Below are positions 1 to 64,000 of a DNA stretch of 64,000 nt, piece after piece (within the stretch, counting starts at the first letter, position 1; each line of letters begins with the position of its first letter). The stretch is from Candidatus Dormiibacterota bacterium (lineage in GTDB: Bacteria; Chloroflexota; Dormibacteria; Aeolococcales; Aeolococcaceae), in the NCBI GenBank assembly GCA_963808125.1, contig CAWEEP010000042.1:510-64509 (forward strand), given 5' to 3'. Under the pieces are notes generated by a model that worked only from the letters and a program-made list of their open reading frames with translations, ran no database searches and was not told where the DNA came from. The translations under genes were made by a program, and so were the position numbers.

Positions 1-483
1 ACGATTTTTTTAGGTAAAAGACAAACAAAGTTTGCAGGGTATCCTTTGAGCTTCTTTGGGTCGATAACTGCAAAACGGTATCTTCTCCACCACGCGTTCT
101 TCTCAAAGGGTTCAAAGACGACTTGTAAACGATAGTCTGACATTATAGACACTTAGAAGCATTCAAAAATGTAATTCGCCTAATATTGCTTGCCAACGTA
201 TACTCTATAGAACTTTATTTGCTGTTTTTAATATTAATGGGTAATAGCAAGTTTTAAAACTTAGGCCTCAATTTTCGAGGTTAAGCCTGCAATATTCGAG
301 AGCGGAAAAGAACCCTTTTACACCATCATTTATGGCCCTTTCGAAACCAAAGAAGACTCTGAAAATACGTAAAAGCAATGGTTTCTAAGGTTGTGTACAG
401 TTAAGGCTAAAACATATCAAAATCTCACAGATATAGACTATATTGATCATATTTTTATGGTTCAAAAAAGAACTTCTTAACAG

Positions 484-953
484 ATGAGTTTAATGACTAA
501 AACCAAAATCTTGTTTTTGTGCACCCACAATTCGGCGCGGTCTCAAATCGCTGAAGGGTTGCTCAGGTCTCTTTATGGCGATAGGTACGAGGTTTTTAGT
601 GCAGGAACAAATCCCACTCTGTAAATCCTTTAGCAATTAAGGTCATGGCCGGAATTGGGATAGATATTTCAGGACAATATTCTAAAAATCTTGATGTTTA
701 CAAAGGTGAGGATTTCGATTTGGTTGTGTCGGTATGCCGAAGTGGTTCAAAAATAAATTGTCCGATTTGTGCCTCGCCGATAGTTATGGGCAGACCTGAG
801 TTAATTGCTTCAAGGTTGCCTAAAGCGAAGGATTATTTGGATCACCCCTTCAAAGACCCGTCCGAAGTTGAGGGCAGCGCAGAAGAAAAACTTGAAGCGT
901 TCCGCCGCACAAGGGACGAAATGAAAGAGTGGATTTCTGAGCGCTTTGCTTAA
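484..953 (+). CDS. arsC: Arsenate reductase, LMW-PTP/thioredoxin-coupled type (frameshift near 615-620)
   Basis: Manual translation from ATG 484 gives [25 protein letters not shown]...EVFSAGT (CX5R motif). It continues in another frame as ORF 645-953 ([19 protein letters not shown]). Confidence 0.88.
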
Positions 954-994
954 TTGAACGACCAACATTAATACATACTAGGCAGTGAATCTAC

Positions 995-1430
995 TTGGAA
1001 AAAACCAAAGTTATTTTTCTATGCGTTGGAAATTCAGCGCGCAGCCAAATGGCAGAAGCTTTTTTAAAGAAATCTGCAGGTGACTATTTTGAGGTTTACA
1101 GTGCAGGCTTCCAGCAACGAGCCCATCCACCCCTACACTGTCCAAGTTATGAATGAATTGGGATTCGACTTAAGCGGCCAATACTCCAAGGACCTGTCAC
1201 AGTATCTGGGCAAAATCCATTTCGGCATAGTCATAACGGTCTGTGTGAAAGACGAAGAGGCATGCCCAACCATCCCAGGAATATCCACACGGCTCTATTG
1301 GCCTTTTGAGGATCCAGCCGCTCTTCAAGGCACAGAAGAAGAAAAATTAGCAAAATTCAGAGAAATACGAGACAAAATCAACGAAAAGATAAAGGCATGG
1401 TTGAAAGAAAGAGGCATAACTGATAGCTAA
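995..1430 (+). CDS. arsC: Second arsenate reductase ArsC (frameshift near 1110)
   Basis: TTG 995 gives [22 protein letters not shown]...EVYSAG. The C-terminal half is in ORF 1080-1430 (ITVC..EACP...WPFEDPA...KFREIRD). Confidence 0.88.
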
Positions 1431-1877
1431 ACGCTTGAATTTTTTACTTGGACTTTTCTTCGAACCTTTCGTTCTCTTCAATTAATGCAGATTAACCATC
1501 TGAGTGTTCGCTTAAAAAAAATGCAATCAACGAATTTAGAATTATATATGAAACCCTCATCTCTGACAGGATAAAACAATCGAATACACAATCTATCCGA
1601 GTTAAGGACTATCGCAGTTTAGTCGTGTCTAAGGAAAAAATTGATTTTATATTTGCTAATCTCCTGATAATATTGAAGATTTTTTGGTTCATGACGTTCA
1701 CCGAAATCGTAAGAGCTGTGTTTACGTTTAATCGCTTTGTCGATGGCTTATGGGATAGCTGGTGGAAAGCAGGAACGGAGATAAAAATTGTGGCTCGTAA
1801 TGTCTGGTTTTCTCATGTTTATCTGTTGAAAAGCCCTTAACGCTTTCTTTGACTTGTAATCTGGATTTGTAGTCTTT

Positions 1878-2552
1878 TCAAGATTCAACAAATCTGGTAT
1901 CTATATTCTCTTCCCAAAACTTCTTAAAACAAGATCTATATTTCGGAATCCTCCTTCTACCCCTCCACGTTGATTTGTTAGCAAATCTCTTAATTTCTTT
2001 CGACGGCTTGAAGTACGCTACGGCATTCTCAACACTTAACACAAATGGAGGTCGCCCATAATACATGCTAATCCAATTGGCAAGCAAATTACCTGTCCTA
2101 TGGTTGCCTTCAATGAACAATTGAGGAAAACCAAGCACAGCAACATATACCTCAGCTGCCACCTTTAACGGATGTGGTTTGCCCTTCATGTGCTTTCTAT
2201 ACCATTCCTCAATGGGAATGATGTATTCAGCGAATTTCTCCGAATTACACTTAATTGCCTGATTATACTCAAGTCTTAGCTGAAAATCAAACCCATAATG
2301 TACAATGTTGTTTAGTTCTAGAATTTGCGAAATTCCTTCCAATGAGAAAGGTTCAACATCCCTTGCAAGAAGGTTATCAAGGTACCTATACGCTTTCATC
2401 ATCTGATCTCTAATGACCGAGTCAAAAGTGTCACGCCTACCTATCTTCTCAAAATCTAATTCATCGTCGATCTTCTTCCAGTTTTTTTCCACGTCAAGAA
2501 GAGAATTCTCTACGTTTTGAAGGTTAAATCTGAGTATTTTTTTCTTGACCAA
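1878..2552 (-). CDS. Fic/Doc-like protein with a degenerate active-site motif
   Basis: PQLFIEGNHRTG resembles the Fic motif HxFx[DE]GNGRxxR. 224 aa ORF. Confidence 0.6.
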   Translation of the reverse strand: MVKKKILRFNLQNVENSLLDVEKNWKKIDDELDFEKIGRRDTFDSVIRDQMMKAYRYLDNLLARDVEPFSLEGISQILELNNIVHYGFDFQLRLEYNQAIKCNSEKFAEYIIPIEEWYRKHMKGKPHPLKVAAEVYVAVLGFPQLFIEGNHRTGNLLANWISMYYGRPPFVLSVENAVAYFKPSKEIKRFANKSTWRGRRRIPKYRSCFKKFWEENIDTRFVES

Positions 2553-3247
2553 GATGATTCCTACAAAACTACTCTATCGACAGTTATTTACATATTTGAA
2601 TTCTCCCTGTTGTTATGGTGCGTTCATACACGGCAATGAAACATCGGTTCAAACAAACTGCAACTATTGCAGATTGGCTATTCGCCGAAAGACAATTGGT
2701 TTTATAGAGTTTTTCATCGTGCTTTTGGCTATAATATTTATTATATGGAGTTAACGGAGAGAGCTACTAATTATCTCTGGTTAACAAGATTCTTATTCTA
2801 AAACAAACAATCTAAGGTTAAGAATGGCTGTTAGAGGTTGAAAGCTTACCAAACAAGCAAACAAAGCAATTCCTGTTTTCGAAGCCTTCTCCTTTCTCCT
2901 CGAAATCGGATAGCTGTTTGGAAAGCCAACAAACAATGAAAACACCCATTCGCTAAAAAGTCTTCGCTATTTACAGTTGATAGTGTATTAAGCATTAAGT
3001 ATAGCTATATAGAATATGCCGAGTAACTCTAAAAACAGCTTTGCCCACATAGATTTCAAGAAGGAGAACATAAAAATGTGCAACCTAACAATGGATATTC
3101 ACATTCATAACGAAGAAGCAAACACAAGATATATTTCAAAAAAAATTGCTACAACAAAAGACAGCATTAGCATAATTTTCTTGGATCCCCTAATCAAAGC
3201 CGAGCAAATGAAAGGTAACTAAGAAAAAAGGAAAACAAGTGACTTGG

Positions 3248-3493
3248 TTATTTCATCCATTGATAATTCGAGAACTCGATAGCATCCAATATTTTTGCTG
3301 TAAAGTCTTTTTCGTCGATCTTGTCGTTGCAGTACATTACAAAGCCGTCGAAGGCAAAGAAGTACATGTTCTTGCGTCGGTAGATAATTTTTGGTCTTGC
3401 ACTGTCAACTAGTTCTAAAAATTCTTGTTTGTTAAATTTAACCCTGTAACCGCTCGCAGATGTTTCAGCGACAATCGCTGATGATTCAACCAT
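3248..3493 (-). CDS. Hypothetical protein
   Basis: 81 aa ORF with GAGGT just upstream. No recognisable motif. Confidence 0.55.
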   Translation of the reverse strand: MVESSAIVAETSASGYRVKFNKQEFLELVDSARPKIIYRRKNMYFFAFDGFVMYCNDKIDEKDFTAKILDAIEFSNYQWMK

Positions 3494-3998
3494 TTTTATT
3501 CGACCTCAACAAGAAATATGCTTAAATCGATTTAAGAGTTGCCGAATATAAACGCAAATCAAGCGTGAGCCTTTCTTGAATTTGAATGCAGCTAGTCGCC
3601 AAACATTAACCTTTGGAGGAGTGAAATTCTATTTATAATATATTTTTTTGTTCTTCATCTTTAGATTATTTGTGAAACTTTTAAACCGCAGAAAAGACAG
3701 CAATAGTTTGCCGAAAAGAGCATTGAAAGCCAAGCAGAAAACGGACGCTCGGCGAACCAACGTTTGACATACAAACCAGCTCCTAAAGTTTGAATCCCCA
3801 GATGCTTGCCCCATCTTGTTGAGCGTTAGGTTCGCTGAGCAACTATTTTTGAATCTTATTTTGGTATAATTTACCGACTGGGTTGTCGAGGTTAAGGGTT
3901 TAGTTTGGGTTTTGGAATTTGGATAATTATTTGAAATTTTGTTTTTTTTCACAAATATTACGTATCAATAAAGCAGATAGTTCTTGCTTAGATGAGAC

Positions 3999-4244
3999 AT
4001 GACCATCAACATCCCATCAAGTCACAGAATCGGCTTGATAATAAACAGCATAGGCCTAAGTTGTCCAGGCGGCGCGATCTTTCTGCAAATTCTAGTTTTC
4101 TCAAACATCCTCGAACAAGGATACTTTAAGGCCGTAGAAACCAACACACCTATTCTGTCACTAGAAATAGCCTTAACAGCCTTTACAGCCGTTTACTTCC
4201 TGTACCTCTACCAAAAAACAATCCGCACAAACCTAAAACAATAG
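3999..4244 (+). CDS. Small two-TM membrane protein
   Basis: Two hydrophobic segments in 81 aa. Confidence 0.55.
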   Translation: MTINIPSSHRIGLIINSIGLSCPGGAIFLQILVFSNILEQGYFKAVETNTPILSLEIALTAFTAVYFLYLYQKTIRTNLKQ

Positions 4245-4500
4245 CACCCTCAACTCTTCAACACCCACAACTAACCCAAACCCAACATACCCCACACTAC
4301 ACCCACACAGCCCAACATACAAACCAACATGACTGTGTAAAACAACCCATCTCCCCACACACAAACCACAACAGAAAAACAACCCAAACCAAAAAAGCAA
4401 CCTTTTCCAAAGCCTCCAGTGTAGTGTGCAATCCTACGCCACCACACCCACACAAAACGAGAAAAACAAGATAGGGCAAAAAACACGGTTTTTGAAAGGA
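4245..4500. repeat. Low-complexity A/C-rich (G/T-rich on minus strand) intergenic tract
   Basis: Plus strand is almost G-free. CCCAACATAC occurs at 4281 and 4311. Six C3-4 runs lie between 4264 and 4313. Confidence 0.75.
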
Positions 4501-4614
4501 AAATAGAATCTTTCCCATTAAAGTTGCTCCAAATCACCTTCAACTAACCTATCATCGTTTTAGCAATATCGATGAGTAACCTTCAAAAGCAACATTTTAA
4601 CATTCCATTGATTA

Positions 4615-5247
4615 ATGGTACCTGTTCTGAATGTTAATTGGCAAAGCCCCGACGCCGACTACAGCTTTAGCGAACGCGATGCTGATGTATTGGCGTTGAT
4701 TGAAAATGAGGAATTAGCCACCTTCACCTTCGACGGGTTAAAGCGCAGAACAGGCTTGCATTCTGAAACACTCTCACGCATTCTAAGTCACCTTGAAGAA
4801 GAAGGCATTGTGAAAAAAGAACGTGAAGGCTATCGTGTAAACCCCAAAATAACTGAACTTAAACTCAACGCACCACACAAAGAAACCCCAACCACACCTC
4901 TCATACAGACTTTTCTGCCTTCAGACCTTATGACCCAGCAACTCATCCACTCACTCAAAGGCAGATGGTTCGGCATACTCCGCTGGCTAGGCATATCCGA
5001 AAACAACCAAGGCGTAACCCTCAAATGGATCACCGAGGACGGCGCCATCCAAATAGCCGCCAACATCCAAGGCACTGCCCTAAACATCGAAGCAAAATTC
5101 TTAACCAGCAATAACGTAAACGTGGCCCTCAAGGCATCGTACCAGTTGATGTCGCTTATCGGCAAGCTCTGCATAACCTCGCAGTCTTCACGGCAAGTCA
5201 TGGCAAGAAATGTAAGCTACTTTGGCGGCACCATGATGCCAGCCTAA
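4615..5247 (+). CDS. Winged-helix (HTH) domain protein, putative regulator
   Basis: FTFDGLKRRTGLHSETLSRILSHLEEEGIVKK...GY has the wHTH pattern. Confidence 0.7.
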   Translation: MVPVLNVNWQSPDADYSFSERDADVLALIENEELATFTFDGLKRRTGLHSETLSRILSHLEEEGIVKKEREGYRVNPKITELKLNAPHKETPTTPLIQTFLPSDLMTQQLIHSLKGRWFGILRWLGISENNQGVTLKWITEDGAIQIAANIQGTALNIEAKFLTSNNVNVALKASYQLMSLIGKLCITSQSSRQVMARNVSYFGGTMMPA

Positions 5248-5320
5248 CTTTTGTGACCAAGTCTTTGTGTTCCTTAGTCAACAAATACCTTTTTGCCCAT
5301 TAGTGATTCAGGGAAACAAA

Positions 5321-6253
5321 ATGACTCAATTAGTTAACCCATTAGAAATCTTAAAATCGCTCTCAGAAGCAACGAGCACACTCATCAAAAAAACCTCAGA
5401 GTCGGTGGTGAGCGTTAAAGCGCAGATGTCAAGAGGCACCGGTGTCGTCTTAACCAAAGACGGCTACATCGTCACCTGCAACCACGTCCTTCAAGGCTGC
5501 AACACCATCAAAATCGGGCAAGGAGAAAAAACCTTCAACGCAAAAATCGTCGGCACAGACCCATACAACGACATCGCCGTACTAAAGGCAGAAAAAGGCG
5601 AATTCACACCCATCGAATTGGCAGATTCAGAAAAACTAAACGTCGGACAATACGTTCTGGCTCTGGCTAACCCCTTCAACCGAAATCAACCAACAGCAAC
5701 CAGCGGCATGGTAACCAGCGTAAACAGCGCCATCAGAGGATGGCGAGGATCCACGGCAATGGAGAACGTCATCGCAACCGATGCACAACTCAACCCCGGT
5801 TTCAGCGGCGGACCACTTGTCGATGTTCAAGGCAAACTAATCGGCATAAACACCGCTTATGTTTGGCAAAGAGGCATCGCCATTCCCGTAAACAAAGTCA
5901 AAGCCATAACAGACCGCTTAATAACTGGAAAAGTGGCGCAAAGAGGATACCTAGGCATAGTCGCCAACACGGTAGCCATTCCAGAAGAAATAGCAGAACA
6001 AGCCGGGCTCGAACAAGAAACAGGCGTAATGATCTTCAGCGTCGAAGCAGGATCCCCAGCACGCAAAGCAGGCTTAGCCATGGGCGACGTACTCGTTAAA
6101 TTCAACGACAAACCCGTCACCGAATTCTACGACCTACCACGACTCCTAAGCGAAGACGTCATCGATAAAGAAACCAAAGTAACAATCATCCGCAGAGAAA
6201 GCCTCATCGAAACAACCATCGTCCCAACCGTCCACGGAGGCGAAGAAGACTGA
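5321..6253 (+). CDS. HtrA/DegP-family trypsin-like serine protease with a PDZ domain
   Basis: TCNHV, DIAVLK and TDAQLNPGFSGGPL supply the catalytic triad. GYLGI/SPARKAGL mark the PDZ domain. Start taken at ATG 5321. Confidence 0.92.
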   Translation: MTQLVNPLEILKSLSEATSTLIKKTSESVVSVKAQMSRGTGVVLTKDGYIVTCNHVLQGCNTIKIGQGEKTFNAKIVGTDPYNDIAVLKAEKGEFTPIELADSEKLNVGQYVLALANPFNRNQPTATSGMVTSVNSAIRGWRGSTAMENVIATDAQLNPGFSGGPLVDVQGKLIGINTAYVWQRGIAIPVNKVKAITDRLITGKVAQRGYLGIVANTVAIPEEIAEQAGLEQETGVMIFSVEAGSPARKAGLAMGDVLVKFNDKPVTEFYDLPRLLSEDVIDKETKVTIIRRESLIETTIVPTVHGGEED

Positions 6254-6399
6254 TAAATCGTGCACCATTAGAGATTGATCCGCCATCACCGATGCCAGCA
6301 CCGCCACTCCGCAGACGACCCTCTCCAATGCCCCAAATAAGCTTCGTTCCAAGAGAGGACCCATCGCTCCGATTATTCCTAGACGAGCGCTGGAACTAA
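6250..6399 (+). CDS. Putative 49-aa proline-rich small protein (not in the ORF track)
   Basis: Open frame CTG 6250 to TAA 6399 overlaps the HtrA stop, with GGAGG upstream and a T-rich tract after the stop. Confidence 0.35.
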   Translation: MINRAPLEIDPPSPMPAPPLRRRPSPMPQISFVPREDPSLRLFLDERWN

Positions 6400-6417
6400 T
6401 TTTTCTTTTTTTTATTT
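6400..6417 (+). terminator. Archaeal-type oligo-T terminator
   Basis: TTTTTCTTTTTTTTATTT follows the wHTH-HtrA-sORF unit. Confidence 0.5.
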
Positions 6418-6521
6418 AACTAAATCAAAGAATTTGTTATTATCATTCGGAAAACTTGTGAACCATTTTATCTGAAATACCTTATAAGCAGATTCAACCT
6501 AACACTATTTGAGGGGTATGC

Positions 6522-6917
6522 ATGCACGCTGGATTAGCTTTCGCAATAGGCATTTTAGTCACTATAGCCGCGTTTCTGTTTTTTGCTGCAATTTCGGGAA
6601 CAAACTTCTATGGATTAGCTATTTCGGTTGAGTTAACCCTTGGAATAACCCTCATCATCGTTGCTATAATTGTGGGAATAATATTCTATGTGGGGGTTAA
6701 AGCTCAGTTTAGACGTGTAAAAACAGGCAAAGAAGCCTTAATCGGCGCCAAAGGCATAGCAACATCCGACCTCAAACCTAATGGTGAAGTCCGAGTGATG
6801 GGAGAGTTCTGGGAAGCCGCCGTCAAAGACGGCGAGATAGCAACGGGCCAAGCTATCGAAGTCGTTGGGCTGAACGGCATGTTTTTGGTGGTTAAACCAG
6901 CCGAGCAAAAAGCTTAA
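6522..6917 (+). CDS. NfeD-family membrane protein (C-terminal OB domain)
   Basis: TM helices, then TGKEALIG..G.A.SDLKPNGEVRVMGEFWEA. Adjacent to an SPFH gene. Confidence 0.9.
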   Translation: MHAGLAFAIGILVTIAAFLFFAAISGTNFYGLAISVELTLGITLIIVAIIVGIIFYVGVKAQFRRVKTGKEALIGAKGIATSDLKPNGEVRVMGEFWEAAVKDGEIATGQAIEVVGLNGMFLVVKPAEQKA

Positions 6918-6956
6918 TTCTCCAAGCATTGCATACCAATAGTCGAGGAATGAAAG

Positions 6957-7829
6957 TTGGTTGACGTTTTAACTCCTATTATCGGTTTTATAGCTATTGT
7001 TGTTGCACTTTTCCTGTTAAGTGGTATCCGCGTACTCAGAGAATGGGAACGCATGCCAGTCTTAAGGCTTGGACGCTATGTGGGTTTGAAGGGACCTGGA
7101 ATCATCTATCTGGTTCCCTTAATCGACAGGGCACCCCTAAAAATCTCAACACGACTAGACACCATACAATTCCGCACAGAATCCACACTAACCAAAGATA
7201 ACGTTCCTGTAAACGTTGATTCAGTCCTGTACATGAAACCCGTAGATTTGGAGAAGGCAGTATTGGCAGTTGAGAATTACTACCAAGCGACACAATTGGC
7301 ATCGCAAACAACCCTCAGAGAAGTCATCGGTAAAGTAAGCCTCAATGAGTTGCTTGCGGAACGAGAAAAAGTCGGAGCTCGCCTGCGTGAAATCATCGAC
7401 GAAAAAACTGAGTCATGGGGAATCAAAGTCACATCCGTTGAAGTACGGGATGTGATTATACCGAGTAACCTGCAGGACGCTATGAGCCGTCAAGCACAAG
7501 CTGAAAGGGAACGCATTGCAAGAGTAACTTTAGCCACCGCCGAGTTTGAAGCCTCAGCAAAAATGATTGAAGCAGCCAAAATGTACGAAGCAAGCCCCGA
7601 AGGACTAAGACTCAGATGGATGAACATACTCTACGAATTAGGTCAACAATCACAGACAAATACCATCATGCTAGTGCCAGCAGTTATGCCAGAAGCAGGT
7701 TGGCCACCAGTTGGAACCTACGGCTTCAAAGACTTAACAAAGGCGCAACTAGAAAACGCAGCAAAGAAGAAAACAATGCCACAACAAGAACCCATACCAC
7801 CTGCCCCATCCGAGCAGACCCCCGAATAA
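6957..7829 (+). CDS. SPFH/stomatin (slipin) family protein
   Basis: LRLGR...GPG, LTKDNVPVNVD, WGIKVTSVEVRD, MSRQAQAERERIA. Confidence 0.95.
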   Translation: MVDVLTPIIGFIAIVVALFLLSGIRVLREWERMPVLRLGRYVGLKGPGIIYLVPLIDRAPLKISTRLDTIQFRTESTLTKDNVPVNVDSVLYMKPVDLEKAVLAVENYYQATQLASQTTLREVIGKVSLNELLAEREKVGARLREIIDEKTESWGIKVTSVEVRDVIIPSNLQDAMSRQAQAERERIARVTLATAEFEASAKMIEAAKMYEASPEGLRLRWMNILYELGQQSQTNTIMLVPAVMPEAGWPPVGTYGFKDLTKAQLENAAKKKTMPQQEPIPPAPSEQTPE

Positions 7830-7869
7830 GAAGATTTTTTCTTCTTACTCTTAATTTTACCCCAAAAAA

Positions 7870-8901
7870 TTAGAATTTAATGTTCTCCTTTACCGCTCTC
7901 ACAGACCGTTCCAGAACCAACGCAGCTGACTCCTGACTCGGCCAGCTTCCTAAACCGCAATCCGGACCCGTAAATGTCATTCGTTCGCCATACTTTTCTT
8001 TGGCAAATTCATACCGTTTTTCCATAGTTTGTGTAGATTCAACAATTTGTTCGGTTGAAGGCTGCGTTATGCCTTTTTCATAGAGTTCTGCCCATATGGA
8101 GTCGATGTCTGTTCTTGCGATTCCTACACGTATTTGCTTATCGGCTTTTTCTAGTACGCTTTTCGGCAAATCCTCGATGTTCTTTGGAGAAGCCGCATAC
8201 TCGAAAGATAACACATCAAGCCCTTTTACATTAACTATATCGTGGATTCCTGAAGAGAAATGCAGATGAATCTGCTTGATTGGTCCTTGAAAGTCATAGG
8301 CGGTCTCCAATGCTTCGCGGATTAATTCTGGGTTGCCTGTGAAACTGCTATGTCCAAGGCTTGGTTCGTCGATGGATACTACTTTGGTTTCGATGTACTT
8401 GTTGTTTAGAATGCTGTTTTTTGCGAATCTATTGATGGTTTGGGCAAATCCATCCAGCACATCGGGGTATGCAGTCGCGCCGACTTCGCTGAGGTACTGC
8501 TCGATTGGACCAAAAATTGAAACTCGCAACTGAATTTTTTTTCCGAACTCTTCACTTAGGCGTTTGGCTTCTTGGTTTAGGACGTAGATTTCAGGTAGGA
8601 AAGCCCTTTCTTGATCCACGATAAAGGAGCCTTTCTCCATTGCGGCGTGGATTGCGTCGCCAACTTGTTTGATTCCACTGTAATGCTGCGGAAAATTAAC
8701 CACATCTAAGCCTGAACGAATCTTGGTTCTAAACGAATCGACAACTACCTCACAGAAATTTTTTAAAGTGAACTCGTCTTTCGCCGGGTCTTTACCATTG
8801 ATTATGGCTTCTCTTGCAAGTTCATATACCCTGCTATAGGTTTCTCTTTTAACGTTTGCAGGCAACGGAAAACTGCCGATATCGTCAACTAAAGTGTCCA
8901 T
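7870..8901 (-). CDS. Core (folate-independent) methionine synthase, MesC-like
   Basis: N-terminal DDIGSFPLP, SIDEP, IHLH and FTGPDCGL. Single MetE-type catalytic barrel of 343 aa. Confidence 0.75.
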   Translation of the reverse strand: MDTLVDDIGSFPLPANVKRETYSRVYELAREAIINGKDPAKDEFTLKNFCEVVVDSFRTKIRSGLDVVNFPQHYSGIKQVGDAIHAAMEKGSFIVDQERAFLPEIYVLNQEAKRLSEEFGKKIQLRVSIFGPIEQYLSEVGATAYPDVLDGFAQTINRFAKNSILNNKYIETKVVSIDEPSLGHSSFTGNPELIREALETAYDFQGPIKQIHLHFSSGIHDIVNVKGLDVLSFEYAASPKNIEDLPKSVLEKADKQIRVGIARTDIDSIWAELYEKGITQPSTEQIVESTQTMEKRYEFAKEKYGERMTFTGPDCGLGSWPSQESAALVLERSVRAVKENIKF

Positions 8902-8971
8902 AAAGTATTATTGACTGGCAAAAATCTATTAAAGCTATATCCTACCAACAAACCCTGAAAGGTATGACTCC

Positions 8972-9394
8972 ATGTCCGAAAACTGCATATTCTGCCAGAT
9001 AATCCAAAAAGAAACACCTGCAAACATAGTTTATGAAGACGAAAAGTTGTGGCTTTTTTAACTAATCGCCCAGTCAACGAAGGACACACACTGGTAGTTC
9101 CCGAAAAACACTACGAAAACATCTACGAGATTCCTGAAGAGGAAGTAGCCTATTTATTCAAGATTGCGAAACGGGTTGCTTGCAGTTAGGGATGCAGTTT
9201 CTGCGGATGGAATACGGCTTGTGCAGAATAATGGGTGGGCGGCTGGTCAGGTTGTGTCGCACCTGCATGTACATGTTATACCAATGATGTCAACTGAGGG
9301 CTTTATTCATGGTAAGGCTTTCCACGATCACACAAATCCTCGCAGTTCAGAAGAATTGGAGAGGGACGCTGAAAAGATAAGGAAGCATCTTTAG
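8972..9394 (+). CDS. HIT-family hydrolase (frameshifted)
   Basis: MSENCIFCQII...GHTLVVPEKHYE upstream and NNG..AGQVVSHLHVHVIP in ORF 9164-9394. Confidence 0.9.
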
Positions 9395-9508
9395 TAACGC
9401 ACATCGACAGGTTCGCCGGAGAAAGCAAGAGTTCTTCTGCCAAGAAAAATAGGCACACCTATAAAAGGGTGAAAAACAATCATTGCTCTATTCAAAAGAC
9501 GGATAAAC

Positions 9509-9856
9509 ATGACTCAACAACCCAACGAGCAAAACAACAATAATGAATCGTCACCCTCAAAAATTGAGAAACTTTTAATCGATGACCTCTCGAATTTTCA
9601 ATTTCATGCCGCTTACCTTGTTTATGAAGAAGCATTCGACAAGGCAAATGATGCCGAATCTAAAGAGGAATTAAACCAGAACATTCAAGATTTGAAAGAC
9701 AACAAAATATCAACTGAAAATTTCTATGGAAATGTGTCTCGGTTTAGGAAGCTAGATGTTCCCCGCCAAGAAAGGTTCTCTATGCAGACGCAGCGCAAGA
9801 AAGATTGGCGCAAGAAGACTCAGCGCCAAGAAAGGATCAAAAGGCACAAAAAATAG
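9509..9856 (+). CDS. Hypothetical protein with a basic C-terminus
   Basis: 115 aa ORF with a TATA-like CTATAAAA upstream and a T-rich tract downstream. Confidence 0.6.
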   Translation: MTQQPNEQNNNNESSPSKIEKLLIDDLSNFQFHAAYLVYEEAFDKANDAESKEELNQNIQDLKDNKISTENFYGNVSRFRKLDVPRQERFSMQTQRKKDWRKKTQRQERIKRHKK

Positions 9857-9969
9857 AAGTCCTTTCTTTTATTTCCCGACTATTAGTCGATTAGCTTTTT
9901 TGGGTTAAAGTGGGTTTTAGGTTCGTTAGGCTCATAATGTTTGAACGCGACAAACTGATTGAGGTTGGT

Positions 9970-9991
9970 TTGTTTAAACATGTTTAAACAA
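9970..9991. promoter_or_regulatory. Perfect 22-bp palindrome, candidate operator
   Basis: TTGTTTAAACATGTTTAAACAA (two tandem TGTTTAAACA palindromes) lies ~75 bp upstream of the ECF-S/pantoate kinase/coaD operon. Confidence 0.5.
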
Positions 9992-10067
9992 TTCAAAGGT
10001 AAGTTTTATCTACAAAAAGAACTCTCATCAGCGTCAACAATTAAACAACAAGGAAGCAAAAATTAAG

Positions 10068-10799
10068 ATGCTGAAACTTAAATCAATAGATGTTGCAGGT
10101 TTAGCGTTAAACATAGCATTGTATGTAGCAGTCGGCTACATTTTCTACAGCTTAATCCCAATTTCATATGGAGGAGTCAGATTCTGGCCTCCAGTCATTG
10201 TTCCCGCGGTCTTCGCCGTCGTGTTTGGTCCGCTTGTTGGCGGAATCGGCGCCGCAGTCGGCATCTTCATAAGCGATGCCATCTTTGGAAACAACCTGTT
10301 GCTTAGCCTGTTGGCTGGGGTAACCAGCAACTTTGTGGCATTCTTCTTAATCGGGTACATCGCCAAGAAAAAAATACGGTGGGCAACACCTGTTGTGGCT
10401 TACGGAATAGCTACAGCATTATTCTTATGGATAGGTTACACGTACACTGGTTTGGACTTCTGGACTAAAATCGCTTTCATGGGCGTTGTTGCAGCAAGTT
10501 ATGTAATATTTTTAGTTCCCGTGGTGATTTTAAGGAACTCGAGATGGCGCAGCTTTGAAGTTGGTTCGATAATCGGTATGCTGCTTGGCGCTGCCATAAT
10601 AGGGGTAACTGTACCCGTTTTCGTACAATACTTTACTGCCGCCGCTACACCATTCACTACAACTATCGCTCTGACAACCTTTTTCTTCACCTTCTTCACC
10701 GAAATCCCGTTCATACTAATCCTTGGACCACCAATAATTGCAGCAGTCAACAAAGCGTTTCCAACATTAGCTAAAAAGAACCAAAGTGAAACTCAGTGA
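10068..10799 (+). CDS. ECF transporter S-component
   Basis: Multi-TM protein with RFWP..VPAVFAVVFGPLVGGIGAAVGIFISD, typical of S-components. Stop overlaps the pantoate kinase start. Confidence 0.8.
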   Translation: MLKLKSIDVAGLALNIALYVAVGYIFYSLIPISYGGVRFWPPVIVPAVFAVVFGPLVGGIGAAVGIFISDAIFGNNLLLSLLAGVTSNFVAFFLIGYIAKKKIRWATPVVAYGIATALFLWIGYTYTGLDFWTKIAFMGVVAASYVIFLVPVVILRNSRWRSFEVGSIIGMLLGAAIIGVTVPVFVQYFTAAATPFTTTIALTTFFFTFFTEIPFILILGPPIIAAVNKAFPTLAKKNQSETQ

Positions 10800-11731
10800 A
10801 AAAAACCGCTAAAGCTTTCGCCCCAGCGGCAATATCCAGCTTTTTTGAAATCCACGACACCCAAAACGGTAAACCAATTACTGATTTGGAGAAAGTTGGC
10901 GCTATAGGTGGAGGTTTTGGACTAGAAAGAGGCGTCACAACAACTGTGACTGCTAAAGAAGCAGAAAAAAACGTCATTAACGTTTTTATTAATTCCAAAC
11001 CTGCCCTGAAAGCAAAAACAACTAAGCAAGTGGTTGAAACGCTTCTGGGAAAAACAGATACAAAATACGCAGTTACCGTTGAACACCAAATTGAAGTGCC
11101 CATTGGAACAGGGTTTGGCACCAGCGCTGGAGGAGCATTAACGGCTGGCTTAGCGCTCAGAGAAGCTACTGGGTTGCCTCTAACATACAATCAGATTGGC
11201 AAAATCGCACATGTTGCCGAGATTCAATGCTTAACTGGCTTGGGAACTGTGAGTTCGTTAACTTTTAGCGGCGGCTGTGTGCTTGTGGTTGAACCCGGAG
11301 CGCCTGGGGTTTGCCAAATTGACCGAATTCCCATAAGCCCCGAGTACATGGTGGTTGCCGGTTATTTCAAATCTAAAATCTCAAAAGATTCAGTATTGTC
11401 CTCGCAGCAGAAAAAGAAGGAAATTAACAATTACGGAAAAAAAACTTAGAACGCCATTTTGGAAGAGCCAACCTTGGAGAATTTCCTAGAATGCTGCTGG
11501 GCCTTCTCACAGAAGGCTGGATTCGCAACTGAAAGAATCCGCCATCTCACAGAGTCAGCGAAGAAGGCAGGTGCAGTTGGTGCAGCTCAAAACATGATTG
11601 GTGAAGCAGTCCACGCTATAGTGCATGAAAAGAACGTAAACTCGGTAGCAGAAGCTTTTAAACAAACCTTGCCCCAACAACAAGTGATAGTTAGCAAGAT
11701 TGATTTTCAGGGCGCTAGGCTGATAAAATGA
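10796..11731 (+). CDS. Pantoate kinase (GHMP family), split by a frameshift in the poly-A run near 11440
   Basis: AKAFAPAAISSFF, PIGTGFGTSAG (GHMP), AHVAEIQCLTGLGTV and C-terminal AAQNMIGEAVHA. Confidence 0.88.
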
Positions 11732-12210
11732 AACAATTCAAGAAAGTTGCAGTTGGAGGAACTTTTGACGAACTCCATAGAGGTCACAAAGCATTACTTG
11801 ACATGGCTTTTGAAGTTGGAGACAGAGTTGTTATCGGCTTATCGTCTGACGCGTTTGTTTCAAAAATGGGCAAACCCCACAGAACAGCCACTTATGATGA
11901 ACGACGCAGGGAACTGGCTGCTTTTATAGAGGCGTCTGGGTTAGATGGAAAAGTCGAAATTGTGCCGTTGGATGACCCATTTGGCTTAACTATTTCTGGC
12001 AAAGGTTTAGAGGCGTTGGTTGTTAGCAAAGAAACCGAGAAAACAGCCCAAGCGATAAACCAAAGACGTAGACTGGCCGGGTTTGAACCGCTTGAGATAG
12101 TCATTGTAAACATGGTGCCAGCAGAAAACAATACTCCAATTTCCACAACTCGAATTCGCAGCGGAGAAATCGACCGCAACGGGCATATGCTAAAGGCTGC
12201 TCAAAAGTAG
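11728..12210 (+). CDS. coaD: Archaeal phosphopantetheine adenylyltransferase
   Basis: VAVGGTFDELHRGH, LVVSKET, ISTTRIRSGEIDRNG. Confidence 0.93.
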   Translation: MKQFKKVAVGGTFDELHRGHKALLDMAFEVGDRVVIGLSSDAFVSKMGKPHRTATYDERRRELAAFIEASGLDGKVEIVPLDDPFGLTISGKGLEALVVSKETEKTAQAINQRRRLAGFEPLEIVIVNMVPAENNTPISTTRIRSGEIDRNGHMLKAAQK

Positions 12211-12220
12211 TTTTTATGTG

Positions 12221-13154
12221 TTAAAGTATTTCTCCTACAATGTTAATTGGTTTAGGAATGAGCGAAGTTAAGTCCTCAAGTTTTTCTTTATCGATTGTGG
12301 CTAAAATAACCGTGGCGGGACCTGCTGATTTATTCACGTCTAACCCTGGTGTCTCGAGAAATTTTAGTTGTCTTCCTACTCCGTATGCCATAATTCTCGC
12401 TTCACTAGCGATCCCAAACCCGCCGACAGGAGAAATGTCATGAACGTATTTTCTCTGTGAAAGCTGAGTAACGTTTTTGAGATCCGCAATTTCCCCACGC
12501 GCTTCCGCCGCAATCACTTCATCTCCAACTTTCGGTTTTCCGATCGCGACTATTAAGTCGCCTGGGCAGGTTTTTCCAAGTCTAAGCTCGTTCTCATTTG
12601 CAAAACCAACAACAGTTAATCCTGCGCCAGTCTGTGAGGTGGCAAAATTATCTTCCGTATTCTCCATCAGGACTTGGTTTGGATCAAGACCTATGCTTCG
12701 GGCTTCTCGTCTTATACCCTCAAGTATTGCGTTGCCTGTGGGTTCCTTCTCAACACCTAACGTAACCGATAAAAGGACAGGAAACGCTCCAGTCGCTATA
12801 ACATCCATCAAGGCAACTCTTGCCAAAAATTTCCCCAAAACCTGTCCATCTACCTTGACTTTATCCATTTCTTTGGGTCCAACAGCGCCAGAAGACGTAG
12901 AGCCTGCAACAATGGCGTGTCCAGTTGGGACTTTTAGGATTGAAACGTCGCCTCTTCGGGTGTAGTTTATTTGGGCAGGTTTAACCTGGAAAACTATCGG
13001 TCGCAACATGGTGCCTACATTTTCAGTCAAATGAATGTAAATTGTTAACGCTTGGCGCATAACTTCTGAACGGGTGAGGCTATGTTTCCTTGCGAGTTTA
13101 TCTAAAGTCTGAGATGATTTTTTCAGGTAAACGAACGTTAACGATTTCCATCAT
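12221..13154 (-). CDS. Ribbon-helix-helix + alpha-ribazole kinase (CblS)/AIR-synthase-fold fusion (frameshift ~13105-13115)
   Basis: ATG 13154 gives MMEIVNVRLPEKII, and after a 1-nt shift LDKLARKHSLTRSEVMRQALTIY (RHH). The body has ARVALMD, EKEPTG, TEDNF..SQTGAGLTVVG, IGKPKVG and KSAGPAT. Confidence 0.78.
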
Positions 13155-13231
13155 TGGTCACTGCTACTTTGTATTACGTTGAATGGAATCCCAAACGCTA
13201 TGCACCGAGCGGATACTCCGGCAGCATCCAT

Positions 13232-14004
13232 CGGCCCATCTCGATGGTGCGGATGCCAAAGCGGTCCGATGGCGTCCGTTCACCGTCGCCGCTTGCCATC
13301 GCGATTTCCAGGCGGTAGAGCGGGTGATCGCCCATGCCGTTGGGCCACCAAGTTTCGGATTGTGCAACTCGATCGAGCGTTCCCAGTAGGAAATGCCCTC
13401 GGCACTTTCTGTCTCGATTCCTCCTGCCATACCGCGCGGCCGGTTTGGAGATCGACGATGCCGGCGCAAAAGATGTTCCTCGAACGCCTTGCCGACGTTG
13501 GTAATCATCGTGGAAGCGAGAGCCGGGCCTTGCCGGGGGAAATCGCCTCGGTCTGCACGACCGGGGTCTCGCAAAACGCTTGGCCCGTGCAGACCAACCG
13601 CACCGGCTGCCAAATGCCGATTGAGCGGTAGCGATTGGCCCATTGATAGCTGATGCCGTCGACCGCCTTCGATTTGATCGCTTCGCCGGCCAGCACCGCG
13701 GCCGAGGGCTCGTCGGCCGCCGGTTCGTGCAACAGGCGAACCAGCAGCGTATGCTCTTTACCGGGCTGGAGACGATTGGAAACGTCGAACGTCGGGCCGC
13801 CGGCCATCCCTTCATGCAAGCCGAGGAACTGCCCATCGAGCCAAACGGCGGCGAAATAGTCGAGGCCGTCAAAGCGCAGGCGAATCGTGCGGCCGCACCA
13901 CTGCTCGGGGATACGGAAGCTCCGCCTTACGTACCAGTCTTTCTTCTGGATGAAGCGGAGTTGCTTGTAGTTGTCGGCGTACCAAGGGTTGGGAACTTTC
14001 CGGC
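13232..14004 (-). CDS. Internal fragment of a glycoside hydrolase family 2 (beta-mannosidase-like) protein, frameshifted and truncated at both ends
   Basis: IQKKDWYVRRSF, LRFDGLDYFAAVWLDG, GIWQPVRL, PKLWWPNGMGDHPLYRL and FGIRTIE occur across frames. Confidence 0.8.
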
Positions 14005-14365
14005 TTGAAAGGCGCCAACTGGACTGTGGCCGGCAGTTTGCAACCCAATTCCAGTTTTTGTCTCCAGCTTCAGGAAGGCGTTCATGCGTACGCGGTCTAT
14101 GCCGAGGATAAAGCGCGCAACCGTACGCAACCGGTAACCGGCACGATCGGTTTTCTTAAGTCCAGGCCCGTATTGCAACTGCGCAAACCGGCGCGGCCTC
14201 CCGAAACGGTGCGGATACCGCCGGGAAGACCCGGAGGCGATTTTCAACCCCTGTATACCATTGAATTTTCCATTCTCAATTTACCGGATAACGATATGCG
14301 GGTCATCAAACAGGCAACGGTTATCAATACCAGCACCGGACAAACTTCCGTGCAAAAGGATCTGC
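14005..14365 (+). CDS. Fragment of an unknown, possibly Ig-like beta-rich protein
   Basis: Open frame LQEGVHAYAVYAEDKARNRT...YTIEFSI. GC is visibly lower than on either side and no native start or stop is apparent. Confidence 0.4.
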
Positions 14366-15317
14366 TCGCGGCCGGTCTCCCCGTAGCCGTAAATGAAAAT
14401 GAGCGCGGAGAGCACCAGCGAGACCACGGCGGCCAGGGCGGTGTCTTTCTGCGACTGGGCCATTTCGTCCATCTCCAGCACCGGTTCCCCCGTCAGGCCG
14501 ACGTTGAGACCCGGCACCTCGGTCTGCGTTTCCTCCACCAACTGCCGCAGGCGCACCACCGCCGCGCTGTTCAGCTTCTCGTCGGCGCCTGGCAGGTCAC
14601 CAGGTAGATGCGTCCTTTGTCGAAGGTGACGTAAATCTTCTGCTCGGCTTCCTCCCCCGGGTCGAACAACGCCGTGATCCCTGGCGACGGTGGTGTGCCC
14701 GAGCGGCGCAGGCTGGCCGTGGCCTGAGTGATAATGCGTTCCAGCGCCGGCAGCACTTTGACCAGCGATTCATTTTCGGCGTTGGTCTCCTGCTTGGCCG
14801 TGCGGAACTGCGCGCAAACCATGTTGAAGAGCGACACGAGGTTCGTCGTGCGGGTAAACTGTGTGAGGAAAGGACGGAAATCCTTCAGCTTCTGGCTCAG
14901 GCCGGCCAAGTCCTCGTCGGGAACGAACAGGAGCGCCTTGGGGCCCAGCATCTTGAGGTCCCCCTTGTAGAACACGTTATGGAACACCTTCGGCTCGGCC
15001 TCGAGCTTGGCCCCCAACCGTTCCACAAACTGGCGGTTCTTCTCGGCGTTCTCGCTATCGACCACCACCACCAGGTCATCCTGCGTCGGGAACTCCTTCT
15101 TGAATCGTAGGAAGTTCTGGTGGTAGCTTCTTGTTGGCGCCCACCAAATTGTTGCGGTTCGTGTCGAATTGCAGGGTATTTGGCAGTGTAGAAGATGCAG
15201 AGGGCGAACAGCGCCAACTGCGGATAGAAGAATAGACGCCGATGCCCAAAGACCACCCGGCCAGCCAGCCAGGCATCGCGCCACCAGACTGTCTTCCCTG
15301 AGCCGCTTAATCTTCAT
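14366..15317 (-). CDS. MMPL/RND-family transporter (hopanoid HpnN-like), 5' part only, frameshifted
   Basis: LQFDTNRNNLVG, FKKEFPTQDDLVVVV, NVGLTGEPVLEMDEMAQSQKD. Truncated after the first TM of the MMPL domain. Confidence 0.75.
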
Positions 15318-15395
15318 TCGCGCGCTTGCCCTTCAAATGCACCGATGAACTGTGGATTGACACGGATGAACCGTTCCGGGGTTTTCCAGTTGGAT

Positions 15396-16090
15396 TCAGG
15401 CCCCGGCCGGGGCTGCGTCGTCGGGTTGTTCCGCGTTGGAATAGACCTCTTTCACGTCATCGTGGTCTTCCAATGCGTCAATCAGCTTGTTCACGGCCGC
15501 CACCGCCTGGTCGTTTGCCAGCGGCACGGTGACCGTTGGCAGCTCCGTCACTCCCGCCGCCTCGGCTTTGATGCCTTTGGCCTCGATCTGCTTGTGGACC
15601 GCTTCGAAGTGAGCCGGATCGGTGATGATCTCGTATCCTTGCGGCTCCGCCTTGAAATCCTCCGCGCCAGCCTCCAGGGCCACCCCCATCAACTGGTCTT
15701 CGTTGGCGGCCTCGCGGGCGATGATGATTTGCCCCTTGCGGTGGAAAAGTCTGGTTACGGAGCCTTGCGTGGCGATGCTGCCGCCCGTCTTGGTGACGAG
15801 GCTGCGGATTTCCGAGGCGCTGCGGTTGCGATTGTCGGTGCTCACCTCGACCAGGATCGCCACGCCGTGCGGCCCGTAAATCTCGTAGGTCAGGTCCTCG
15901 AAATTGGCGGTCTCGCCGCCGCCGGTGCCTTTCTTGATCGCCCGCTCGATGTTCTCGCGCGGCATGTTGGCCCCGCGGCACTTGAGCAGCACCATCCGCA
16001 GGCGCGGGTTCATATTCGGGTCGCCGCCCCCGATCTTGGCGGCGATGGTGATTTCCTTGCTCAGCTTCGAGAAGATCTTCCCGCGCTTCG
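15396..16090 (-). CDS. yebC: YebC/PmpR family protein, N-terminus cut off at the junction
   Basis: KRGKIFSKLSKEITIAAK..GGDP..NPRLR...NMPRENIERAIKKG...YEIYGPHGVA...TDNRNR...LEDHDDVKEVYSN. Confidence 0.93.
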
Positions 16091-18427
16091 CTACGAGCCG
16101 CTCGCCCCCGTCCCGCAGCCGGCCCCATCGGCCTCCTTCGCCACCGGCGCCGACGGCGTGGCCGCCGTCCCCCCGGAGGCGTCCGGCGCCTCCACCGGCG
16201 CCGGCGGCTTCGCCGTCGCCCTGCTCCTCATGGCGGCGGCGACCGCGTCCGTTCTCACCGGGGGCTGGCCCTCGGCGGCGGCCCCCACCCTTCTGGTCAG
16301 CCTCCTCGCCGTCACCGAAGCCACCCTGCTGGCGCGCTCCGGTCTCGGCCGGCTGGGAGTGGTTCTCCTCGCGGTGCCCCTCTGTGCGGCCGTCGTGGTG
16401 CCGGTGACGATCGGCATCCTCCCCCCGCTCTCACCGGGTGGCGGCGTGCTCCCGGTTATCGGGCAGTATCTGGCGGGGGCCTTCACTGGTCTCTTCGCCA
16501 CCGACAACTGGAGCTTCACGGTGGGGCTCTGCTCGGCGCTTTGGCTGTGCGGCTACTGGGTGGGCTGGATGGCCTTCCGGGAACGGCGGGGAGTGCTCGC
16601 CGTGCTCCCGATTCTGGTGGTGCTCGCCTGCAACGCCCTCAACGCCCCCTCCGTCCGCCGCTCGACAGGGGCCCTCTCCGGGGTGGGCGCCGCCGAGGCG
16701 ATCGCGCTGCTGGCCGCCGTCGTGCTCATCGGCGTCGCCGAGTTGGGCGAGCTCAACTTCGGCTGGAATTGGCGCCGGGTGCCGACCCTCCCCGGTCTCG
16801 GCGCGCGGTTCCGGAGCTCAGCGCTCCTCGCCGGCGGGGGTGTGGTGCTCGCCAGCCTGCTGATCCCTCCCGCATCGACCACGGCGGTCTCCGGCTCCTT
16901 CCTCTTCGGGCCGCGACTGGGCGCCGGCCCTGGGGGGGCGGCGGCGCGTACGTGGGTTTCAGCCCCACCGTCGTCCCGGGCGGCGCGCTGAAGAGTGACG
17001 ACGCGTCCGTGCTCACGTACTACACCGACCAGGGGGTCTCCGCATACCTGGGGGTCGTCAGCGACACGGTTTTCACCAACGGCGACTGGGGGGTGGACGA
17101 GGACCCGGCGACCACCAGCGCGCGGCCGGTGACCGGGACCATCAGCCGCGACCCTCAGGGCCTCGGACCGTCCGTGTCGGACGTGACGCTCCACATCACC
17201 TACGCCGGCTCGGCCACCGCCCAGGCGGGCACCAACTTGGCACTCTTCGCTGGCGAGCCCACCTCAGTCGACCACGACGGCACCGCCGTGGGTGAGGCCA
17301 CCGCCCAGGGGTTCCTCACCGTCGACCAGGTCGACCTCGGGTCGGGCACGCTGAAGAGCCTCGTCTCCTCCAGCATGGTGAACACCGCCACCCAGATCCA
17401 GCTCGAGACGTCCGGCACGGACTACCCGTCCTGGGTGGGACCCGGCACCGAGTTCACAAGCTTCCCCTCGGCCACCTCCAACCCCGAGGCGGCGATCATC
17501 CACACCCTTGCCCTGCAGTGGACGGCGGGCGCCGCCAACCCGTATGACGAGGCGACCGACATCGAGGGCCATCTGCGGCAGACCGGTGCCTTCTTCTACA
17601 CGCTGTCTCCGCCCACGGCGCCATCGGGGACGTGGCCGATCGTCTACTTCCTCACCGACAGCCACCAGGGATATTGCCAGTACTTCGCCTCGTCCATGGG
17701 GGCGATGCTGCGCAGCCTGGGGATCCCCTCGCGGCTGGTGACGGGGTACGGTCCCGGCCTCCCCACCGGCAAGTTCACCCTTGGCGGGCAGCCGTATTAC
17801 CGGGTGACCAGTGACAACGCCCACTCATGGGTCGAGGCCTACTTCCCCACCTACGGTTGGGTTCCCTTCGAGCCGACGCCGCCCTCGGCGGAGGGCACCT
17901 ACTCGCCCTTCCAGCGCGGACCGGTGGCCACGCCCATCCCCACCAGCGCGCCCACTGCCACCCCGGCCCCGCCGCGGGCCCACCCCACGCCGATCGCGAC
18001 GACCCCCGTTGCAACAAAGCCGAAGGGCGGCTCAAGGCTGTCGCCCGCCTGGGCGATCGCCCCGGGGACCGTCCTGGTCGTGGCCCTGCTCCTCGCGCTC
18101 TCCCTCCTCTGGTGGCGCCGGCCGCGCACCCTGAACGGCGCCTGGCGCCGGCTCCGGCTGGCCGCTCGCATCGCTGGCCTCGAGGGCAAGCCGAGCGAGA
18201 CGCGCGCCGCCTTCGCGCGCCGCCTCGCCCACGCTCTGGAGGGCACGGGCCCACCGCTCCTCGAGGCCGACCTGGCCACCATGGCCTTCATCTCTGGCAA
18301 GGCGGAGTTCAGCCAAACGGGCCTGGACGGCGCGGATCGCGACCGCTGGCTGGGCGCCTGGGCGGTCATCGCCCGCCGGGCACCGCGGCTGCTACGCCAC
18401 CGCGCCGGTCGCTCCCACCCCGTCTGA
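16091..18427 (+). CDS. Membrane-anchored transglutaminase-domain protein (TgpA-like), frameshift in the G-run ~16935, start probably missing
   Basis: Multi-TM N-terminus, then GYCQYFASSM..MLRSLGIPSRLVTGY...AHSWVEAYFPTYGWVPFEPTP. Confidence 0.88.
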   Translation, partial: LRAARPRPAAGPIGLLRHRRRRRGRRPPGGVRRLHRRRRLRRRPAPHGGGDRVRSHRGLALGGGPHPSGQPPRRHRSHPAGALRSRPAGSGSPRGAPLCGRRGAGDDRHPPPALTGWRRAPGYRAVSGGGLHWSLRHRQLELHGGALLGALAVRLLGGLDGLPGTAGSARRAPDSGGARLQRPQRPLRPPLDRGPLRGGRRRGDRAAGRRRAHRRRRVGRAQLRLELAPGADPPRSRRAVPELSAPRRRGCGARQPADPSRIDHGGLRLLPLRAATGRRPWGGGGAYVGFSPTVVPGGALKSDDASVLTYYTDQGVSAYLGVVSDTVFTNGDWGVDEDPATTSARPVTGTISRDPQGLGPSVSDVTLHITYAGSATAQAGTNLALFAGEPTSVDHDGTAVGEATAQGFLTVDQVDLGSGTLKSLVSSSMVNTATQIQLETSGTDYPSWVGPGTEFTSFPSATSNPEAAIIHTLALQWTAGAANPYDEATDIEGHLRQTGAFFYTLSPPTAPSGTWPIVYFLTDSHQGYCQYFASSMGAMLRSLGIPSRLVTGYGPGLPTGKFTLGGQPYYRVTSDNAHSWVEAYFPTYGWVPFEPTPPSAEGTYSPFQRGPVATPIPTSAPTATPAPPRAHPTPIATTPVATKPKGGSRLSPAWAIAPGTVLVVALLLALSLLWWRRPRTLNGAWRRLRLAARIAGLEGKPSETRAAFARRLAHALEGTGPPLLEADLATMAFISGKAEFSQTGLDGADRDRWLGAWAVIARRAPRLLRHRAGRSHPV

Positions 18428-18460
18428 CCGCGGGGCGGGCCCCGCGCCCCTGGATGCGGC

Positions 18461-19189
18461 TCACGAGAGGTCGAGGGTGAGCAGGTCGTGGGCGATCAGC
18501 GCCCCGGGCACGGATCCGCGACCCGGTAGGTGATTGAGGAGGAAACGTACCTCAGGGTACCCGGCCACCAGCTCCTCCACCTCTCCCCGCCAGAGGTGGC
18601 CACCGCCCGCTGGCCCATCCCAGTTGGAGCACTCGCAGACCAGCACGTCCACCTCGGCGCAGAGCCGGCGCAGGCCGGCGCAGAGGGTGGTGTCGCCGCT
18701 GAAGCCGACCCGCACGCCGTCCTTGGCCACCGCATACGCCAGCGATGGGCCGGTGCTGTGGACCACCGCGTGGCTGCGCACCCGGTACTCGCCGAACCGG
18801 ACGTCGCCGCCGTCCTGGAGGACGGCGTAACCCGGTGCCACCCTCTCGTCGATGCGCCGCTGCGTGCCGGGACCGAAGCCCACCCCGATCAGCCCCTCCA
18901 CCATATCCCGGGTCCCCACCGGGCCGGCGATGACGAGGCGTCCCGGCTCGGTCCGGTCGTCCCACGCAAGGGCGCCGAGGAGGAGCGGCAGCATCGCCGT
19001 GTGGTCGTAGTGAAAGTGGGTGAGCAGCACCAGACGAATGTCGCGGACGCTCAGCCCGAGGCGGGGGAGGAGGAGATGCGGCGGTGACCCCACGTCGACG
19101 AGGACGTGCTGGTCGAGCAGTGTCGCGGCGTTGCCGCCGCCGCCGCCGAAGGCGTTGCCGCTGCCCAGGATCGAGAGGCGGACGGGCAT
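18461..19189 (-). CDS. MBL-fold metallo-hydrolase (RNase Z-like)
   Basis: ILGSGNAF, LTHFHYDH, FSGDT. Confidence 0.88.
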   Translation of the reverse strand: MPVRLSILGSGNAFGGGGGNAATLLDQHVLVDVGSPPHLLLPRLGLSVRDIRLVLLTHFHYDHTAMLPLLLGALAWDDRTEPGRLVIAGPVGTRDMVEGLIGVGFGPGTQRRIDERVAPGYAVLQDGGDVRFGEYRVRSHAVVHSTGPSLAYAVAKDGVRVGFSGDTTLCAGLRRLCAEVDVLVCECSNWDGPAGGGHLWRGEVEELVAGYPEVRFLLNHLPGRGSVPGALIAHDLLTLDLS

Positions 19190-19293
19190 CTCAGGCCGGT
19201 CGCGGCACGGGGCCGCCGAAAGGGGCGGCGCGGACGGTGCGGTGTGTCATGAGTGCGACCTCCGCATCGTAGCCGCCGGGGGGCCGCCTCCAT

Positions 19294-19420
19294 AACCCGA
19301 TCGCTATGGCCATCGTCGAAGGCGCTTCTCCGAGGGCGACACCGTCCTGCTGGAGGCCAAAGGCGGCGAGGTGAGCATCGGCGGGGCGAGCCGGCAGCTG
19401 TGGCGCCCCAGCCCGCCTGA
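19294..19420 (+). CDS. 3'-terminal fragment of a ClpB/ClpC-type AAA+ chaperone (marks a junction)
   Basis: With one indel it reads NPIAMAIVEGRFSEGDTVLLEAKGGEV, matching the Clp D2-small C-terminus. It abuts the tail of a minus-strand gene. Confidence 0.6.
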
Positions 19421-19459
19421 CGCTCCCGATCCCGGCCGCCTTGGCTACTCTGTGGGGCC

Positions 19460-20182
19460 ATGGATCAGCCGGCGCGCGCCCCCCGGTTCAGCCCGCTGCT
19501 GCTCGGCGTCAGCGCCCTTTTCGTGGCCTGCCTGGTCACCTCCAACATCATCGCCGTCAAGATCACCCGCTTCGGGCCGCTCACGGCCCCGGCAGCGCTC
19601 GTGATCTTCCCCCTCGCCTACCTCTTCGGCGACGTCCTCACCGAGGTCTGGGGCTACGCGGTGGCGCGGCTGGTGATCTGGACAGGGTTCTTCGCCAACA
19701 TCGTCGCGGTCTCCTTTATCGCCATCGCCATCGCCCTGCCGAGCGATTCGAGCTTTCACGGGCAGGCGGCCTTCTCCACCATCCTCGGCCAGTCCCCGCG
19801 GCTGGCCCTCGCCTCGCTGGTCGCCTACCTGTGCGGCGAGTTCCTCAACAGCTTCCTGCTCGCCAAGCTGAAGCTGGCGACCCGGGGGCGCTTCCTCTGG
19901 ACCCGCACGATCGGCTCCACAGTGGTGGGCCAGGGGGTGGACAGCGCCATCTTCCTGAGCCTCGGCTTCCTCGGCACCCTGCCGGGCTCGGTGGTGCTCA
20001 CCAGCATCGGGAGCGTCTGGTTGCTCAAGGTGGTCTACGAGGTCGCCGCCACGCCGCTCACCTACCTGATCGTCACCGTGGCCAAGCGGGTCGAGGGCGT
20101 CGACACGTACGACCGCCACACGTCGTTCGCGCCCGTCCGGCTGGCGGGCCTCCGCAGCCTCTTCAAGGAGCGCGCCGCATGA
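19460..20182 (+). CDS. yhhQ: Queuosine precursor transporter (VUT family)
   Basis: SNIIAVK, FPLAYLFGDVLTEVWGY, LASLVAYLCGEFLNS, RTIGSTVVGQGVDS. Confidence 0.93.
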   Translation: MDQPARAPRFSPLLLGVSALFVACLVTSNIIAVKITRFGPLTAPAALVIFPLAYLFGDVLTEVWGYAVARLVIWTGFFANIVAVSFIAIAIALPSDSSFHGQAAFSTILGQSPRLALASLVAYLCGEFLNSFLLAKLKLATRGRFLWTRTIGSTVVGQGVDSAIFLSLGFLGTLPGSVVLTSIGSVWLLKVVYEVAATPLTYLIVTVAKRVEGVDTYDRHTSFAPVRLAGLRSLFKERAA

Positions 20183-20607
20183 CCGACACCCCTCTACCCG
20201 GACGGCGCGCCATCGCCGAGAACCGGCTGGAGAGCTTCGAGAACCGCACCCCCGGTCGCGACTACACGGTCCAGTTCTCCATCCCCGAGTTCACCTGCGT
20301 CTGCCCCAAAACGGGCTTTCCGGACTTCGCCACCCTCAACGTCCGCTATGTCCCCGGTCCACGCTGCGTCGAGCTCAAATCGCTGAAGCTGTACATCAAC
20401 GGCTTCCGCGACCGGGGCGTCTTCCACGAGGACGCCGTCAACGGCATCCTCGACGACCTTGTGGCGCTCCTCGATCCCCGCTACTGCGAGGTGGTCGGGG
20501 ACTTCAACGTCCGGGGCAACATCAAGACGGTGGTCACCGCCGTGCACCGGGGCGATGGCTGGGCCGAAGAGCCCGATCCCTGGTGGGAGGCGAACAGGGA
20601 CAGGTAG
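20179..20607 (+). CDS. queF: preQ0 reductase (preQ1 synthase), type I
   Basis: PEFTCVCPKTGFPDFA, VELKSLKLY, FHED, FNVRGNI. ATG 20179 overlaps the yhhQ stop. Confidence 0.95.
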   Translation: MTDTPLPGRRAIAENRLESFENRTPGRDYTVQFSIPEFTCVCPKTGFPDFATLNVRYVPGPRCVELKSLKLYINGFRDRGVFHEDAVNGILDDLVALLDPRYCEVVGDFNVRGNIKTVVTAVHRGDGWAEEPDPWWEANRDR

Positions 20608-20624
20608 CCGGACCACCGCTTGTC

Positions 20625-20650
20625 GTAGCGCACATGTTATGATGCGCTAC
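20625..20650 (+). promoter_or_regulatory. Inverted-repeat operator overlapping the -10 box of the TA operon
   Basis: GTAGCGCA-N10-TGCGCTAC, with TATGAT at 20638-20643 and ATG at 20651. Confidence 0.6.
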
Positions 20651-21073
20651 ATGTCCACCCCACTCTCGATTCGCTTCGAGCCGGCGATCCTGGACAGGCT
20701 GCGCCGCCGGGCTCGCGCCATCCCCGGCGCGACACCCTCGGGCCTTGCTCAGCGCCTCGTCGACGAAGGGCTCCGCATGGCCGACCACCCGGGGGTCGTG
20801 TTCAAAGACGGTCCGACCGGTCGTCGCGCCGCCTTGCTCCTCGGACCGGACGTCTGGGAGGTGGCGAAGGCGGTGCGCGAGCTCGACGAGCGGGGTGAGG
20901 CGGCCGTGATTGCCGCGGCGGAGCTTCTGAACCTCGCTCCGGCGCAGGTGCGTGTTGCCCTCCGCTACCAGGCGGCCTTCCCGGAGGAGATCAACTCCGA
21001 GATCGCGCTGGCTGACGAGGGGTCGGCGACCGCCGAGAGATCCTGGCTAGCCCAGCAGCGGCTCCTCGCGTGA
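20651..21073 (+). CDS. Antitoxin (RHH + DUF433-like)
   Basis: PLSIRFE..LDRLRRRA..LAQRLVDEGLRM (RHH), then HPGVVFKDGPTGRRA..GPDVWEV..VRVALRY. Overlaps a PIN gene. Confidence 0.75.
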   Translation: MSTPLSIRFEPAILDRLRRRARAIPGATPSGLAQRLVDEGLRMADHPGVVFKDGPTGRRAALLLGPDVWEVAKAVRELDERGEAAVIAAAELLNLAPAQVRVALRYQAAFPEEINSEIALADEGSATAERSWLAQQRLLA

Positions 21074-21447
21074 TTCCGGCGCAGGGCCGAAGCGCCCTGC
21101 TGCTCGACGAGATGTTCTCGCTCGCCATCGCCGAGGAACTGCGCCGGCGCGGTCACGACGTCATCGCCGTTGCCGCCGAACCGCAGCTCCGCGCGATGAC
21201 CGATGCGGACCTTCTGACGTGGTCGGCGGATCACGCGCGGCGCCTGGTCACCGAGAACGTCAAGGACTTCCGGCCGCTCCTCAACGCGGGCGAAGCGTCC
21301 GGCCCCGGACTGCTGTGCACCAGCAGCCGGAGGTTTCCGAGGAGTCGCGGCGCGGTCAGTGTGCTGATCAAAGCGCTCGACGGCTGGCTGACACGGTCGG
21401 ACGTCGCGGAGCGACCGCCCGAGGACTGGCTGACGCCCGCTCCCTGA
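21070..21447 (+). CDS. PIN-like toxin (DUF5615/VapC45-type)
   Basis: LLLDEMFS..LRRRGHDV..DADLL..LVTENVKDF. Confidence 0.82.
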   Translation: MIPAQGRSALLLDEMFSLAIAEELRRRGHDVIAVAAEPQLRAMTDADLLTWSADHARRLVTENVKDFRPLLNAGEASGPGLLCTSSRRFPRSRGAVSVLIKALDGWLTRSDVAERPPEDWLTPAP

Positions 21448-21535
21448 CCACGGCTGGGCGCCTCCTTCGCTTGGATGCTCCTGCAGGGCCGCCGTACCCG
21501 ATGGCATCGACCGTCCTCCGCCACACCCCGGCGCC

Positions 21536-22702
21536 CTACCGTCGCTGGAACACGTCCGACGGCTCGATTGGCGTTCGCCGCTCCTGCAGGTGCCACCGAA
21601 TCTCCGCCAGGGGTGGCCCCGCCGAGTACGAGGTGCCGCGACGGCTTCCGTGGGCGACGAGCAGCCCGGCCTTCACCGCGACATGGAGATCCCGTGAGGC
21701 CACCTGATTGGAGACCGTCTCCCCGATGGCACGCTCCAACCGCGTCCTGTACTGGGCATTCCGGATCCGCAGCCCGAGGGCGGCATCGCAGAGGATTCCG
21801 ACCACGCGGGGGGGGAGCCGGTGCGTCCGGATCAGCGCCTCGCACTGCTCCCAGATGACCTTCCACTCGTTGAGGCGTCGCATCACGAGCGACCCCTGGA
21901 CGTAGTGAGCGGCCAAGCAATATCGCACCCATGGTCCGGCGTCCGCGGTGGGGCTCCAGCGACCGCGGCCGACCTCACCGAGGATTGCGTAGTACGACTC
22001 GGTGTTGCGCCCGAGGTACTCCTCGATGCTGCACAGCTCCGGGGCAACCACGCCGTGCCGTGCTAGGACCAGGGTCTGGAGGCACCGCGACATCCGGCCA
22101 TTTCCGTCGCGGAAAGGGTGGATCATGGCGAGGTTCAGGTGGGCCATGGCCGCGCCAACCGTTGGCGGGGTCTGGATGCCGGCGGAGAGCCCGTCGATCA
22201 GCTCCGAGACGAGGGCGGGGATCTCGGTGGCCTGCGGGGCTTCGTACGCGATGTCGCCGCTGACCTCGTTGCTGACCCAGATCGATCCCGGACGCCAGAG
22301 GCCGGGCCCGGCGCCGTCCGAGCCCTCGGTCATCATGAAGTGGAGGCTACGAAGAAGTTGCGGGGTGTACTCGAAGTGTGGATCCTCGGAAAGCTGGAGG
22401 ACGTAGGTCATCGCCCTCTGGTATCCGACGACGGCGTGCCAGTCATCGGAGGCCCGGCCGGCCGGTTCGCCTCCCTCGATGGCGGCGAGGGCGTCCTCGA
22501 CCGAGACGTTGTAACCCTCGATGCTGTTGGAGCAGCGGAGCGCCCGGGCGGCCAGCAGACGGCGGATGGTGCCGACCCATCGATTAGGTTTGCTCGCCAG
22601 GAAGTAGCGGAGGTCGCGCCGGAGCTCATCGATCCTGTCGAGAGCGATCCGATCGTCGTCGGTGAGGGAAGGGGTTTGGAAGATCATCGGGTCGGTATCC
22701 AA
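21536..22702 (-). CDS. Fic-family protein
   Basis: Canonical HPFRDGNGRMSR motif, N-terminal SNSIEG inhibitory-helix-like motif and a C-terminal wHTH-like region. Confidence 0.92.
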   Translation of the reverse strand: MDTDPMIFQTPSLTDDDRIALDRIDELRRDLRYFLASKPNRWVGTIRRLLAARALRCSNSIEGYNVSVEDALAAIEGGEPAGRASDDWHAVVGYQRAMTYVLQLSEDPHFEYTPQLLRSLHFMMTEGSDGAGPGLWRPGSIWVSNEVSGDIAYEAPQATEIPALVSELIDGLSAGIQTPPTVGAAMAHLNLAMIHPFRDGNGRMSRCLQTLVLARHGVVAPELCSIEEYLGRNTESYYAILGEVGRGRWSPTADAGPWVRYCLAAHYVQGSLVMRRLNEWKVIWEQCEALIRTHRLPPRVVGILCDAALGLRIRNAQYRTRLERAIGETVSNQVASRDLHVAVKAGLLVAHGSRRGTSYSAGPPLAEIRWHLQERRTPIEPSDVFQRR

Positions 22703-23125
22703 AGGCCTAATATATCTGCTGGATGTACATATAATATCAGGCTTAAAGGCTAATAGCGATCGTCACGCCGATCGGAGAGGCGCTCGCGGCTCTCGGGTAC
22801 CCAGTCGTGCCGCCGTCGGATTCGGCTACGTTCCGGAGTGAGACGCCCCTTCGCATTCGCTGGGTGTGGGTCCCAGCCGCCGTCTGCTGGGGCGTGGCTG
22901 GGTGGATCGAGTTCCGGTCCTATCACCGTCTGGCCTGTCTTACGGGAGGGGTTGCCCTCGGTCTGCTCATCACCGGGCTGAAAGCCGGTCGCCCCTGGCG
23001 CGCAGCTGCGGGCGCTCCCTTCGCTCGCGTTGGTGAGCGGACTATCACGCCAGACGACGACGCCCGCTGATACGCCGGGGTGCGCCTGCAGATCCGCCGT
23101 TCTGCCGCATCGAACATGCGGCGGC

Positions 23126-24433
23126 TCAGTTCAATCGCACCCAGTCGCCCACCCGAGCAAGATCGGCGAAGTGCTCGTCGTCTTCGTAGCCGGGACGGAT
23201 GCGCAGCATCAAATCCTCCCCGTCCGTCAGCAACTCCTCGCCCAACTCGCTCGCCAGGTAGGCCACGATTCGCGGGTCGAGTGCTCCCAACCCATTCAGA
23301 CGAGGCACCTCAATCAGCAGGCGGAGGGCCGGAGCCAGCGAGGCCATGCGCTGATTCCAGGCCCCCACCGGCACCCGTGGCAGAGGACTTCCCAGCCTGG
23401 TTGCGCAGAGCGCTGCGAGGGCAAACACCCGCGTCGCATGCGGCTCGGGCATGCCATCCCAGAGCGCGCGCTCGTGGGCCATCCCGTCGAGCACGTCGCG
23501 GGCCCGGTCGAGGACGTCGTCCGGCGGAATCGCGACCCAGCATCGATCGCCCACGCTGCGGACCGCCCAGCCGCCGGCGCACGCGATGTCCCCAGCCTCG
23601 GGCGCCGCTTCCAGGCAACGGGCCAGTCGGGAACCGGGCGGGACAGGCGCTCCCGGCGGACATCCGGTCTCCTCATCCCATGTGCGGGTTGCTTTGAGCA
23701 CCCGACCGCCGCGCACGGCCGCCACGGGAAGGGACAGCTCGCGGAGGCCGAGGTCCAAGGTCGCGACGACCGTGCCGTCACCGCGATCGGCCGGCGCGTA
23801 GACCGCCCCTCCGAGTGTGTCGGCTGCGATCTTGCAGAAGCCGAGCCCCCAGCGCCCGCGATCGAAACGCCGGCGGGCGGTGACCACTCTCGTCTCCGCG
23901 GCGACCCCAGGCCATGCGACGTGGAAGGCATCCGTATCCGGGATCAGCGTCACGGAGCTCGCCCGGGTGTGACGCTCGGCGTTCACCGCGAGCTGAACGA
24001 GCACGAGGGCGGCGGCCGCCGGTGCGCGGACCGGGAAGGCAGGGCGGCCCTCGACGGCGACCTGCAGGCAGGTGCGCGCGGTGATCCCTGCCACCGCCAG
24101 GTCGATGACGTCGTGAGACGTTCCCACCGCGGCCACGCTCCGGCCGGCGACGAGACGGAGCGAGGACTCCAGCATGGCGATGCGCAGGCACTGAGAGCCG
24201 CCCGTGGAGTTCGCGGCCGCCCCCAAGGCAGTCAAGAGACGATCGAGGAGCGCCGTCGAGTTCGCGTCGACCGGGGTCGTCGCGACCGCGAGGCGAGTCG
24301 CCCGGACCGCGAAATGGACGGTCCCCGGACCGGCGCCCCGCCATTCTGGAGTGGCCGCGAGGAGGCAGTCGTCACGGTCGAGGAGAGCGGCCGCGAGAGG
24401 CAGGGAGCGTATCTCAGGAATCGTCAGATTCAT
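23126..24433 (-). CDS. Histidine-kinase-like ATPase (HATPase_c) protein with no clear H-box
   Basis: VQLAVNAERH (N-box-like) and WGLGFCKIAADTLGG (G2-like). Translationally coupled to the upstream regulator. Confidence 0.55.
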   Translation of the reverse strand: MNLTIPEIRSLPLAAALLDRDDCLLAATPEWRGAGPGTVHFAVRATRLAVATTPVDANSTALLDRLLTALGAAANSTGGSQCLRIAMLESSLRLVAGRSVAAVGTSHDVIDLAVAGITARTCLQVAVEGRPAFPVRAPAAAALVLVQLAVNAERHTRASSVTLIPDTDAFHVAWPGVAAETRVVTARRRFDRGRWGLGFCKIAADTLGGAVYAPADRGDGTVVATLDLGLRELSLPVAAVRGGRVLKATRTWDEETGCPPGAPVPPGSRLARCLEAAPEAGDIACAGGWAVRSVGDRCWVAIPPDDVLDRARDVLDGMAHERALWDGMPEPHATRVFALAALCATRLGSPLPRVPVGAWNQRMASLAPALRLLIEVPRLNGLGALDPRIVAYLASELGEELLTDGEDLMLRIRPGYEDDEHFADLARVGDWVRLN

Positions 24434-25104
24434 CGTGGCGACGGAGCCTCTGACCGCGTGGCATCAGGCGCCTTGACCGCCAGCCGGTACATGCGGTTCC
24501 CGTGCGACACCACGGTCGCGCTCGATCCCTGGCGGCGCAGCCAAGCACCGAAGCGGCGCACCGCGCGGGTGGCAGTGTCGGATGTGAAGGTGACGACCTC
24601 GGGTTGGCGCACGGTCAGGCGGACCGCGTCCCGATGGTGGTACTCCGCCTGGGTCGGCACGTGGATCAGCAGGCTGCCATTCACCACTCGCAGATCGGCG
24701 ACGCTGCGGTCGAGAAGCCTGTCCACCCGCTGCATGAGAGACGCGCCGCCCTCGCGCTTGTCGTGCAGCCAGGCGCGGGGATGCGACCGCTGGATCCCGC
24801 TGCGCACCTGGAAGGAGTCGGCGTTTGCGGTGTAGACAAGGACGAGGCAATCGGGAAAGTCGCGCCCGAGCACGGCGAGGACGTGGCTGCTGGCGAGGCT
24901 CTGGTCGGGTGCGATCGACAGGTCCCAGTCGATGATGGCCAGGATCGGATGCCCCGAGGGCACCCCTCTTCTCAGCGTGGCCATCGCTCCGGAGGCGGAC
25001 CGCGCGACAAGCGGGTGGAACCGCTTGCGTGCGAAGTGCTGGCGAAGTTCCTCCAGCGTCTCCGGGTCGTCCTCGAGGATCAGAACCTCGCCGTCGGCTC
25101 TCAT
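24430..25104 (-). CDS. Response regulator with an atypical C-terminal output domain
   Basis: VLILEDD, AIIDWDL, VYTA and HDK give the receiver residues. ATGA overlaps at both ends. Confidence 0.72.
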   Translation of the reverse strand: MRADGEVLILEDDPETLEELRQHFARKRFHPLVARSASGAMATLRRGVPSGHPILAIIDWDLSIAPDQSLASSHVLAVLGRDFPDCLVLVYTANADSFQVRSGIQRSHPRAWLHDKREGGASLMQRVDRLLDRSVADLRVVNGSLLIHVPTQAEYHHRDAVRLTVRQPEVVTFTSDTATRAVRRFGAWLRRQGSSATVVSHGNRMYRLAVKAPDATRSEAPSPR

Positions 25105-25700
25105 CGCTCTGAGGACACCACCGGCATCAGCGAAACCAGTCCCGTCTGCAGGTCGCGCCCCGGCCGTATCGGAACCCCGTGATGAGCGAGGACCCGGGCA
25201 GCGTTCCGGAACGTCGCGAGCGGGAGGTCGAATGGTCGAGAGTGTGCGGAGACCAGAGCCTGGAGCTCGGGGCTCCGGGCGAACCCGCCCCCTGGGAGGT
25301 CGACGCCGACCCCGGGAGCGAGTTGTAGGCCCAAGACCTCGCTGGACAGGGCCGACCTCACAAAGGCGACGAGGTCGGCGAAGCGCGGGAAGACGAGGCT
25401 CCGGGCAGGAAGGGTCGCAGGAGCCCGCCCGTACCACACAGTCAAGACGGGGCGAATCCGGAGAACCGCGGCGAGCTCCGGTGGGAGGACAGGACCGGTC
25501 CCGGCCAGCATCCAGGGCCACGGACGGCACGTCCGGGCGGCGTCGGCGGCCTCGTCGGGGCGCGCGTGCTTCACCACGACGTAGATGCAATCTAGTTGCT
25601 CATGCAGGCCGACCGCTAGATCGCCGTCGTCGGACAGCACAAGAAGGGCGCGGTCGCGATCCCGCGCCGGAGCGTCTCGAGATGGGTTGTCCATCGCCAT
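25101..25700 (-). CDS. Pseudo-receiver-like hypothetical protein
   Basis: N-terminal ALLVLSDDGDLAVGL resembles a receiver beta1/alpha1, but no phospho-acceptor Asp is evident. Confidence 0.5.
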   Translation of the reverse strand: MAMDNPSRDAPARDRDRALLVLSDDGDLAVGLHEQLDCIYVVVKHARPDEAADAARTCRPWPWMLAGTGPVLPPELAAVLRIRPVLTVWYGRAPATLPARSLVFPRFADLVAFVRSALSSEVLGLQLAPGVGVDLPGGGFARSPELQALVSAHSRPFDLPLATFRNAARVLAHHGVPIRPGRDLQTGLVSLMPVVSSER

Positions 25701-25826
25701 GCTAAGGTCCCCCGCTGATGTCCGCCAGCTCGCGGACAGCGGCTGGCCATGATAGCGAAGGCTCGTGCAAAAGGTGGTGAGGGTTGGTTACCATGCACCG
25801 CCTCAGCTCCGAAGGGAGGGACCGCA

Positions 25827-26493
25827 ATGAACCGGCGTCGGCTCTACGCGGCGGTCTTCTTTAGCGTCGTTCTCATCGCCGTCCTAGGCCTGCTCGTTGT
25901 CACCGAGATTGAGAGTGGCACTCAAACGGTGACCGTTCTCCGACTGCGCACGGCCGTTGAGCAGGGGGCTGTGTTCAGTGCCTCCGACGTCGAGGCCGTT
26001 CCTCTCCGGCTCGGCTCGGGCGATCTCAACTACGAGGCTCCAGGCGCCGTTCCAGCCGGCTCCAGATACTCGCTCTCTCTCCAACCGGGCGACCTTCTTC
26101 GGCCCGATGATCTCGAACCCGGCACTGGCCGGTGTCGAGGTCACCCTCATGCTGATCCAGCCGCCTCCCCTCCAGCCGGGGGATGCTGTGGATCTGTTCG
26201 CGGCCAGGGGTTCCAGCCAAGTCCTCATCGGTCATGCGCTCACGGTGGAGCAGGTCAGCGGGGACACGCTGACGGTTCTGGTGAGCGGCCAGGATGAGCT
26301 CGCGTGGGTCGAGATCGCCGCTTCCAACACTCCACTCCATGCGGTGCGAGCGACCGCTCAGGCACCAGTGGGGACCCCGGCACCCGATGTCGAAGCCGCT
26401 ATCTGCGACCTCGCCGGCGAGCAATGCGCCACTGTGACGACACCATCGGCGACGTCTGTGTCGCCCACACCGTCGCCGTCGCCGTCGCCGTGA
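25827..26493 (+). CDS. SAF-domain CpaB/RcpC-like pilus assembly protein (frameshift ~26120)
   Basis: N-terminal TM, then VEQGAVFSASDVEAV..LQPGDLLRPDDL (SAF) and LQPGDAVDLFA (RcpC-like). RBS GGAGGG. Confidence 0.65.
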
Positions 26494-27197
26494 GCCTCCT
26501 GATCGGCGTTTACACCACTCGGGCGGGTCAGACGTCGAGCTACTGGGCAATTTCCCTGGCCTGGAGCCTCGCCGAGCACCGCCGGGTGATCCTCGTGGAC
26601 TGTGATATGGAGGGAGGAACCACCGCCGACGTGCTCTACCTGCGCACCGACGATCGCAGCATCGCCAACTGCTTTGGGGACCGTTCTGTCCGCGGGACTG
26701 ACCTCGAGGCGCAGGCGGTCCCAGTACCCGGCCGGCCAGGGCTGCGCGTCGTTCCCGGGCTCCGGCAGAGCTTCGGCTTCGAGGTCTCAGACTGCCTCCG
26801 GCGCGTCGGGCCCGGCTTCACCGGCCTCGACGACGATGTCGTCATCGCCGACCTTGGGCACCCGTTGGCGCATCCAGAACTGCGATCTCCGCGGGCCAGC
26901 GCCGAGGCCATCTGCTCGATCTTCCACCGCACATTCGCGGTCATCCGCGACGAGCCCGCGCTTGTGGCCCGAAGTATCAATGTTCTTCGCGCGGCACACC
27001 CCGCCCACGGTGAGATCATCGTCTGCCAGCAGCGCTCGCGTGCCTTCCAGCGCAGCATCGGCGAAACCATCGCCCGCGAGCTGCCCGATCTTCCCGTTCG
27101 CGACGTCTGGCACTGGGACGAGAAGGCAGCGGCCAGGATGGGTGACAGCGGCGTCCCTATGCAGGTGGCCGGCCTCGCCGAGGACCTTCGTCTGTGA
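26490..27197 (+). CDS. CpaE/TadZ-like MinD-family protein with a degenerate Walker A
   Basis: IGVYTTRAGQTSS..AISLAW..RRVILVDCDMEGG..LRVVPG..DVVIADLG. Confidence 0.65.
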   Translation: MSLLIGVYTTRAGQTSSYWAISLAWSLAEHRRVILVDCDMEGGTTADVLYLRTDDRSIANCFGDRSVRGTDLEAQAVPVPGRPGLRVVPGLRQSFGFEVSDCLRRVGPGFTGLDDDVVIADLGHPLAHPELRSPRASAEAICSIFHRTFAVIRDEPALVARSINVLRAAHPAHGEIIVCQQRSRAFQRSIGETIARELPDLPVRDVWHWDEKAAARMGDSGVPMQVAGLAEDLRL

Positions 27198-27258
27198 CCG
27201 CAATGCCCGTCCGGGGCAACGACACGATACCGCCCAACGACACCGTCGCTGTCCGCGA

Positions 27259-28588
27259 ATGGCCCCGGATTCCCCGGAGGAGCGTGAGGTAGCCCAGGTG
27301 ATTGCCGCGCGGGTGGCGCAGCTGAGAGGCGCGGAGCCTCCGTCCGTGCTCCAAGAGGAACGGCTGGAAGGCGACGTCGACCTCGTCATCCACCGCGCCA
27401 TCGAATCGCCCCAGGCGAGTGGCCTGCCTCTGGCCGCCGTATCAGCTCTGTCGTGGGATCCCCACTACCGCGCTGTGGCGGTCCGCAACTCCATGATCAT
27501 CGCCTCCCACCTCTGGCCGGTATCTCTGCTCATTTACGGAGCGGATCTTGAGAACGTCACCTGCCTTGGGCACGACGAGTGGATGGTGTCGACGGTCGGG
27601 CACAAGACCGTGCTCCGTGGCGGCTCGCCCTTCGGCAGCGACGACGAGGTGATCGAATACTTCCGTCGCGTCGTGAGGCTTCGAGGCGTCACCGGTGATC
27701 GGACGCTCACGGACGCTATGCCCGTCGCCGAGGCGAACGTTGGATCAGTAATCCGGCTCGTCGTGGCAAAGCGGCCGGCCGTCTCGGGGCAGTCCGCCGT
27801 CAAAGCCGCCATTCGCATCCCTTCCAAGGCGAAAGTGCGCGACCTTGCGGACTACTTCCACAGTCAGATCCTGTCCCAGTCCATGGCGCAGCTCGTGGAG
27901 GCGCTGGTTCTTGGGCGGGCAAATATCCTCATCGCCGGGGGAACCGGGACCGGCAAGACCACTTTGATGCGGGTGCTCTGCGGGCTCGTGTCGCCTGCCG
28001 ATCACATCGTGGTTGTCGAGGACGGCGCCGAGCTGCACCTGGATCAGGATCGGGGCGACGGCGAACCGTGGCACGCGCTGACCTCCGCGATGTCGACGAT
28101 TCCGTCGATTCGAGCCGACGTCGAGACACGCCAGCTCACCATGTTCGACCTCGTCCGCCACTCGCTCCGTTTCCATCCTGACCGTGTGATTCTCGGCGAA
28201 GTCCCAGGCGAGGAGATGGCGGCGGTGTGCAAGGCTCTGATGACCGGCCATGACGGGTCGATGACGACCATCCACGCCGAGGACGCCGAGCTGGCCCTCG
28301 ACCAAGCGGTGCAGTACGTCATGGAGAACCGTCGCTTCACAGGCAATGAGAAGATGGCCCGCAGAATCGTGGAGCAGGCGTTCCACGTGGTCATCCATAT
28401 CGCCAACCAGAATGGCCGGCGCCGGATCACCGGGATTCTCGCCGTCGAGCGCGGGGGAATCACAAGTGGGCGTACCGGAGACGACCGTCGGCGGTTGGGA
28501 GCGCATGACCGAACTGGTCGGCAACCTCTCTAGGCTGGGCCCGCGTCTCCAGCCGCATCTCTGCAGCGAGGAGATCCCTCTGCCGTGA
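27259..28588 (+). CDS. CpaF/TadA/VirB11-family secretion ATPase (frameshift ~28465)
   Basis: NILIAGGTGTGKTT, VVEDGAEL, LRFHPDRVILGEV, TGHDGSMTTIHA. Confidence 0.9.
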
Positions 28589-29511
28589 ACGGCCTCGCTC
28601 TGCCAGGACCGTCGCCCGGCTTTCTCGTCGCCGGCGTCGTGGTCGTCATCGCCTGCGCATGCGGTGTGTGCGCCGCAATCCTCGATGTCAACCCGAGGCG
28701 CCTGACTGCCCGACGGGTTCATCGATTCGCCCTGCTCGAAAGGGAAAAGGACATCGCCGCGGGGCTGGGATGGCCATGGCAGCGTTGGATCTGTCTGCGG
28801 ATCCTGTTCATCGCGCTTGGGATCGTGGTCGCCTTGGCCACCGGCATCGATCTCCTATATGTCGTCGGTCCAGTCGCTGGGGCCGTCGGATTTCGTTTCG
28901 CCCTGGCAGGGCGGGCAGCCGATCGGCGATTGCGAATGGAGCGGGCCTTCCTTGGCCAGCTGCGCAACCTTCGAGACAGGATGGCGCTTTCGAATCAATC
29001 CCTGGACACGGCGCTCCAGGAGATGGGGCGCAGCCCGGGGCCCGACCTCGAATATGTGCTTTCTCCGCTCAGCCGTGGTGGCTCCACCATCGCGAACGTT
29101 GTCGAGATGGGGATGCACGCTCGCTCGCCGCTCGTGGAGCAGGCGGCCGGAGTACTGATCTGGTCGCGCAGTCGCAGCCTCAACTGGTTAATCGACACCA
29201 TCGACACCATCCTGATTCCGGTGGGAGAAGCACAGTTGGCGGTGCAGGAAGAGGGCATGGTCTCCCTTGCGCAGCAGCGCGCGGTGACGTTCGCGATGTC
29301 GGCGCTGCTGGCGGTCATGCTGGCAGTCCTGCTCCGTATCAGCAGTTTCCGGCAGTACTACCAATCGCCCGCGGGACAGATGGTTCTGGTCGTAGTGGCG
29401 TTGCTGTTCGCCCTGCTCGTCGGCCTGCTCGGTATCATTGCGCGAACTCGGGGGTGGACCCGCTGGGACCTCAGCGCCATGGCCGAGCAACAGGAGCGCC
29501 TCGGTGATTGA
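28585..29511 (+). CDS. TadB-like (T2SS-F) membrane platform protein
   Basis: Has the TM-cytoplasmic-TM topology, QYYQSPAGQMVL before the last TM, and follows the ATPase. Confidence 0.7.
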   Translation: MNGLALPGPSPGFLVAGVVVVIACACGVCAAILDVNPRRLTARRVHRFALLEREKDIAAGLGWPWQRWICLRILFIALGIVVALATGIDLLYVVGPVAGAVGFRFALAGRAADRRLRMERAFLGQLRNLRDRMALSNQSLDTALQEMGRSPGPDLEYVLSPLSRGGSTIANVVEMGMHARSPLVEQAAGVLIWSRSRSLNWLIDTIDTILIPVGEAQLAVQEEGMVSLAQQRAVTFAMSALLAVMLAVLLRISSFRQYYQSPAGQMVLVVVALLFALLVGLLGIIARTRGWTRWDLSAMAEQQERLGD

Positions 29512-30412
29512 CATCGGGGAGCTGCTACCGTACGCGCTAGCGGCCGTGGCGGTGGTCGGCCTGTGGGCCGCCCTGCTGTCTCGGCTTGACGTCTTCACTC
29601 CCAGCGACGTGCACGCCTGGCATCGGTTGGCCGATCTTCGAGGCTACGCGCCATCACGGGGACGGCTCCAAAGGGCTGCGGCCCGGATGCCGCTGCTCCG
29701 ACGAGTGCAGAACGAGTTGGACCTTCCGCGCCTCCTGGGCCTTGCCGGCCGAAACGAGACCGCTGCCGGTTTCCTGCTGCGCTCGGTGTTCCTTTCGCTC
29801 CTCTCATGTGGCCTGTGCCTGACTGTTCTGGTCATCGCTCTCGCCCAGACCGGCGGCTGGCCGATGCCACCTGTGGCGGCCCTTCTGCTCGCAGCGCTGG
29901 TCTTTCTGCTCCAGCTTTCCTGGCTGCGCACGAGGGCGCGTGTGCGCCGCGAGCAGGCCGAGACGGCCCTCGGCGACATGCTCATGCTGGTGGCCATCCT
30001 CACTGATGGACGCGGCCTGCAACTGGAGGATGCCGTGTGCATTCTGTCCCGGTCAACGAACCACCGCGCGCTCCAGGCGATCGTCGACGAACGGGGCTGG
30101 GCGCGTTTGGTCCCTGGTCGGCCTCCGAGCACGATCGTCCTTTATCGGCTCATCGCCGAGGCGTACCGAATCCCTCTCTTCGCCACAGTGGCGGATGCCG
30201 CTGCCAATGCCAATCTGGGATTTAGCGAACGTCAGATCTACACGCGACTGGCCGGCTCCGTGTATCAGCAGCGCCTCGCTGAGGCGCGCTTCCGCGCGTC
30301 GCGGGCCAAGATGCTGGTGACACTCCCGATCGCCGGGATGCTCATCCCTCTCATCGTGCTCATCGGGGCACCGGTCTTCGCCAGCATCACCGGAGGGCTC
30401 GGCAGTGGGTGA
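29504..30412 (+). CDS. TadC-like membrane platform protein
   Basis: LGDMLMLVAILTDGRGLQLEDA..., KMLVTLPIAGMLIPLIVLIGAP. Confidence 0.7.
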   Translation: MIDIGELLPYALAAVAVVGLWAALLSRLDVFTPSDVHAWHRLADLRGYAPSRGRLQRAAARMPLLRRVQNELDLPRLLGLAGRNETAAGFLLRSVFLSLLSCGLCLTVLVIALAQTGGWPMPPVAALLLAALVFLLQLSWLRTRARVRREQAETALGDMLMLVAILTDGRGLQLEDAVCILSRSTNHRALQAIVDERGWARLVPGRPPSTIVLYRLIAEAYRIPLFATVADAAANANLGFSERQIYTRLAGSVYQQRLAEARFRASRAKMLVTLPIAGMLIPLIVLIGAPVFASITGGLGSG

Positions 30413-32225
30413 GATGACATCGCCATCGCGCCAAGCCTTGGCGGGAGGAGCGGTGGCCTTGGTGCTCTTGGGAGCGTCCGTCGCGACGTTGGGCGTGCCC
30501 GACCTCGGGTTGGCCGGCCAGTTCCTTGGCGGCGGATACCCATCCCCGGCGTCCGCATTGGCTTCGCTCTCAATCATCTTCGACGCGATCCTTCTGGGCG
30601 CCGCCTGGTTGGCATTCAGCGGGGCGGCTCGCGCCCGCGGCGGTAAGGGGGGGGTTCCTCCCACCCTGCGGGCCCTGGCGTTCGTCGTCGCTGGGGTGAT
30701 TCTCCTGGGCATGAGCATCGCCCAGCGGACGGACACAGAGGGAGGTTTTGCTGCGGAAATGGCCAGCACCAGGTTCGGGAGGCCGAGTTTCTTGCTCGCT
30801 GATCGCGAAGGAGGCTATGCCTTCGTTGTCCTCTTGGGGGATCGGGACGACGCTGAAGAACTCGCCGTCATGATGGATCAGATGCGGGGCGGCGAACGGC
30901 GCTGCCCCGCCGTCATCTTGACGCCGCCAGTGCGGGGTCTGGCGTTCTTCGCTGACGCAACTCAGCAGTCCGACGTGGACCGCTGGTGGTCGTCTGCCGT
31001 GCCACTTGATGCGCAGCCGGTGTATCTCCTCATGCATGAAGGGTCCCTCCCCGAATGGCAGGGCGGCGTCGATGGAAGCTTCTACATCGGAGCACCGGAC
31101 CAAGGTGCCGCGGCCCGCTATGCAGGTGTCCCGGACACCCGGGTGTTCCTCTGTCACAGCCTCCTGGACTTCGCCGTCCAGGTGGCGCGTGACTTCCGCG
31201 ACACGGGGGTGTTCGACCAGGCGGCGACAGCTCGCATTCTGGGCCTCCATTCGGATCGCGCGCGCGATCAAAACCGCCTGGCGTACCCTCCCCAGGCTCT
31301 CGCCGACGCTCCGGAACAAGCCGCCTCGAGGCCAGCAACCTGGCGCCGCCAGGCGGCTCCCCGCGGCGGTGCCGCGCGGAGCGGGTTCTTCCGACCGAAG
31401 CGGCGCGGCCACCGGCCGATGTCCGACGCAGATCTGGCGCGGCAGCTAGCGGGCCGTGGTCCGACCATTGTCGTCATGGGCTCTCGTAAGGGTGGCGTGG
31501 GCAAGACCAGCTTCGCTGCGGGGATCGCCGTCGTCGCCGGTACGGTCCTGGACCAGATCGGCCACAGTGCCTGCCTCGTCGATGCCAACCTCGCCAACCC
31601 CGACGCGTGGGGTCAGATGAACCTCCCCACCGGGGCGGCGACCGTTCGGGAAGTGGTGGGAGCCCTGCTCGCTAATCGGGAACCACCGCCCCCCGTCCAC
31701 GCGGCGACCCCCGCACTCGCGTGCTATCCGGAGGTGCGCGAGCCGTCCGAGTATTCGCGCACGGAGATCCGCCGGTTCGCCGACCACCTGCGGCGGCGCC
31801 ACACCTTCATCGTGGTCGACATGTCGAACCGTCTGCCCGACCCCACGGGGGGGGCGGGAGCTGCCGCCGCCGCGTACTGGCTGGATGCTGGTGACGTCCT
31901 CGTCCTGCCGACCACTGCGTCGCGCTCGGATTTCGACGGTGTTCTTGACTACCTCGACGTGGGTGGTTTGCCTCCGACGGTCGTCCCGTACATCGTCGGC
32001 ACGTCAAAGCGCCTCCGCGACAACCCGCTCACGCTCGAGTACGTGGACGCCATCCGGTCACGGGTTGCGGCGATTGTCGAGGTACCCGACGACGCCAACG
32101 CGGTGCGGCTCGCCGGCATGTCCGGGGTGCCGGCGGAACAGCTCTCACCGAACCTCGGCGCCGCCTATCGGGCGCTGACCGAGGCGATCGCGGTGACGCC
32201 GCGCCGTGGTGGGTCACGCCGATGA
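30405..32225 (+). CDS. ParA/MinD-family ATPase with an N-terminal 3-TM extension (possibly two genes; internal ATG 30759)
   Basis: VVMGSRKGGVGKTS, LVDANLANPD, FIVVDM. Hydrophobic first ~110 aa. GGAGG precedes ATG 30759. Confidence 0.75.
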   Translation: MGEMTSPSRQALAGGAVALVLLGASVATLGVPDLGLAGQFLGGGYPSPASALASLSIIFDAILLGAAWLAFSGAARARGGKGGVPPTLRALAFVVAGVILLGMSIAQRTDTEGGFAAEMASTRFGRPSFLLADREGGYAFVVLLGDRDDAEELAVMMDQMRGGERRCPAVILTPPVRGLAFFADATQQSDVDRWWSSAVPLDAQPVYLLMHEGSLPEWQGGVDGSFYIGAPDQGAAARYAGVPDTRVFLCHSLLDFAVQVARDFRDTGVFDQAATARILGLHSDRARDQNRLAYPPQALADAPEQAASRPATWRRQAAPRGGAARSGFFRPKRRGHRPMSDADLARQLAGRGPTIVVMGSRKGGVGKTSFAAGIAVVAGTVLDQIGHSACLVDANLANPDAWGQMNLPTGAATVREVVGALLANREPPPPVHAATPALACYPEVREPSEYSRTEIRRFADHLRRRHTFIVVDMSNRLPDPTGGAGAAAAAYWLDAGDVLVLPTTASRSDFDGVLDYLDVGGLPPTVVPYIVGTSKRLRDNPLTLEYVDAIRSRVAAIVEVPDDANAVRLAGMSGVPAEQLSPNLGAAYRALTEAIAVTPRRGGSRR

Positions 32226-32252
32226 CCGGGCTCAAAGCACGGCGCTGACGTC

Positions 32253-32853
32253 ATGACGGAGCCCAGCGATCGGCCGGGGACAATCGTGCGCAATGGGCAG
32301 TATCTTCCGGTTCCACTTGGGGCTCTCCGCCCGGTGCGGCGCCGTCGCACGATCCCCCGCCCGGCACGCCTCTGGCGGTGTCGCGTCGAGATCGCAGCTG
32401 CGGTTGGCCTGATCCTGGCGGCCGCCGGTGTTCTGGTCACGGTGACCCGTCGATCCCCTCGCGGTCTATCTGAGCGGCGACGCCGTCCACGTGGACGGGG
32501 TCACCCTGTCTCAAGCCCCCGGTAATGGGGGCTTGCGCACAGGGCGCCTGTACACGGGAGCCGCCACCATGGTGCTGACCGCCGGCCCCGATAGCTCAGT
32601 CATCGCTTCCGCGGTGACGTTCGCGAAGGGAGAGGAGGTGCGCGCAGTCTGCACGCTCGATGCCTCGGCTTCTTTCGAGGTACGGGAGCGGTGCCAATTC
32701 CAGATGGGCGACACCTCCTTCAACTGCGACGACGTCTTCAGCCTGACGGCACCGGGAGAGTGGCTACGCCGATGCAGTGACGGGCAAGTTCTGAAGATTG
32801 AGGTGCCCACCGGAGCGGAACTCATCCCCATGCCCTTCCCACTCGGCCGCTGA
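32253..32853 (+). CDS. Hypothetical membrane-anchored protein with a Cys-containing extracellular domain (frameshifted)
   Basis: ORF 32253-32525 (TM) and ORF 32491-32853 (4 Cys) overlap in different frames. Confidence 0.5.
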
Positions 32854-32883
32854 CGGTTGGGCCTCGTCAGCAGGGCGACGGGC

Positions 32884-33565
32884 TCAGGCGGGGACCCCGT
32901 TGACGCTGGTAAGGTCGGCCCGCCACACCAGGCGGTCGTAGTCGACCCACCATGGGGTGCAAGTGACCAGGGTCAGTTCGTGGCCGCTCGTGGGAACCAA
33001 CTGAGTTCACGTCGCTGGGTGCCAGCTGCCAGCGCTAAGTCACTGTGTAAACGTAGGTGTCGCAACTCCGGTCCTGAATGGTAATCGTGTCCCCTGGCCC
33101 GAGTTGATCGATGTACTGGTAATCAGGCTCCCGGTGGAAGGCGATGATGACGTTCCCCGCCCCGCCCGGTGCCGGGCTGCCTGACCAATGGACCATGGAG
33201 CGGTCGTTGAGGGCGCTCCAGTCGCCATCGACCGACACACCTGCGTAGTCGTACTGGGGGAGGCCACTGAAGGCGACCAGGGCGTACGCGTCGGATGACG
33301 AGCCACCGCCGCCGCACTCGCTGATGGTCACCGGGGTCGGCGTGGCCGCAGGGGTGGCCGTCGCGGACGGGGCCCCCTCCAGAGCCTTGCTGCCGCCGTT
33401 GTTCCACGAGTTCAGCGCGCTGCTGTCGTTGTAGGCACGCGCCGCAACCTGCTGCTGGTCGAGCCACTGGTGGTAGACGCCCGTGACGATGACGGTCATC
33501 CCGGAGGCGATCAGAACCAACCCCAGGAGTAGCGCCACCAGGCGCACCCGTCCACGCCACCTCAT
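32884..33565 (-). CDS. Sortase (class D/E-like), frameshifted
   Basis: N-terminal TM and PGGAGNVIIAFHR..LGPGDTI. Downstream frame ELTLVTCTPWWVDYDRLVWRA supplies the His-Cys-Arg triad. Confidence 0.85.
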
Positions 33566-33578
33566 CGCTTCAAGCCTA

Positions 33579-35177
33579 TCAGACGGGCGGGCTCCCGGCC
33601 ACTGCCGCCATATCCGCCACCACCTCATCGAGAGTGGATTGCATGATGCCCCGGATCACCAGGCCGCGGATCTGGACTAACAACCCGTCCAGCGGGAGGT
33701 TGCGCGCCACTGCCTCGTCGATCATCTCTTCCACCCTGGGCGAGGAGCGCTGGAGGCGCTCCCGGGCCACCCGCTTCAACTCGGGCGCCATCGTGGCGAT
33801 GGGCGACGCCGGCGCCTGGACCTCGGGTTCAAAGATGCTCGGCGGAGGTGCTCCCCACCTGGCCCTCGGGGGGCCGTCCGGCGGTATCGCGGCAGACGTC
33901 GCGAAGGGATCGGTTTGGGGCTGCTGCACCTCCGCCGTCGTCCACGGGGGTGGAGTTGACCAGTCGATGCCGCCGGGAAGCGACCCTGGCGGATCCGCCA
34001 TTGCCTGCGGGTCGGTGGTCTCGGCCACCGCGGGTGGGGGAGGGACAAACTGGGCGGAGGTCTCTTCCGCTCCGTTCGGTTCGCGCCGGACCCAGACGGT
34101 TCCCCTTCGCGTCGCCGCCAGCGGATCGAGGAGGGTCGCCTCCCCCAGCTCGGGGTGGCGCTCGGTGTAGGTGGCCACTTGGCGTCCGTCGAGGATGAGC
34201 GTCACGCCCCTGCCCAGCGGTGTGTCGAGTTCCACCACATGCGATCCGGGCCGCCCGCAGAGGTCCGCGACCAGCCCGGGCCAATCCGTCCACGACAGCC
34301 GGAGATCCTCGTAGCAGGGGTTTCCGCGGAAGAGGGAAGGGGCGACATCGACGATCAGGGGGTCGAACAGGTAGGCCGCCACGGTGGCATCGGTCCAGCC
34401 GCTCATCAGGTTCAGCGCGGCCTCGCCGAACAGCTTCGCCTCCCCTTGGAAGGCGTACTGCTCGAATAGGGCGCCGTCCTTGACCAGGACCACGCCCACT
34501 GCCTCGGGCTTGCGGACGACGACGGCGCCGTGGACGATTGCCGGCGCCAGTGCCGCGATGACGACCGCCTCAGACGGGATGCCCTCGAAGATCACGGTGC
34601 CGCGGGGCAGGAGGGGAATCAGATCGTGTGGCCCAGGCGTCCAATCCGCGTATTCGTCGAGATCTGACGCCGCTTGACCGGTTACGTTCACTTCGGTGTC
34701 CTCGTGGATCTGAGGTGCCGGCTCGTCGTGGGAGTGAGCGGCGGGGGCAGGCCAGGGCTCGGGGGCCCTTCCCGTCGGCTGCGGAGTGACCGGGCTCGGC
34801 CACGGATCGGGGGAAGAATCACGGGCGGAGGGCGCGGCTGGAGCAGGCCAGGGATCGGGAGCCTTGCCGTAGGGCGGCGCGGCAGGAGAGGTCCATGCCT
34901 CGGGACCGGCAGCACCCGCGGCCAGGCCGGGGTCATTCGCGAGAGGCGTTTGCCCGGCATCCCCAACGGCCGGGGCGCTATTTTCCGGAGGCCAGGCCGG
35001 GAGGGATTCGAGCGGCTCGGGGGGCGCCCCGGGGGATTCCTGGGGGCGAAGCCACTCGCTGGGGACCGTCGGCCACCCACCCACCTCAGGATTGGGCTGA
35101 ACGCTCTCGGGATTGGGCTCCGTGTCGCCGCCGTCGCTCCGCTTGTCTGGCGCCGACCCTTCTGGGTTGTCGCTCAT
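33579..35177 (-). CDS. Proline-rich protein with two tandem globular repeats (DUF2226/DUF4388-like by inference)
   Basis: RBS AGGAGG before ATG 35177. Pro-rich N-terminus with three P[DE]PWP repeats. LPRGTVIFEG... and FRGNPCYEDL... look like two related domains. Confidence 0.6.
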   Translation of the reverse strand: MSDNPEGSAPDKRSDGGDTEPNPESVQPNPEVGGWPTVPSEWLRPQESPGAPPEPLESLPAWPPENSAPAVGDAGQTPLANDPGLAAGAAGPEAWTSPAAPPYGKAPDPWPAPAAPSARDSSPDPWPSPVTPQPTGRAPEPWPAPAAHSHDEPAPQIHEDTEVNVTGQAASDLDEYADWTPGPHDLIPLLPRGTVIFEGIPSEAVVIAALAPAIVHGAVVVRKPEAVGVVLVKDGALFEQYAFQGEAKLFGEAALNLMSGWTDATVAAYLFDPLIVDVAPSLFRGNPCYEDLRLSWTDWPGLVADLCGRPGSHVVELDTPLGRGVTLILDGRQVATYTERHPELGEATLLDPLAATRRGTVWVRREPNGAEETSAQFVPPPPAVAETTDPQAMADPPGSLPGGIDWSTPPPWTTAEVQQPQTDPFATSAAIPPDGPPRARWGAPPPSIFEPEVQAPASPIATMAPELKRVARERLQRSSPRVEEMIDEAVARNLPLDGLLVQIRGLVIRGIMQSTLDEVVADMAAVAGSPPV

Positions 35178-35331
35178 GCCTCCTATCCTAATCCCAGCCC
35201 CGCCATAACTCGGCGTTTCCGGCAATCGTATGGCGGCCTGCTTTGCACGGACCGGCGCCGGTTCATCACCGGCGCCGGCTGCGCCCTTCCCCTCTGGCCG
35301 CGCCACGTTCGTGCCGGCGCGGGTTCGGTGG

Positions 35332-35721
35332 TCAGACAGCCTCTGCCAACGGTGATGCCGTCTGGTCGATTTCGGTGCCGACCTCGTCCCCGCTCGGCCG
35401 GCGGGCCTGGAGCAGCTTGACGGTCTCCGCGACCACCTCGGTGCTGTATCGGCGAAGGCCGTCGGACCCCGAGTACTCCCGAGTCCGCAACCGCCCTTCG
35501 ATGTAAACGCGCCGCCCGCGGGTGCAGTACAGGGCGCAGACTTCCGCCAGCCTGCCGTAGGCGACGATGGCGTGATACTCCGTCTCCTCCTGGCGGTTGC
35601 CTTCGCCGTCGCGCCACTGGGAATTGGTGGCGAGGCGCAGCCGTGTCATCGGCTTGCCGCTGCTGGGCAGGCTCTCCGCGTCTTTGGTGAGGTTGCCAAT
35701 GAGGATCACCCGGTTGACCAT
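35332..35721 (-). CDS. ssb: Single-stranded DNA-binding protein, short form
   Basis: MVNRVILIGNLTKD..LATN..EETEYH..VYIEGRLRTREY..YSTEVVA. RBS GGAGG. No DDDIPF-type tail. Confidence 0.95.
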   Translation of the reverse strand: MVNRVILIGNLTKDAESLPSSGKPMTRLRLATNSQWRDGEGNRQEETEYHAIVAYGRLAEVCALYCTRGRRVYIEGRLRTREYSGSDGLRRYSTEVVAETVKLLQARRPSGDEVGTEIDQTASPLAEAV

Positions 35722-35770
35722 GTCAATGCCTCCAGTGGTGTGAGATGAGACGACTACCGGTCTCTGAGCG

Positions 35771-36273
35771 TTAGGGCAGCTCGAGGAACTGCTGAGGGTC
35801 CTCTGGGGTGCCGTTCACCCGGATCTCGAAATGTAGGTGGGGCCCCGTGGCGTCACCCGTCGCACCGACCCCGCCAATCACCTGGCCTGCCGTGACCCGC
35901 TCCCCGTCGTGACGCACACGCTCTCCAGATGCCCGTACAGGCTGCTCAGACCGTCGGCGTGGTCGATGATGATGTGAAGCCCGTAGCCGGTCGTGTCATC
36001 GATGACCTGCGCGGTACCGGCGAGCGTGGCGTGGACGGGCGTACCGGCCGCGGCGGCGAGGTCGATCCCCGAATGGAAATGCCCCCCGGGACAGTCGGGA
36101 TCCACCGGCTCAAGCGCGAACGAGGTGCAGCCGAAGGGTTGCGTGATCACTGCCCCGATGACGGGCTTGACGAATGATGTCGTGGCGGAATCCAGAACGG
36201 CAGCCCCCGCTCCGCCGAGAAGGCTGAGGCCCGCCAACAGGGCGGCGGTCAGGCCGGCGATGGCGCGCAGCAT
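35771..36273 (-). CDS. Secreted M23 peptidoglycan endopeptidase (frameshift ~35900)
   Basis: Signal peptide, [12 protein letters not shown] and downstream-frame [16 protein letters not shown]. Confidence 0.9.
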
Positions 36274-36275
36274 TC

Positions 36276-37183
36276 TCAGGTGTCCCCGGGGCGCAGCGTC
36301 AGCGAGGTACGCCGCGCCTGGCGCCCGAGCTCGCGGCTGACGGCGGAGAACGCGCCGCCCTGGCGCGCCGCTGAGGCCAGAGCCTGGGGAACCTTGAGGG
36401 CGACCCACAACGTCGCCAGCGCGTAGAGCGTGGCCGCCAGGCTCGAACCTCCGGCAAGCCCGGTGGCGGTCGCGACGCGGAGCACGGTGATCTGCGCCGC
36501 CTGCATGAAGAGGGCAACACAGAAGAGACGGGCCCAGGTCTGCGCAAGACCCCTCGTCTCCGGCAGGATGGTGGCGAGAGCGGCGAGCGGTGCGACAGCG
36601 ATGAGCACCTGGAGCACCGCCATCCGCACCACGTAGGTGAGTGCGAGGATGACCACCGCCACCACGAGGGCCAGCACAACGACGATCTTGAAGAGGTCGG
36701 CAGCAGGCTCGCCTGCTGAAGGGACGACGGGTCGAGGGGGTTGGTCCAGGGCATCGAACCGCCGCCCAGGCTCTGGGCGAAGGTGCTGAGACTGTTGTTG
36801 AGGTCGATCGTTCCCTGCATCAGAGTGAGCGACGCGTGCATCAGGAAGACGGCGAGGAGGACCCTAGGCAGCGCCGCTTTCACGTCATGCGCCGAGGTGA
36901 CGCTGCGATCCAGGGTGCTGCGGACGAAGACGGCGAGGACCACGAGCACGAGTAGCGCGTCTCCAGCCAGGCTGAAGTCGGTGTTGAAGGCGGCAAGGTG
37001 CGGGTTGCTGGTGAGGGGCAGCGCCCCGGGTCGCGACGTGTCCACCGTGGTGAACAGGAAGTCGTTCAGCAGGCCGAGGATGTCCTTCCGCCCACTGTTC
37101 ACGAACTGACTCAACAGACTGGCGATCAGCCCGCCGAGGCTGCTCAAGGGATTGAGGGACCCGACCACCACCTCCGCACGCAT
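36276..37183 (-). CDS. TrbL/VirB6-like polytopic membrane protein (frameshift ~36700)
   Basis: LPRVLLAVFL..TIDLNNSLS; YVVRMAVLQVLIAVAPLAAL..ILPETRGLAQTWARLF..ALFMQAAQ..LKVP is typical of Gram-positive TrbL-family proteins. Confidence 0.72.
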
Positions 37184-37192
37184 CGCCGGGAC

Positions 37193-37432
37193 TCAGTGCA
37201 TCCCGCTGGGGATGGTGGCAATGAGAGCGTGAGCGAGGGTTCCGGCCAGCTCGGCGCCGATGGTGCCGACGATAATCCGGCCGATCCATCGCCGCGCCTC
37301 GTATGCCGTCCGCGGGTCGACGGCGAACATCCGATAGATGAAGGCGGCGATGAGGGCGAGGGCGCCGAGACTGCCAACGACGCCCTGCGCCAGCAGCACC
37401 CAGTTATCGACGAGCGTCTTGAGCGAATCCAT
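37193..37432 (-). CDS. TrbC/VirB2-like pilin (small two-TM protein)
   Basis: 79 aa with two hydrophobic helices separated by DPRTAYEARRW. RBS AGGAGG. Directly upstream of the VirB6-like gene. Confidence 0.6.
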   Translation of the reverse strand: MDSLKTLVDNWVLLAQGVVGSLGALALIAAFIYRMFAVDPRTAYEARRWIGRIIVGTIGAELAGTLAHALIATIPSGMH

Positions 37433-37510
37433 CGGCGGGGCCTCCTGGACAACCCGAATTCATCGGTTGACCGCCCCACCGGCTCCGGCCGCCGAGCGGC
37501 CTATCGCGGA

Positions 37511-37540
37511 AGGTTATACAAACGTGTCGTCCTGTGTCAA
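37511..37540 (-). promoter_or_regulatory. Sigma70-type promoter for the pilin-VirB6-M23-ssb operon
   Basis: Minus strand reads TTGACA-N16-TATAAC, an AT-rich patch in GC-rich DNA ~80 bp upstream of the pilin gene. Confidence 0.6.
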
Positions 37541-37753
37541 GCTAACGCCGGGCGGAGGAGGCATCTCCTTATGGACGATGTGAGGGCCGTCTCACCAGCC
37601 GGGTCCAGTTGACCTCTTTGCCCAGGTTGGACACGGCCCCGCGAGTTTAGGGACCGAGCCGTTCCCAGTGCCAAGTGTTTCAGAGAGGGCCATGTTCAAA
37701 CTGACCAATACCGGGTGGTCGGGGCCCTTGACAATCTGGCCGGCGACCGATTC

Positions 37754-37790
37754 GGCGGTCACGTCGATCGTTCGTTCGTGACCGCCCTTT
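37754..37790. terminator. Hairpin downstream of cbpA
   Basis: GGCGGTCACG...CGTGACCGCC 10-bp inverted repeat followed by CTTT. Confidence 0.45.
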
Positions 37791-37820
37791 GCACCGCACG
37801 CCGGTCCTGAGGACGCAGGC

Positions 37821-38777
37821 TCAGGCGAGTCGGAAGCCGGAGGCGGCCACGCGGTGCGGGGGGGTGAGGGGAAGAGGGAGGCGGACGTCCACCTCGGCGA
37901 TGAGGTCGCCGGCCCCCTCGCCGCGAAGGCGGGGCATGCCGAGGCCTCGCAGACGGAATTGCACCCCGTTCTGCGTCTCGGGCGGCACGGTCAGGGCGAC
38001 CCGGCGGCCGGCCAGGGTGGGAACCTCGACACTGCCCCCGAGCAGGGCGATGTCCAGGGGGACGGCGACCCTCGCGCGCAGCGTGTCGCCCTCGCGGGTG
38101 AAGGTGTGGTGCGGGCGGATGTGCACCTTGACGAGAAGGTCCCCGTTGGCCCCTCCGCCGGAGCCGGCGCCACCCTGCCCAGTGGCCCGGACCCGGGCCC
38201 CGTCATGGATCCCGGCGGGGATGCGGACCTCGACCCGTCGCGTCCCGCCGGCGCCGGTGAGTTCCAGGGTTCGGACGGTGCCTCTGAAAGCCTCTTCGAG
38301 GCTGATCTCGCCCTCACCCTCCACGTCGTTCCCGCGGCGCGCGGCGGGCGCCGCGGCCCGGCCCGTCTGGCGTGCGCCGCCCCCCGTCTCCCCGTGACCG
38401 AAGAGGTCGTAGAAGAAGTCGGAAAAGGGCGTGGGCCGTCCGAAGAGGCCCTCAAGCTCCTCTGGGGACACGGTCCGGTACTCGACGTCGGGGCCGCCGC
38501 CGGGGCGGGAGCCACCCGGCCGGCCCGCCTTCTCCCACGCCTCGTGCTCCTGCCAGCGCGGGCCCAGCTCGTCATACTTCTTGCGCTTCTCAGGGTCGCC
38601 GAGCACCTCGTAGGCCTCGGTGATCTCCTTGAACTTTGCCTCGGCCTCTTTGTTCCCCGGGTTGACATCGGGGTGGTACTGGCGGGCGAGCTTGCGGAAG
38701 GCGCTCTTGACCTCCTTCTCCGTCGCCGTGCGGACGACGCCGAGCGTCGCGTAGTAGTCGTGGAAGGTCGTTGCCAT
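37821..38777 (-). CDS. cbpA: Class B J-domain chaperone (CbpA-like, no Zn finger)
   Basis: DYYATLGV..FRKLARQYHPD..EAYEVLGD, FSDFF, IPAG..GG..GDL, LRGLGMP. Confidence 0.88.
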   Translation of the reverse strand: MATTFHDYYATLGVVRTATEKEVKSAFRKLARQYHPDVNPGNKEAEAKFKEITEAYEVLGDPEKRKKYDELGPRWQEHEAWEKAGRPGGSRPGGGPDVEYRTVSPEELEGLFGRPTPFSDFFYDLFGHGETGGGARQTGRAAAPAARRGNDVEGEGEISLEEAFRGTVRTLELTGAGGTRRVEVRIPAGIHDGARVRATGQGGAGSGGGANGDLLVKVHIRPHHTFTREGDTLRARVAVPLDIALLGGSVEVPTLAGRRVALTVPPETQNGVQFRLRGLGMPRLRGEGAGDLIAEVDVRLPLPLTPPHRVAASGFRLA

Positions 38778-39021
38778 CATGGGAAGTGTGGGCCGCGATG
38801 GGTCGGTGGCGGTGGCTTCGATGATTCCCGTACCTCGCCACGCCCGGCGCGAAACGGCGCCACCCCCCGGCAGCGGCGTGCCCTCCCGCCGACGATGCCG
38901 GCGCGTTGAAGGCGCATGGTCACCGTTTGGCGCGGAGGTGAGAGGATATGGACACGGGGGCGCCCTCGCGGTGCCCATCCGTCCCCCGAGAGCAGTCACC
39001 TCCGAAGGCTGAGCCCCATCC

Positions 39022-42000
39022 GTGCCTGACACAGCTCCCATCCTCCTCCCGGCACTCGGAGAATCCGTGACCGAGGGGATCGTCGCTCGCTGGGCGAAAC
39101 AGGTTGGGGATCCTGTCCTCGAGGGCGAGACGGTGGTGGAGGTCACCACCGACAAGGTCGACATCGAGGTCCCCTCGCCGATCACCGGCATCCTCTCGGA
39201 GATCTCCGCCCAGGAGGGGAAGGCGGTCCCGGTGGGCGGGAGGCTGGGCCTGGTGGACGCCGGTGCCCCGAGCAAGGCGACCCCCAAGCCGCGTGCGGCT
39301 GAGCCCGCCGTCTCCGCCCCTCCCGTTCCGACCTTCCCGGCCGCACAGGCGGCGCCCGCCGCAGAGGTGGCCACAACGGCCCCGAAGGCCGATTCCGCGA
39401 TGGCCCCCATAGCGGCGGTGGTCTCACCCGAACTCGTGACGTCCGAGACCGAGCGCGCGGAGCGGATCCCCCCGCCCCCGCCCGATCCCGGAGCGGAAGC
39501 CGTGTCACCACTGGCTCGCCGGGCGGCCGCCATCGCCGGCATCGACCTTCGCCGCGTGAGGGGCACCGGCCCCGGGGGCATGGTGCGCGATGCTGACGTC
39601 CGGGCCGCCGCGCAGGCGCCACAGGACCCACAGCATCCGACCAAGCCCCGCCAGACCCCGCCGCCCCACCGTGGACTGGTGCCGTCGAGCGTACCCGTCG
39701 CCGGAGGCGACGCACCGACCGTGACCCCCCTGCGCGGCCCGTCCGGTGCCCTCGTCGACGCCATGGAGCGGAGCCTGGAGATCCCCACCGCCACGTCCTT
39801 CCGGACCATCCCCGTCGCCCACCTGGACGCGCGCCGGCGTCAGCTCAACGCGAGCCTGAGCCGGGCGGGGCGCGACCTCAAGGTCTCGTACACCCATCTA
39901 ATCGGGTACGCGCTGACCCGGGCCGCCGGCGAGATGCCCCAGATGTGCGCCCATCTCGAGCACGATGACGAAGGCAAACCGGTGCGCGCCGAGAACGGTG
40001 TACACCTCGGCCTGGCCGTGGACAGCCGGCGCAAGGACGGCAGCCGGTTCCTCGTCGTGCCCGTCGTTCGCGACGCCGCCACACTGGACTTCGCGGCCTT
40101 CCATGCCGAGTACGAACGCCTCGTCGACCTGGCTCGCGGAAACCGGCTGGCCCTCGACGATCTGCGGGGCGCCACCCTCACCCTGACCAACCCTGGCGGG
40201 ATCGGCACCATGGCGTCGGTGCCGCGGCTCATGTCGGGCCAGGGCTGCATCATCGCCGCCGGGGCCATCGGCTACCCTCCCGAATACCGGCACCTCGGCG
40301 AGGCCGAATTGCGCCAGCGCGGGGTCGCCAAGGTCGTGACCTTCACCTCGACCTATGACCACCGGATCATCCAGGGCGCCGAGTCGGGAGAGTTCCTCGG
40401 GCGTATCGAGGCGTTGCTGTCCGGCGCCGACGCCTTCTACACCCAGGTCTTCGACAGCCTGGGCCTGGAGATGCCAGTCGACGAGATCTCCGCCCTGCGG
40501 GCGGCGGCAGAGGCGCAGGCGGCGTTGCTGGCGCCGACTACGGCGACGGAGGGCGACCGGGCGCTGGTGGCGGCCATCCAAGCGGCCACCTCGCTGGTCC
40601 AGGCCCACCGGACCCACGGCCACCTGGGGGCCTCCCTCGACCCGCTGGGCACCCCGCCCCCGGGCGACCCGGCGCTCCGGCCGGAGACCTACGACCTGAC
40701 CCCGGAGATCATGGAGCGGATCCCCGCCGACCTCCTCAACGTCCACGTCCCCGGCCGCACCCTCGCCGAAGTCCTGCCCAACCTCCGCCGCACCTACTGC
40801 GGCACCATCGCCTACGAGATCGAGCACATCTCCAGCCACGAGCAGCGGCTCTGGCTGCGCGAGCAGATCGAGTCGGGCACCCACCGGCTCCCCCTCGCCG
40901 AGGACGAGCGGCTGCGGCTGCTCTGGCGCCTCACCAAGGTCGACGCCATGGAGCGCTACTTCCGGCGCGCCTTCCTCGGTCAGAAGACCTTCAGCGGCGA
41001 GGGTGCCGACATGCTCGTGCCCATGCTGGAGAAGCTCTTCGGTCTGATCGCCGACGACGGCACCGACCAGGTGGTCATGGGCATGGCCCACCGCGGCCGT
41101 CTCGCCGTGATCGCCCACGTCGTCAACCGTCCCTACGAACAGTTGCTGCAATCCTTCGAGAGAGGCGAGTTGCGCCCGCGGGTCAGCGGCGCCATCGACG
41201 ACCCCACCGGTGACGTGAAGTACCACCTCGGCGCGACCGGCACCTACATCACCGACACCGGACTGCCGATCACTGTCCGGCTGGTGCCCAACCCCTCGCA
41301 CCTGGAGGCGGTCGGCGGCGTCGTCGAGGGCTGGACGCGGGCCTTGCAGTCACATCGGGACGGGGCGTCGATCCACCTCGACACCGAGGCAGCCATCCCC
41401 ATCCTCATCCACGGCGACGCCTCGTTCAGCGGCGAGGGCGCCGTGCAGGAGGTCCTCAATCTCCAGTCCCTCGCCGGCTACTCGACCGGCGGGACGATCC
41501 ACATCATCGTCGACAACCAGGTCGGCTTCACCACCGACCCCGGCGAGTCCCGCTCCACCCGCTACGCGAGCGACCTCGCCAAGGGATTCGACATCCCCAT
41601 CGTCCACATCAACGCCGACGACCCCGAGGCTTGCATCACCGCGGTGCGACTAGCCCACGACTACCGCCGGATCTTCCATCGCGACATCGTCATGAACCTG
41701 ATCGGCTACCGCCGCTTCGGGCACAACGAGGCCGACGAGCCGAGCTACACCCAGCCCGTCATGTACCGGCGCATCCGTGAGCACCCGACAGTGCGCGCGC
41801 TCTTCGTGGGGCAGCTTGTCGGCGACGGGCTGATCACGGCGGAGGAGGCGGCGCGGCAATCGGAGGAGGTGTACGCCCGCATCGGCGAGGCCCACAAGCG
41901 GGTCAAGGCGAACCTCACCACCCTGATGGACGAGGACACCTCCGGCGGGCCGGGATCCGCGGCGAGGCTGGACGGCCTCGACGTCGCCACCAGCGTGTCC

Positions 42001-43317
42001 GAGGCAATCCTCCGCGCCGCCAACGACCAGATCTACGCCGCCCCCGACGGCTTCACCGTCAACCGCAAGCTGGGCCGCCAGCTCGAGACCCGCCGCGCGT
42101 CACTGTCGTCGGGGAACATCGACTACGGCCACGCCGAGGCTCTCGCCTTCGCCTCCCTGCTGCTCGATGGCATCCCCGTTCGCCTCACCGGTCAGGACAC
42201 GGCGCGCGGCACGTTCAGCCATCGGCACATGGTTCTCCATGACGAGCTCAACGGGGACATCTGGGTGCCGTTGCAGCATCTCTCGGGTGCAGCGGCCGCC
42301 CTCGAGGTGCACAACAGCCCGCTCAGCGAGGTGGGACCCCTCGCCTTCGAGTACGGCTTCAGCGCCGCCGACCCCGCCTGCCTCGTCATCTGGGAGGCGC
42401 AGTTCGGCGACTTCGCCAACAACGCGCAGATGGTCATCGACCAGTTCATCGTCGCCGCCCAGGCCAAGTGGGGCCAGCGCTCCCGCCTGGTGCTCCTCCT
42501 GCCCCACGGCTACGAGGGACAGGGACCCGAGCACTCCAGCGCCCGCGTGGAGCGCTTCCTCCAGCTGGCCGCCCACGGCAACATCCGGGTCGCCAACTGC
42601 ACGACCTCGGGCCAGTACTTCCACCTGCTGCGCAACCAGGCCCTCGCCACCCTGCCGCGGCCGCTGATGATCATGACCCCCAAGTCGGGGCTGCGGGCTC
42701 AGGAGACGAGCTCCAGCCTCGCCGATCTCACCGGCGGCACCTTCCGGGCGGTCATCGACGACGCCCGGGCGGCGCAGCATCCGGAGCGAGTGCGCACCCT
42801 CCTCCTCTGCACCGGCAAGATCCACTGGGAGTTGCAGGGTCATGAGCTCCGCGAGCACGCCCCCGACCTCGCCATCGCCCGCGTCGAATTGCTGGACCCG
42901 ATCCCCCTGGATGAGATCCTCGAGCTCGTTGCAGGCTATCCAAACCTGGAGCGCCTCTTCTGGGTGCAGGAGGAGCCGCGCAACATGGGCGCCTGGGGTC
43001 ATGTGCAGCGCCCCATCGGCCTGGCCCGTCCCTACGAGGTGAGCTGGGAGTACATCGGCCGGCCCGGCCGGGCCAGCCCCTCGGAGGGATACAAGGGATC
43101 CCACGTCATCGAGCAGGAGCGGATCATCCGCGAGGCCCTGCTGACGTCCCCGGCTGCGCGCGAGTTCGTGACCACGGCGCGGCCGAGGCTTAGCACCCCG
43201 GGCGAGGAGCCCCACGATGGCAACGGCCACGAGGCGGTGGCGGCTGAACTCGCCGAGATCCGCCCGATCCCGCCGCGACGCCGCTCCCCCGCCGCCCGGC
43301 GGTCGCGCTCGTCGTGA
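39022..43317 (+). CDS. kgd: Multifunctional 2-oxoglutarate dehydrogenase: lipoyl + E3-binding + E2 catalytic + E1 domains in one chain (Kgd/OdhA-like)
   Basis: TDKVDIEVPSP (lipoyl), SPLARR..GTGPGG (PSBD), YDHRIIQG (E2), GMAHRGRL, GDVKYHLG, HGDA (TPP), WEAQFGDF, GPEHSSAR. Confidence 0.9.
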   Translation: MPDTAPILLPALGESVTEGIVARWAKQVGDPVLEGETVVEVTTDKVDIEVPSPITGILSEISAQEGKAVPVGGRLGLVDAGAPSKATPKPRAAEPAVSAPPVPTFPAAQAAPAAEVATTAPKADSAMAPIAAVVSPELVTSETERAERIPPPPPDPGAEAVSPLARRAAAIAGIDLRRVRGTGPGGMVRDADVRAAAQAPQDPQHPTKPRQTPPPHRGLVPSSVPVAGGDAPTVTPLRGPSGALVDAMERSLEIPTATSFRTIPVAHLDARRRQLNASLSRAGRDLKVSYTHLIGYALTRAAGEMPQMCAHLEHDDEGKPVRAENGVHLGLAVDSRRKDGSRFLVVPVVRDAATLDFAAFHAEYERLVDLARGNRLALDDLRGATLTLTNPGGIGTMASVPRLMSGQGCIIAAGAIGYPPEYRHLGEAELRQRGVAKVVTFTSTYDHRIIQGAESGEFLGRIEALLSGADAFYTQVFDSLGLEMPVDEISALRAAAEAQAALLAPTTATEGDRALVAAIQAATSLVQAHRTHGHLGASLDPLGTPPPGDPALRPETYDLTPEIMERIPADLLNVHVPGRTLAEVLPNLRRTYCGTIAYEIEHISSHEQRLWLREQIESGTHRLPLAEDERLRLLWRLTKVDAMERYFRRAFLGQKTFSGEGADMLVPMLEKLFGLIADDGTDQVVMGMAHRGRLAVIAHVVNRPYEQLLQSFERGELRPRVSGAIDDPTGDVKYHLGATGTYITDTGLPITVRLVPNPSHLEAVGGVVEGWTRALQSHRDGASIHLDTEAAIPILIHGDASFSGEGAVQEVLNLQSLAGYSTGGTIHIIVDNQVGFTTDPGESRSTRYASDLAKGFDIPIVHINADDPEACITAVRLAHDYRRIFHRDIVMNLIGYRRFGHNEADEPSYTQPVMYRRIREHPTVRALFVGQLVGDGLITAEEAARQSEEVYARIGEAHKRVKANLTTLMDEDTSGGPGSAARLDGLDVATSVSEAILRAANDQIYAAPDGFTVNRKLGRQLETRRASLSSGNIDYGHAEALAFASLLLDGIPVRLTGQDTARGTFSHRHMVLHDELNGDIWVPLQHLSGAAAALEVHNSPLSEVGPLAFEYGFSAADPACLVIWEAQFGDFANNAQMVIDQFIVAAQAKWGQRSRLVLLLPHGYEGQGPEHSSARVERFLQLAAHGNIRVANCTTSGQYFHLLRNQALATLPRPLMIMTPKSGLRAQETSSSLADLTGGTFRAVIDDARAAQHPERVRTLLLCTGKIHWELQGHELREHAPDLAIARVELLDPIPLDEILELVAGYPNLERLFWVQEEPRNMGAWGHVQRPIGLARPYEVSWEYIGRPGRASPSEGYKGSHVIEQERIIREALLTSPAAREFVTTARPRLSTPGEEPHDGNGHEAVAAELAEIRPIPPRRRSPAARRSRSS

Positions 43318-44681
43318 CCTCGCGGGTCGTCGTTCTCGGAGGCGGGCCCGCTGGCGATGTGGCGGCGCTGCGCGGCGCCCGGCGCGGCGCCGAGGTGGTC
43401 TTGGTGGAACGCGCCGAGCTGGGCGGCACCTGCCTCAACTGGGGATGCATCCCCACCAAGTCGCTCCTCGCCACTGGGGACCTGCTCCGGCGCATCCGGC
43501 GTGCCCCCGACCTGGGGATCTCCGTCGGTCCGGTGAGCGTCGACTTCGGTCGCATGATGCAGCGCAAGGAGGAGGTCGTCCTCACCATGCGCGGCGGCGT
43601 CGAGGCCGCCTGCAAGCGGCGCAAGGTGCGGGTGGTGAAGGGCCAGGGCGTTCTCGACGACGGCGCCATCCGCGTCGGCGACGACCGCATCGAGTACGAC
43701 CACCTCATCATCTGCGTCGGCACCGAGCCCAGTGGCCTGCCCGGCATCGACATGGGCCATCCCCTCGTCGTCACCTCGAACGGCATCCTCCGGTTGGAGA
43801 AGTTACCCGAGAGGCTCGTCGTCATCGGCGGCGGCGTCATCGGCTGCGAGTTCGCCTCGCTCTTCGCTGCGCTGGGGGTGAGGGTGGACGTGATCGAGGT
43901 CCTCCCCCAGATCCTCTCCGGCATCGACCCGCGCGTGGTGCGCCAGTTCCGCACCCTCGTCGAGCAGGAGGGGGTGGCCTTCTACACCGGGCGCCAGGTG
44001 GAGTCCGTCGCGTACGGCGATGAGAAGGTCACCGTCACCCTCGACGGCGACACCGCCCTGGAGGGTGATCTCCTCCTCGTTTCCGTCGGCCGCGCCCCAC
44101 AAACCGCCAACCTGGGGCTGGAGACGGCCGGGGTCGAGCTGACCCCCAGCGGTCACATCGTCGTGGACCAACTCCTGCACACCGCCAACCCCAGGATCTG
44201 GGCGGCCGGCGACTGCATCGGCGGCCTCCAGCTCGCCCACTTGGCCAGCGCCGAGGGTGCCCGGGCCGCGGACAACGCCCTCGGCGTCCAGGTGCGCCCC
44301 ATGGACCGGACGGTTGTGCCCTCCTGCATCTACACCCACCCCGAGATCGCCACCGTGGGCATGAACCCTGAACAGGCGGCGGCGGCCGGCCACACGGTGA
44401 AGGTTGGGCAGGCGCGGTTCCTCGGCAACGGCAAGGCGCAGGGCGAGAACGAGACCGAGGGCCTCGCCCAGCTCTACGCCAACTCCACCACCGGGGAGAT
44501 CCTGGGCGCGACCGTGATGGGTGTCCACGCCGTCGAGATCATCCACGAAGTCGGCGTCGCCATCAGCGACGGCCTCACCGTGGACGAGCTGGGCGACATC
44601 ATCCACGCCCATCCCACCGTCAGCGAGTTGATCATGGACGCAGCGGAACAGGCCCAGGGGCTGGCACCATACCTGAGCTGA
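43314..44681 (+). CDS. lpdA: Dihydrolipoyl dehydrogenase (E3)
   Basis: GGGPAG, GGTCLNWGCIPTK, IGGGVIG, HAHPTVSE. Confidence 0.95.
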   Translation: MTSRVVVLGGGPAGDVAALRGARRGAEVVLVERAELGGTCLNWGCIPTKSLLATGDLLRRIRRAPDLGISVGPVSVDFGRMMQRKEEVVLTMRGGVEAACKRRKVRVVKGQGVLDDGAIRVGDDRIEYDHLIICVGTEPSGLPGIDMGHPLVVTSNGILRLEKLPERLVVIGGGVIGCEFASLFAALGVRVDVIEVLPQILSGIDPRVVRQFRTLVEQEGVAFYTGRQVESVAYGDEKVTVTLDGDTALEGDLLLVSVGRAPQTANLGLETAGVELTPSGHIVVDQLLHTANPRIWAAGDCIGGLQLAHLASAEGARAADNALGVQVRPMDRTVVPSCIYTHPEIATVGMNPEQAAAAGHTVKVGQARFLGNGKAQGENETEGLAQLYANSTTGEILGATVMGVHAVEIIHEVGVAISDGLTVDELGDIIHAHPTVSELIMDAAEQAQGLAPYLS

Positions 44682-44742
44682 CGGAGTCGGGACGAGGCTC
44701 ACCGCCGCAGGCGGCGCCTCCGACGGACAGCGGGAGCGGGTC

Positions 44743-45549
44743 ATGGACGAATCGGCTGCGAGGCCCCTGGCGCTGATCACCGGCGCCTCGTCGGGGCTGG
44801 GCCGGGCCTACGCTGTCCAGCTTGCGCAGGCGGGGTGGGACCTGGTCCCCGTCGCCCGCCGCGAGGAGCGGCTGGAGGCGCTGGCGGCCGAGATCCGGGC
44901 CACCTCGACTGTCCGGGTGGAGCCTCTGGTGGCCGACCTCACCGACCCCGGCGGGCTCGCCGCGGCGGAGGAGAGGATCGCCCGAGGGGTGGACCTGGTG
45001 GTCAACTCCGCCGGGTTCGCCGGCTACATGCCCTTCGCCACGCTCCCCGCCGACGTCGCCGACGACCTCGTCGCCATCCATGTGCGGGCGGTCACCCGCC
45101 TCACCCGGGCGGCGGTGGCGGTGATGGTGCCGCGCCGGGACGGCGCCATCATCAACGTCGCCTCGCTCCTCGCCTTCAGCGAGTCGGCCTCCATGGGGCG
45201 GTTCGCCCGGGCCACCTACGCCGGCTGCAAGGCGTACATCGTCACCTTCACCCAGCTGGTCGCCCAGGAGGTGGCCGCGCAGGGAATCCGCGTCCAGGTC
45301 TGCTGCCCGGGGGCGGTCGCGACCGAGTTCCACGACGTCGCCGGGGTGGCGCGGCCGGTCGCGGCCATGTCGGCGGATGACGTCGTCGCCGCCTCGCTCC
45401 GTGCCCTGGAGGAGGGGGAGACGGTCTGCGTCCCGGCGCTGGAGGACGCTGGCGTCGTCGACCGGTATCACGACGCTCAGCGCCAGATGCTCGCCCAGGG
45501 CAACCTTCCAACCCTGGCCGCCCGCTACCGGCCCGCGGCGCCGGGATGA
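44743..45549 (+). CDS. Short-chain dehydrogenase/reductase
   Basis: TGASSGLG, VNSAG, INVAS, YAGCK. Confidence 0.92.
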   Translation: MDESAARPLALITGASSGLGRAYAVQLAQAGWDLVPVARREERLEALAAEIRATSTVRVEPLVADLTDPGGLAAAEERIARGVDLVVNSAGFAGYMPFATLPADVADDLVAIHVRAVTRLTRAAVAVMVPRRDGAIINVASLLAFSESASMGRFARATYAGCKAYIVTFTQLVAQEVAAQGIRVQVCCPGAVATEFHDVAGVARPVAAMSADDVVAASLRALEEGETVCVPALEDAGVVDRYHDAQRQMLAQGNLPTLAARYRPAAPG

Positions 45550-46363
45550 TGCCGGCGCCGGGGACCCCCGCCCCGCTCCGGAACGGCGCTCCCCCGCCCT
45601 CCGCGCATGATCGCGCGGGACCGGCAAGGTCGCCACGGGGGACGGTGGCGTCCCCCGTGGGGCGGGTCCTCGTCGTCGAGGACGACGCGCCCCTCTGCCG
45701 AGTGCTCACCGCAGCCCTCGAACGCGCGGGCCACCGCGTGGACACGGCCGCGGACGGCCTGGAGGGCGCCTCGAAGCTGGGGAGCGGCAAATACGAGGTG
45801 GTGCTTCTCGACATCGGCCTCCCCTTCGTCGACGGCTGGCAGCTGCTCCAGTCCCTCGACGGGCGGCGCCAGCCATCGGTCATCGTCATCAGCGCCCGCG
45901 GCGACGAGAGGGACAAGGTCCGGGCGCTCGACCTGGGCGCCGACGACTACCTGACCAAGCCGTTCGGCGCCGACGAGATGCTTGCCCGCGTCCGCGCCGT
46001 GCTGCGCAGGGTGCGCGGCACCGCCGAGGCGGCTCGCATCGTCCACTGCGGCGAGGTGGTCGTCGATCTGGGGGCGCGCCTGGTCCGGCGGGGGGAGAGG
46101 AGGTCCGGCTCTCGCCGACCGAGTACGTCCTCCTCACCGAGCTGGCCCGGCATGCCGGAACGGTGATGGATCACCGCACCCTCCTCAGCCGCGTCTGGGG
46201 GCCGATGTACGCGGGCGATCGGAACTACCTGCGCACCTTCATCCAGCGGCTCCGCCGCAAGCTCGAGGACGATCCCGCCGAGCCCGCCGTCATCGTCACC
46301 GCCGGCCGCCGCGGCTACCGCTTCGGCCCCGCCCCCGACACGGGCCCGCTCCCCTCCGCCTGA
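45546..46363 (+). CDS. kdpE: OmpR-family response regulator KdpE (frameshift in the G-run ~46090)
   Basis: VLVVEDD, LLDIGLP, ISAR..KVRALDLGADDYLTKPFG, YLRTFIQRLRRKLEDDPAEP..GYRF. Lies upstream of kdpFABC. Confidence 0.85.
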
Positions 46364-46413
46364 GCGACGACGCTCCCCGGCGCCCGCTCGGGGAGCCGGG
46401 GCCACGCGCGGTT

Positions 46414-46432
46414 TCGTTGACCGATCGTTGAC
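46414..46432 (+). promoter_or_regulatory. Direct repeat, candidate KdpE box
   Basis: TCGTTGAC at 46414 and 46425 (11-bp period), ~60 bp upstream of the kdp operon. Confidence 0.55.
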
Positions 46433-46491
46433 GTTTCGAGCGCCACCCTGTCCGCTGTGATCTCCGAAGCCCACCACCCGGCGAGGACGGC

Positions 46492-46578
46492 ATGCCCCAA
46501 GACCTCCTGATGCTGATCATCTTGGTCGCCCTCGTCGGGCTGAGCTTCCTCTACGTCGCGGGATTGGGGAAGCTCTGA
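46492..46578 (+). CDS. 28-aa hydrophobic peptide upstream of kdpF
   Basis: MPQDLLMLIILVALVGLSFLYVAGLGKL, with RBS GAGGA and a TGATG overlap with kdpF. Confidence 0.7.
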   Translation: MPQDLLMLIILVALVGLSFLYVAGLGKL

Positions 46579-46673
46579 TGGGCGCGACCCTCGGCTACAT
46601 CGTCGCCTTCGCCATCGCCGTGCTGGTGACCGTCTATCTAGTCGCCGCCATGATCTTCCCCGAGAGGTTCTGA
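46578..46673 (+). CDS. kdpF: K+-transporting ATPase subunit F
   Basis: MGATLGYIVAFAIAVLVTVYLVAAMIFPERF, with the YL..A...PERF signature. Confidence 0.9.
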   Translation: MGATLGYIVAFAIAVLVTVYLVAAMIFPERF

Positions 46674-46676
46674 GCC

Positions 46677-48403
46677 GTGGCGCTCGACATCATCGCCGTT
46701 GTCGTCACCTACCTTGCCGTGTTCGCCGCGGCCTGGTTCTTCGGCCTCCACATGGTCAAGGTCTTCCAGGGCAAGCGCACCTTCCTCCACGTCGTCCTGC
46801 GCCCCGTGGAGCGCGGCATCTACAAGGTGACGGGGATCGACGAGGAGAAGGAGCAGGGCTGGAAGGGCTACCTCGTCGCCATGCTCTTCGTCTCCGTCAT
46901 CGGCCTCGTCTTCACCTACCTGATCCTGCGGTTCCAGGATCATCTCCCCCTCAATCCCGCGGGCGTTCCGGCACTCTCCCCCGCCCTCGCTTTCAACACC
47001 GCGGTCAGCTTCACCACCAACACGAACTGGCAGAACTACTCGGGCGAGGTCTCCATGAGCTACCTGTCCCAGATGCTCGGCCTCACCTTCCACCAGTTCC
47101 TCTCGGCGGCCACCGGCATCGCCCTGGCCATCGCCCTGATCCGGGGCATCGCCCGGCGCAGCGCCAGCACCATCGGCAACTTCTACGTCGACATCGTCCG
47201 CTGCACCCTCTACGTCCTGCTGCCCATCGCCATCGTCGCCACCCTCATCCTGGTGGCCAGCGGTTCGATCCAGAACCTCAGCCCCTACACGTCGATCACA
47301 ACTCTTTCTGGCGTCGGCCAGACGCTGGCCCAGGGCCCGGTCGCCGCCATGGAGGCGATCAAGGACCTCGGCACCAACGGAGGCGGCTTCTTCAACGCCA
47401 ACGCCGCCCATCCCTTCGAGAATCCCACCGGCCTCACCAACGCGCTGGAGATCGTCCTCTGCCTCAGCCTGCCCTTCGGGCTGGCGATCACCTTCGGCAA
47501 GTGGGTCGGCAACCTCAAGCAGGGCTTCGCCCTCTTCGCCGCAATGGCCATCATCCTGGTCGGCGGCGCAGCCCTCACCGCCCAGCAGGAGCAGGCCGGC
47601 AACCCGGCGTATAGCGCCACCGAGGTGAGCCAGGTCTCCAGCGGCACCCAGTCGGGCGGCAACATGGAGGGCAAGGAGGCCCGCTTCGGCGCCATCCAGT
47701 CGGCCCAGTACAACACCGCGACGACCGGCACCAGCACCGGCTCGGTGGACGGCTCGATGGACAGCTTCACACCGATCGGCGGAATGGTGCCGATGGTGCT
47801 CATCGAGCTCGGTGAGATCACCCCGGGCGGGACCGGCTCCGGCCTCTACGGCATGATCACCTTCGCCATCGTCGCCGTCTTCCTCGCCGGGCTGATGGTG
47901 GGGCGGACTCCCAGTACCTGGGCAAGAAGATCGAAGGCCGCGACGTCAAGTACGCCGCCCTGGCCATCCTCATCCTCCCCCTGTCCATCCTCGGTTTCAC
48001 GGCGTTGGCGGTGCTGACCACGGCCGGGCAGGCAGGCCCGCTCAACGCCGGGCCCCACGGCTTCAGTGAGATCCTCTACGCCTTCAGTTCGACCACCGGC
48101 AACAACGGCAGCGCCATGGCCGGGCTCTCAGGCAACACCCTCTTCTACAACACCACGCTGGCCGCCGCCATGTGGCTGGGCCGCATCATCTTCGTGATCC
48201 CGGTCCTCGCCCTGGCCGGATCACTGGTGAAGAAGAAGATCGTCCCCGCCAGCGCCGGCACCTTCCCCACCGACACTCCCTTGTTCACGGCGTTGCTCAT
48301 CGGCACCATCATCATCGTCGGCGCCCTCACCTTCTTCCCGGCGCTGACGCTCGGCCCCATCCTCGAGCAGCTCCAGCTGCACGCGGGCATTCTTCACCCG
48401 TAG
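46677..48403 (+). CDS. kdpA: K+-transporting ATPase subunit A (frameshift ~47910)
   Basis: [69 protein letters not shown]. Confidence 0.96.
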
Positions 48404-48415
48404 GAGCGTGCGGTC

Positions 48416-50490
48416 ATGACATTGATACCGAGCGCTGGCGGCGTCCCCCGGACGCGCAAGCGGCGGAGCCAGAGCAGCCTGTACGACCCCGCCATCCTGG
48501 GCCCGGCCACCTGGGAGAGCGTCAAGAAGCTCAATCCCATGTGGATGGCGCGCAACCCGGTGATGTTCGTCGTCGAGATCGGCGCCGCGATCACCACGTA
48601 CGTCTTCATCACCGGCTTCTTCGACCATGGCACCCAGGGGTCGTGGGCCAGATCTGCCTCTGGCTGTGGTTCACCGTGCTCTTCGCCAACTTCGCCGAGT
48701 CGGTGGCCGAGGGACGCGGCAAGGCCCAGGCCCAGAGCCTCCGCAGGGCGCGCACCGACACCATCGCGCGGCGCCTCGCCGGGGGTGCCGGTGGTCGCGA
48801 GGAGAGGGTCCCGGCTCCCGAGCTGCGCCGCGGCGATGTCGTCGTCTGCGAGGCGGGAGAGGTCATCCCCAGCGACGGCACCATCGTCGAGGGCATCGCC
48901 TCCGTGGACGAGTCGGCGATCACCGGCGAGTCGGCTCCGGTCATCCGCGAGGCCGGCGGCGACCGCAGCGCGGTCACCGGCGGCACCAAGGTGCTCAGCG
49001 ACCGCATCGTCATCGAGATCACGCAGAACCCCGGAGAGACCTTCCTCGACCGCATCATCGGTCTCGTCGAGCGGCGTCGCGGCAAGAACTCCAATGAGAT
49101 CGCCCTCAACATCCTCCTCGCCAGCCTGACCATCATCTTCATCATCGCCGTCGTCACCCTGCAGCCCTTCGCGCTGTTCGCGGGCACCTCCGTGTCGGTC
49201 ACGGTGCTGATCGCCCTGCTGGTGTGCCTCATCCCCACCACCATCGGCGCGCTGCTCTCCGCCATCGGCATCGCCGGCATCGACCGCCTGCTGCAGAAGA
49301 ACGTGCTGGCCATGTCCGGCCGCGCCGTCGAGGCGGCCGGCGACGTGGATGTCCTGCTCCTCGACAAGACGGGCACCATCACCCTGGGCAACCGTCAGGC
49401 CACCGAGTTCATCCCCGCGCCGGGCATCGAGATGCAGCGCCTGGTCAAGGCGGCTGACCTGGCGAGCGTCGCCGACGAGACCCCCGAGGGCCGTTCCATC
49501 GTCGCCCTAGCCCGGCGCTTGGGCGTCGCCGAGGACCCGGACATCGCCTCCTGGGAGTTCGTGCCCTTCACCGCCACGACGCGGATGAGCGGTGTCGACC
49601 GCGGCGGCGTCAGCATCCGCAAGGGCGCCGGCGACAGCGTTGCCCTGTGGTGCTCGGGGGGCCGCAGCCGCATGCTCTCCGATCCAGTGCGCGAGCAGGT
49701 CGAGACCATCGCCCGCGGCGGCGGCACGCCGCTGCTGGTGGCCCAGGACGGTGCCGTGCTGGGCACCATCCACCTCAAGGACATCGTCAAGCCCGGCATT
49801 CGCGAGCGCTTTGACGACATGCGGCGCATGGGGCTGCGCACGGTGATGATCACTGGCGACAACCCCCTCACCGCCAAGGCCATCGCCGAAGAGGCCGGTG
49901 TCGACGACTTCCTCGCCGAGGCGACGCCGGAGAACAAGCTGGCGTTCATTCGCAAGGAGCAGGAGGGCGGCCGGCTGGTGGCGATGACCGGCGACGGCAC
50001 CAACGACGCCCCCGCGCTCGCCCAGGCCGATGTCGGCGTCGCCATGCAGAGCGGCACCCAGGCCGCCAAGGAGGGGGCAACCTGGTCGACCTCGACAGCG
50101 ACCCGACCAAGCTGATCGAGATCGTCGAGACCGGCAAGCAGATGCTGATCACCCGGGGCTCGCTGACCACGTTCAGCATCGCCAACGACGTCGCCAAGTA
50201 CTTCGCCATCCTCCCGGCGATCTTCGCGGGTGCGCTGCCCTCGCTGAGGGCGCTGAACATCATGCAGCTGCAGAGTGCGCACAGCGCCGTGCTCTCCGCC
50301 GTGATCTTCAACGCCCTCATCATCGTCGCCCTCATCCCGCTCGCCCTGCGGGGCGTCAAGTACCGGGCCGTGGGCGCCGCGTCGCTCCTCCGACGCAACC
50401 TCCTCCTCTACGGCGGCGGTGGTGTCATCTCCTGCCTTCGTTGGCATCAAGGCTGTCGACATCGTCATCACCCACCTTCACCTGATCTGA
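48416..50490 (+). CDS. kdpB: K+-transporting ATPase subunit B (several frameshifts)
   Basis: [56 protein letters not shown]. Confidence 0.96.
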
Positions 50491-50493
50491 GCC

Positions 50494-51299
50494 ATGAAGA
50501 ATCTCCGTAACGCTCCGCGCGAGCTGCTGATCGCCCTCCGCGTCACCCTCGCCATTGCCGTCATCGGCGGCCTGATCTACCCGCTGGTCATGACCGGGGT
50601 CGCCCAGGTGGCCTTCCCCGGGCAGGCCAACGGCGGCCTGATCACGAACTCCAGCGGCACCGTCATCGGGGCGAATCTCATCGGCCAGTGCTTCTACGAG
50701 ACGACCCAGGAGTCGTCGGGCGCAGGTCGTCTACGACACCGTCCAGTACAAGGGAAGAGCTCGACACCGTCGACCCCCGCTACTTCCAGGGGCGCCCCTC
50801 GTACACCGTGGCGACCAGCCCCAGCGGTGCTGAGGAGGTCGTCCCCCTCGACCCGCCGTGCAATCCCGCGTCGTCGCAGGGCAGCAACCTCGGGCCGAGC
50901 AACTCGCTGCTGATCAACCGCGTCGACACCTACGCCGCCTACCTGCACTGCGTGGGCATCGACACCAGTGGGACCTACACCGCGGCCCAGCTCCAGGCGG
51001 CGGCGACCGACCCCGGCCACAACTGCCTGAACACCGGCGCCACCACGACGCCGATTCCCATCGACCTCGCCACCGGCGACTTCACCAGCTTCGATCCCGA
51101 CATCAGCGAGGCCGCGGCCCTGGCCCAGGTGGACATGGTGGCGGCGGCCCGGGGGCTCGACCCGGCGAAGGTGCATTCGCTGGTGGAGGCCAACGTGACT
51201 GGACGCGTCCTGTGGATCTTCGGCGAGCCGGTGGTCGACGTCCTCCAGCTCAACCTCGCGCTGAACCAGCAGTTCGGGCAGCCGCCCTCGCTGGGCTGA
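50494..51299 (+). CDS. kdpC: K+-transporting ATPase subunit C with insertions (frameshifted)
   Basis: [63 protein letters not shown]. Confidence 0.9.
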
Positions 51300-51485
51300 G
51301 GATCGCCGGGCCGGCGCCCGGCCGTCTGTCCCACATCCCCGCCCGTCGCACGGTGCACACCATCCCCGACACGAGCCCCGAGAGGGGGGCGCCCGGGCGG
51401 GGAGGCGGCCGAGGGGCTGCGACGGCCGCGGGGGTGGGGAACGCCCGCGGCGACGGCGGGTGGCGACGGATGCGACACTGGTGGG

Positions 51486-53672
51486 GTGACCATCACGGCC
51501 GCTGACCCAGCCCCCCTGCCGGCTTCCGACCCACCGTCTCGCCGCGGCCGGCTCAAGGTCTATCTCGGGGCCATCTCGGGCTCGGGGAAGACCTTCGCCA
51601 TGCTCCGCGAGGGGCGGGATCGGCGCGGCGACGGCGAGGACGTTGTCGTGGGCTTCGTCGAGACCCACGGTCGCATCCGCACCGCCGAGGCGGTGGGCAC
51701 CCTCGAGGTGGTGCCGCGCCTCGAACTCCCCTACAAGGGGACGATCCTCTCGGAGATGGATGTGGACGCCGTGATGGCCCGGCGGCCCCAGGTCGCCCTC
51801 ATCGACGAGCTGGCGCACAGCAACGTCCCCGGGGTGAGCCACCCGAAGCGATGGATGGACATCGAGGACATCCGGGACAGCGGCATCGATGTCATCACCA
51901 CCATGAACATCCAGCATCTCGAGTCGGTCAAGGACGTCGTCGAGCGCATCACCGGCATCACCGTGCACGAGACCGTACCCGACGCCGTGCTCGACCGGGC
52001 CGACGAGGTGCAGTTCATCGACATCACCCCCGAGGCACTGCGCAAGCGGATGCGCCACGGCAATGTCTACCCCCTGGAACGGGTGGACACGGCGCTGCGC
52101 AACTTCTTCCGCCCCGGCAACCTGGCGGCACTCCGCGAGATCGGCCTTCGCCTCGTCGCCGAAAGGGTCGGCGGGGACCGCGGCGGCGTGCAGAGTGCGC
52201 CAGAGGACGTCCTGGTCGCCGTCGCCGGACCCGCGTCGGCCGAGGCCCTGATCCGCCGCGCCGTGCGCCTCGCCCGCCGGCGGCGCGGCCTCTGCACGGT
52301 GGTGCACGTCCGCACCTTCCACCCCTTTCCCGGCGCGATCCCCGACGACGGTGCCTGGCGTGACCTGGCGGCGGAGCTGCAGACGGCGGTGATCGAGCCG
52401 GAGGCCGAGGACATCGCCGCCACCCTGGTGGCGATCGCGCGTGAGCGGGGGAGCCGCCACGTGGTGGTGGGGGAGCCGCGCCCGCGGGGGCTGATCGCCG
52501 GGCTGCGCCCCTCCCTCGTCGACCGCATCATCGAGGCGCTGCCCGACGTCGACGTCCATGTGATCGCCCGCTATGCCGCGGTGCCCAGCGCCCCCCTGGG
52601 GCGGCCCGACCCGGACTTGCTGCTCGCCGGCATGCCCGGCGTCCGGCCGCGGGGCGGGCTGCGCCTCTATGTCGGCTACGCGCGGGGGACCGGCGCCACC
52701 ATGGCGATGCTGGACGAGGCCCGGCGCCGCGCCGAGCGTGGCACCGATGTCGTGGTCGGGGCCGTCAGCGGCGGGGGCGCGGCCACCCTGGGGAGCCTCA
52801 ACCTGCTGGGCGGCCGGTCGTCCCCCGCCGCCCGCGGGCTGCTCGACGTCGACGCCCTGCTCTCCCGCAACCCCGAGGTCGTCGCCGTCGACGACCTCAC
52901 CGGCCCCACCACGTCGGGTCAGATCGTCGCCCTCCTCCTCCCCCGCATCCGTGCCGCCGGGATCACCGTCATCGGGACCGTCCACATCGCCGACCTGCGC
53001 AGCACCGTCGCCGTCATGGGCACGGTGATGCGCCGCGCCGCGGGGCGCCCGCTGCTCGACGACACCGCCTTCGACGCCGCGGACGAGGTCGAGTTGGTCG
53101 ACGTTCCTCCGGCGGAGCTCGAGGAGCGCCTGCGCCAGGGCGAGATCATGCCGCCGCCGGACGCGCTGCAGGCCCTGCAGGGTGAGTTCCGCCCCGAGGT
53201 GCTGTCGGCGCTCCGCGAGACGGCGTTCCGCCGGGTCGCCCAGCATTGCGACCGCCGCCTCGTCACCTACATGAGCTCCGCCCGTATCCAGGAGCCCTGG
53301 GAGGCACGACCGCGCGTGCTCGTCCTCGTGCCCCCCCGGCCCGGCCAGGACGTCCTCATCCGTCGCGCCGCCTTCCACGCCGCCTATCGCGACGACGCGC
53401 TGACCGCGGTGTCGGTGCGCCGCCGGCGGCGCAGCGACGAGCAGAAGCTGCTCCTTGGGGGCTATACGACGCTGACCCACCAGCTGGGTGGCGAGATGGT
53501 GACCATCGACGGCGACGACGTGGCTCGCGCCATCGCCGACTACGCCCGCAACCACCGGATCACGGAGATTCTGGTGCTGCGCAGCGCCAAGCACAAGACA
53601 TCGAGGACGCTGCGGCGCCTCATCCGGTTGGTGGACAACGTCGACGTCCACGTCTTCGCCGCCGAGGGCTGA
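51486..53672 (+). CDS. Soluble KdpD-N/USP tandem-duplicated protein (no TM or kinase domain)
   Basis: GRLKVYLGAISGSGKTFAML..DELAHSN..LRE, then a USP-like domain, a second degenerate KdpD-N (LRLYVGYARGTGATMAML..LSALRE) and a second USP-like domain. Confidence 0.85.
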   Translation: MTITAADPAPLPASDPPSRRGRLKVYLGAISGSGKTFAMLREGRDRRGDGEDVVVGFVETHGRIRTAEAVGTLEVVPRLELPYKGTILSEMDVDAVMARRPQVALIDELAHSNVPGVSHPKRWMDIEDIRDSGIDVITTMNIQHLESVKDVVERITGITVHETVPDAVLDRADEVQFIDITPEALRKRMRHGNVYPLERVDTALRNFFRPGNLAALREIGLRLVAERVGGDRGGVQSAPEDVLVAVAGPASAEALIRRAVRLARRRRGLCTVVHVRTFHPFPGAIPDDGAWRDLAAELQTAVIEPEAEDIAATLVAIARERGSRHVVVGEPRPRGLIAGLRPSLVDRIIEALPDVDVHVIARYAAVPSAPLGRPDPDLLLAGMPGVRPRGGLRLYVGYARGTGATMAMLDEARRRAERGTDVVVGAVSGGGAATLGSLNLLGGRSSPAARGLLDVDALLSRNPEVVAVDDLTGPTTSGQIVALLLPRIRAAGITVIGTVHIADLRSTVAVMGTVMRRAAGRPLLDDTAFDAADEVELVDVPPAELEERLRQGEIMPPPDALQALQGEFRPEVLSALRETAFRRVAQHCDRRLVTYMSSARIQEPWEARPRVLVLVPPRPGQDVLIRRAAFHAAYRDDALTAVSVRRRRRSDEQKLLLGGYTTLTHQLGGEMVTIDGDDVARAIADYARNHRITEILVLRSAKHKTSRTLRRLIRLVDNVDVHVFAAEG

Positions 53673-53706
53673 GGCGCGCCGTCCCCTGACCCGCCCCGGC
53701 CGACCG

Positions 53707-54489
53707 TCAGCCGCCGGGTTCGACCGCCACGTTCCCCGAATCCACCCAGATCGAGACCGACTGTGCCGAGGTCGGGTCCGTCGGCACTTCGATGGACGTG
53801 CTCCCCGAGTTCGAATGGGCGTCCACGGCATACGCGAGACCTTCTGTCGGCAGTGTCAGGACGACGTTCCCGGAATCGTCCTGCACTGTCACGCTGGACG
53901 GTGCCTGAGAGAAGCTCAGCGTCACGTCTCCGGAGTTGGCGCCGGCGTTGACGGTGGCGGCATCCATGGCGGCGGCCGTGATGTCCCCCGAGTTGGTCGT
54001 CAGGTGTTCGTTGCCCGAGCCGCCATTGACCTGCAGGTTGCCGGAGTTGGCGGCGAGGGTGAGGTTGCCGAGGTTCGTCGCAGTGATGTTCCCGGCGTCG
54101 GTCGACGCGTCGACCGCGACTCCCGAGGGGATCGCGACGGCGAGGTCGACCGAGCACTGGTCGCCCAGGAACCATGAGCAGCTGGCGCTGATCGAGACCC
54201 CGGCACCGGTGGTGGTGATGTCGACCGTCGGACGCACCAGGCCGTACCGGGCGACGCCGGTCAGCTCGACCTCGCCGTCGTTGCTGGGGGTGAGGGTGAT
54301 GTTGCCGGCGTTGACCGAGACGCTCACCTGGCTGCCGCTCGGGGCGAGGTCGCGGTGGAACTGGAAGCTGCTGGCGCTGACCAGCGCGACGGCGTTCAGC
54401 GCGCCCCAGCCGATCACGGCCAGGGCGAGAGGAACGCCGACGACGAGGGCGGTGAGCCGGCCCGTGGTGAGGGGCGGGGGATTGGACAC
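53707..54489 (-). CDS. DUF4097-like beta-repeat membrane-anchored protein
   Basis: N-terminal TM and repeated (N/D)SG(N/D) motifs. Lies downstream of the NarL-type two-component system. Confidence 0.75.
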   Translation of the reverse strand: MSNPPPLTTGRLTALVVGVPLALAVIGWGALNAVALVSASSFQFHRDLAPSGSQVSVSVNAGNITLTPSNDGEVELTGVARYGLVRPTVDITTTGAGVSISASCSWFLGDQCSVDLAVAIPSGVAVDASTDAGNITATNLGNLTLAANSGNLQVNGGSGNEHLTTNSGDITAAAMDAATVNAGANSGDVTLSFSQAPSSVTVQDDSGNVVLTLPTEGLAYAVDAHSNSGSTSIEVPTDPTSAQSVSIWVDSGNVAVEPGG

Positions 54490-54500
54490 GGTGGAATCCC

Positions 54501-55139
54501 TCAGTTGTCGAGATAGCGGAGCACGGCGAGCACCCGACGGTGGTCGGTGTCGGCAGGGGCGAGGCCGAGCTTGCCGAAGATGCTGTTGATGTACTTCTCG
54601 ACCGCGGCGGTCCCGATGCTCAGCGCCGCGGCGATGGCGGCGTTGGAGCGGCCCTCGGCCATGAGGCCGAGGACGCGGCGCTCTCGCGGCGTCAGCGACG
54701 CCAGCGGGTTGCGGCTGCGCGCCAGAAGCTGGGAGACCACCTCGGGGTCGAGCACGCTCGCCCCGCCGGCGACGCGGCGGAGCGCGTCGATGAACTCGCC
54801 AACATCGGCCACGCGATCCTTGAGGAGATAGCCGACCCCGCCCCGGCGCTCCGTCACCAGCTCGGTCGCGTACCGCTCCTCGACATACTGCGAGAGGACC
54901 AGCACGCCCACCGAGGGCCACTGGCGCCGCACCACCAGCGCGGCTCGGAGGCCCTCGTCGGTGAAGGTCGGCGGCATGCGCACGTCGACCACGACGACGT
55001 CGGGTCGCTGCGCATCCACGGCGCGGAGGAACGCCTCCGCATCGCCGGTGGCGGCGACCACATCGAAGCCGGCCTCCACCAGCAGGCGCGAAAGCCCCTC
55101 GCGCAGGAGGACGGAGTCCTCGGCGATCACGATGCGCAT
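54501..55139 (-). CDS. NarL/LuxR-family response regulator
   Basis: MRIVIAEDSVLLREGL, DVRMPPT, LTPRE..LMAEGRSN..IFGKL. Confidence 0.95.
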   Translation of the reverse strand: MRIVIAEDSVLLREGLSRLLVEAGFDVVAATGDAEAFLRAVDAQRPDVVVVDVRMPPTFTDEGLRAALVVRRQWPSVGVLVLSQYVEERYATELVTERRGGVGYLLKDRVADVGEFIDALRRVAGGASVLDPEVVSQLLARSRNPLASLTPRERRVLGLMAEGRSNAAIAAALSIGTAAVEKYINSIFGKLGLAPADTDHRRVLAVLRYLDN

Positions 55140-56422
55140 GGCAGTTCCACCTGGATGACAGTCGGCCCACCGGCGGGGCTGTCGACGCGGAGATCCCCAT
55201 CGATCCCGGAGATGCGGTCGGCGAGGCCGGAGAGCCCGCCGCCGCCGGGATTCGCGCTGCCGATGCCGTCGTCGCGGACGACGATGCGCAGCACCCCGCC
55301 CGCCTTGCGGATGTCGACGGAGGCATGCTTCGCGTGGGCGTGCTTGGCGACGTTGGTCAGAGCCTCGGCCACCACGAAATACGCGATGGACTCGACGGTG
55401 AGCGAGGGACGCTCGGCGACCTCGACGCTGACCGTAACGGGGACAGGGCAGAGGGCGGCCAGGCCGGAGACCGCGGCGTCGAGGCCCCGGTCGGTGAGCA
55501 CCGGGGGGTGGACGCCGCGGACGAGGTGCCGCAGCTCCGCCAGCGCCTCCTTGGCCTCGGCGTGGGCGCGGTCGATGAGGTCGCGGGCACCTTCGGGGTC
55601 GCTGTCGAACTTGGCCTTGGCCCGCCCGAGCTCCATGGCGACGGAAACCAGCCGTTGCTGGGCGCCGTCGTGGAGGTCGCGTTCGATGCGGAGACGCTCG
55701 GTTTCGGCGGCGCCCACGACGCGGGCACGACTGTCCTCGAGCTCGGCCACCCGGCGGGTGAGGGCACCCGACCCGGGGCCCAGCAGGGCGCGGGCCAGCG
55801 CCGTCTCGACCGAGGCGAGGCCCCGGACCACGAGTGGGGCGACGAGCAGGAGGATCAGCCCGGCCAGGGCGGCGCAGGTCAGCGCCAGCGGCCCGCGGGC
55901 GACGCCGATGGTGGCGCCCCCGCCGGGCAGCGCGGCGTCGTAGACGGGCAGGGTCACCAGCGCGAGCGAGACGGCCCAGACCGTCATGACGAGGCTGAAG
56001 TCGATGACGCCGACAGGGAGCCAGAGCACGCAGTAGGCGAGCTGGCGCCACGTCGTCCGCGTCCGGAACGGCTGGATGAGGCGCCGCCACCACTCGCCCT
56101 CCGGCGCGGGGGTGGCCGGGGTCTGGATCGTCTCGCCGAGCAGGAGGGCGAAGCGGGCGCGTTCGAACTGGGCGATCGCGGTGATCATCCAGGCGGTGGC
56201 GGCCAGCACGGGGATGCCGAAGAGGAAGAGAGGCAGGAGCCCGATGCCCAGGGACACCCCCGTCACCACCAGGCTGAAGATGATGACGGCGACGGGGAGC
56301 CCGGCGAGGAGGTGGATGGTCGCCAGCCACGTCCGCGACGAGACGATGGCGGCCGGCAGCCGCCAGACGTCTCTGGCGTGGACGGGTTCCCCCGCCTGGC
56401 GTGCAACGGTGCTATCGGGCAT
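55127..56422 (-). CDS. HisKA_3 membrane sensor histidine kinase
   Basis: ERLRIERDLHDGAQQRL, EALTNVAKHA, DDGIG, GLSGLADR. Confidence 0.95.
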   Translation of the reverse strand: MPDSTVARQAGEPVHARDVWRLPAAIVSSRTWLATIHLLAGLPVAVIIFSLVVTGVSLGIGLLPLFLFGIPVLAATAWMITAIAQFERARFALLLGETIQTPATPAPEGEWWRRLIQPFRTRTTWRQLAYCVLWLPVGVIDFSLVMTVWAVSLALVTLPVYDAALPGGGATIGVARGPLALTCAALAGLILLLVAPLVVRGLASVETALARALLGPGSGALTRRVAELEDSRARVVGAAETERLRIERDLHDGAQQRLVSVAMELGRAKAKFDSDPEGARDLIDRAHAEAKEALAELRHLVRGVHPPVLTDRGLDAAVSGLAALCPVPVTVSVEVAERPSLTVESIAYFVVAEALTNVAKHAHAKHASVDIRKAGGVLRIVVRDDGIGSANPGGGGLSGLADRISGIDGDLRVDSPAGGPTVIQVELPCAS

Positions 56423-57043
56423 GTCCCAAGGGTACGGAGAGGGAGTCCCGTCTGCCCATCCCGCCAGCCCACGACTTTGCCAGGGGGTTCGCCCTACCCC
56501 TCTCAGGTGCCTGGTGACGTGCAGCGTCCGGGCGGATGGGCCGAGACGTCGCGCGTTCGCCGCCCGACGGCACCGCCCCTGCCGCTCATCGACCACCATG
56601 GCAGCGGTGGCGACCGGGTCTCGCGGAGACGTCAGCTGGGCGTCAGCAAGGCGCGGGTGGTGAAGTCCCGGGTGATCGCCGGTGCAGACATCCCCTTCCC
56701 CGGCGGGAGCACGCAGGTCTCCTCGGACGCGCCGTCACTCTGCGTGGAACCGGTGGACGGCGTCCAGTCGTCGAGGACGACGCCGGGGGCGGGATGCGTT
56801 CCACCCGCGTCGGGTAGCCGTGTCCAGGGAGCCGCGACGCTGCGTCCGTCCTGGACTCTGGAAAGGCTGGATGGGCGAGGAACCGTCCAAGCCCGCCGGG
56901 AGCGACAGCCATGAGCGAGGCTCCGCAGGGGTGTTCCCAGCGGGTAACGCGGTGAACCCAGTGCTCCATCGGAACTGGCTTCCGCCTCGCGGTGACCCTA
57001 GCCTGACGAGTTAGCCCAAGCGCTCTGGGGAGGAGCCCTGACC

Positions 57044-58027
57044 GTGGTGGCCCAGCGGATCTGTCCGGCGTGTGGAACCGCCAACTCCACGCTCGCGCCC
57101 GTCTGTCGGGCCTGCTCGATCCAACTCCTGGCGCGGCCCATGCCCGATGACCCCGCTGGGGGCGACGCCTTCCACAGCGACGATGACCGGACTGCCAGTC
57201 CGATCCCGCTCGGGCCGCCGCCGCCTCCTGAGGCGCTCCCGCATCCCGGCGCAGGCCGGGACAGCGCCCCGGCACCCGCCCCGCCCGTTCCCGGCCCGCG
57301 CGCCGGCGGACCCGGTTGGGGCGTCCGCGACCAGAGGCCGGCCCCCGGTCTGGACTGGGACCTGCCGCCGCATCCCGCCGGCACCGTCGCGCCCACCGAA
57401 TCCGGACAAGCCTCCAACCCGGCTGCCGGGTCGGGACCGGATCCAGCGCGGCGATCACGGACCGGGCTGGGTGCCTTCCTCGCCCTCGCCCTCATCATCG
57501 CCGTGGCGGCGGGTGCCGCCATCACCCTGTGGCCGGGCTCGAATTCCGGGCTCGGCTCCGGCACGCACGGGGTGAGTGCGCCACTCACGCTGGGAGGCTT
57601 CGCCCAGAACTCCAACCCGGAGCTCCAGTCCGTCGGACTGACGCTCCAGTCCGAACTCCAGGCGGACTCCGCATCGACGACAGGCGGGCTGCTGCAGACT
57701 GTGACCGCCTTCTACGGGTCGACGGACAGGACTGGCACCGGAATGAATCCCGACTACCTGTTGTTCATGATGAGTTTCCGTGGGCAACTCACTGCCTCCG
57801 ATCTCACCACCATGGCCAATGGCGTCATCGACTCGGGCTCCACATCGGTTGAGACGCGGAACGGAGTCAGCTTCTACTGCGGAACGACCATGGGCGGGGA
57901 CGTCTTGCCGTCGGCCTGTGTCTGGGTCGACGGCAACGTGCTAGGTGTGGTCGAGGGGGCCGCCCGCGGCGGTTCATCCGCCACGCTGGCCGCGGCCGAG
58001 GACGCGCGCGGCAGCGCCGAGCACTGA
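57044..58027 (+). CDS. Zinc-ribbon, Pro-rich, single-TM protein with an extracellular domain
   Basis: CPACG..CRAC N-terminus, Pro-rich linker, one TM and an AGGAG RBS. Confidence 0.7.
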   Translation: MVAQRICPACGTANSTLAPVCRACSIQLLARPMPDDPAGGDAFHSDDDRTASPIPLGPPPPPEALPHPGAGRDSAPAPAPPVPGPRAGGPGWGVRDQRPAPGLDWDLPPHPAGTVAPTESGQASNPAAGSGPDPARRSRTGLGAFLALALIIAVAAGAAITLWPGSNSGLGSGTHGVSAPLTLGGFAQNSNPELQSVGLTLQSELQADSASTTGGLLQTVTAFYGSTDRTGTGMNPDYLLFMMSFRGQLTASDLTTMANGVIDSGSTSVETRNGVSFYCGTTMGGDVLPSACVWVDGNVLGVVEGAARGGSSATLAAAEDARGSAEH

Positions 58028-58071
58028 GCGTCGGGTGCGGCCCCGGATCAGATTCGCTGGATCGCGGGGGC

Positions 58072-59253
58072 TCAGGCCGCCGGCAGGGTGAAGGCGAAGC
58101 AGCCTCCCTCGCCGGCCGCCGGGTCCTCGACCCACACTCGCCCGGCGTGGGCCTCGACGAGCCCCCGGACGATGGCCAGACCAAGGCCCGTGCCGCCCAC
58201 CGTTGGGGCCTGGTCGCCGTTGCCGGCGCCGGCGTCGGGCCCGCGGACGAAGCGCTCGAAGATCCGCTCCCGCAGCTCCGCCGCTACTCCCGGTCCCTGG
58301 TCGACGACCCGGGTGACCACCATCGACCGCTTCCCCGGCGCCGCCTCCAGGGCGATCGGCGTCCCCGGCGGGGCGTGGCGGTCCGCGTTGCGCAGCAGGT
58401 TGTCCAGGATCTGGCCAAGCCTGTCCCAATCCGCCAGGACCTCGAGGTCGCCCTGGGGGAGTTTGACGTCCACGGCGCGTTCCGGCGAGGCCCGGCGCAG
58501 ACGAGCGGCCGCCGCCGACAGCGCCTCGCCGAGGTCGATGTCCACGGCGTTGAGGGTGAGCGCATGGCCCTCGATCCTCGCCATGTCGAGGAGGTCGGAG
58601 ACGAGCCTCTCCAGACGCCGGGCCTCACGGGCCACGGCCTCGACGTCCGGACGCAACGGCTGGGCCAGAGCCGGGTTCTCCAGCAGGTCGGTGGCTCCGA
58701 TGAGGATGCTGCCGAGGGGTGTGCGCAGTTCGTGGGAGACGTTGGCGAGTAGGTCGGTGCGGAGCCGGTCGGACTCCTCGAGGACCCGGACCTGCTGTTG
58801 CGTCTGTGCGAGGCGCACCGCCACCGCCGCTGACTCCGCCTGCTCGCGGTTCAGCCGTTCCAGCTCGACGTTGACCTGGCCGAGCTGGGCGGCCAGGCGC
58901 TCCGCCTCGAGCTGGGCGCGGCGGCGTCGGGAGCCGAGGCCTCCGACCACACCGGCGACGGCCAGGAAGACCAGCAGGTTGACGACGTCTCCTGTGCTGG
59001 CGATGGCGAGCTGGTGAAAGGGCGGGACGAAGTAGTAGTCGACGAGGAGGAAGCTGGCCGCCGCCGCGACGATGGCCGGCCCCAGCCCGCTCAGCAGTCC
59101 GAGGGACGCCACCAGGACGACGTAGAGCAGGGCCCAATCGTTCGAACCGCTGCGTGGGAGCAGGCTGAGGAGCATGGTGAGGAGCGCCGGTCCGACCAGT
59201 GCCGCCGTGAAGCCGGCGAGGGCACCGAGATGGCCGTGGCGGGCCACCATCAT
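58072..59253 (-). CDS. KdpD-like membrane sensor kinase (DUF4118 + HisKA + HATPase) lacking the KdpD N-terminal domain
   Basis: 4 TM with DYYFVPPF, SHELRTPL, NLLRNA, DQGPG, GTGLGL. Confidence 0.85.
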   Translation of the reverse strand: MMVARHGHLGALAGFTAALVGPALLTMLLSLLPRSGSNDWALLYVVLVASLGLLSGLGPAIVAAAASFLLVDYYFVPPFHQLAIASTGDVVNLLVFLAVAGVVGGLGSRRRRAQLEAERLAAQLGQVNVELERLNREQAESAAVAVRLAQTQQQVRVLEESDRLRTDLLANVSHELRTPLGSILIGATDLLENPALAQPLRPDVEAVAREARRLERLVSDLLDMARIEGHALTLNAVDIDLGEALSAAAARLRRASPERAVDVKLPQGDLEVLADWDRLGQILDNLLRNADRHAPPGTPIALEAAPGKRSMVVTRVVDQGPGVAAELRERIFERFVRGPDAGAGNGDQAPTVGGTGLGLAIVRGLVEAHAGRVWVEDPAAGEGGCFAFTLPAA

Positions 59254-59639
59254 GATGGGTGGCTCCCGTCCAGCTCCTGGTTGAGCGCCCGCGCGTGGCG
59301 GCGGAGGCGCCGGGCCCGCACCGTCCGGCGGATGCGCAGGACCTCGGGCACCGCCGTGACGGCGCAGATCGCCGCCAGCACGGTGGTTGCGATCCCCAGC
59401 CACAATGGGCCGAGGAGCAGCACCGTGATCCCGGCCACGGCGAGGATCCCGCAGGCCGCGGTGAGGCCGACGACGACGGTGCTGTGGGCGGCGATCAGGG
59501 CGGGCTCCCTGGTGGCGGCGACCGTCTTCCGGATTCCGGCCATGTCCACCGGCTGAGGCTGGCGGCCCGTGGCGCGCGAAAAGCGACGGACCAGGGTTCG
59601 GAGCACCAGCGATGTGAGTAGGGACATGGGCCAGGGCAC
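59250..59639 (-). CDS. Small two-TM membrane protein coupled to the kinase
   Basis: Two hydrophobic helices. ATGA overlap with the kinase gene. Confidence 0.5.
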   Translation of the reverse strand: MPWPMSLLTSLVLRTLVRRFSRATGRQPQPVDMAGIRKTVAATREPALIAAHSTVVVGLTAACGILAVAGITVLLLGPLWLGIATTVLAAICAVTAVPEVLRIRRTVRARRLRRHARALNQELDGSHPS

Positions 59640-59683
59640 GTGCCCATGCTACATTCGCCAGTCAAACGATCCGGAGGAATGAG

Positions 59684-59914
59684 ATGGTCCGCGCCTACGT
59701 CCTCATCGGCGTCACCGCCGGGAAGGCTCTCGAGGTTGTGCACAAGCTGCAGGGTCAGGAGGGCATCCTCCAGGCCGATGCCATCACGGGCGAATACGAC
59801 GTCATCGCCCGAGCCGAGGCCGACGACGTCGCCGGCATCGGCAAGCTGATCGTCGAGAAGATCCAGGCGGCCGACGGAGTCTTCAAGACCATCACCTGCC
59901 TTGTCGTGCAGTAG
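59684..59914 (+). CDS. Stand-alone Lrp/AsnC ligand-binding (RAM) domain
   Basis: MVRAYVLI..ITGEYDVIA..IQAADGVFKTITC. RBS GGAGG. Confidence 0.88.
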   Translation: MVRAYVLIGVTAGKALEVVHKLQGQEGILQADAITGEYDVIARAEADDVAGIGKLIVEKIQAADGVFKTITCLVVQ

Positions 59915-59938
59915 GCCGGCGCGCGCACCCGGCGGCCG

Positions 59939-60796
59939 GTGACGGCCGGCCGGGCGCCCGGCGGTCTGCGCGCGTTTGCCGGCTTCTGCGCCGACTCCGC
60001 CGGTCGTCTCCGCCACAGCCCGAGCCTGCGTCGATCACTCGCGCTATGGCTTGTCATCGGCCTGCTCGGCACTGAGGCGCTCAGCCTTGCCGTCGCCGGC
60101 CTCCACGGCGGCGGTTGGGCCACGGCCAGTCTCGGCACCGTCGGCTGGTGGGCGCTGATCGCCCTGGTCATGGCGGGCGGGGCCGCCATGCTCGAGCGCC
60201 CCGACGGGGTCGCCGTCGAGGCGTACGGGGTGCCCAACGGTCTCTCGGCGCTCCGCGCCTGGTTCTGCCTGCCGCTCCTCCTCTGTGCCACCTGGTCGCT
60301 GCCGGGGAGGCTCGGCTTCGTGCTCTGGGTGACCGTCGGCGGCGCCGTCGGCATGCTCGACTTCGTGGACGGATTCGTGGCCCGCCGCTTCGGCCCGGTC
60401 ACCAAGCTGGGCAAGGCCATCGACCCGGCGATGGACGTCCTCTTCTTCAGTGTCGGAGCGGTCGGCAGCGCCCACCTCGGGATCCTCACCTGGTGGCTCG
60501 CCGCCCTGATCCTCTTCCGCTACCTGGCGCCGCTCCTGCTCACCCCCGTCGTCTTCCTTCTCGGTCGCCGGCCCGAGCTGGTCCACACCGTCTGGGGACG
60601 CCGCAGCACGGCCCTCATCGGTCTCGTCCTCATCATCTCGATGCTGGTCCACGTTGCCGGCGGCCCGGTGGCCCTCATCGACGCGGCGGTGGGCCTGCCC
60701 CTTCTCGTCCCCACCTGCCTGCTCCACTTCGCGGCCCTGGTGCGGCGCGTTGCCGGCGCCCCCGCCGCCGGGCACGCCCAGCTTCTCCCCTCATAA
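59939..60796 (+). CDS. CDP-alcohol phosphatidyltransferase
   Basis: PNGLSALR, DFVDGFVARRFGPVTKLGKAIDPAMD. Confidence 0.9.
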   Translation: MTAGRAPGGLRAFAGFCADSAGRLRHSPSLRRSLALWLVIGLLGTEALSLAVAGLHGGGWATASLGTVGWWALIALVMAGGAAMLERPDGVAVEAYGVPNGLSALRAWFCLPLLLCATWSLPGRLGFVLWVTVGGAVGMLDFVDGFVARRFGPVTKLGKAIDPAMDVLFFSVGAVGSAHLGILTWWLAALILFRYLAPLLLTPVVFLLGRRPELVHTVWGRRSTALIGLVLIISMLVHVAGGPVALIDAAVGLPLLVPTCLLHFAALVRRVAGAPAAGHAQLLPS

Positions 60797-60807
60797 TCGG
60801 TCACGGC

Positions 60808-61836
60808 ATGCTGGCTGTGATCAAGGCGGCTCCGGGTCCCGGCTTCTCCCTCGTCGAGGTGCCCCAGCCCAGCGCCGGGCCGGGCGAGGTCCTACTCCGG
60901 GTCGTCGCCGCGTCCGTGTGCGGCACCGATGTCCACCTCTACGACTGGAACCCGTGGGCGCAGTCCAGGGTCCATCCCCCCCGGATCATCGGCCACGAAC
61001 TGTGCGGCGAGGTGGTCACCCTCGGTGCCGGCGTCGACGGCGGGATCGCCATCGGCGAGCGGGTCGCCGTCGAGTCCCACATCGTCTGCCGCCGCTGTCC
61101 GGCGTGCCGGCGCGGCGACTTCCACGTCTGCGCCGACACCCGCATCCTCGGTGTCGACACTGACGGCTGCTTCGCCGGCTGGGCAGTCGTCCCTGCCGCC
61201 AACATCTGGCCCGTCGGAGACGCCATCAGCCCGGCCGTGGCCGCGGCCATGGAGCCGTTCGGCAACGCCGTCCACGCCTGCTCCTACGGAGAGATGCGGG
61301 GCGCGACGGTGGCGGTCTTCGGATGCGGGCCCATCGGCTGCGCGGCGGTTGCCGTGGCCAAGGCCCGCGGCGCCTGGCGGGTGGTGGCCGTCGACCGCAA
61401 CCGGTACCGGCTCGGGCTGGCCGAGAAGATGGGGGCCGACGCGCTCGTCGAAGCCGGGGAGGGAAGCGCCGAGGCCGCCGTGAGGCGTGCCGCCGGCGGC
61501 AGGGTCGACTGCGCCCTGGAGATGAGCGGAGCGCCGGTGGCGGTGATCGCCGCCACCCGCGTGGTCCGTTCCGGCGGGTGGATCTCGCTGCTCGGCATCG
61601 GCGACGAACCCACCACCATCGACCTCTCCACCGACGTCGTCATGCGCAGCCTGACGCTGCACGGCGTGGTGGGCCGGCGGCTCTTCAGCACCTGGGAGCA
61701 GACTGCCGCCCACTTGCGGAGCGGTGCCATCGACGCCGCCCAGCTCATCACCCACCGGTTCCCGCTGGCCGACATCGAGGAGGCGATCAGGCTCGTCAAG
61801 TCGGGTCTCTGTGGCAAGGTGTCGCTGATCCCATGA
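60808..61836 (+). CDS. tdh: L-threonine 3-dehydrogenase
   Basis: SVCGTDVHLYDWNPWA, IGHE, ESHIVC..C..C, MEPFGNAVH, GCGPIG, ALEMSG. Confidence 0.92.
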   Translation: MLAVIKAAPGPGFSLVEVPQPSAGPGEVLLRVVAASVCGTDVHLYDWNPWAQSRVHPPRIIGHELCGEVVTLGAGVDGGIAIGERVAVESHIVCRRCPACRRGDFHVCADTRILGVDTDGCFAGWAVVPAANIWPVGDAISPAVAAAMEPFGNAVHACSYGEMRGATVAVFGCGPIGCAAVAVAKARGAWRVVAVDRNRYRLGLAEKMGADALVEAGEGSAEAAVRRAAGGRVDCALEMSGAPVAVIAATRVVRSGGWISLLGIGDEPTTIDLSTDVVMRSLTLHGVVGRRLFSTWEQTAAHLRSGAIDAAQLITHRFPLADIEEAIRLVKSGLCGKVSLIP

Positions 61837-63054
61837 GCGAGAGCACCCCGCGATCCGAGGCCGTCCTGGCGCTGGACCGATCGCTGAACGAGGATCTGGA
61901 CCGCCTCCGGGGCGAGGGTCTCTACCGGCCGCTCCGCGTGCTGGACTCTCCCCAGGGGCACCAGGTCGAGATCGGTGGCCGGTGGCTCGTCAACCTCTCC
62001 AGCAACGACTACCTCGGGCTCACCACCCACCCCCGTGTGGTGGAGGCGGCCGTCGAGGGGGCCCGGCACTGGGGCGCGGGCGCCGGGGCGGTCAGGACCA
62101 TCGCCGGGACCCAGGCCATCCACGAGCAGCTCGAGGCCGAGACTCGCCGCCTTCAAGCGGACCGAGGCCGCCCTGGTGTTCCAGAGTGGCTACACCGTCA
62201 ACGTCGGCGTCCTCAGCGCCATGCTCGAGGAGGGCGACGCCGTCATCAGCGACAGGCTCAACCACGCCTCGATCGTCGACGGCATCCGCCTCACCAAGGC
62301 GCAGCGCATCCTCTACGAGCACGCCGATCTCAACTCCGCCGAGCGCGCCCTGGCTGAGGCGAAGCACCACAGTTACCGCCGCACCCTGCTCGTCACCGAC
62401 GGGGTGTTCTCCATGGACGGCGATATCGCTCCCCTGCCCGGCCTCGTGGAGCGGGCCGAACGGTACGGCGCCGTCGTCATGGTCGACGACGCCCATGCCA
62501 CCGGTGTGCTGGGCGACCACGGACGTGGCACCACCGACCACTTCGGCTTGCATGGGCGCGTGGCTCTCAACATCGGCACCCTCTCCAAGGCCATCGGCGT
62601 GGTCGGCGGGTACGTCGCCGCCAGCCAGTCGGTCCGCGATCACCTGATCCACCGGGCGCGTCCTTTCCTCTTCTCCTCCAGCCACCCGGCCGCCGTGGTG
62701 CTCGCCTGCGTCGCCGCCATCGACGTGCTGGAAACGGAGCCGGAGCTGATGGCGCGGCTCTGGGAGAACACGGCCCATTTCAAGAAGGGGCTAACGGACC
62801 TGGGCTTCGACACGGGGTCGAGCCAGACCCCGATCACCCCCGTCATGTGTGGCGAGGCGCCCACGGCCATGAGGCTCTCCGACCTGCTGTTCGCCGCGGG
62901 CGTCTTCGCCCAGGGCATCGGTTTCCCCACCGTGCCCAGAGGCAGAGCTCGGGTGCGGACGATTGTCACGGCCACACACACCCGGGAGGAGCTCGACCGG
63001 GCCCTGGAGGCGTTTGCCGATGCCGGTCGCAGGCTCGGGCTGCTGCACCCGTAA
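61833..63054 (+). CDS. kbl: Glycine C-acetyltransferase (frameshift ~62140)
   Basis: NLSSNDYLGL, LNHASIVDG, DGVFSMDGD, DDAHA, GTLSKA. Adjacent to tdh. Confidence 0.9.
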
Positions 63055-63152
63055 CCCGCTCAGAACGTCCGCCTTCTGGTCGGTGACGACTCCTCGGGGG
63101 AGGGGCTGAGATCGCCCACCGCACCGACACCGAGCTCGAGGAGGAGCGGCAG

Positions 63153-63686
63153 TTGATCCTGGCCGCCCAGCGCGACCGAGCGGCGTTCGCGTCGCTCTAC
63201 GAACGCTACGTCGACCAGATCTTCGCCTACGCCTTCACCCTCACCAAGGACCGGGAGCTCGCCGAGGACGTGACCGCCGCCACTTTCGCCAAGGGACTTG
63301 AGGAGCTTCCGCGCTTCGAATGGCGCGGGGTGCCCTACTCGGCATGGCTCTACCGGGTCGCCTCCAACCTGGCGATCCGGCAGTCGCGGCGCTCCGGCTG
63401 GATCGAGTTGGGCCCGGCGGTCGCCAGCGACGACCCGTCGCCGCACGACGCCGTCGAGGCGAGGGATCGGGCGCAGGAGGTTCGTCTGGCGGTGAGCGCG
63501 CTGCCCGAGGACCAGCGGCAGGCGGTGGTGCTGCGCTTCGCCGGCGACATGCGCCATCGGGAGATCGCCGAGATCATGGGTCGCAGCGAGGGGGCGGTGA
63601 AGCTGCTCACCTTCCGGGCTCTGACCACGCTGCGCCGGCGGCTGGGCGCCCCGCTTCCCGCCGAACGGCTAGGAGGTCTGACGTGA
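63153..63686 (+). CDS. ECF RNA polymerase sigma factor
   Basis: AFASLYERY..LAEDVT..WLYRVASN..LPEDQRQAVVLRF..EIAEIMGRSEGAVK. Confidence 0.92.
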   Translation: MILAAQRDRAAFASLYERYVDQIFAYAFTLTKDRELAEDVTAATFAKGLEELPRFEWRGVPYSAWLYRVASNLAIRQSRRSGWIELGPAVASDDPSPHDAVEARDRAQEVRLAVSALPEDQRQAVVLRFAGDMRHREIAEIMGRSEGAVKLLTFRALTTLRRRLGAPLPAERLGGLT

Positions 63687-64000
63687 TCGAAGAGGCCGAA
63701 CGGTTCGAAGCCGCCCTCGACAGCCGCTGCGCGGGCGCCGGCGGCGATTCGCTGTCCCCGTCGATGCGGGCCTTGGTCGACCTCGCCGTGGAGATCGCCG
63801 CCGCCTATTCGGGATGGGGGCTCGGCCGCGCCGACCGCGACCGGATCTACGCGGAGACGCTTCGCCTCTCGGCGGGGGCGGACCGGCGTCGGTGGGCTCA
63901 CCTGGCCGGGAGTCGCGGCCTGGTCATCGGCGGCACCGCCGCTCTGGCGGCGACGGCGGCGGCGGCGATCGGTGTCGGCGTGCTCCTCGAGCGTCGCGGT
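63683..64000 (+). CDS. Putative anti-sigma factor, runs off the window end
   Basis: GTG overlaps the sigma stop, with AGGAGG upstream and a hydrophobic segment near the window end. Confidence 0.5.
   Translation, partial: MIEEAERFEAALDSRCAGAGGDSLSPSMRALVDLAVEIAAAYSGWGLGRADRDRIYAETLRLSAGADRRRWAHLAGSRGLVIGGTAALAATAAAAIGVGVLLERRG

Follow-up and report, generated by a model that had tools for sequence, protein, structure and literature searches.

A 14-kb stretch of a Dormibacteria genome appears to combine three separately inherited units, placed side by side in a clade-specific arrangement, and not one machine; we put the probability of this reading at roughly 0.6. The units are a regulatory operon, a Tad-like module and a four-gene cassette. 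The stretch is probably best described as a domesticated, relaxase-less mini-type IV secretion system (mini-T4SS), likely a mover of single-stranded DNA, beside an accessory Tad-like system. An earlier note on this DNA had proposed that the cassette and the Tad-like motor work together as a single hybrid DNA-transfer machine, which probably does not form.

Gene content and integrity of the locus

The window, meaning the whole 64,000-nucleotide stretch of DNA that was analysed, was searched directly with Pfam and NCBIfam profiles, and weakly matching genes were judged via intact orthologues or remote methods. Comparisons were made with a class sample of 101 Dormibacteria genomes (families f1–f5) and, for gene neighbourhoods, with 65 related loci. 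The 14-kb stretch is part of a Dormibacteria peat MAG, and its host is an uncultured peat bacterium. The gene set listed in the earlier note is real as judged by Pfam, orthologues and remote methods; T2SSE, SSB, M23 and sortase were matched directly, whereas the SAF, CpaE-like and signalling-triad assignments found only weak matches. For seven genes of the locus, dN/dS was 0.09–0.23.

The cassette is read on the reverse strand from 37432 down to 35332 and encodes a pilin of the VirB2 type, a channel protein resembling VirB6/TrbL_4, an exported M23 peptidase for the cell wall and a second, tail-less SSB. Its first gene (37193..37432, −) encodes a VirB2-like protein of 79 aa that has two hydrophobic helices and is assigned to PF18895 (T4SS_pilin). 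The window sequence matched this model weakly (E 8.7e-4; 19.8 bits, cut-off 26.6), and all six orthologues matched at E 4e-6 to 0.025, two of them reaching the cut-off. Fourteen columns are invariant among 21 pilin sequences from all five families, with dN/dS of 0.11–0.17. The next gene (36288..37183, −) encodes a polytopic VirB6/TrbL-like membrane protein; PF19597 (TrbL_4) was matched by 6/6 orthologues at 27–41 bits (cut-off 27), and the window gene aligns as two halves, in different frames, to model positions 8–158 and 158–296. The exported M23 peptidoglycan peptidase (35775..36273, −; ends approximate) was detected in ORF 35878–36408 with a Pfam E of 2.7e-14, over profile positions 2–60 of 96 only, and its domain is full length in orthologues. 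The fourth gene (35332..35721, −) encodes a short SSB of 129 aa without a C-terminal acidic tip (Pfam SSB, E 1.8e-31; dN/dS 0.09–0.15). It is the second SSB of the genome; the housekeeping ssb is separate, lying in rpsF-ssb-rpsR on contig C59, and its product ends in DDIPF.

The Tad-like module (25827 to 32853, forward strand) is a Tad-type motor that is accessory and highly divergent. It begins with a membrane-anchored SAF-domain (CpaB/RcpC-like) protein (25827..26493, +; end inferred from the frame after an indel), for which 4/9 orthologues gave weak matches below the cut-off (E 0.001–0.016). The CpaE/TadZ-like protein that follows (26478..27197, +; start approximate) was found in 62/65 related loci and has a degenerate P-loop: the sequence lacks the motif KGGxGK(S/T), and one of nine orthologues gave a weak CbiA match. 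The CpaF/TadA-like secretion ATPase (27200..28588, +; start approximate) matched Pfam T2SSE in ORF 26602–28533 at E 1.8e-28. Its best solved relatives are the CpaF structures 8rkd and 9e24, with Caulobacter CpaF at E 1.7e-25 versus 8.5e-19 for VirB11.

The two platform proteins required remote methods. For the very divergent TadB-like protein (28585..29511, +; GspF/PilC fold), Pfam T2SSF was matched by 0/9 orthologues and hhalign gave a probability of 12%. T2SSF was present in 25 of the 30 nearest Atlas clusters (score 0.96), and a fold search of 48,161 chains with a model of pLDDT 75 ranked SpoIIIAB (Z 11.3), PilC (9.3) and EpsF (8.6) first to third. The T2SSF-like TadC-like protein (29438..30412, +) aligned with four canonical T2SSF proteins of its own genome at 81% probability (E 1.2e-5, 184 columns), and 2/9 orthologues gave a weak T2SSF match. 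Downstream lie a small protein with about three membrane helices (30405..30760, +; end approximate) and a protein (30750..32225, +; start approximate) in which an N-terminal domain of unknown type precedes a MinD/ParA-type ATPase domain whose deviant Walker A is intact. These two genes are fused in the window and occupy separate frames in G001 and G017. The ParA/MinD P-loop was detected weakly in the window (ORF 30405–32225, E 0.0055) and, again weakly, in 9/9 orthologues, and the MinD-like protein was found in 62/65 loci. The last gene encodes a membrane-anchored protein of about 200 aa and no known family (32253..32853, +), the "secreted protein" of the earlier note; it is a single frame in G001 and G017, and none of nine orthologues had a Pfam match.

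A Pro-rich protein and a sortase on the opposite strand are counted with the Tad-like module. The class E-like sortase (32920..33628, −; end approximate) was matched in ORF 33035–33628 at E 1.4e-6 over profile positions 16–80 of 125, with the full domain at E ~1e-17 in 5/5 orthologues. The Pro-rich protein (33579..35306, −) combines two alpha/beta domains, both conserved, with a helical domain at the C terminus, and its function is unassigned; Pfam matched 0/9 orthologues, and a fold search with its model (pLDDT 77) gave no informative match. It was found in 42/65 loci and is the partner gene of VirD4 in other genera, adjoining VirD4 in locus types B and C.

The regulatory operon (25700 to 23126, reverse strand) has three genes and is clade-specific. 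Its first product (25101..25700, −), a 199-aa protein of no known family, looks receiver-like by eye, and Pfam matched 0/7 orthologues; the gene is kept together with the next two in 15/65 related loci, and its stop overlaps the start of its neighbour, so that the operon is translationally coupled. The second encodes a receiver-domain-like protein (24430..25104, −). The listed ORF extends to 25590, but conservation is limited to the last ~225 aa: tblastn matches in the more distant G018 cover residues 161–386 only, and one of six orthologues gave a weak Response_reg match (E 0.0065). The last gene encodes a 435-aa protein (23126..24433, −; dN/dS 0.19) with a possible GHKL/histidine-kinase-like ATPase domain at residues ~20–245. 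Pfam matched 0/7 orthologues. In the Atlas it had a feature score of 0.86, and every structural neighbour was a HATPase_c protein but fell below the bar of the tool, so the HATPase_c assignment is a lead only.

The frameshifts corrected in the earlier note are true features of the window letters. All nine coding frameshifts are nevertheless consensus errors, since the independent metagenome contigs that cover a given site all read through it. Near-identical contigs from four metagenome runs were compared, with two to four runs covering each site. An extra base at 26126 in the SAF gene, where the frame change is seen against G001, is left out by contigs of two runs. The CpaF-like gene misses a base at 27271 and 28452 (inserted in 4/4 runs) and at 28478 (3/4). 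A base missing at 30745 fuses the three-helix and MinD-like genes, and a T is inserted behind 30745 in 4/4 runs; the extra base at 32454 that splits the ~200-aa anchored protein is left out in all three covering runs. In the sortase, an extra base near 33006 is left out in 2/2 runs, and at the stop (33035–33037) contigs of three runs read G at 33037. Bases missing near 35901 in the M23 gene and at 36704 in the VirB6-like gene are supplied as C in 2/2 runs and as A in 3/3 runs, respectively. The gene kdpA, outside the locus, is also frameshifted.

Distribution and linkage of the cassette and the module

The cassette is nearly universal in the class. Its VirB6 profile (A4) matches 95 of the 101 sampled genomes at E ≤ 1e-20, in single copy (f1, 24/26; f2, 9/9; f3, 22/24; f4, 32/34; f5, 7/7), and in a wider phylum sample the matches at E ≤ 1e-30 (13 of 151) all lie inside Dormibacteria. 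The gene order pilin-VirB6-M23-SSB is kept in f3, f4 and f5 loci and in a record labelled Chloroflexota. Some cassettes lack SSB (G035) or M23 (G036, G039 and Ca. Amunia), so neither is obligatory. Housekeeping genes surround the cassette, and no VirB4, VirD4, relaxase, coupling protein or nuclease was found in the flanks scanned. In our reading the cassette is what remains of a type IV secretion system, now domesticated and without a relaxase. Because the VirB2/VirB6/M23/SSB set is vertical, under purifying selection and without a nearby relaxase or coupling protein, a domesticated chromosomal DNA-handling apparatus, as the earlier note suggested, is a fair reading of these four genes; the part it gave to the Tad motor did not hold.

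The module, by comparison, is patchy: its TadB-like profile matches 28/101 class genomes. The two operons are thus not co-conserved, about 68 of the 101 genomes having the cassette without the module and two genomes of genus g22 the module without the cassette. Of the genomes with locus types B and C, 5/5 carry the cassette at a site apart from the module, and where both lie on one contig (G035, G036 and G038) they are ~130 to 900 kb apart. Other genera have the module together with a complete VirB4/VirD4 secretion operon, and there it is flanked by VirB4, VirD4 and wall hydrolases. The module is also present in 12 of 13 VirB4-positive genomes, and divergent copies of module and VirB4 in G237 and G239 are still linked at 13–20 kb. 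The missing co-conservation of the two operons, and the VirB4 and VirD4 carried by complete Tad-like clusters in other genera, are both outcomes that the earlier note had named as refuting its idea, and both speak against the Tad motor as the engine of the cassette. The Dormibacteria module clusters scanned have ordinary chromosomal flanks.

The three-genus clade of the window would have kept the motor and lost the VirB4 and VirD4 of the module-linked operon. No VirB4 orthologue was found in G031–G034, the window's own genome (G000), G001 or six further g116/g117 genomes, and no VirD4 orthologue in G031–G034 or G001. Cassette and module are spaced 6–9 kb apart in five of seven sampled genomes of this clade and are split over contigs in the other two. 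In agreement with the earlier note, searches placed no Flp pilin, prepilin peptidase, VirB4, VirD4 or relaxase in the stretch; these families occur only on other contigs of the genome, which also encode two canonical TadB/TadC pairs alongside the Flp pilins and a prepilin peptidase.

Candidate cassette motor and alternative explanations

The motor of the cassette is most likely a VirB4-like ATPase that occurs class-wide and is encoded at another place in the same genome (contig C25:18142–20418); its best match in 13/15 genomes tested shows 31–37% identity. Adjacency in one family and one co-loss event point to this partnership. In family f2 the ATPase gene and the cassette share a strand in 6/7 genomes, with the ATPase ~1.1–2.4 kb upstream, and in genus g22 (two genomes) cassette and ATPase are both missing. 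In the remaining families it is 17 kb from the cassette or on different contigs. Three cassette-negative genomes (G202, G220 and G241) possess the ATPase; their assemblies are fragmented, so the absence of the cassette may be a gap. The VirB4-like ATPase could drive single-stranded DNA across the pore formed by the VirB6-like protein. The VirB2-like protein would be a collar of that pore or a short conduit, M23 would open the wall locally and the dedicated SSB would coat the strand in the cytoplasm, during either import or export.

A rather unlikely alternative sees in the cassette a domesticated T4SS remnant with a task other than DNA movement, perhaps protein export, contact-dependent interaction or envelope work, its SSB being a passenger or separately engaged in replication or repair. 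Against this, the SSB directly follows M23 or VirB6 in families f1, f3, f4 and f5 as well as in the record labelled Chloroflexota, and it lacks the tail and is additional to an ordinary housekeeping ssb, a pattern known from competence and plasmid SSBs. A role without DNA would be consistent with the G035 cassette, which lacks SSB in a genome with only one SSB, and with the lack of a relaxase, coupling protein and nuclease in the flanks scanned. The Patescibacteria system is likewise relaxase-less, and its authors suggest co-option for other functions (Microb Genom 2025, PMC12102498).

A clade-restricted hybrid, in which the Tad-like motor (CpaF-like ATPase and TadB/TadC-like proteins) adopted the neighbouring pilin and VirB6-like channel after the loss of VirB4 and VirD4 to form one DNA-exchange apparatus, is judged improbable. 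The module adjoins VirB2/VirB6-type genes of two different origins, namely, in type B, a pilin of its own plus a VirB6-like protein of 520 aa and, in type A, the class-wide cassette, and the two sets show no detectable mutual similarity. Even where VirB4 and VirD4 are lacking, the module is intact and evolves under purifying selection; it has no Flp-type pilin gene inside it and keeps the 6–9 kb adjacency of the clade across ~15 loci. However, each operon occurs without the other as described above, the intermediate genome G017 indicates that adjacency can stem from simple loss of intervening genes, and the genome holds the VirB4-like ATPase that is cassette-linked in f2. To our knowledge, no Tad/T4P platform assembles a VirB2-type subunit.

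That the convergent operon is a decaying, non-working remnant of an integrative conjugative element (ICE) is close to refuted: VirB6, M23 and sortase are frameshifted in the window, VirB4, VirD4 and relaxase are missing locally and a separate ICE-like cluster (CHAP, VirB4, Replic_Relax and ParB) lies on contig C76, but the frameshifts are absent from the independent contigs, frameshifts also occur in kdpA outside the locus, and the single-copy cassette is intact in every orthologue inspected, with dN/dS of 0.09–0.23.

Comparison with known systems

The module resembles the Tad/Flp (type IVc) pilus, such as Caulobacter Cpa, in its CpaF-like ATPase, two GspF-fold platform proteins, and CpaE/TadZ-like and SAF-domain proteins in the usual order. 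It differs in lacking an Flp prepilin, pseudopilin and prepilin peptidase, in platform proteins below the Pfam T2SSF threshold, in its extra MinD-like, three-helix and anchored proteins, and in being embedded in a VirB4/VirD4 cluster in other genera.

With monoderm conjugative T4SS (MPF_FATA), as described in the parts of PMC12102498 drawn on here, the cassette shares a VirB6-like protein and a wall hydrolase, and VirB4 ATPases of the AAA_10/TraG-P-loop type occur elsewhere in this genome. Unlike those systems, the cassette is not mobile, has no adjoining VirB4, coupling protein or relaxase, and includes a VirB2-like pilin, which according to the same sections is lacking in Gram-positive T4SS classes.

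Ced/Ted are DNA-import systems of Crenarchaeota, according to the portions of Nat Commun 2023 (PMC9905601) used here. They share with the present genome a minimal trio made up of a two-helix VirB2-like protein, a pore of the VirB6 type and an ATPase of the VirB4/HerA type, and the ATPase gene may lie a few genes away from those for pilin and pore. Like the cassette, Ced and Ted are chromosomal, domesticated and without relaxase. The likeness is one of gene content, with no sequence similarity claimed. The earlier note took Ced as its model; the absence of a relaxase agrees, whereas Ced has a VirB4-like ATPase, CedB (same portions of PMC9905601). DNA import has been demonstrated for Ced and is a conjecture for the cassette. 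The cassette further differs by its SSB and by M23, which is accounted for by a bacterial host with peptidoglycan.

The closest bacterial parallel is the T4SS of Patescibacteria/CPR, a sister lineage to Chloroflexota/Dormibacterota. In the sections of PMC12102498 consulted, which mention Dormibacteria once, in a remark on phylogeny, and do not treat them further, this system is chromosomal and mostly relaxase-less, has pilin arrays and mostly no VirB1-type hydrolase, and its DNA role is unproven too. Like the cassette it is not on a mobile element, its VirB2-like pilins are found by the same Pfam model (PF18895), and VirB6 and VirB4 homologues are present in both. The Dormibacteria set is distinguished by being pared down to pilin, VirB6, M23 and SSB, with a VirB4-like gene that is usually unlinked, and by the dedicated SSB that belongs to the cassette.

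Sequence quality and gene content of the locus

The source genome of the window (G000; 81% complete, 2.35 Mb, 81 contigs, with the window on contig C42) belongs to a lineage that forms one class within a larger phylum in the genome collection used. DNA near-identical to the window is contained in peat metagenomes. The locus at 23126–37540, proposed in an earlier note to be one hybrid Tad/VirB2-VirB6/SSB machine for DNA transfer or uptake, aligned with a genome of the same genus (G001) at 85% identity over 14.4 kb. Several translations of window ORFs become nonsense midway, and uncompensated one-base indels relative to G001 were located in the SAF gene, the ATPase gene (three), the 3-TM/MinD junction and the genes for the anchored protein, sortase, M23 peptidase and VirB6-like protein. 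Metagenome contigs matching the window at ≥99% identity, obtained from four runs (X1–X4) of four studies, showed a single-base difference at each of the nine coding sites (26126, 27271, 28452, 28478, 30745, 32454, 33006, 35901 and 36704). Each indel was present in every run with a contig spanning the site, giving two to four runs per site; the X1 contig stops at 28478 and therefore cannot show the insertion there. The sortase stop at 33037 was read through in the metagenome contigs. One of the four runs is possibly the MAG's own source, and the runs are not all independent of the MAG. The locus frameshifts are assembly (consensus) errors. In the kdp region (46674–48403 and 48070–51299), the kdpA gene, 10 kb away from the locus, is also split into two frames near 47912, its halves matching KdpA profile positions 2–397 and 395–548, and more one-base indels relative to G001 were found around kdpB and kdpC; consensus errors thus affect other parts of the window as well as the locus.

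Other features of the window were recorded alongside. A contig joint in three runs (X2–X4, depth 11–28) skips 1613 bases (34434–36048), from the Pro-rich gene across the SSB gene into the M23 gene; its shorter side is only 21 letters long, and such joints often come from other organisms or repeats. G+C content is 0.37–0.46 in the first 12 kb of the window versus 0.65–0.73 from 16 kb on. Genes for MarR, an HtrA-like protease with PDZ, NfeD, an SPFH protein, an ECF S-component, a GHMP kinase and a cytidylyltransferase lie in the low-GC part (1–13000), which may result from a chimeric join of the MAG contig or may represent a foreign island. At 39022–43317 lies a gene for a 1431-aa fusion of lipoyl, E3-binding and acyltransferase (E2) domains with 2-oxoglutarate dehydrogenase E1, followed by lpdA.

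When 20 candidate ORFs were scanned with Pfam and NCBIfam, direct matches were obtained to a T2SSE ATPase, SSB, M23 and sortase, together with weak matches to a ParA P-loop and a PF18895 pilin; twelve ORFs or alternative frames had no match in these scans. The window M23 and sortase ORFs cover only part of their profiles. Most identities were settled by intact orthologues from related genomes. For the cassette (37432 down to 35332), PF18895 was matched by 6/6 pilin orthologues and its cut-off was reached in two of these. The channel and wall hydrolase of conjugative T4SS are represented, as the PF19597 (TrbL_4) cut-off was reached by 6/6 VirB6-like orthologues and M23 was found in the window and in its orthologues. 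For the Tad-like module (25827–32853), a weak ParA match was obtained with 9/9 MinD-like orthologues, and weak matches were obtained with 4/9 SAF and 1/9 CpaE-like orthologues. A full sortase domain was present in 5/5 orthologues of the sortase (32920–33628). The regulatory triad (25700 down to 23126) is a translationally coupled three-gene operon, and the kinase-like and receiver-like nature of its proteins is given as leads only.

A PATAN/DUF4388-type likeness of the Pro-rich protein (33579–35306), seen by eye, was dropped following a Pfam result of 0/9. The predicted model of this protein (pLDDT 77) had no Foldseek match in the PDB at E ≤ 0.001, and the best score of a wide VIA-align search (Z 6.2) was within the noise range. 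A regular expression for LPXTG/LAXTG with a hydrophobic tail, applied to the six frames of the window, returned two matches, both outside plausible coding frames.

Distribution of the cassette and the Tad-like module

The two gene sets were tallied in a class sample of 101 genomes, each at least 85% complete. The cassette VirB6 (E ≤ 1e-20) was found in 95/101 genomes, in single copy in nearly all (family f1 24/26, f2 9/9, f3 22/24, f4 32/34 and f5 7/7). At the same threshold, the Tad-like module was found in 28/101 (f1 20/26, f2 0/9, f3 0/24, f4 4/34, f5 3/7), with two copies in three genomes. The VirB4 of the module cluster (E ≤ 1e-40) was found in 13/101 (f1 12/26, f4 1/34), and the module was present in 12 of these 13 genomes. 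Two genomes of genus g22 carry the module without the cassette. The tallies take in the unpublished genomes G003, G021, G026, G198, G234, G240 and G246, and no conclusion depends on these alone; G003 was also used to illustrate M23 and, as one of three examples, VirB4, and the unpublished G030 lies outside the class tallies. Across the class, the cassette thus has the distribution of core genes. A single machine combining both units is unsupported by these phyletic patterns, and the locus illustrates that gene neighbourhood alone can suggest such a hybrid.

Layouts were compared at 65 related loci (ATPase identity 62–93%) using a tblastn battery at E ≤ 1e-6. The ATPase, TadB and TadC were detected at all 65 loci, followed by the CpaE-like and MinD-like proteins (62 each), SAF (57), the anchored protein (55) and the Pro-rich protein (42). 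VirD4 was detected at 31/65 loci, VirB4 at 27 and a 520-aa VirB6-like protein at 26. Fewer loci contained the regulatory triad (15), the sortase (14), the SSB (13), the TrbL_4 VirB6 (10) or the 79-aa pilin (9). The type A layout of the window (~15 loci) consists of the triad, the module and a convergent operon of pilin, VirB6, M23, SSB, Pro-rich protein and sortase. In type B (~27 loci), a small pilin gene comes first, followed by the genes for the 520-aa VirB6-like protein, VirB4 and a hydrolase, the module from SAF to the anchored protein, and finally VirD4 and the Pro-rich protein. In type C (~15 loci), metabolic genes surround the module, which is accompanied at some loci by VirD4 and the Pro-rich protein; an orthologous VirB4 (53–56% identity) was found in 4/5 type C genomes, ~110 kb from the module where the contig was shared. 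The Tad-like module constitutes an accessory system associated with a VirB4/VirD4 operon, and repeated association of a Tad-type motor with T4SS genes is seen in the class Dormibacteria. Two diverged module copies are present in G007 (on its contigs C42 and C12), G106 and G239, the last of which also has two VirB4 genes. Module multiplicity and patchy distribution hint at present or past mobility of the Tad-like/VirB4 cluster.

By blastp, no significant similarity was found between the pilin and VirB6 of type A and those of types B and C (E 0.017 or worse), and the two sets were treated as separate; the type B and C versions match each other. With the type A VirB6 profile, a strong single match was obtained elsewhere in 5/5 type B/C genomes. 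In G017, pilin, VirB6, M23 and SSB lie beside cbpA-odhA, ~5 kb beyond that genome's own Pro-rich gene; in G035, pilin, VirB6 and M23 lie ~900 kb from the module; G036 and G039 have pilin, VirB6 and SSB. In Ca. Amunia and in a record labelled just Chloroflexota, the cassette is found by itself, surrounded by housekeeping genes. A VirB2-like two-helix protein and a VirB6-like pore are thus encoded together on the chromosome with housekeeping flanks, and no VirB4, VirD4 or relaxase was found in the cassette flanks scanned (window, Ca. Amunia and the Chloroflexota-labelled record). After the cassette SSB of G017 (locus L021, 250–1695) follows a gene for a 482-aa fusion of a receiver and a ParA/MinD ATPase, a TadZ-like architecture with no equivalent in the window. 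A 145–157-aa membrane protein encoded upstream of the pilin in f3 and f5 had no match in G000.

The cassette SSB is a shorter extra copy without the DDIPF end; the housekeeping ssb, which has this end, lies in rpsF-ssb-rpsR on contig C59. G035, whose cassette has no SSB, has one SSB in the whole genome. Between type A genomes, dN/dS was 0.09–0.23 for pilin, VirB6, SSB, TadB, TadC, sortase and the kinase-like gene. ComEC (PF03772) was detected in 44/61 sampled class genomes and was not found in the window's clade (0/5; G000 [81% complete], G001, G205, G214 and G217), in f2 (0/5) or in genus g22. Genomes that carry the cassette include both ComEC-positive and ComEC-negative ones, a pattern neutral on a role in DNA uptake.

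Motor, platform and conjugation genes

The module ATPase matched Pfam T2SSE with an E of 1.8e-28, and its nearest solved relative was Caulobacter CpaF (E 1.7e-25, versus 8.5e-19 for VirB11). The NCBIfam TadA-type profile TIGR03819 gave 131 bits, far under its cut-off of 373. By homology, the module encodes a secretion ATPase of the TadA/CpaF family. Neither platform protein reached the Pfam T2SSF cut-off, and a whole-genome T2SSF scan of G000 returned only two canonical pairs, on contigs C61 and C75. When aligned by hhalign with these canonical TadB/TadC proteins, the TadC-like protein scored a probability of 81% (E 1.2e-5) and the TadB-like protein 12%; the two platform proteins showed no similarity to each other (E 0.39). 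T2SSF was matched by 0/9 TadB-like orthologues in Pfam and was carried by 25/30 of the nearest Atlas clusters of the TadB-like protein. A VIA-align fold search with the TadB-like model (pLDDT 75) ranked the cytoplasmic domains of SpoIIIAB, PilC and EpsF first to third of 48,161 chains, with Z scores (11.3, 9.3 and 8.6) under the tool's caution line for helical bundles. VIA-align alone indicated the GspF/PilC fold, as Foldseek gave no match in the PDB at E ≤ 0.001. A complex prediction of the TadB-like and TadC-like proteins with the pilin as partner scored 0.00 against a mark of 0.32 and, having been run without controls, gives no verdict either way.

No Flp-type prepilin gene was found in or near the locus, and no prepilin peptidase (TadV, A24) was found in it. 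The Tad genes elsewhere in G000 comprise, besides the two T2SSF pairs, two Flp genes (the only Flp_Fap matches of the genome, on C25 and C79) and a prepilin peptidase (its single Peptidase_A24 match, on C55). The earlier note had reported neither family at the locus, and both indeed occur only on other contigs of G000.

The same note had seen no VirB4, VirD4 or relaxase at the locus, in agreement with the Pfam scans. A VirB4-family ATPase was absent from the scanned window ORFs, and no cluster-type VirB4 orthologue was found in G000, G001, G031–G034 or the genomes of genera g116 and g117; within the class sample, this VirB4 was found in 0/8 genomes of the window's clade (g1, g116 and g117). 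Whole-genome searches of four type A genomes returned only VirB4 paralogues of 26–30% identity. VirD4 was not found in the window, and no orthologue was present in G001 or G031–G034; of the four type A genomes searched, two had no VirD4 match and two had matches of 22–23% identity. The picture in G000 was the same, with VirB4-like paralogues on C25, C76 and C73 and a distant VirD4-like gene at the end of C62. No relaxase family was detected when the tested window ORFs and the cassette flanks were scanned with Pfam profiles, and the only relaxase candidate seen was Replic_Relax on C76. This contig carries an ICE- or plasmid-like region (1900–14500, locus L094) with a CHAP hydrolase, a 500-aa membrane protein, VirB4, Replic_Relax and ParB_N; the 500-aa protein shares weak similarity with the VirB6 of the cassette (27% identity, E 0.001).

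Candidate motor and comparison with known systems

The paralogue on C25 is a lone VirB4-like ATPase gene beside ribonucleotide reductase (Pfam P-loop_TraG, DUF87 and AAA_10). It is unlinked to the cassette in G000, and its best matches in 13/15 other genomes tested had 31–37% identity. In 6/7 genomes of family f2, the best match precedes the cassette by ~1.1–2.4 kb in the same orientation; in the exception, G027, the two are on different contigs. Between them in G023 are a 201-aa ORF and a Dtd-like ORF. The distance was 17 kb in one f4 genome, and ATPase and cassette were on different contigs in the f3 and f5 examples. Two cassette-less g22 genomes also have no orthologue of the C25-type ATPase, their only matches being the cluster VirB4; this joint loss was counted as one event. 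Three other cassette-negative genomes, all fragmented, do carry the ATPase. The class-wide VirB4-like ATPase may, on its distribution and gene order, be regarded as a candidate motor of the cassette. In four f2 genomes (G019, G022, G024 and G025), a second VirB4-like gene with 28–33% identity to the query shares the contig with the first, 11–20 kb away from it.

A different motor is conceivable in the window's three-genus clade. There, the VirB4/VirD4 operon would have been lost and the divergent Tad-type motor rewired to the cassette, so that an ATPase and platform of the type IV pilus family would drive an ssDNA-exchange conduit of the T4SS family. Survival of the module without VirB4/VirD4 beside the cassette leaves this part of the hybrid proposal as a less favoured interpretation, limited to this clade. 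We consider it improbable, and the intermediate layout of G017 shows that mere loss of the genes in between can bring the two units together. To our knowledge, the type IV pilus and type IV secretion machine families have never been seen to share parts, and a rewired motor, if real, would be a true chimera of the two.

The preferred reading remains that of a separate, class-wide cassette with the VirB4-like ATPase as its candidate motor. The dedicated, tail-less SSB points circumstantially to the cassette as a putative transporter of chromosomal DNA, and an M23 wall peptidase with a private SSB would fit passage of ssDNA through a peptidoglycan-bearing envelope. If cassette and ATPase do move DNA, the Dormibacteria would possess a vertically inherited, relaxase-less DNA-transfer device built from conjugation parts. 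The four cassette genes, one of them for a dedicated SSB, plus one ATPase would then provide a minimal set with which to study what a T4SS requires for DNA passage through a monoderm-type envelope. They would also open a way to investigate gene flow among uncultured bacteria that are abundant in peat and soil. In a full-text literature search, thin on subscription journals, these gene sets were not found described for Dormibacteria in any paper.

With no relaxase or coupling protein in the flanks scanned, the cassette resembles a domesticated minimal T4SS. The archaeal Ced/Ted importers (PMC9905601) comprise a minimal VirB2/VirB6/VirB4 trio, and the same trio is formed by the cassette together with the VirB4-like ATPase. 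The cassette also resembles the chromosomal, relaxase-less T4SS of Patescibacteria, which has PF18895 pilins (PMC12102498). If the proposed function is correct, the Dormibacteria system would be a bacterial counterpart of Ced/Ted, and it would be related to, and simpler than, the enigmatic and essential T4SS of Patescibacteria.
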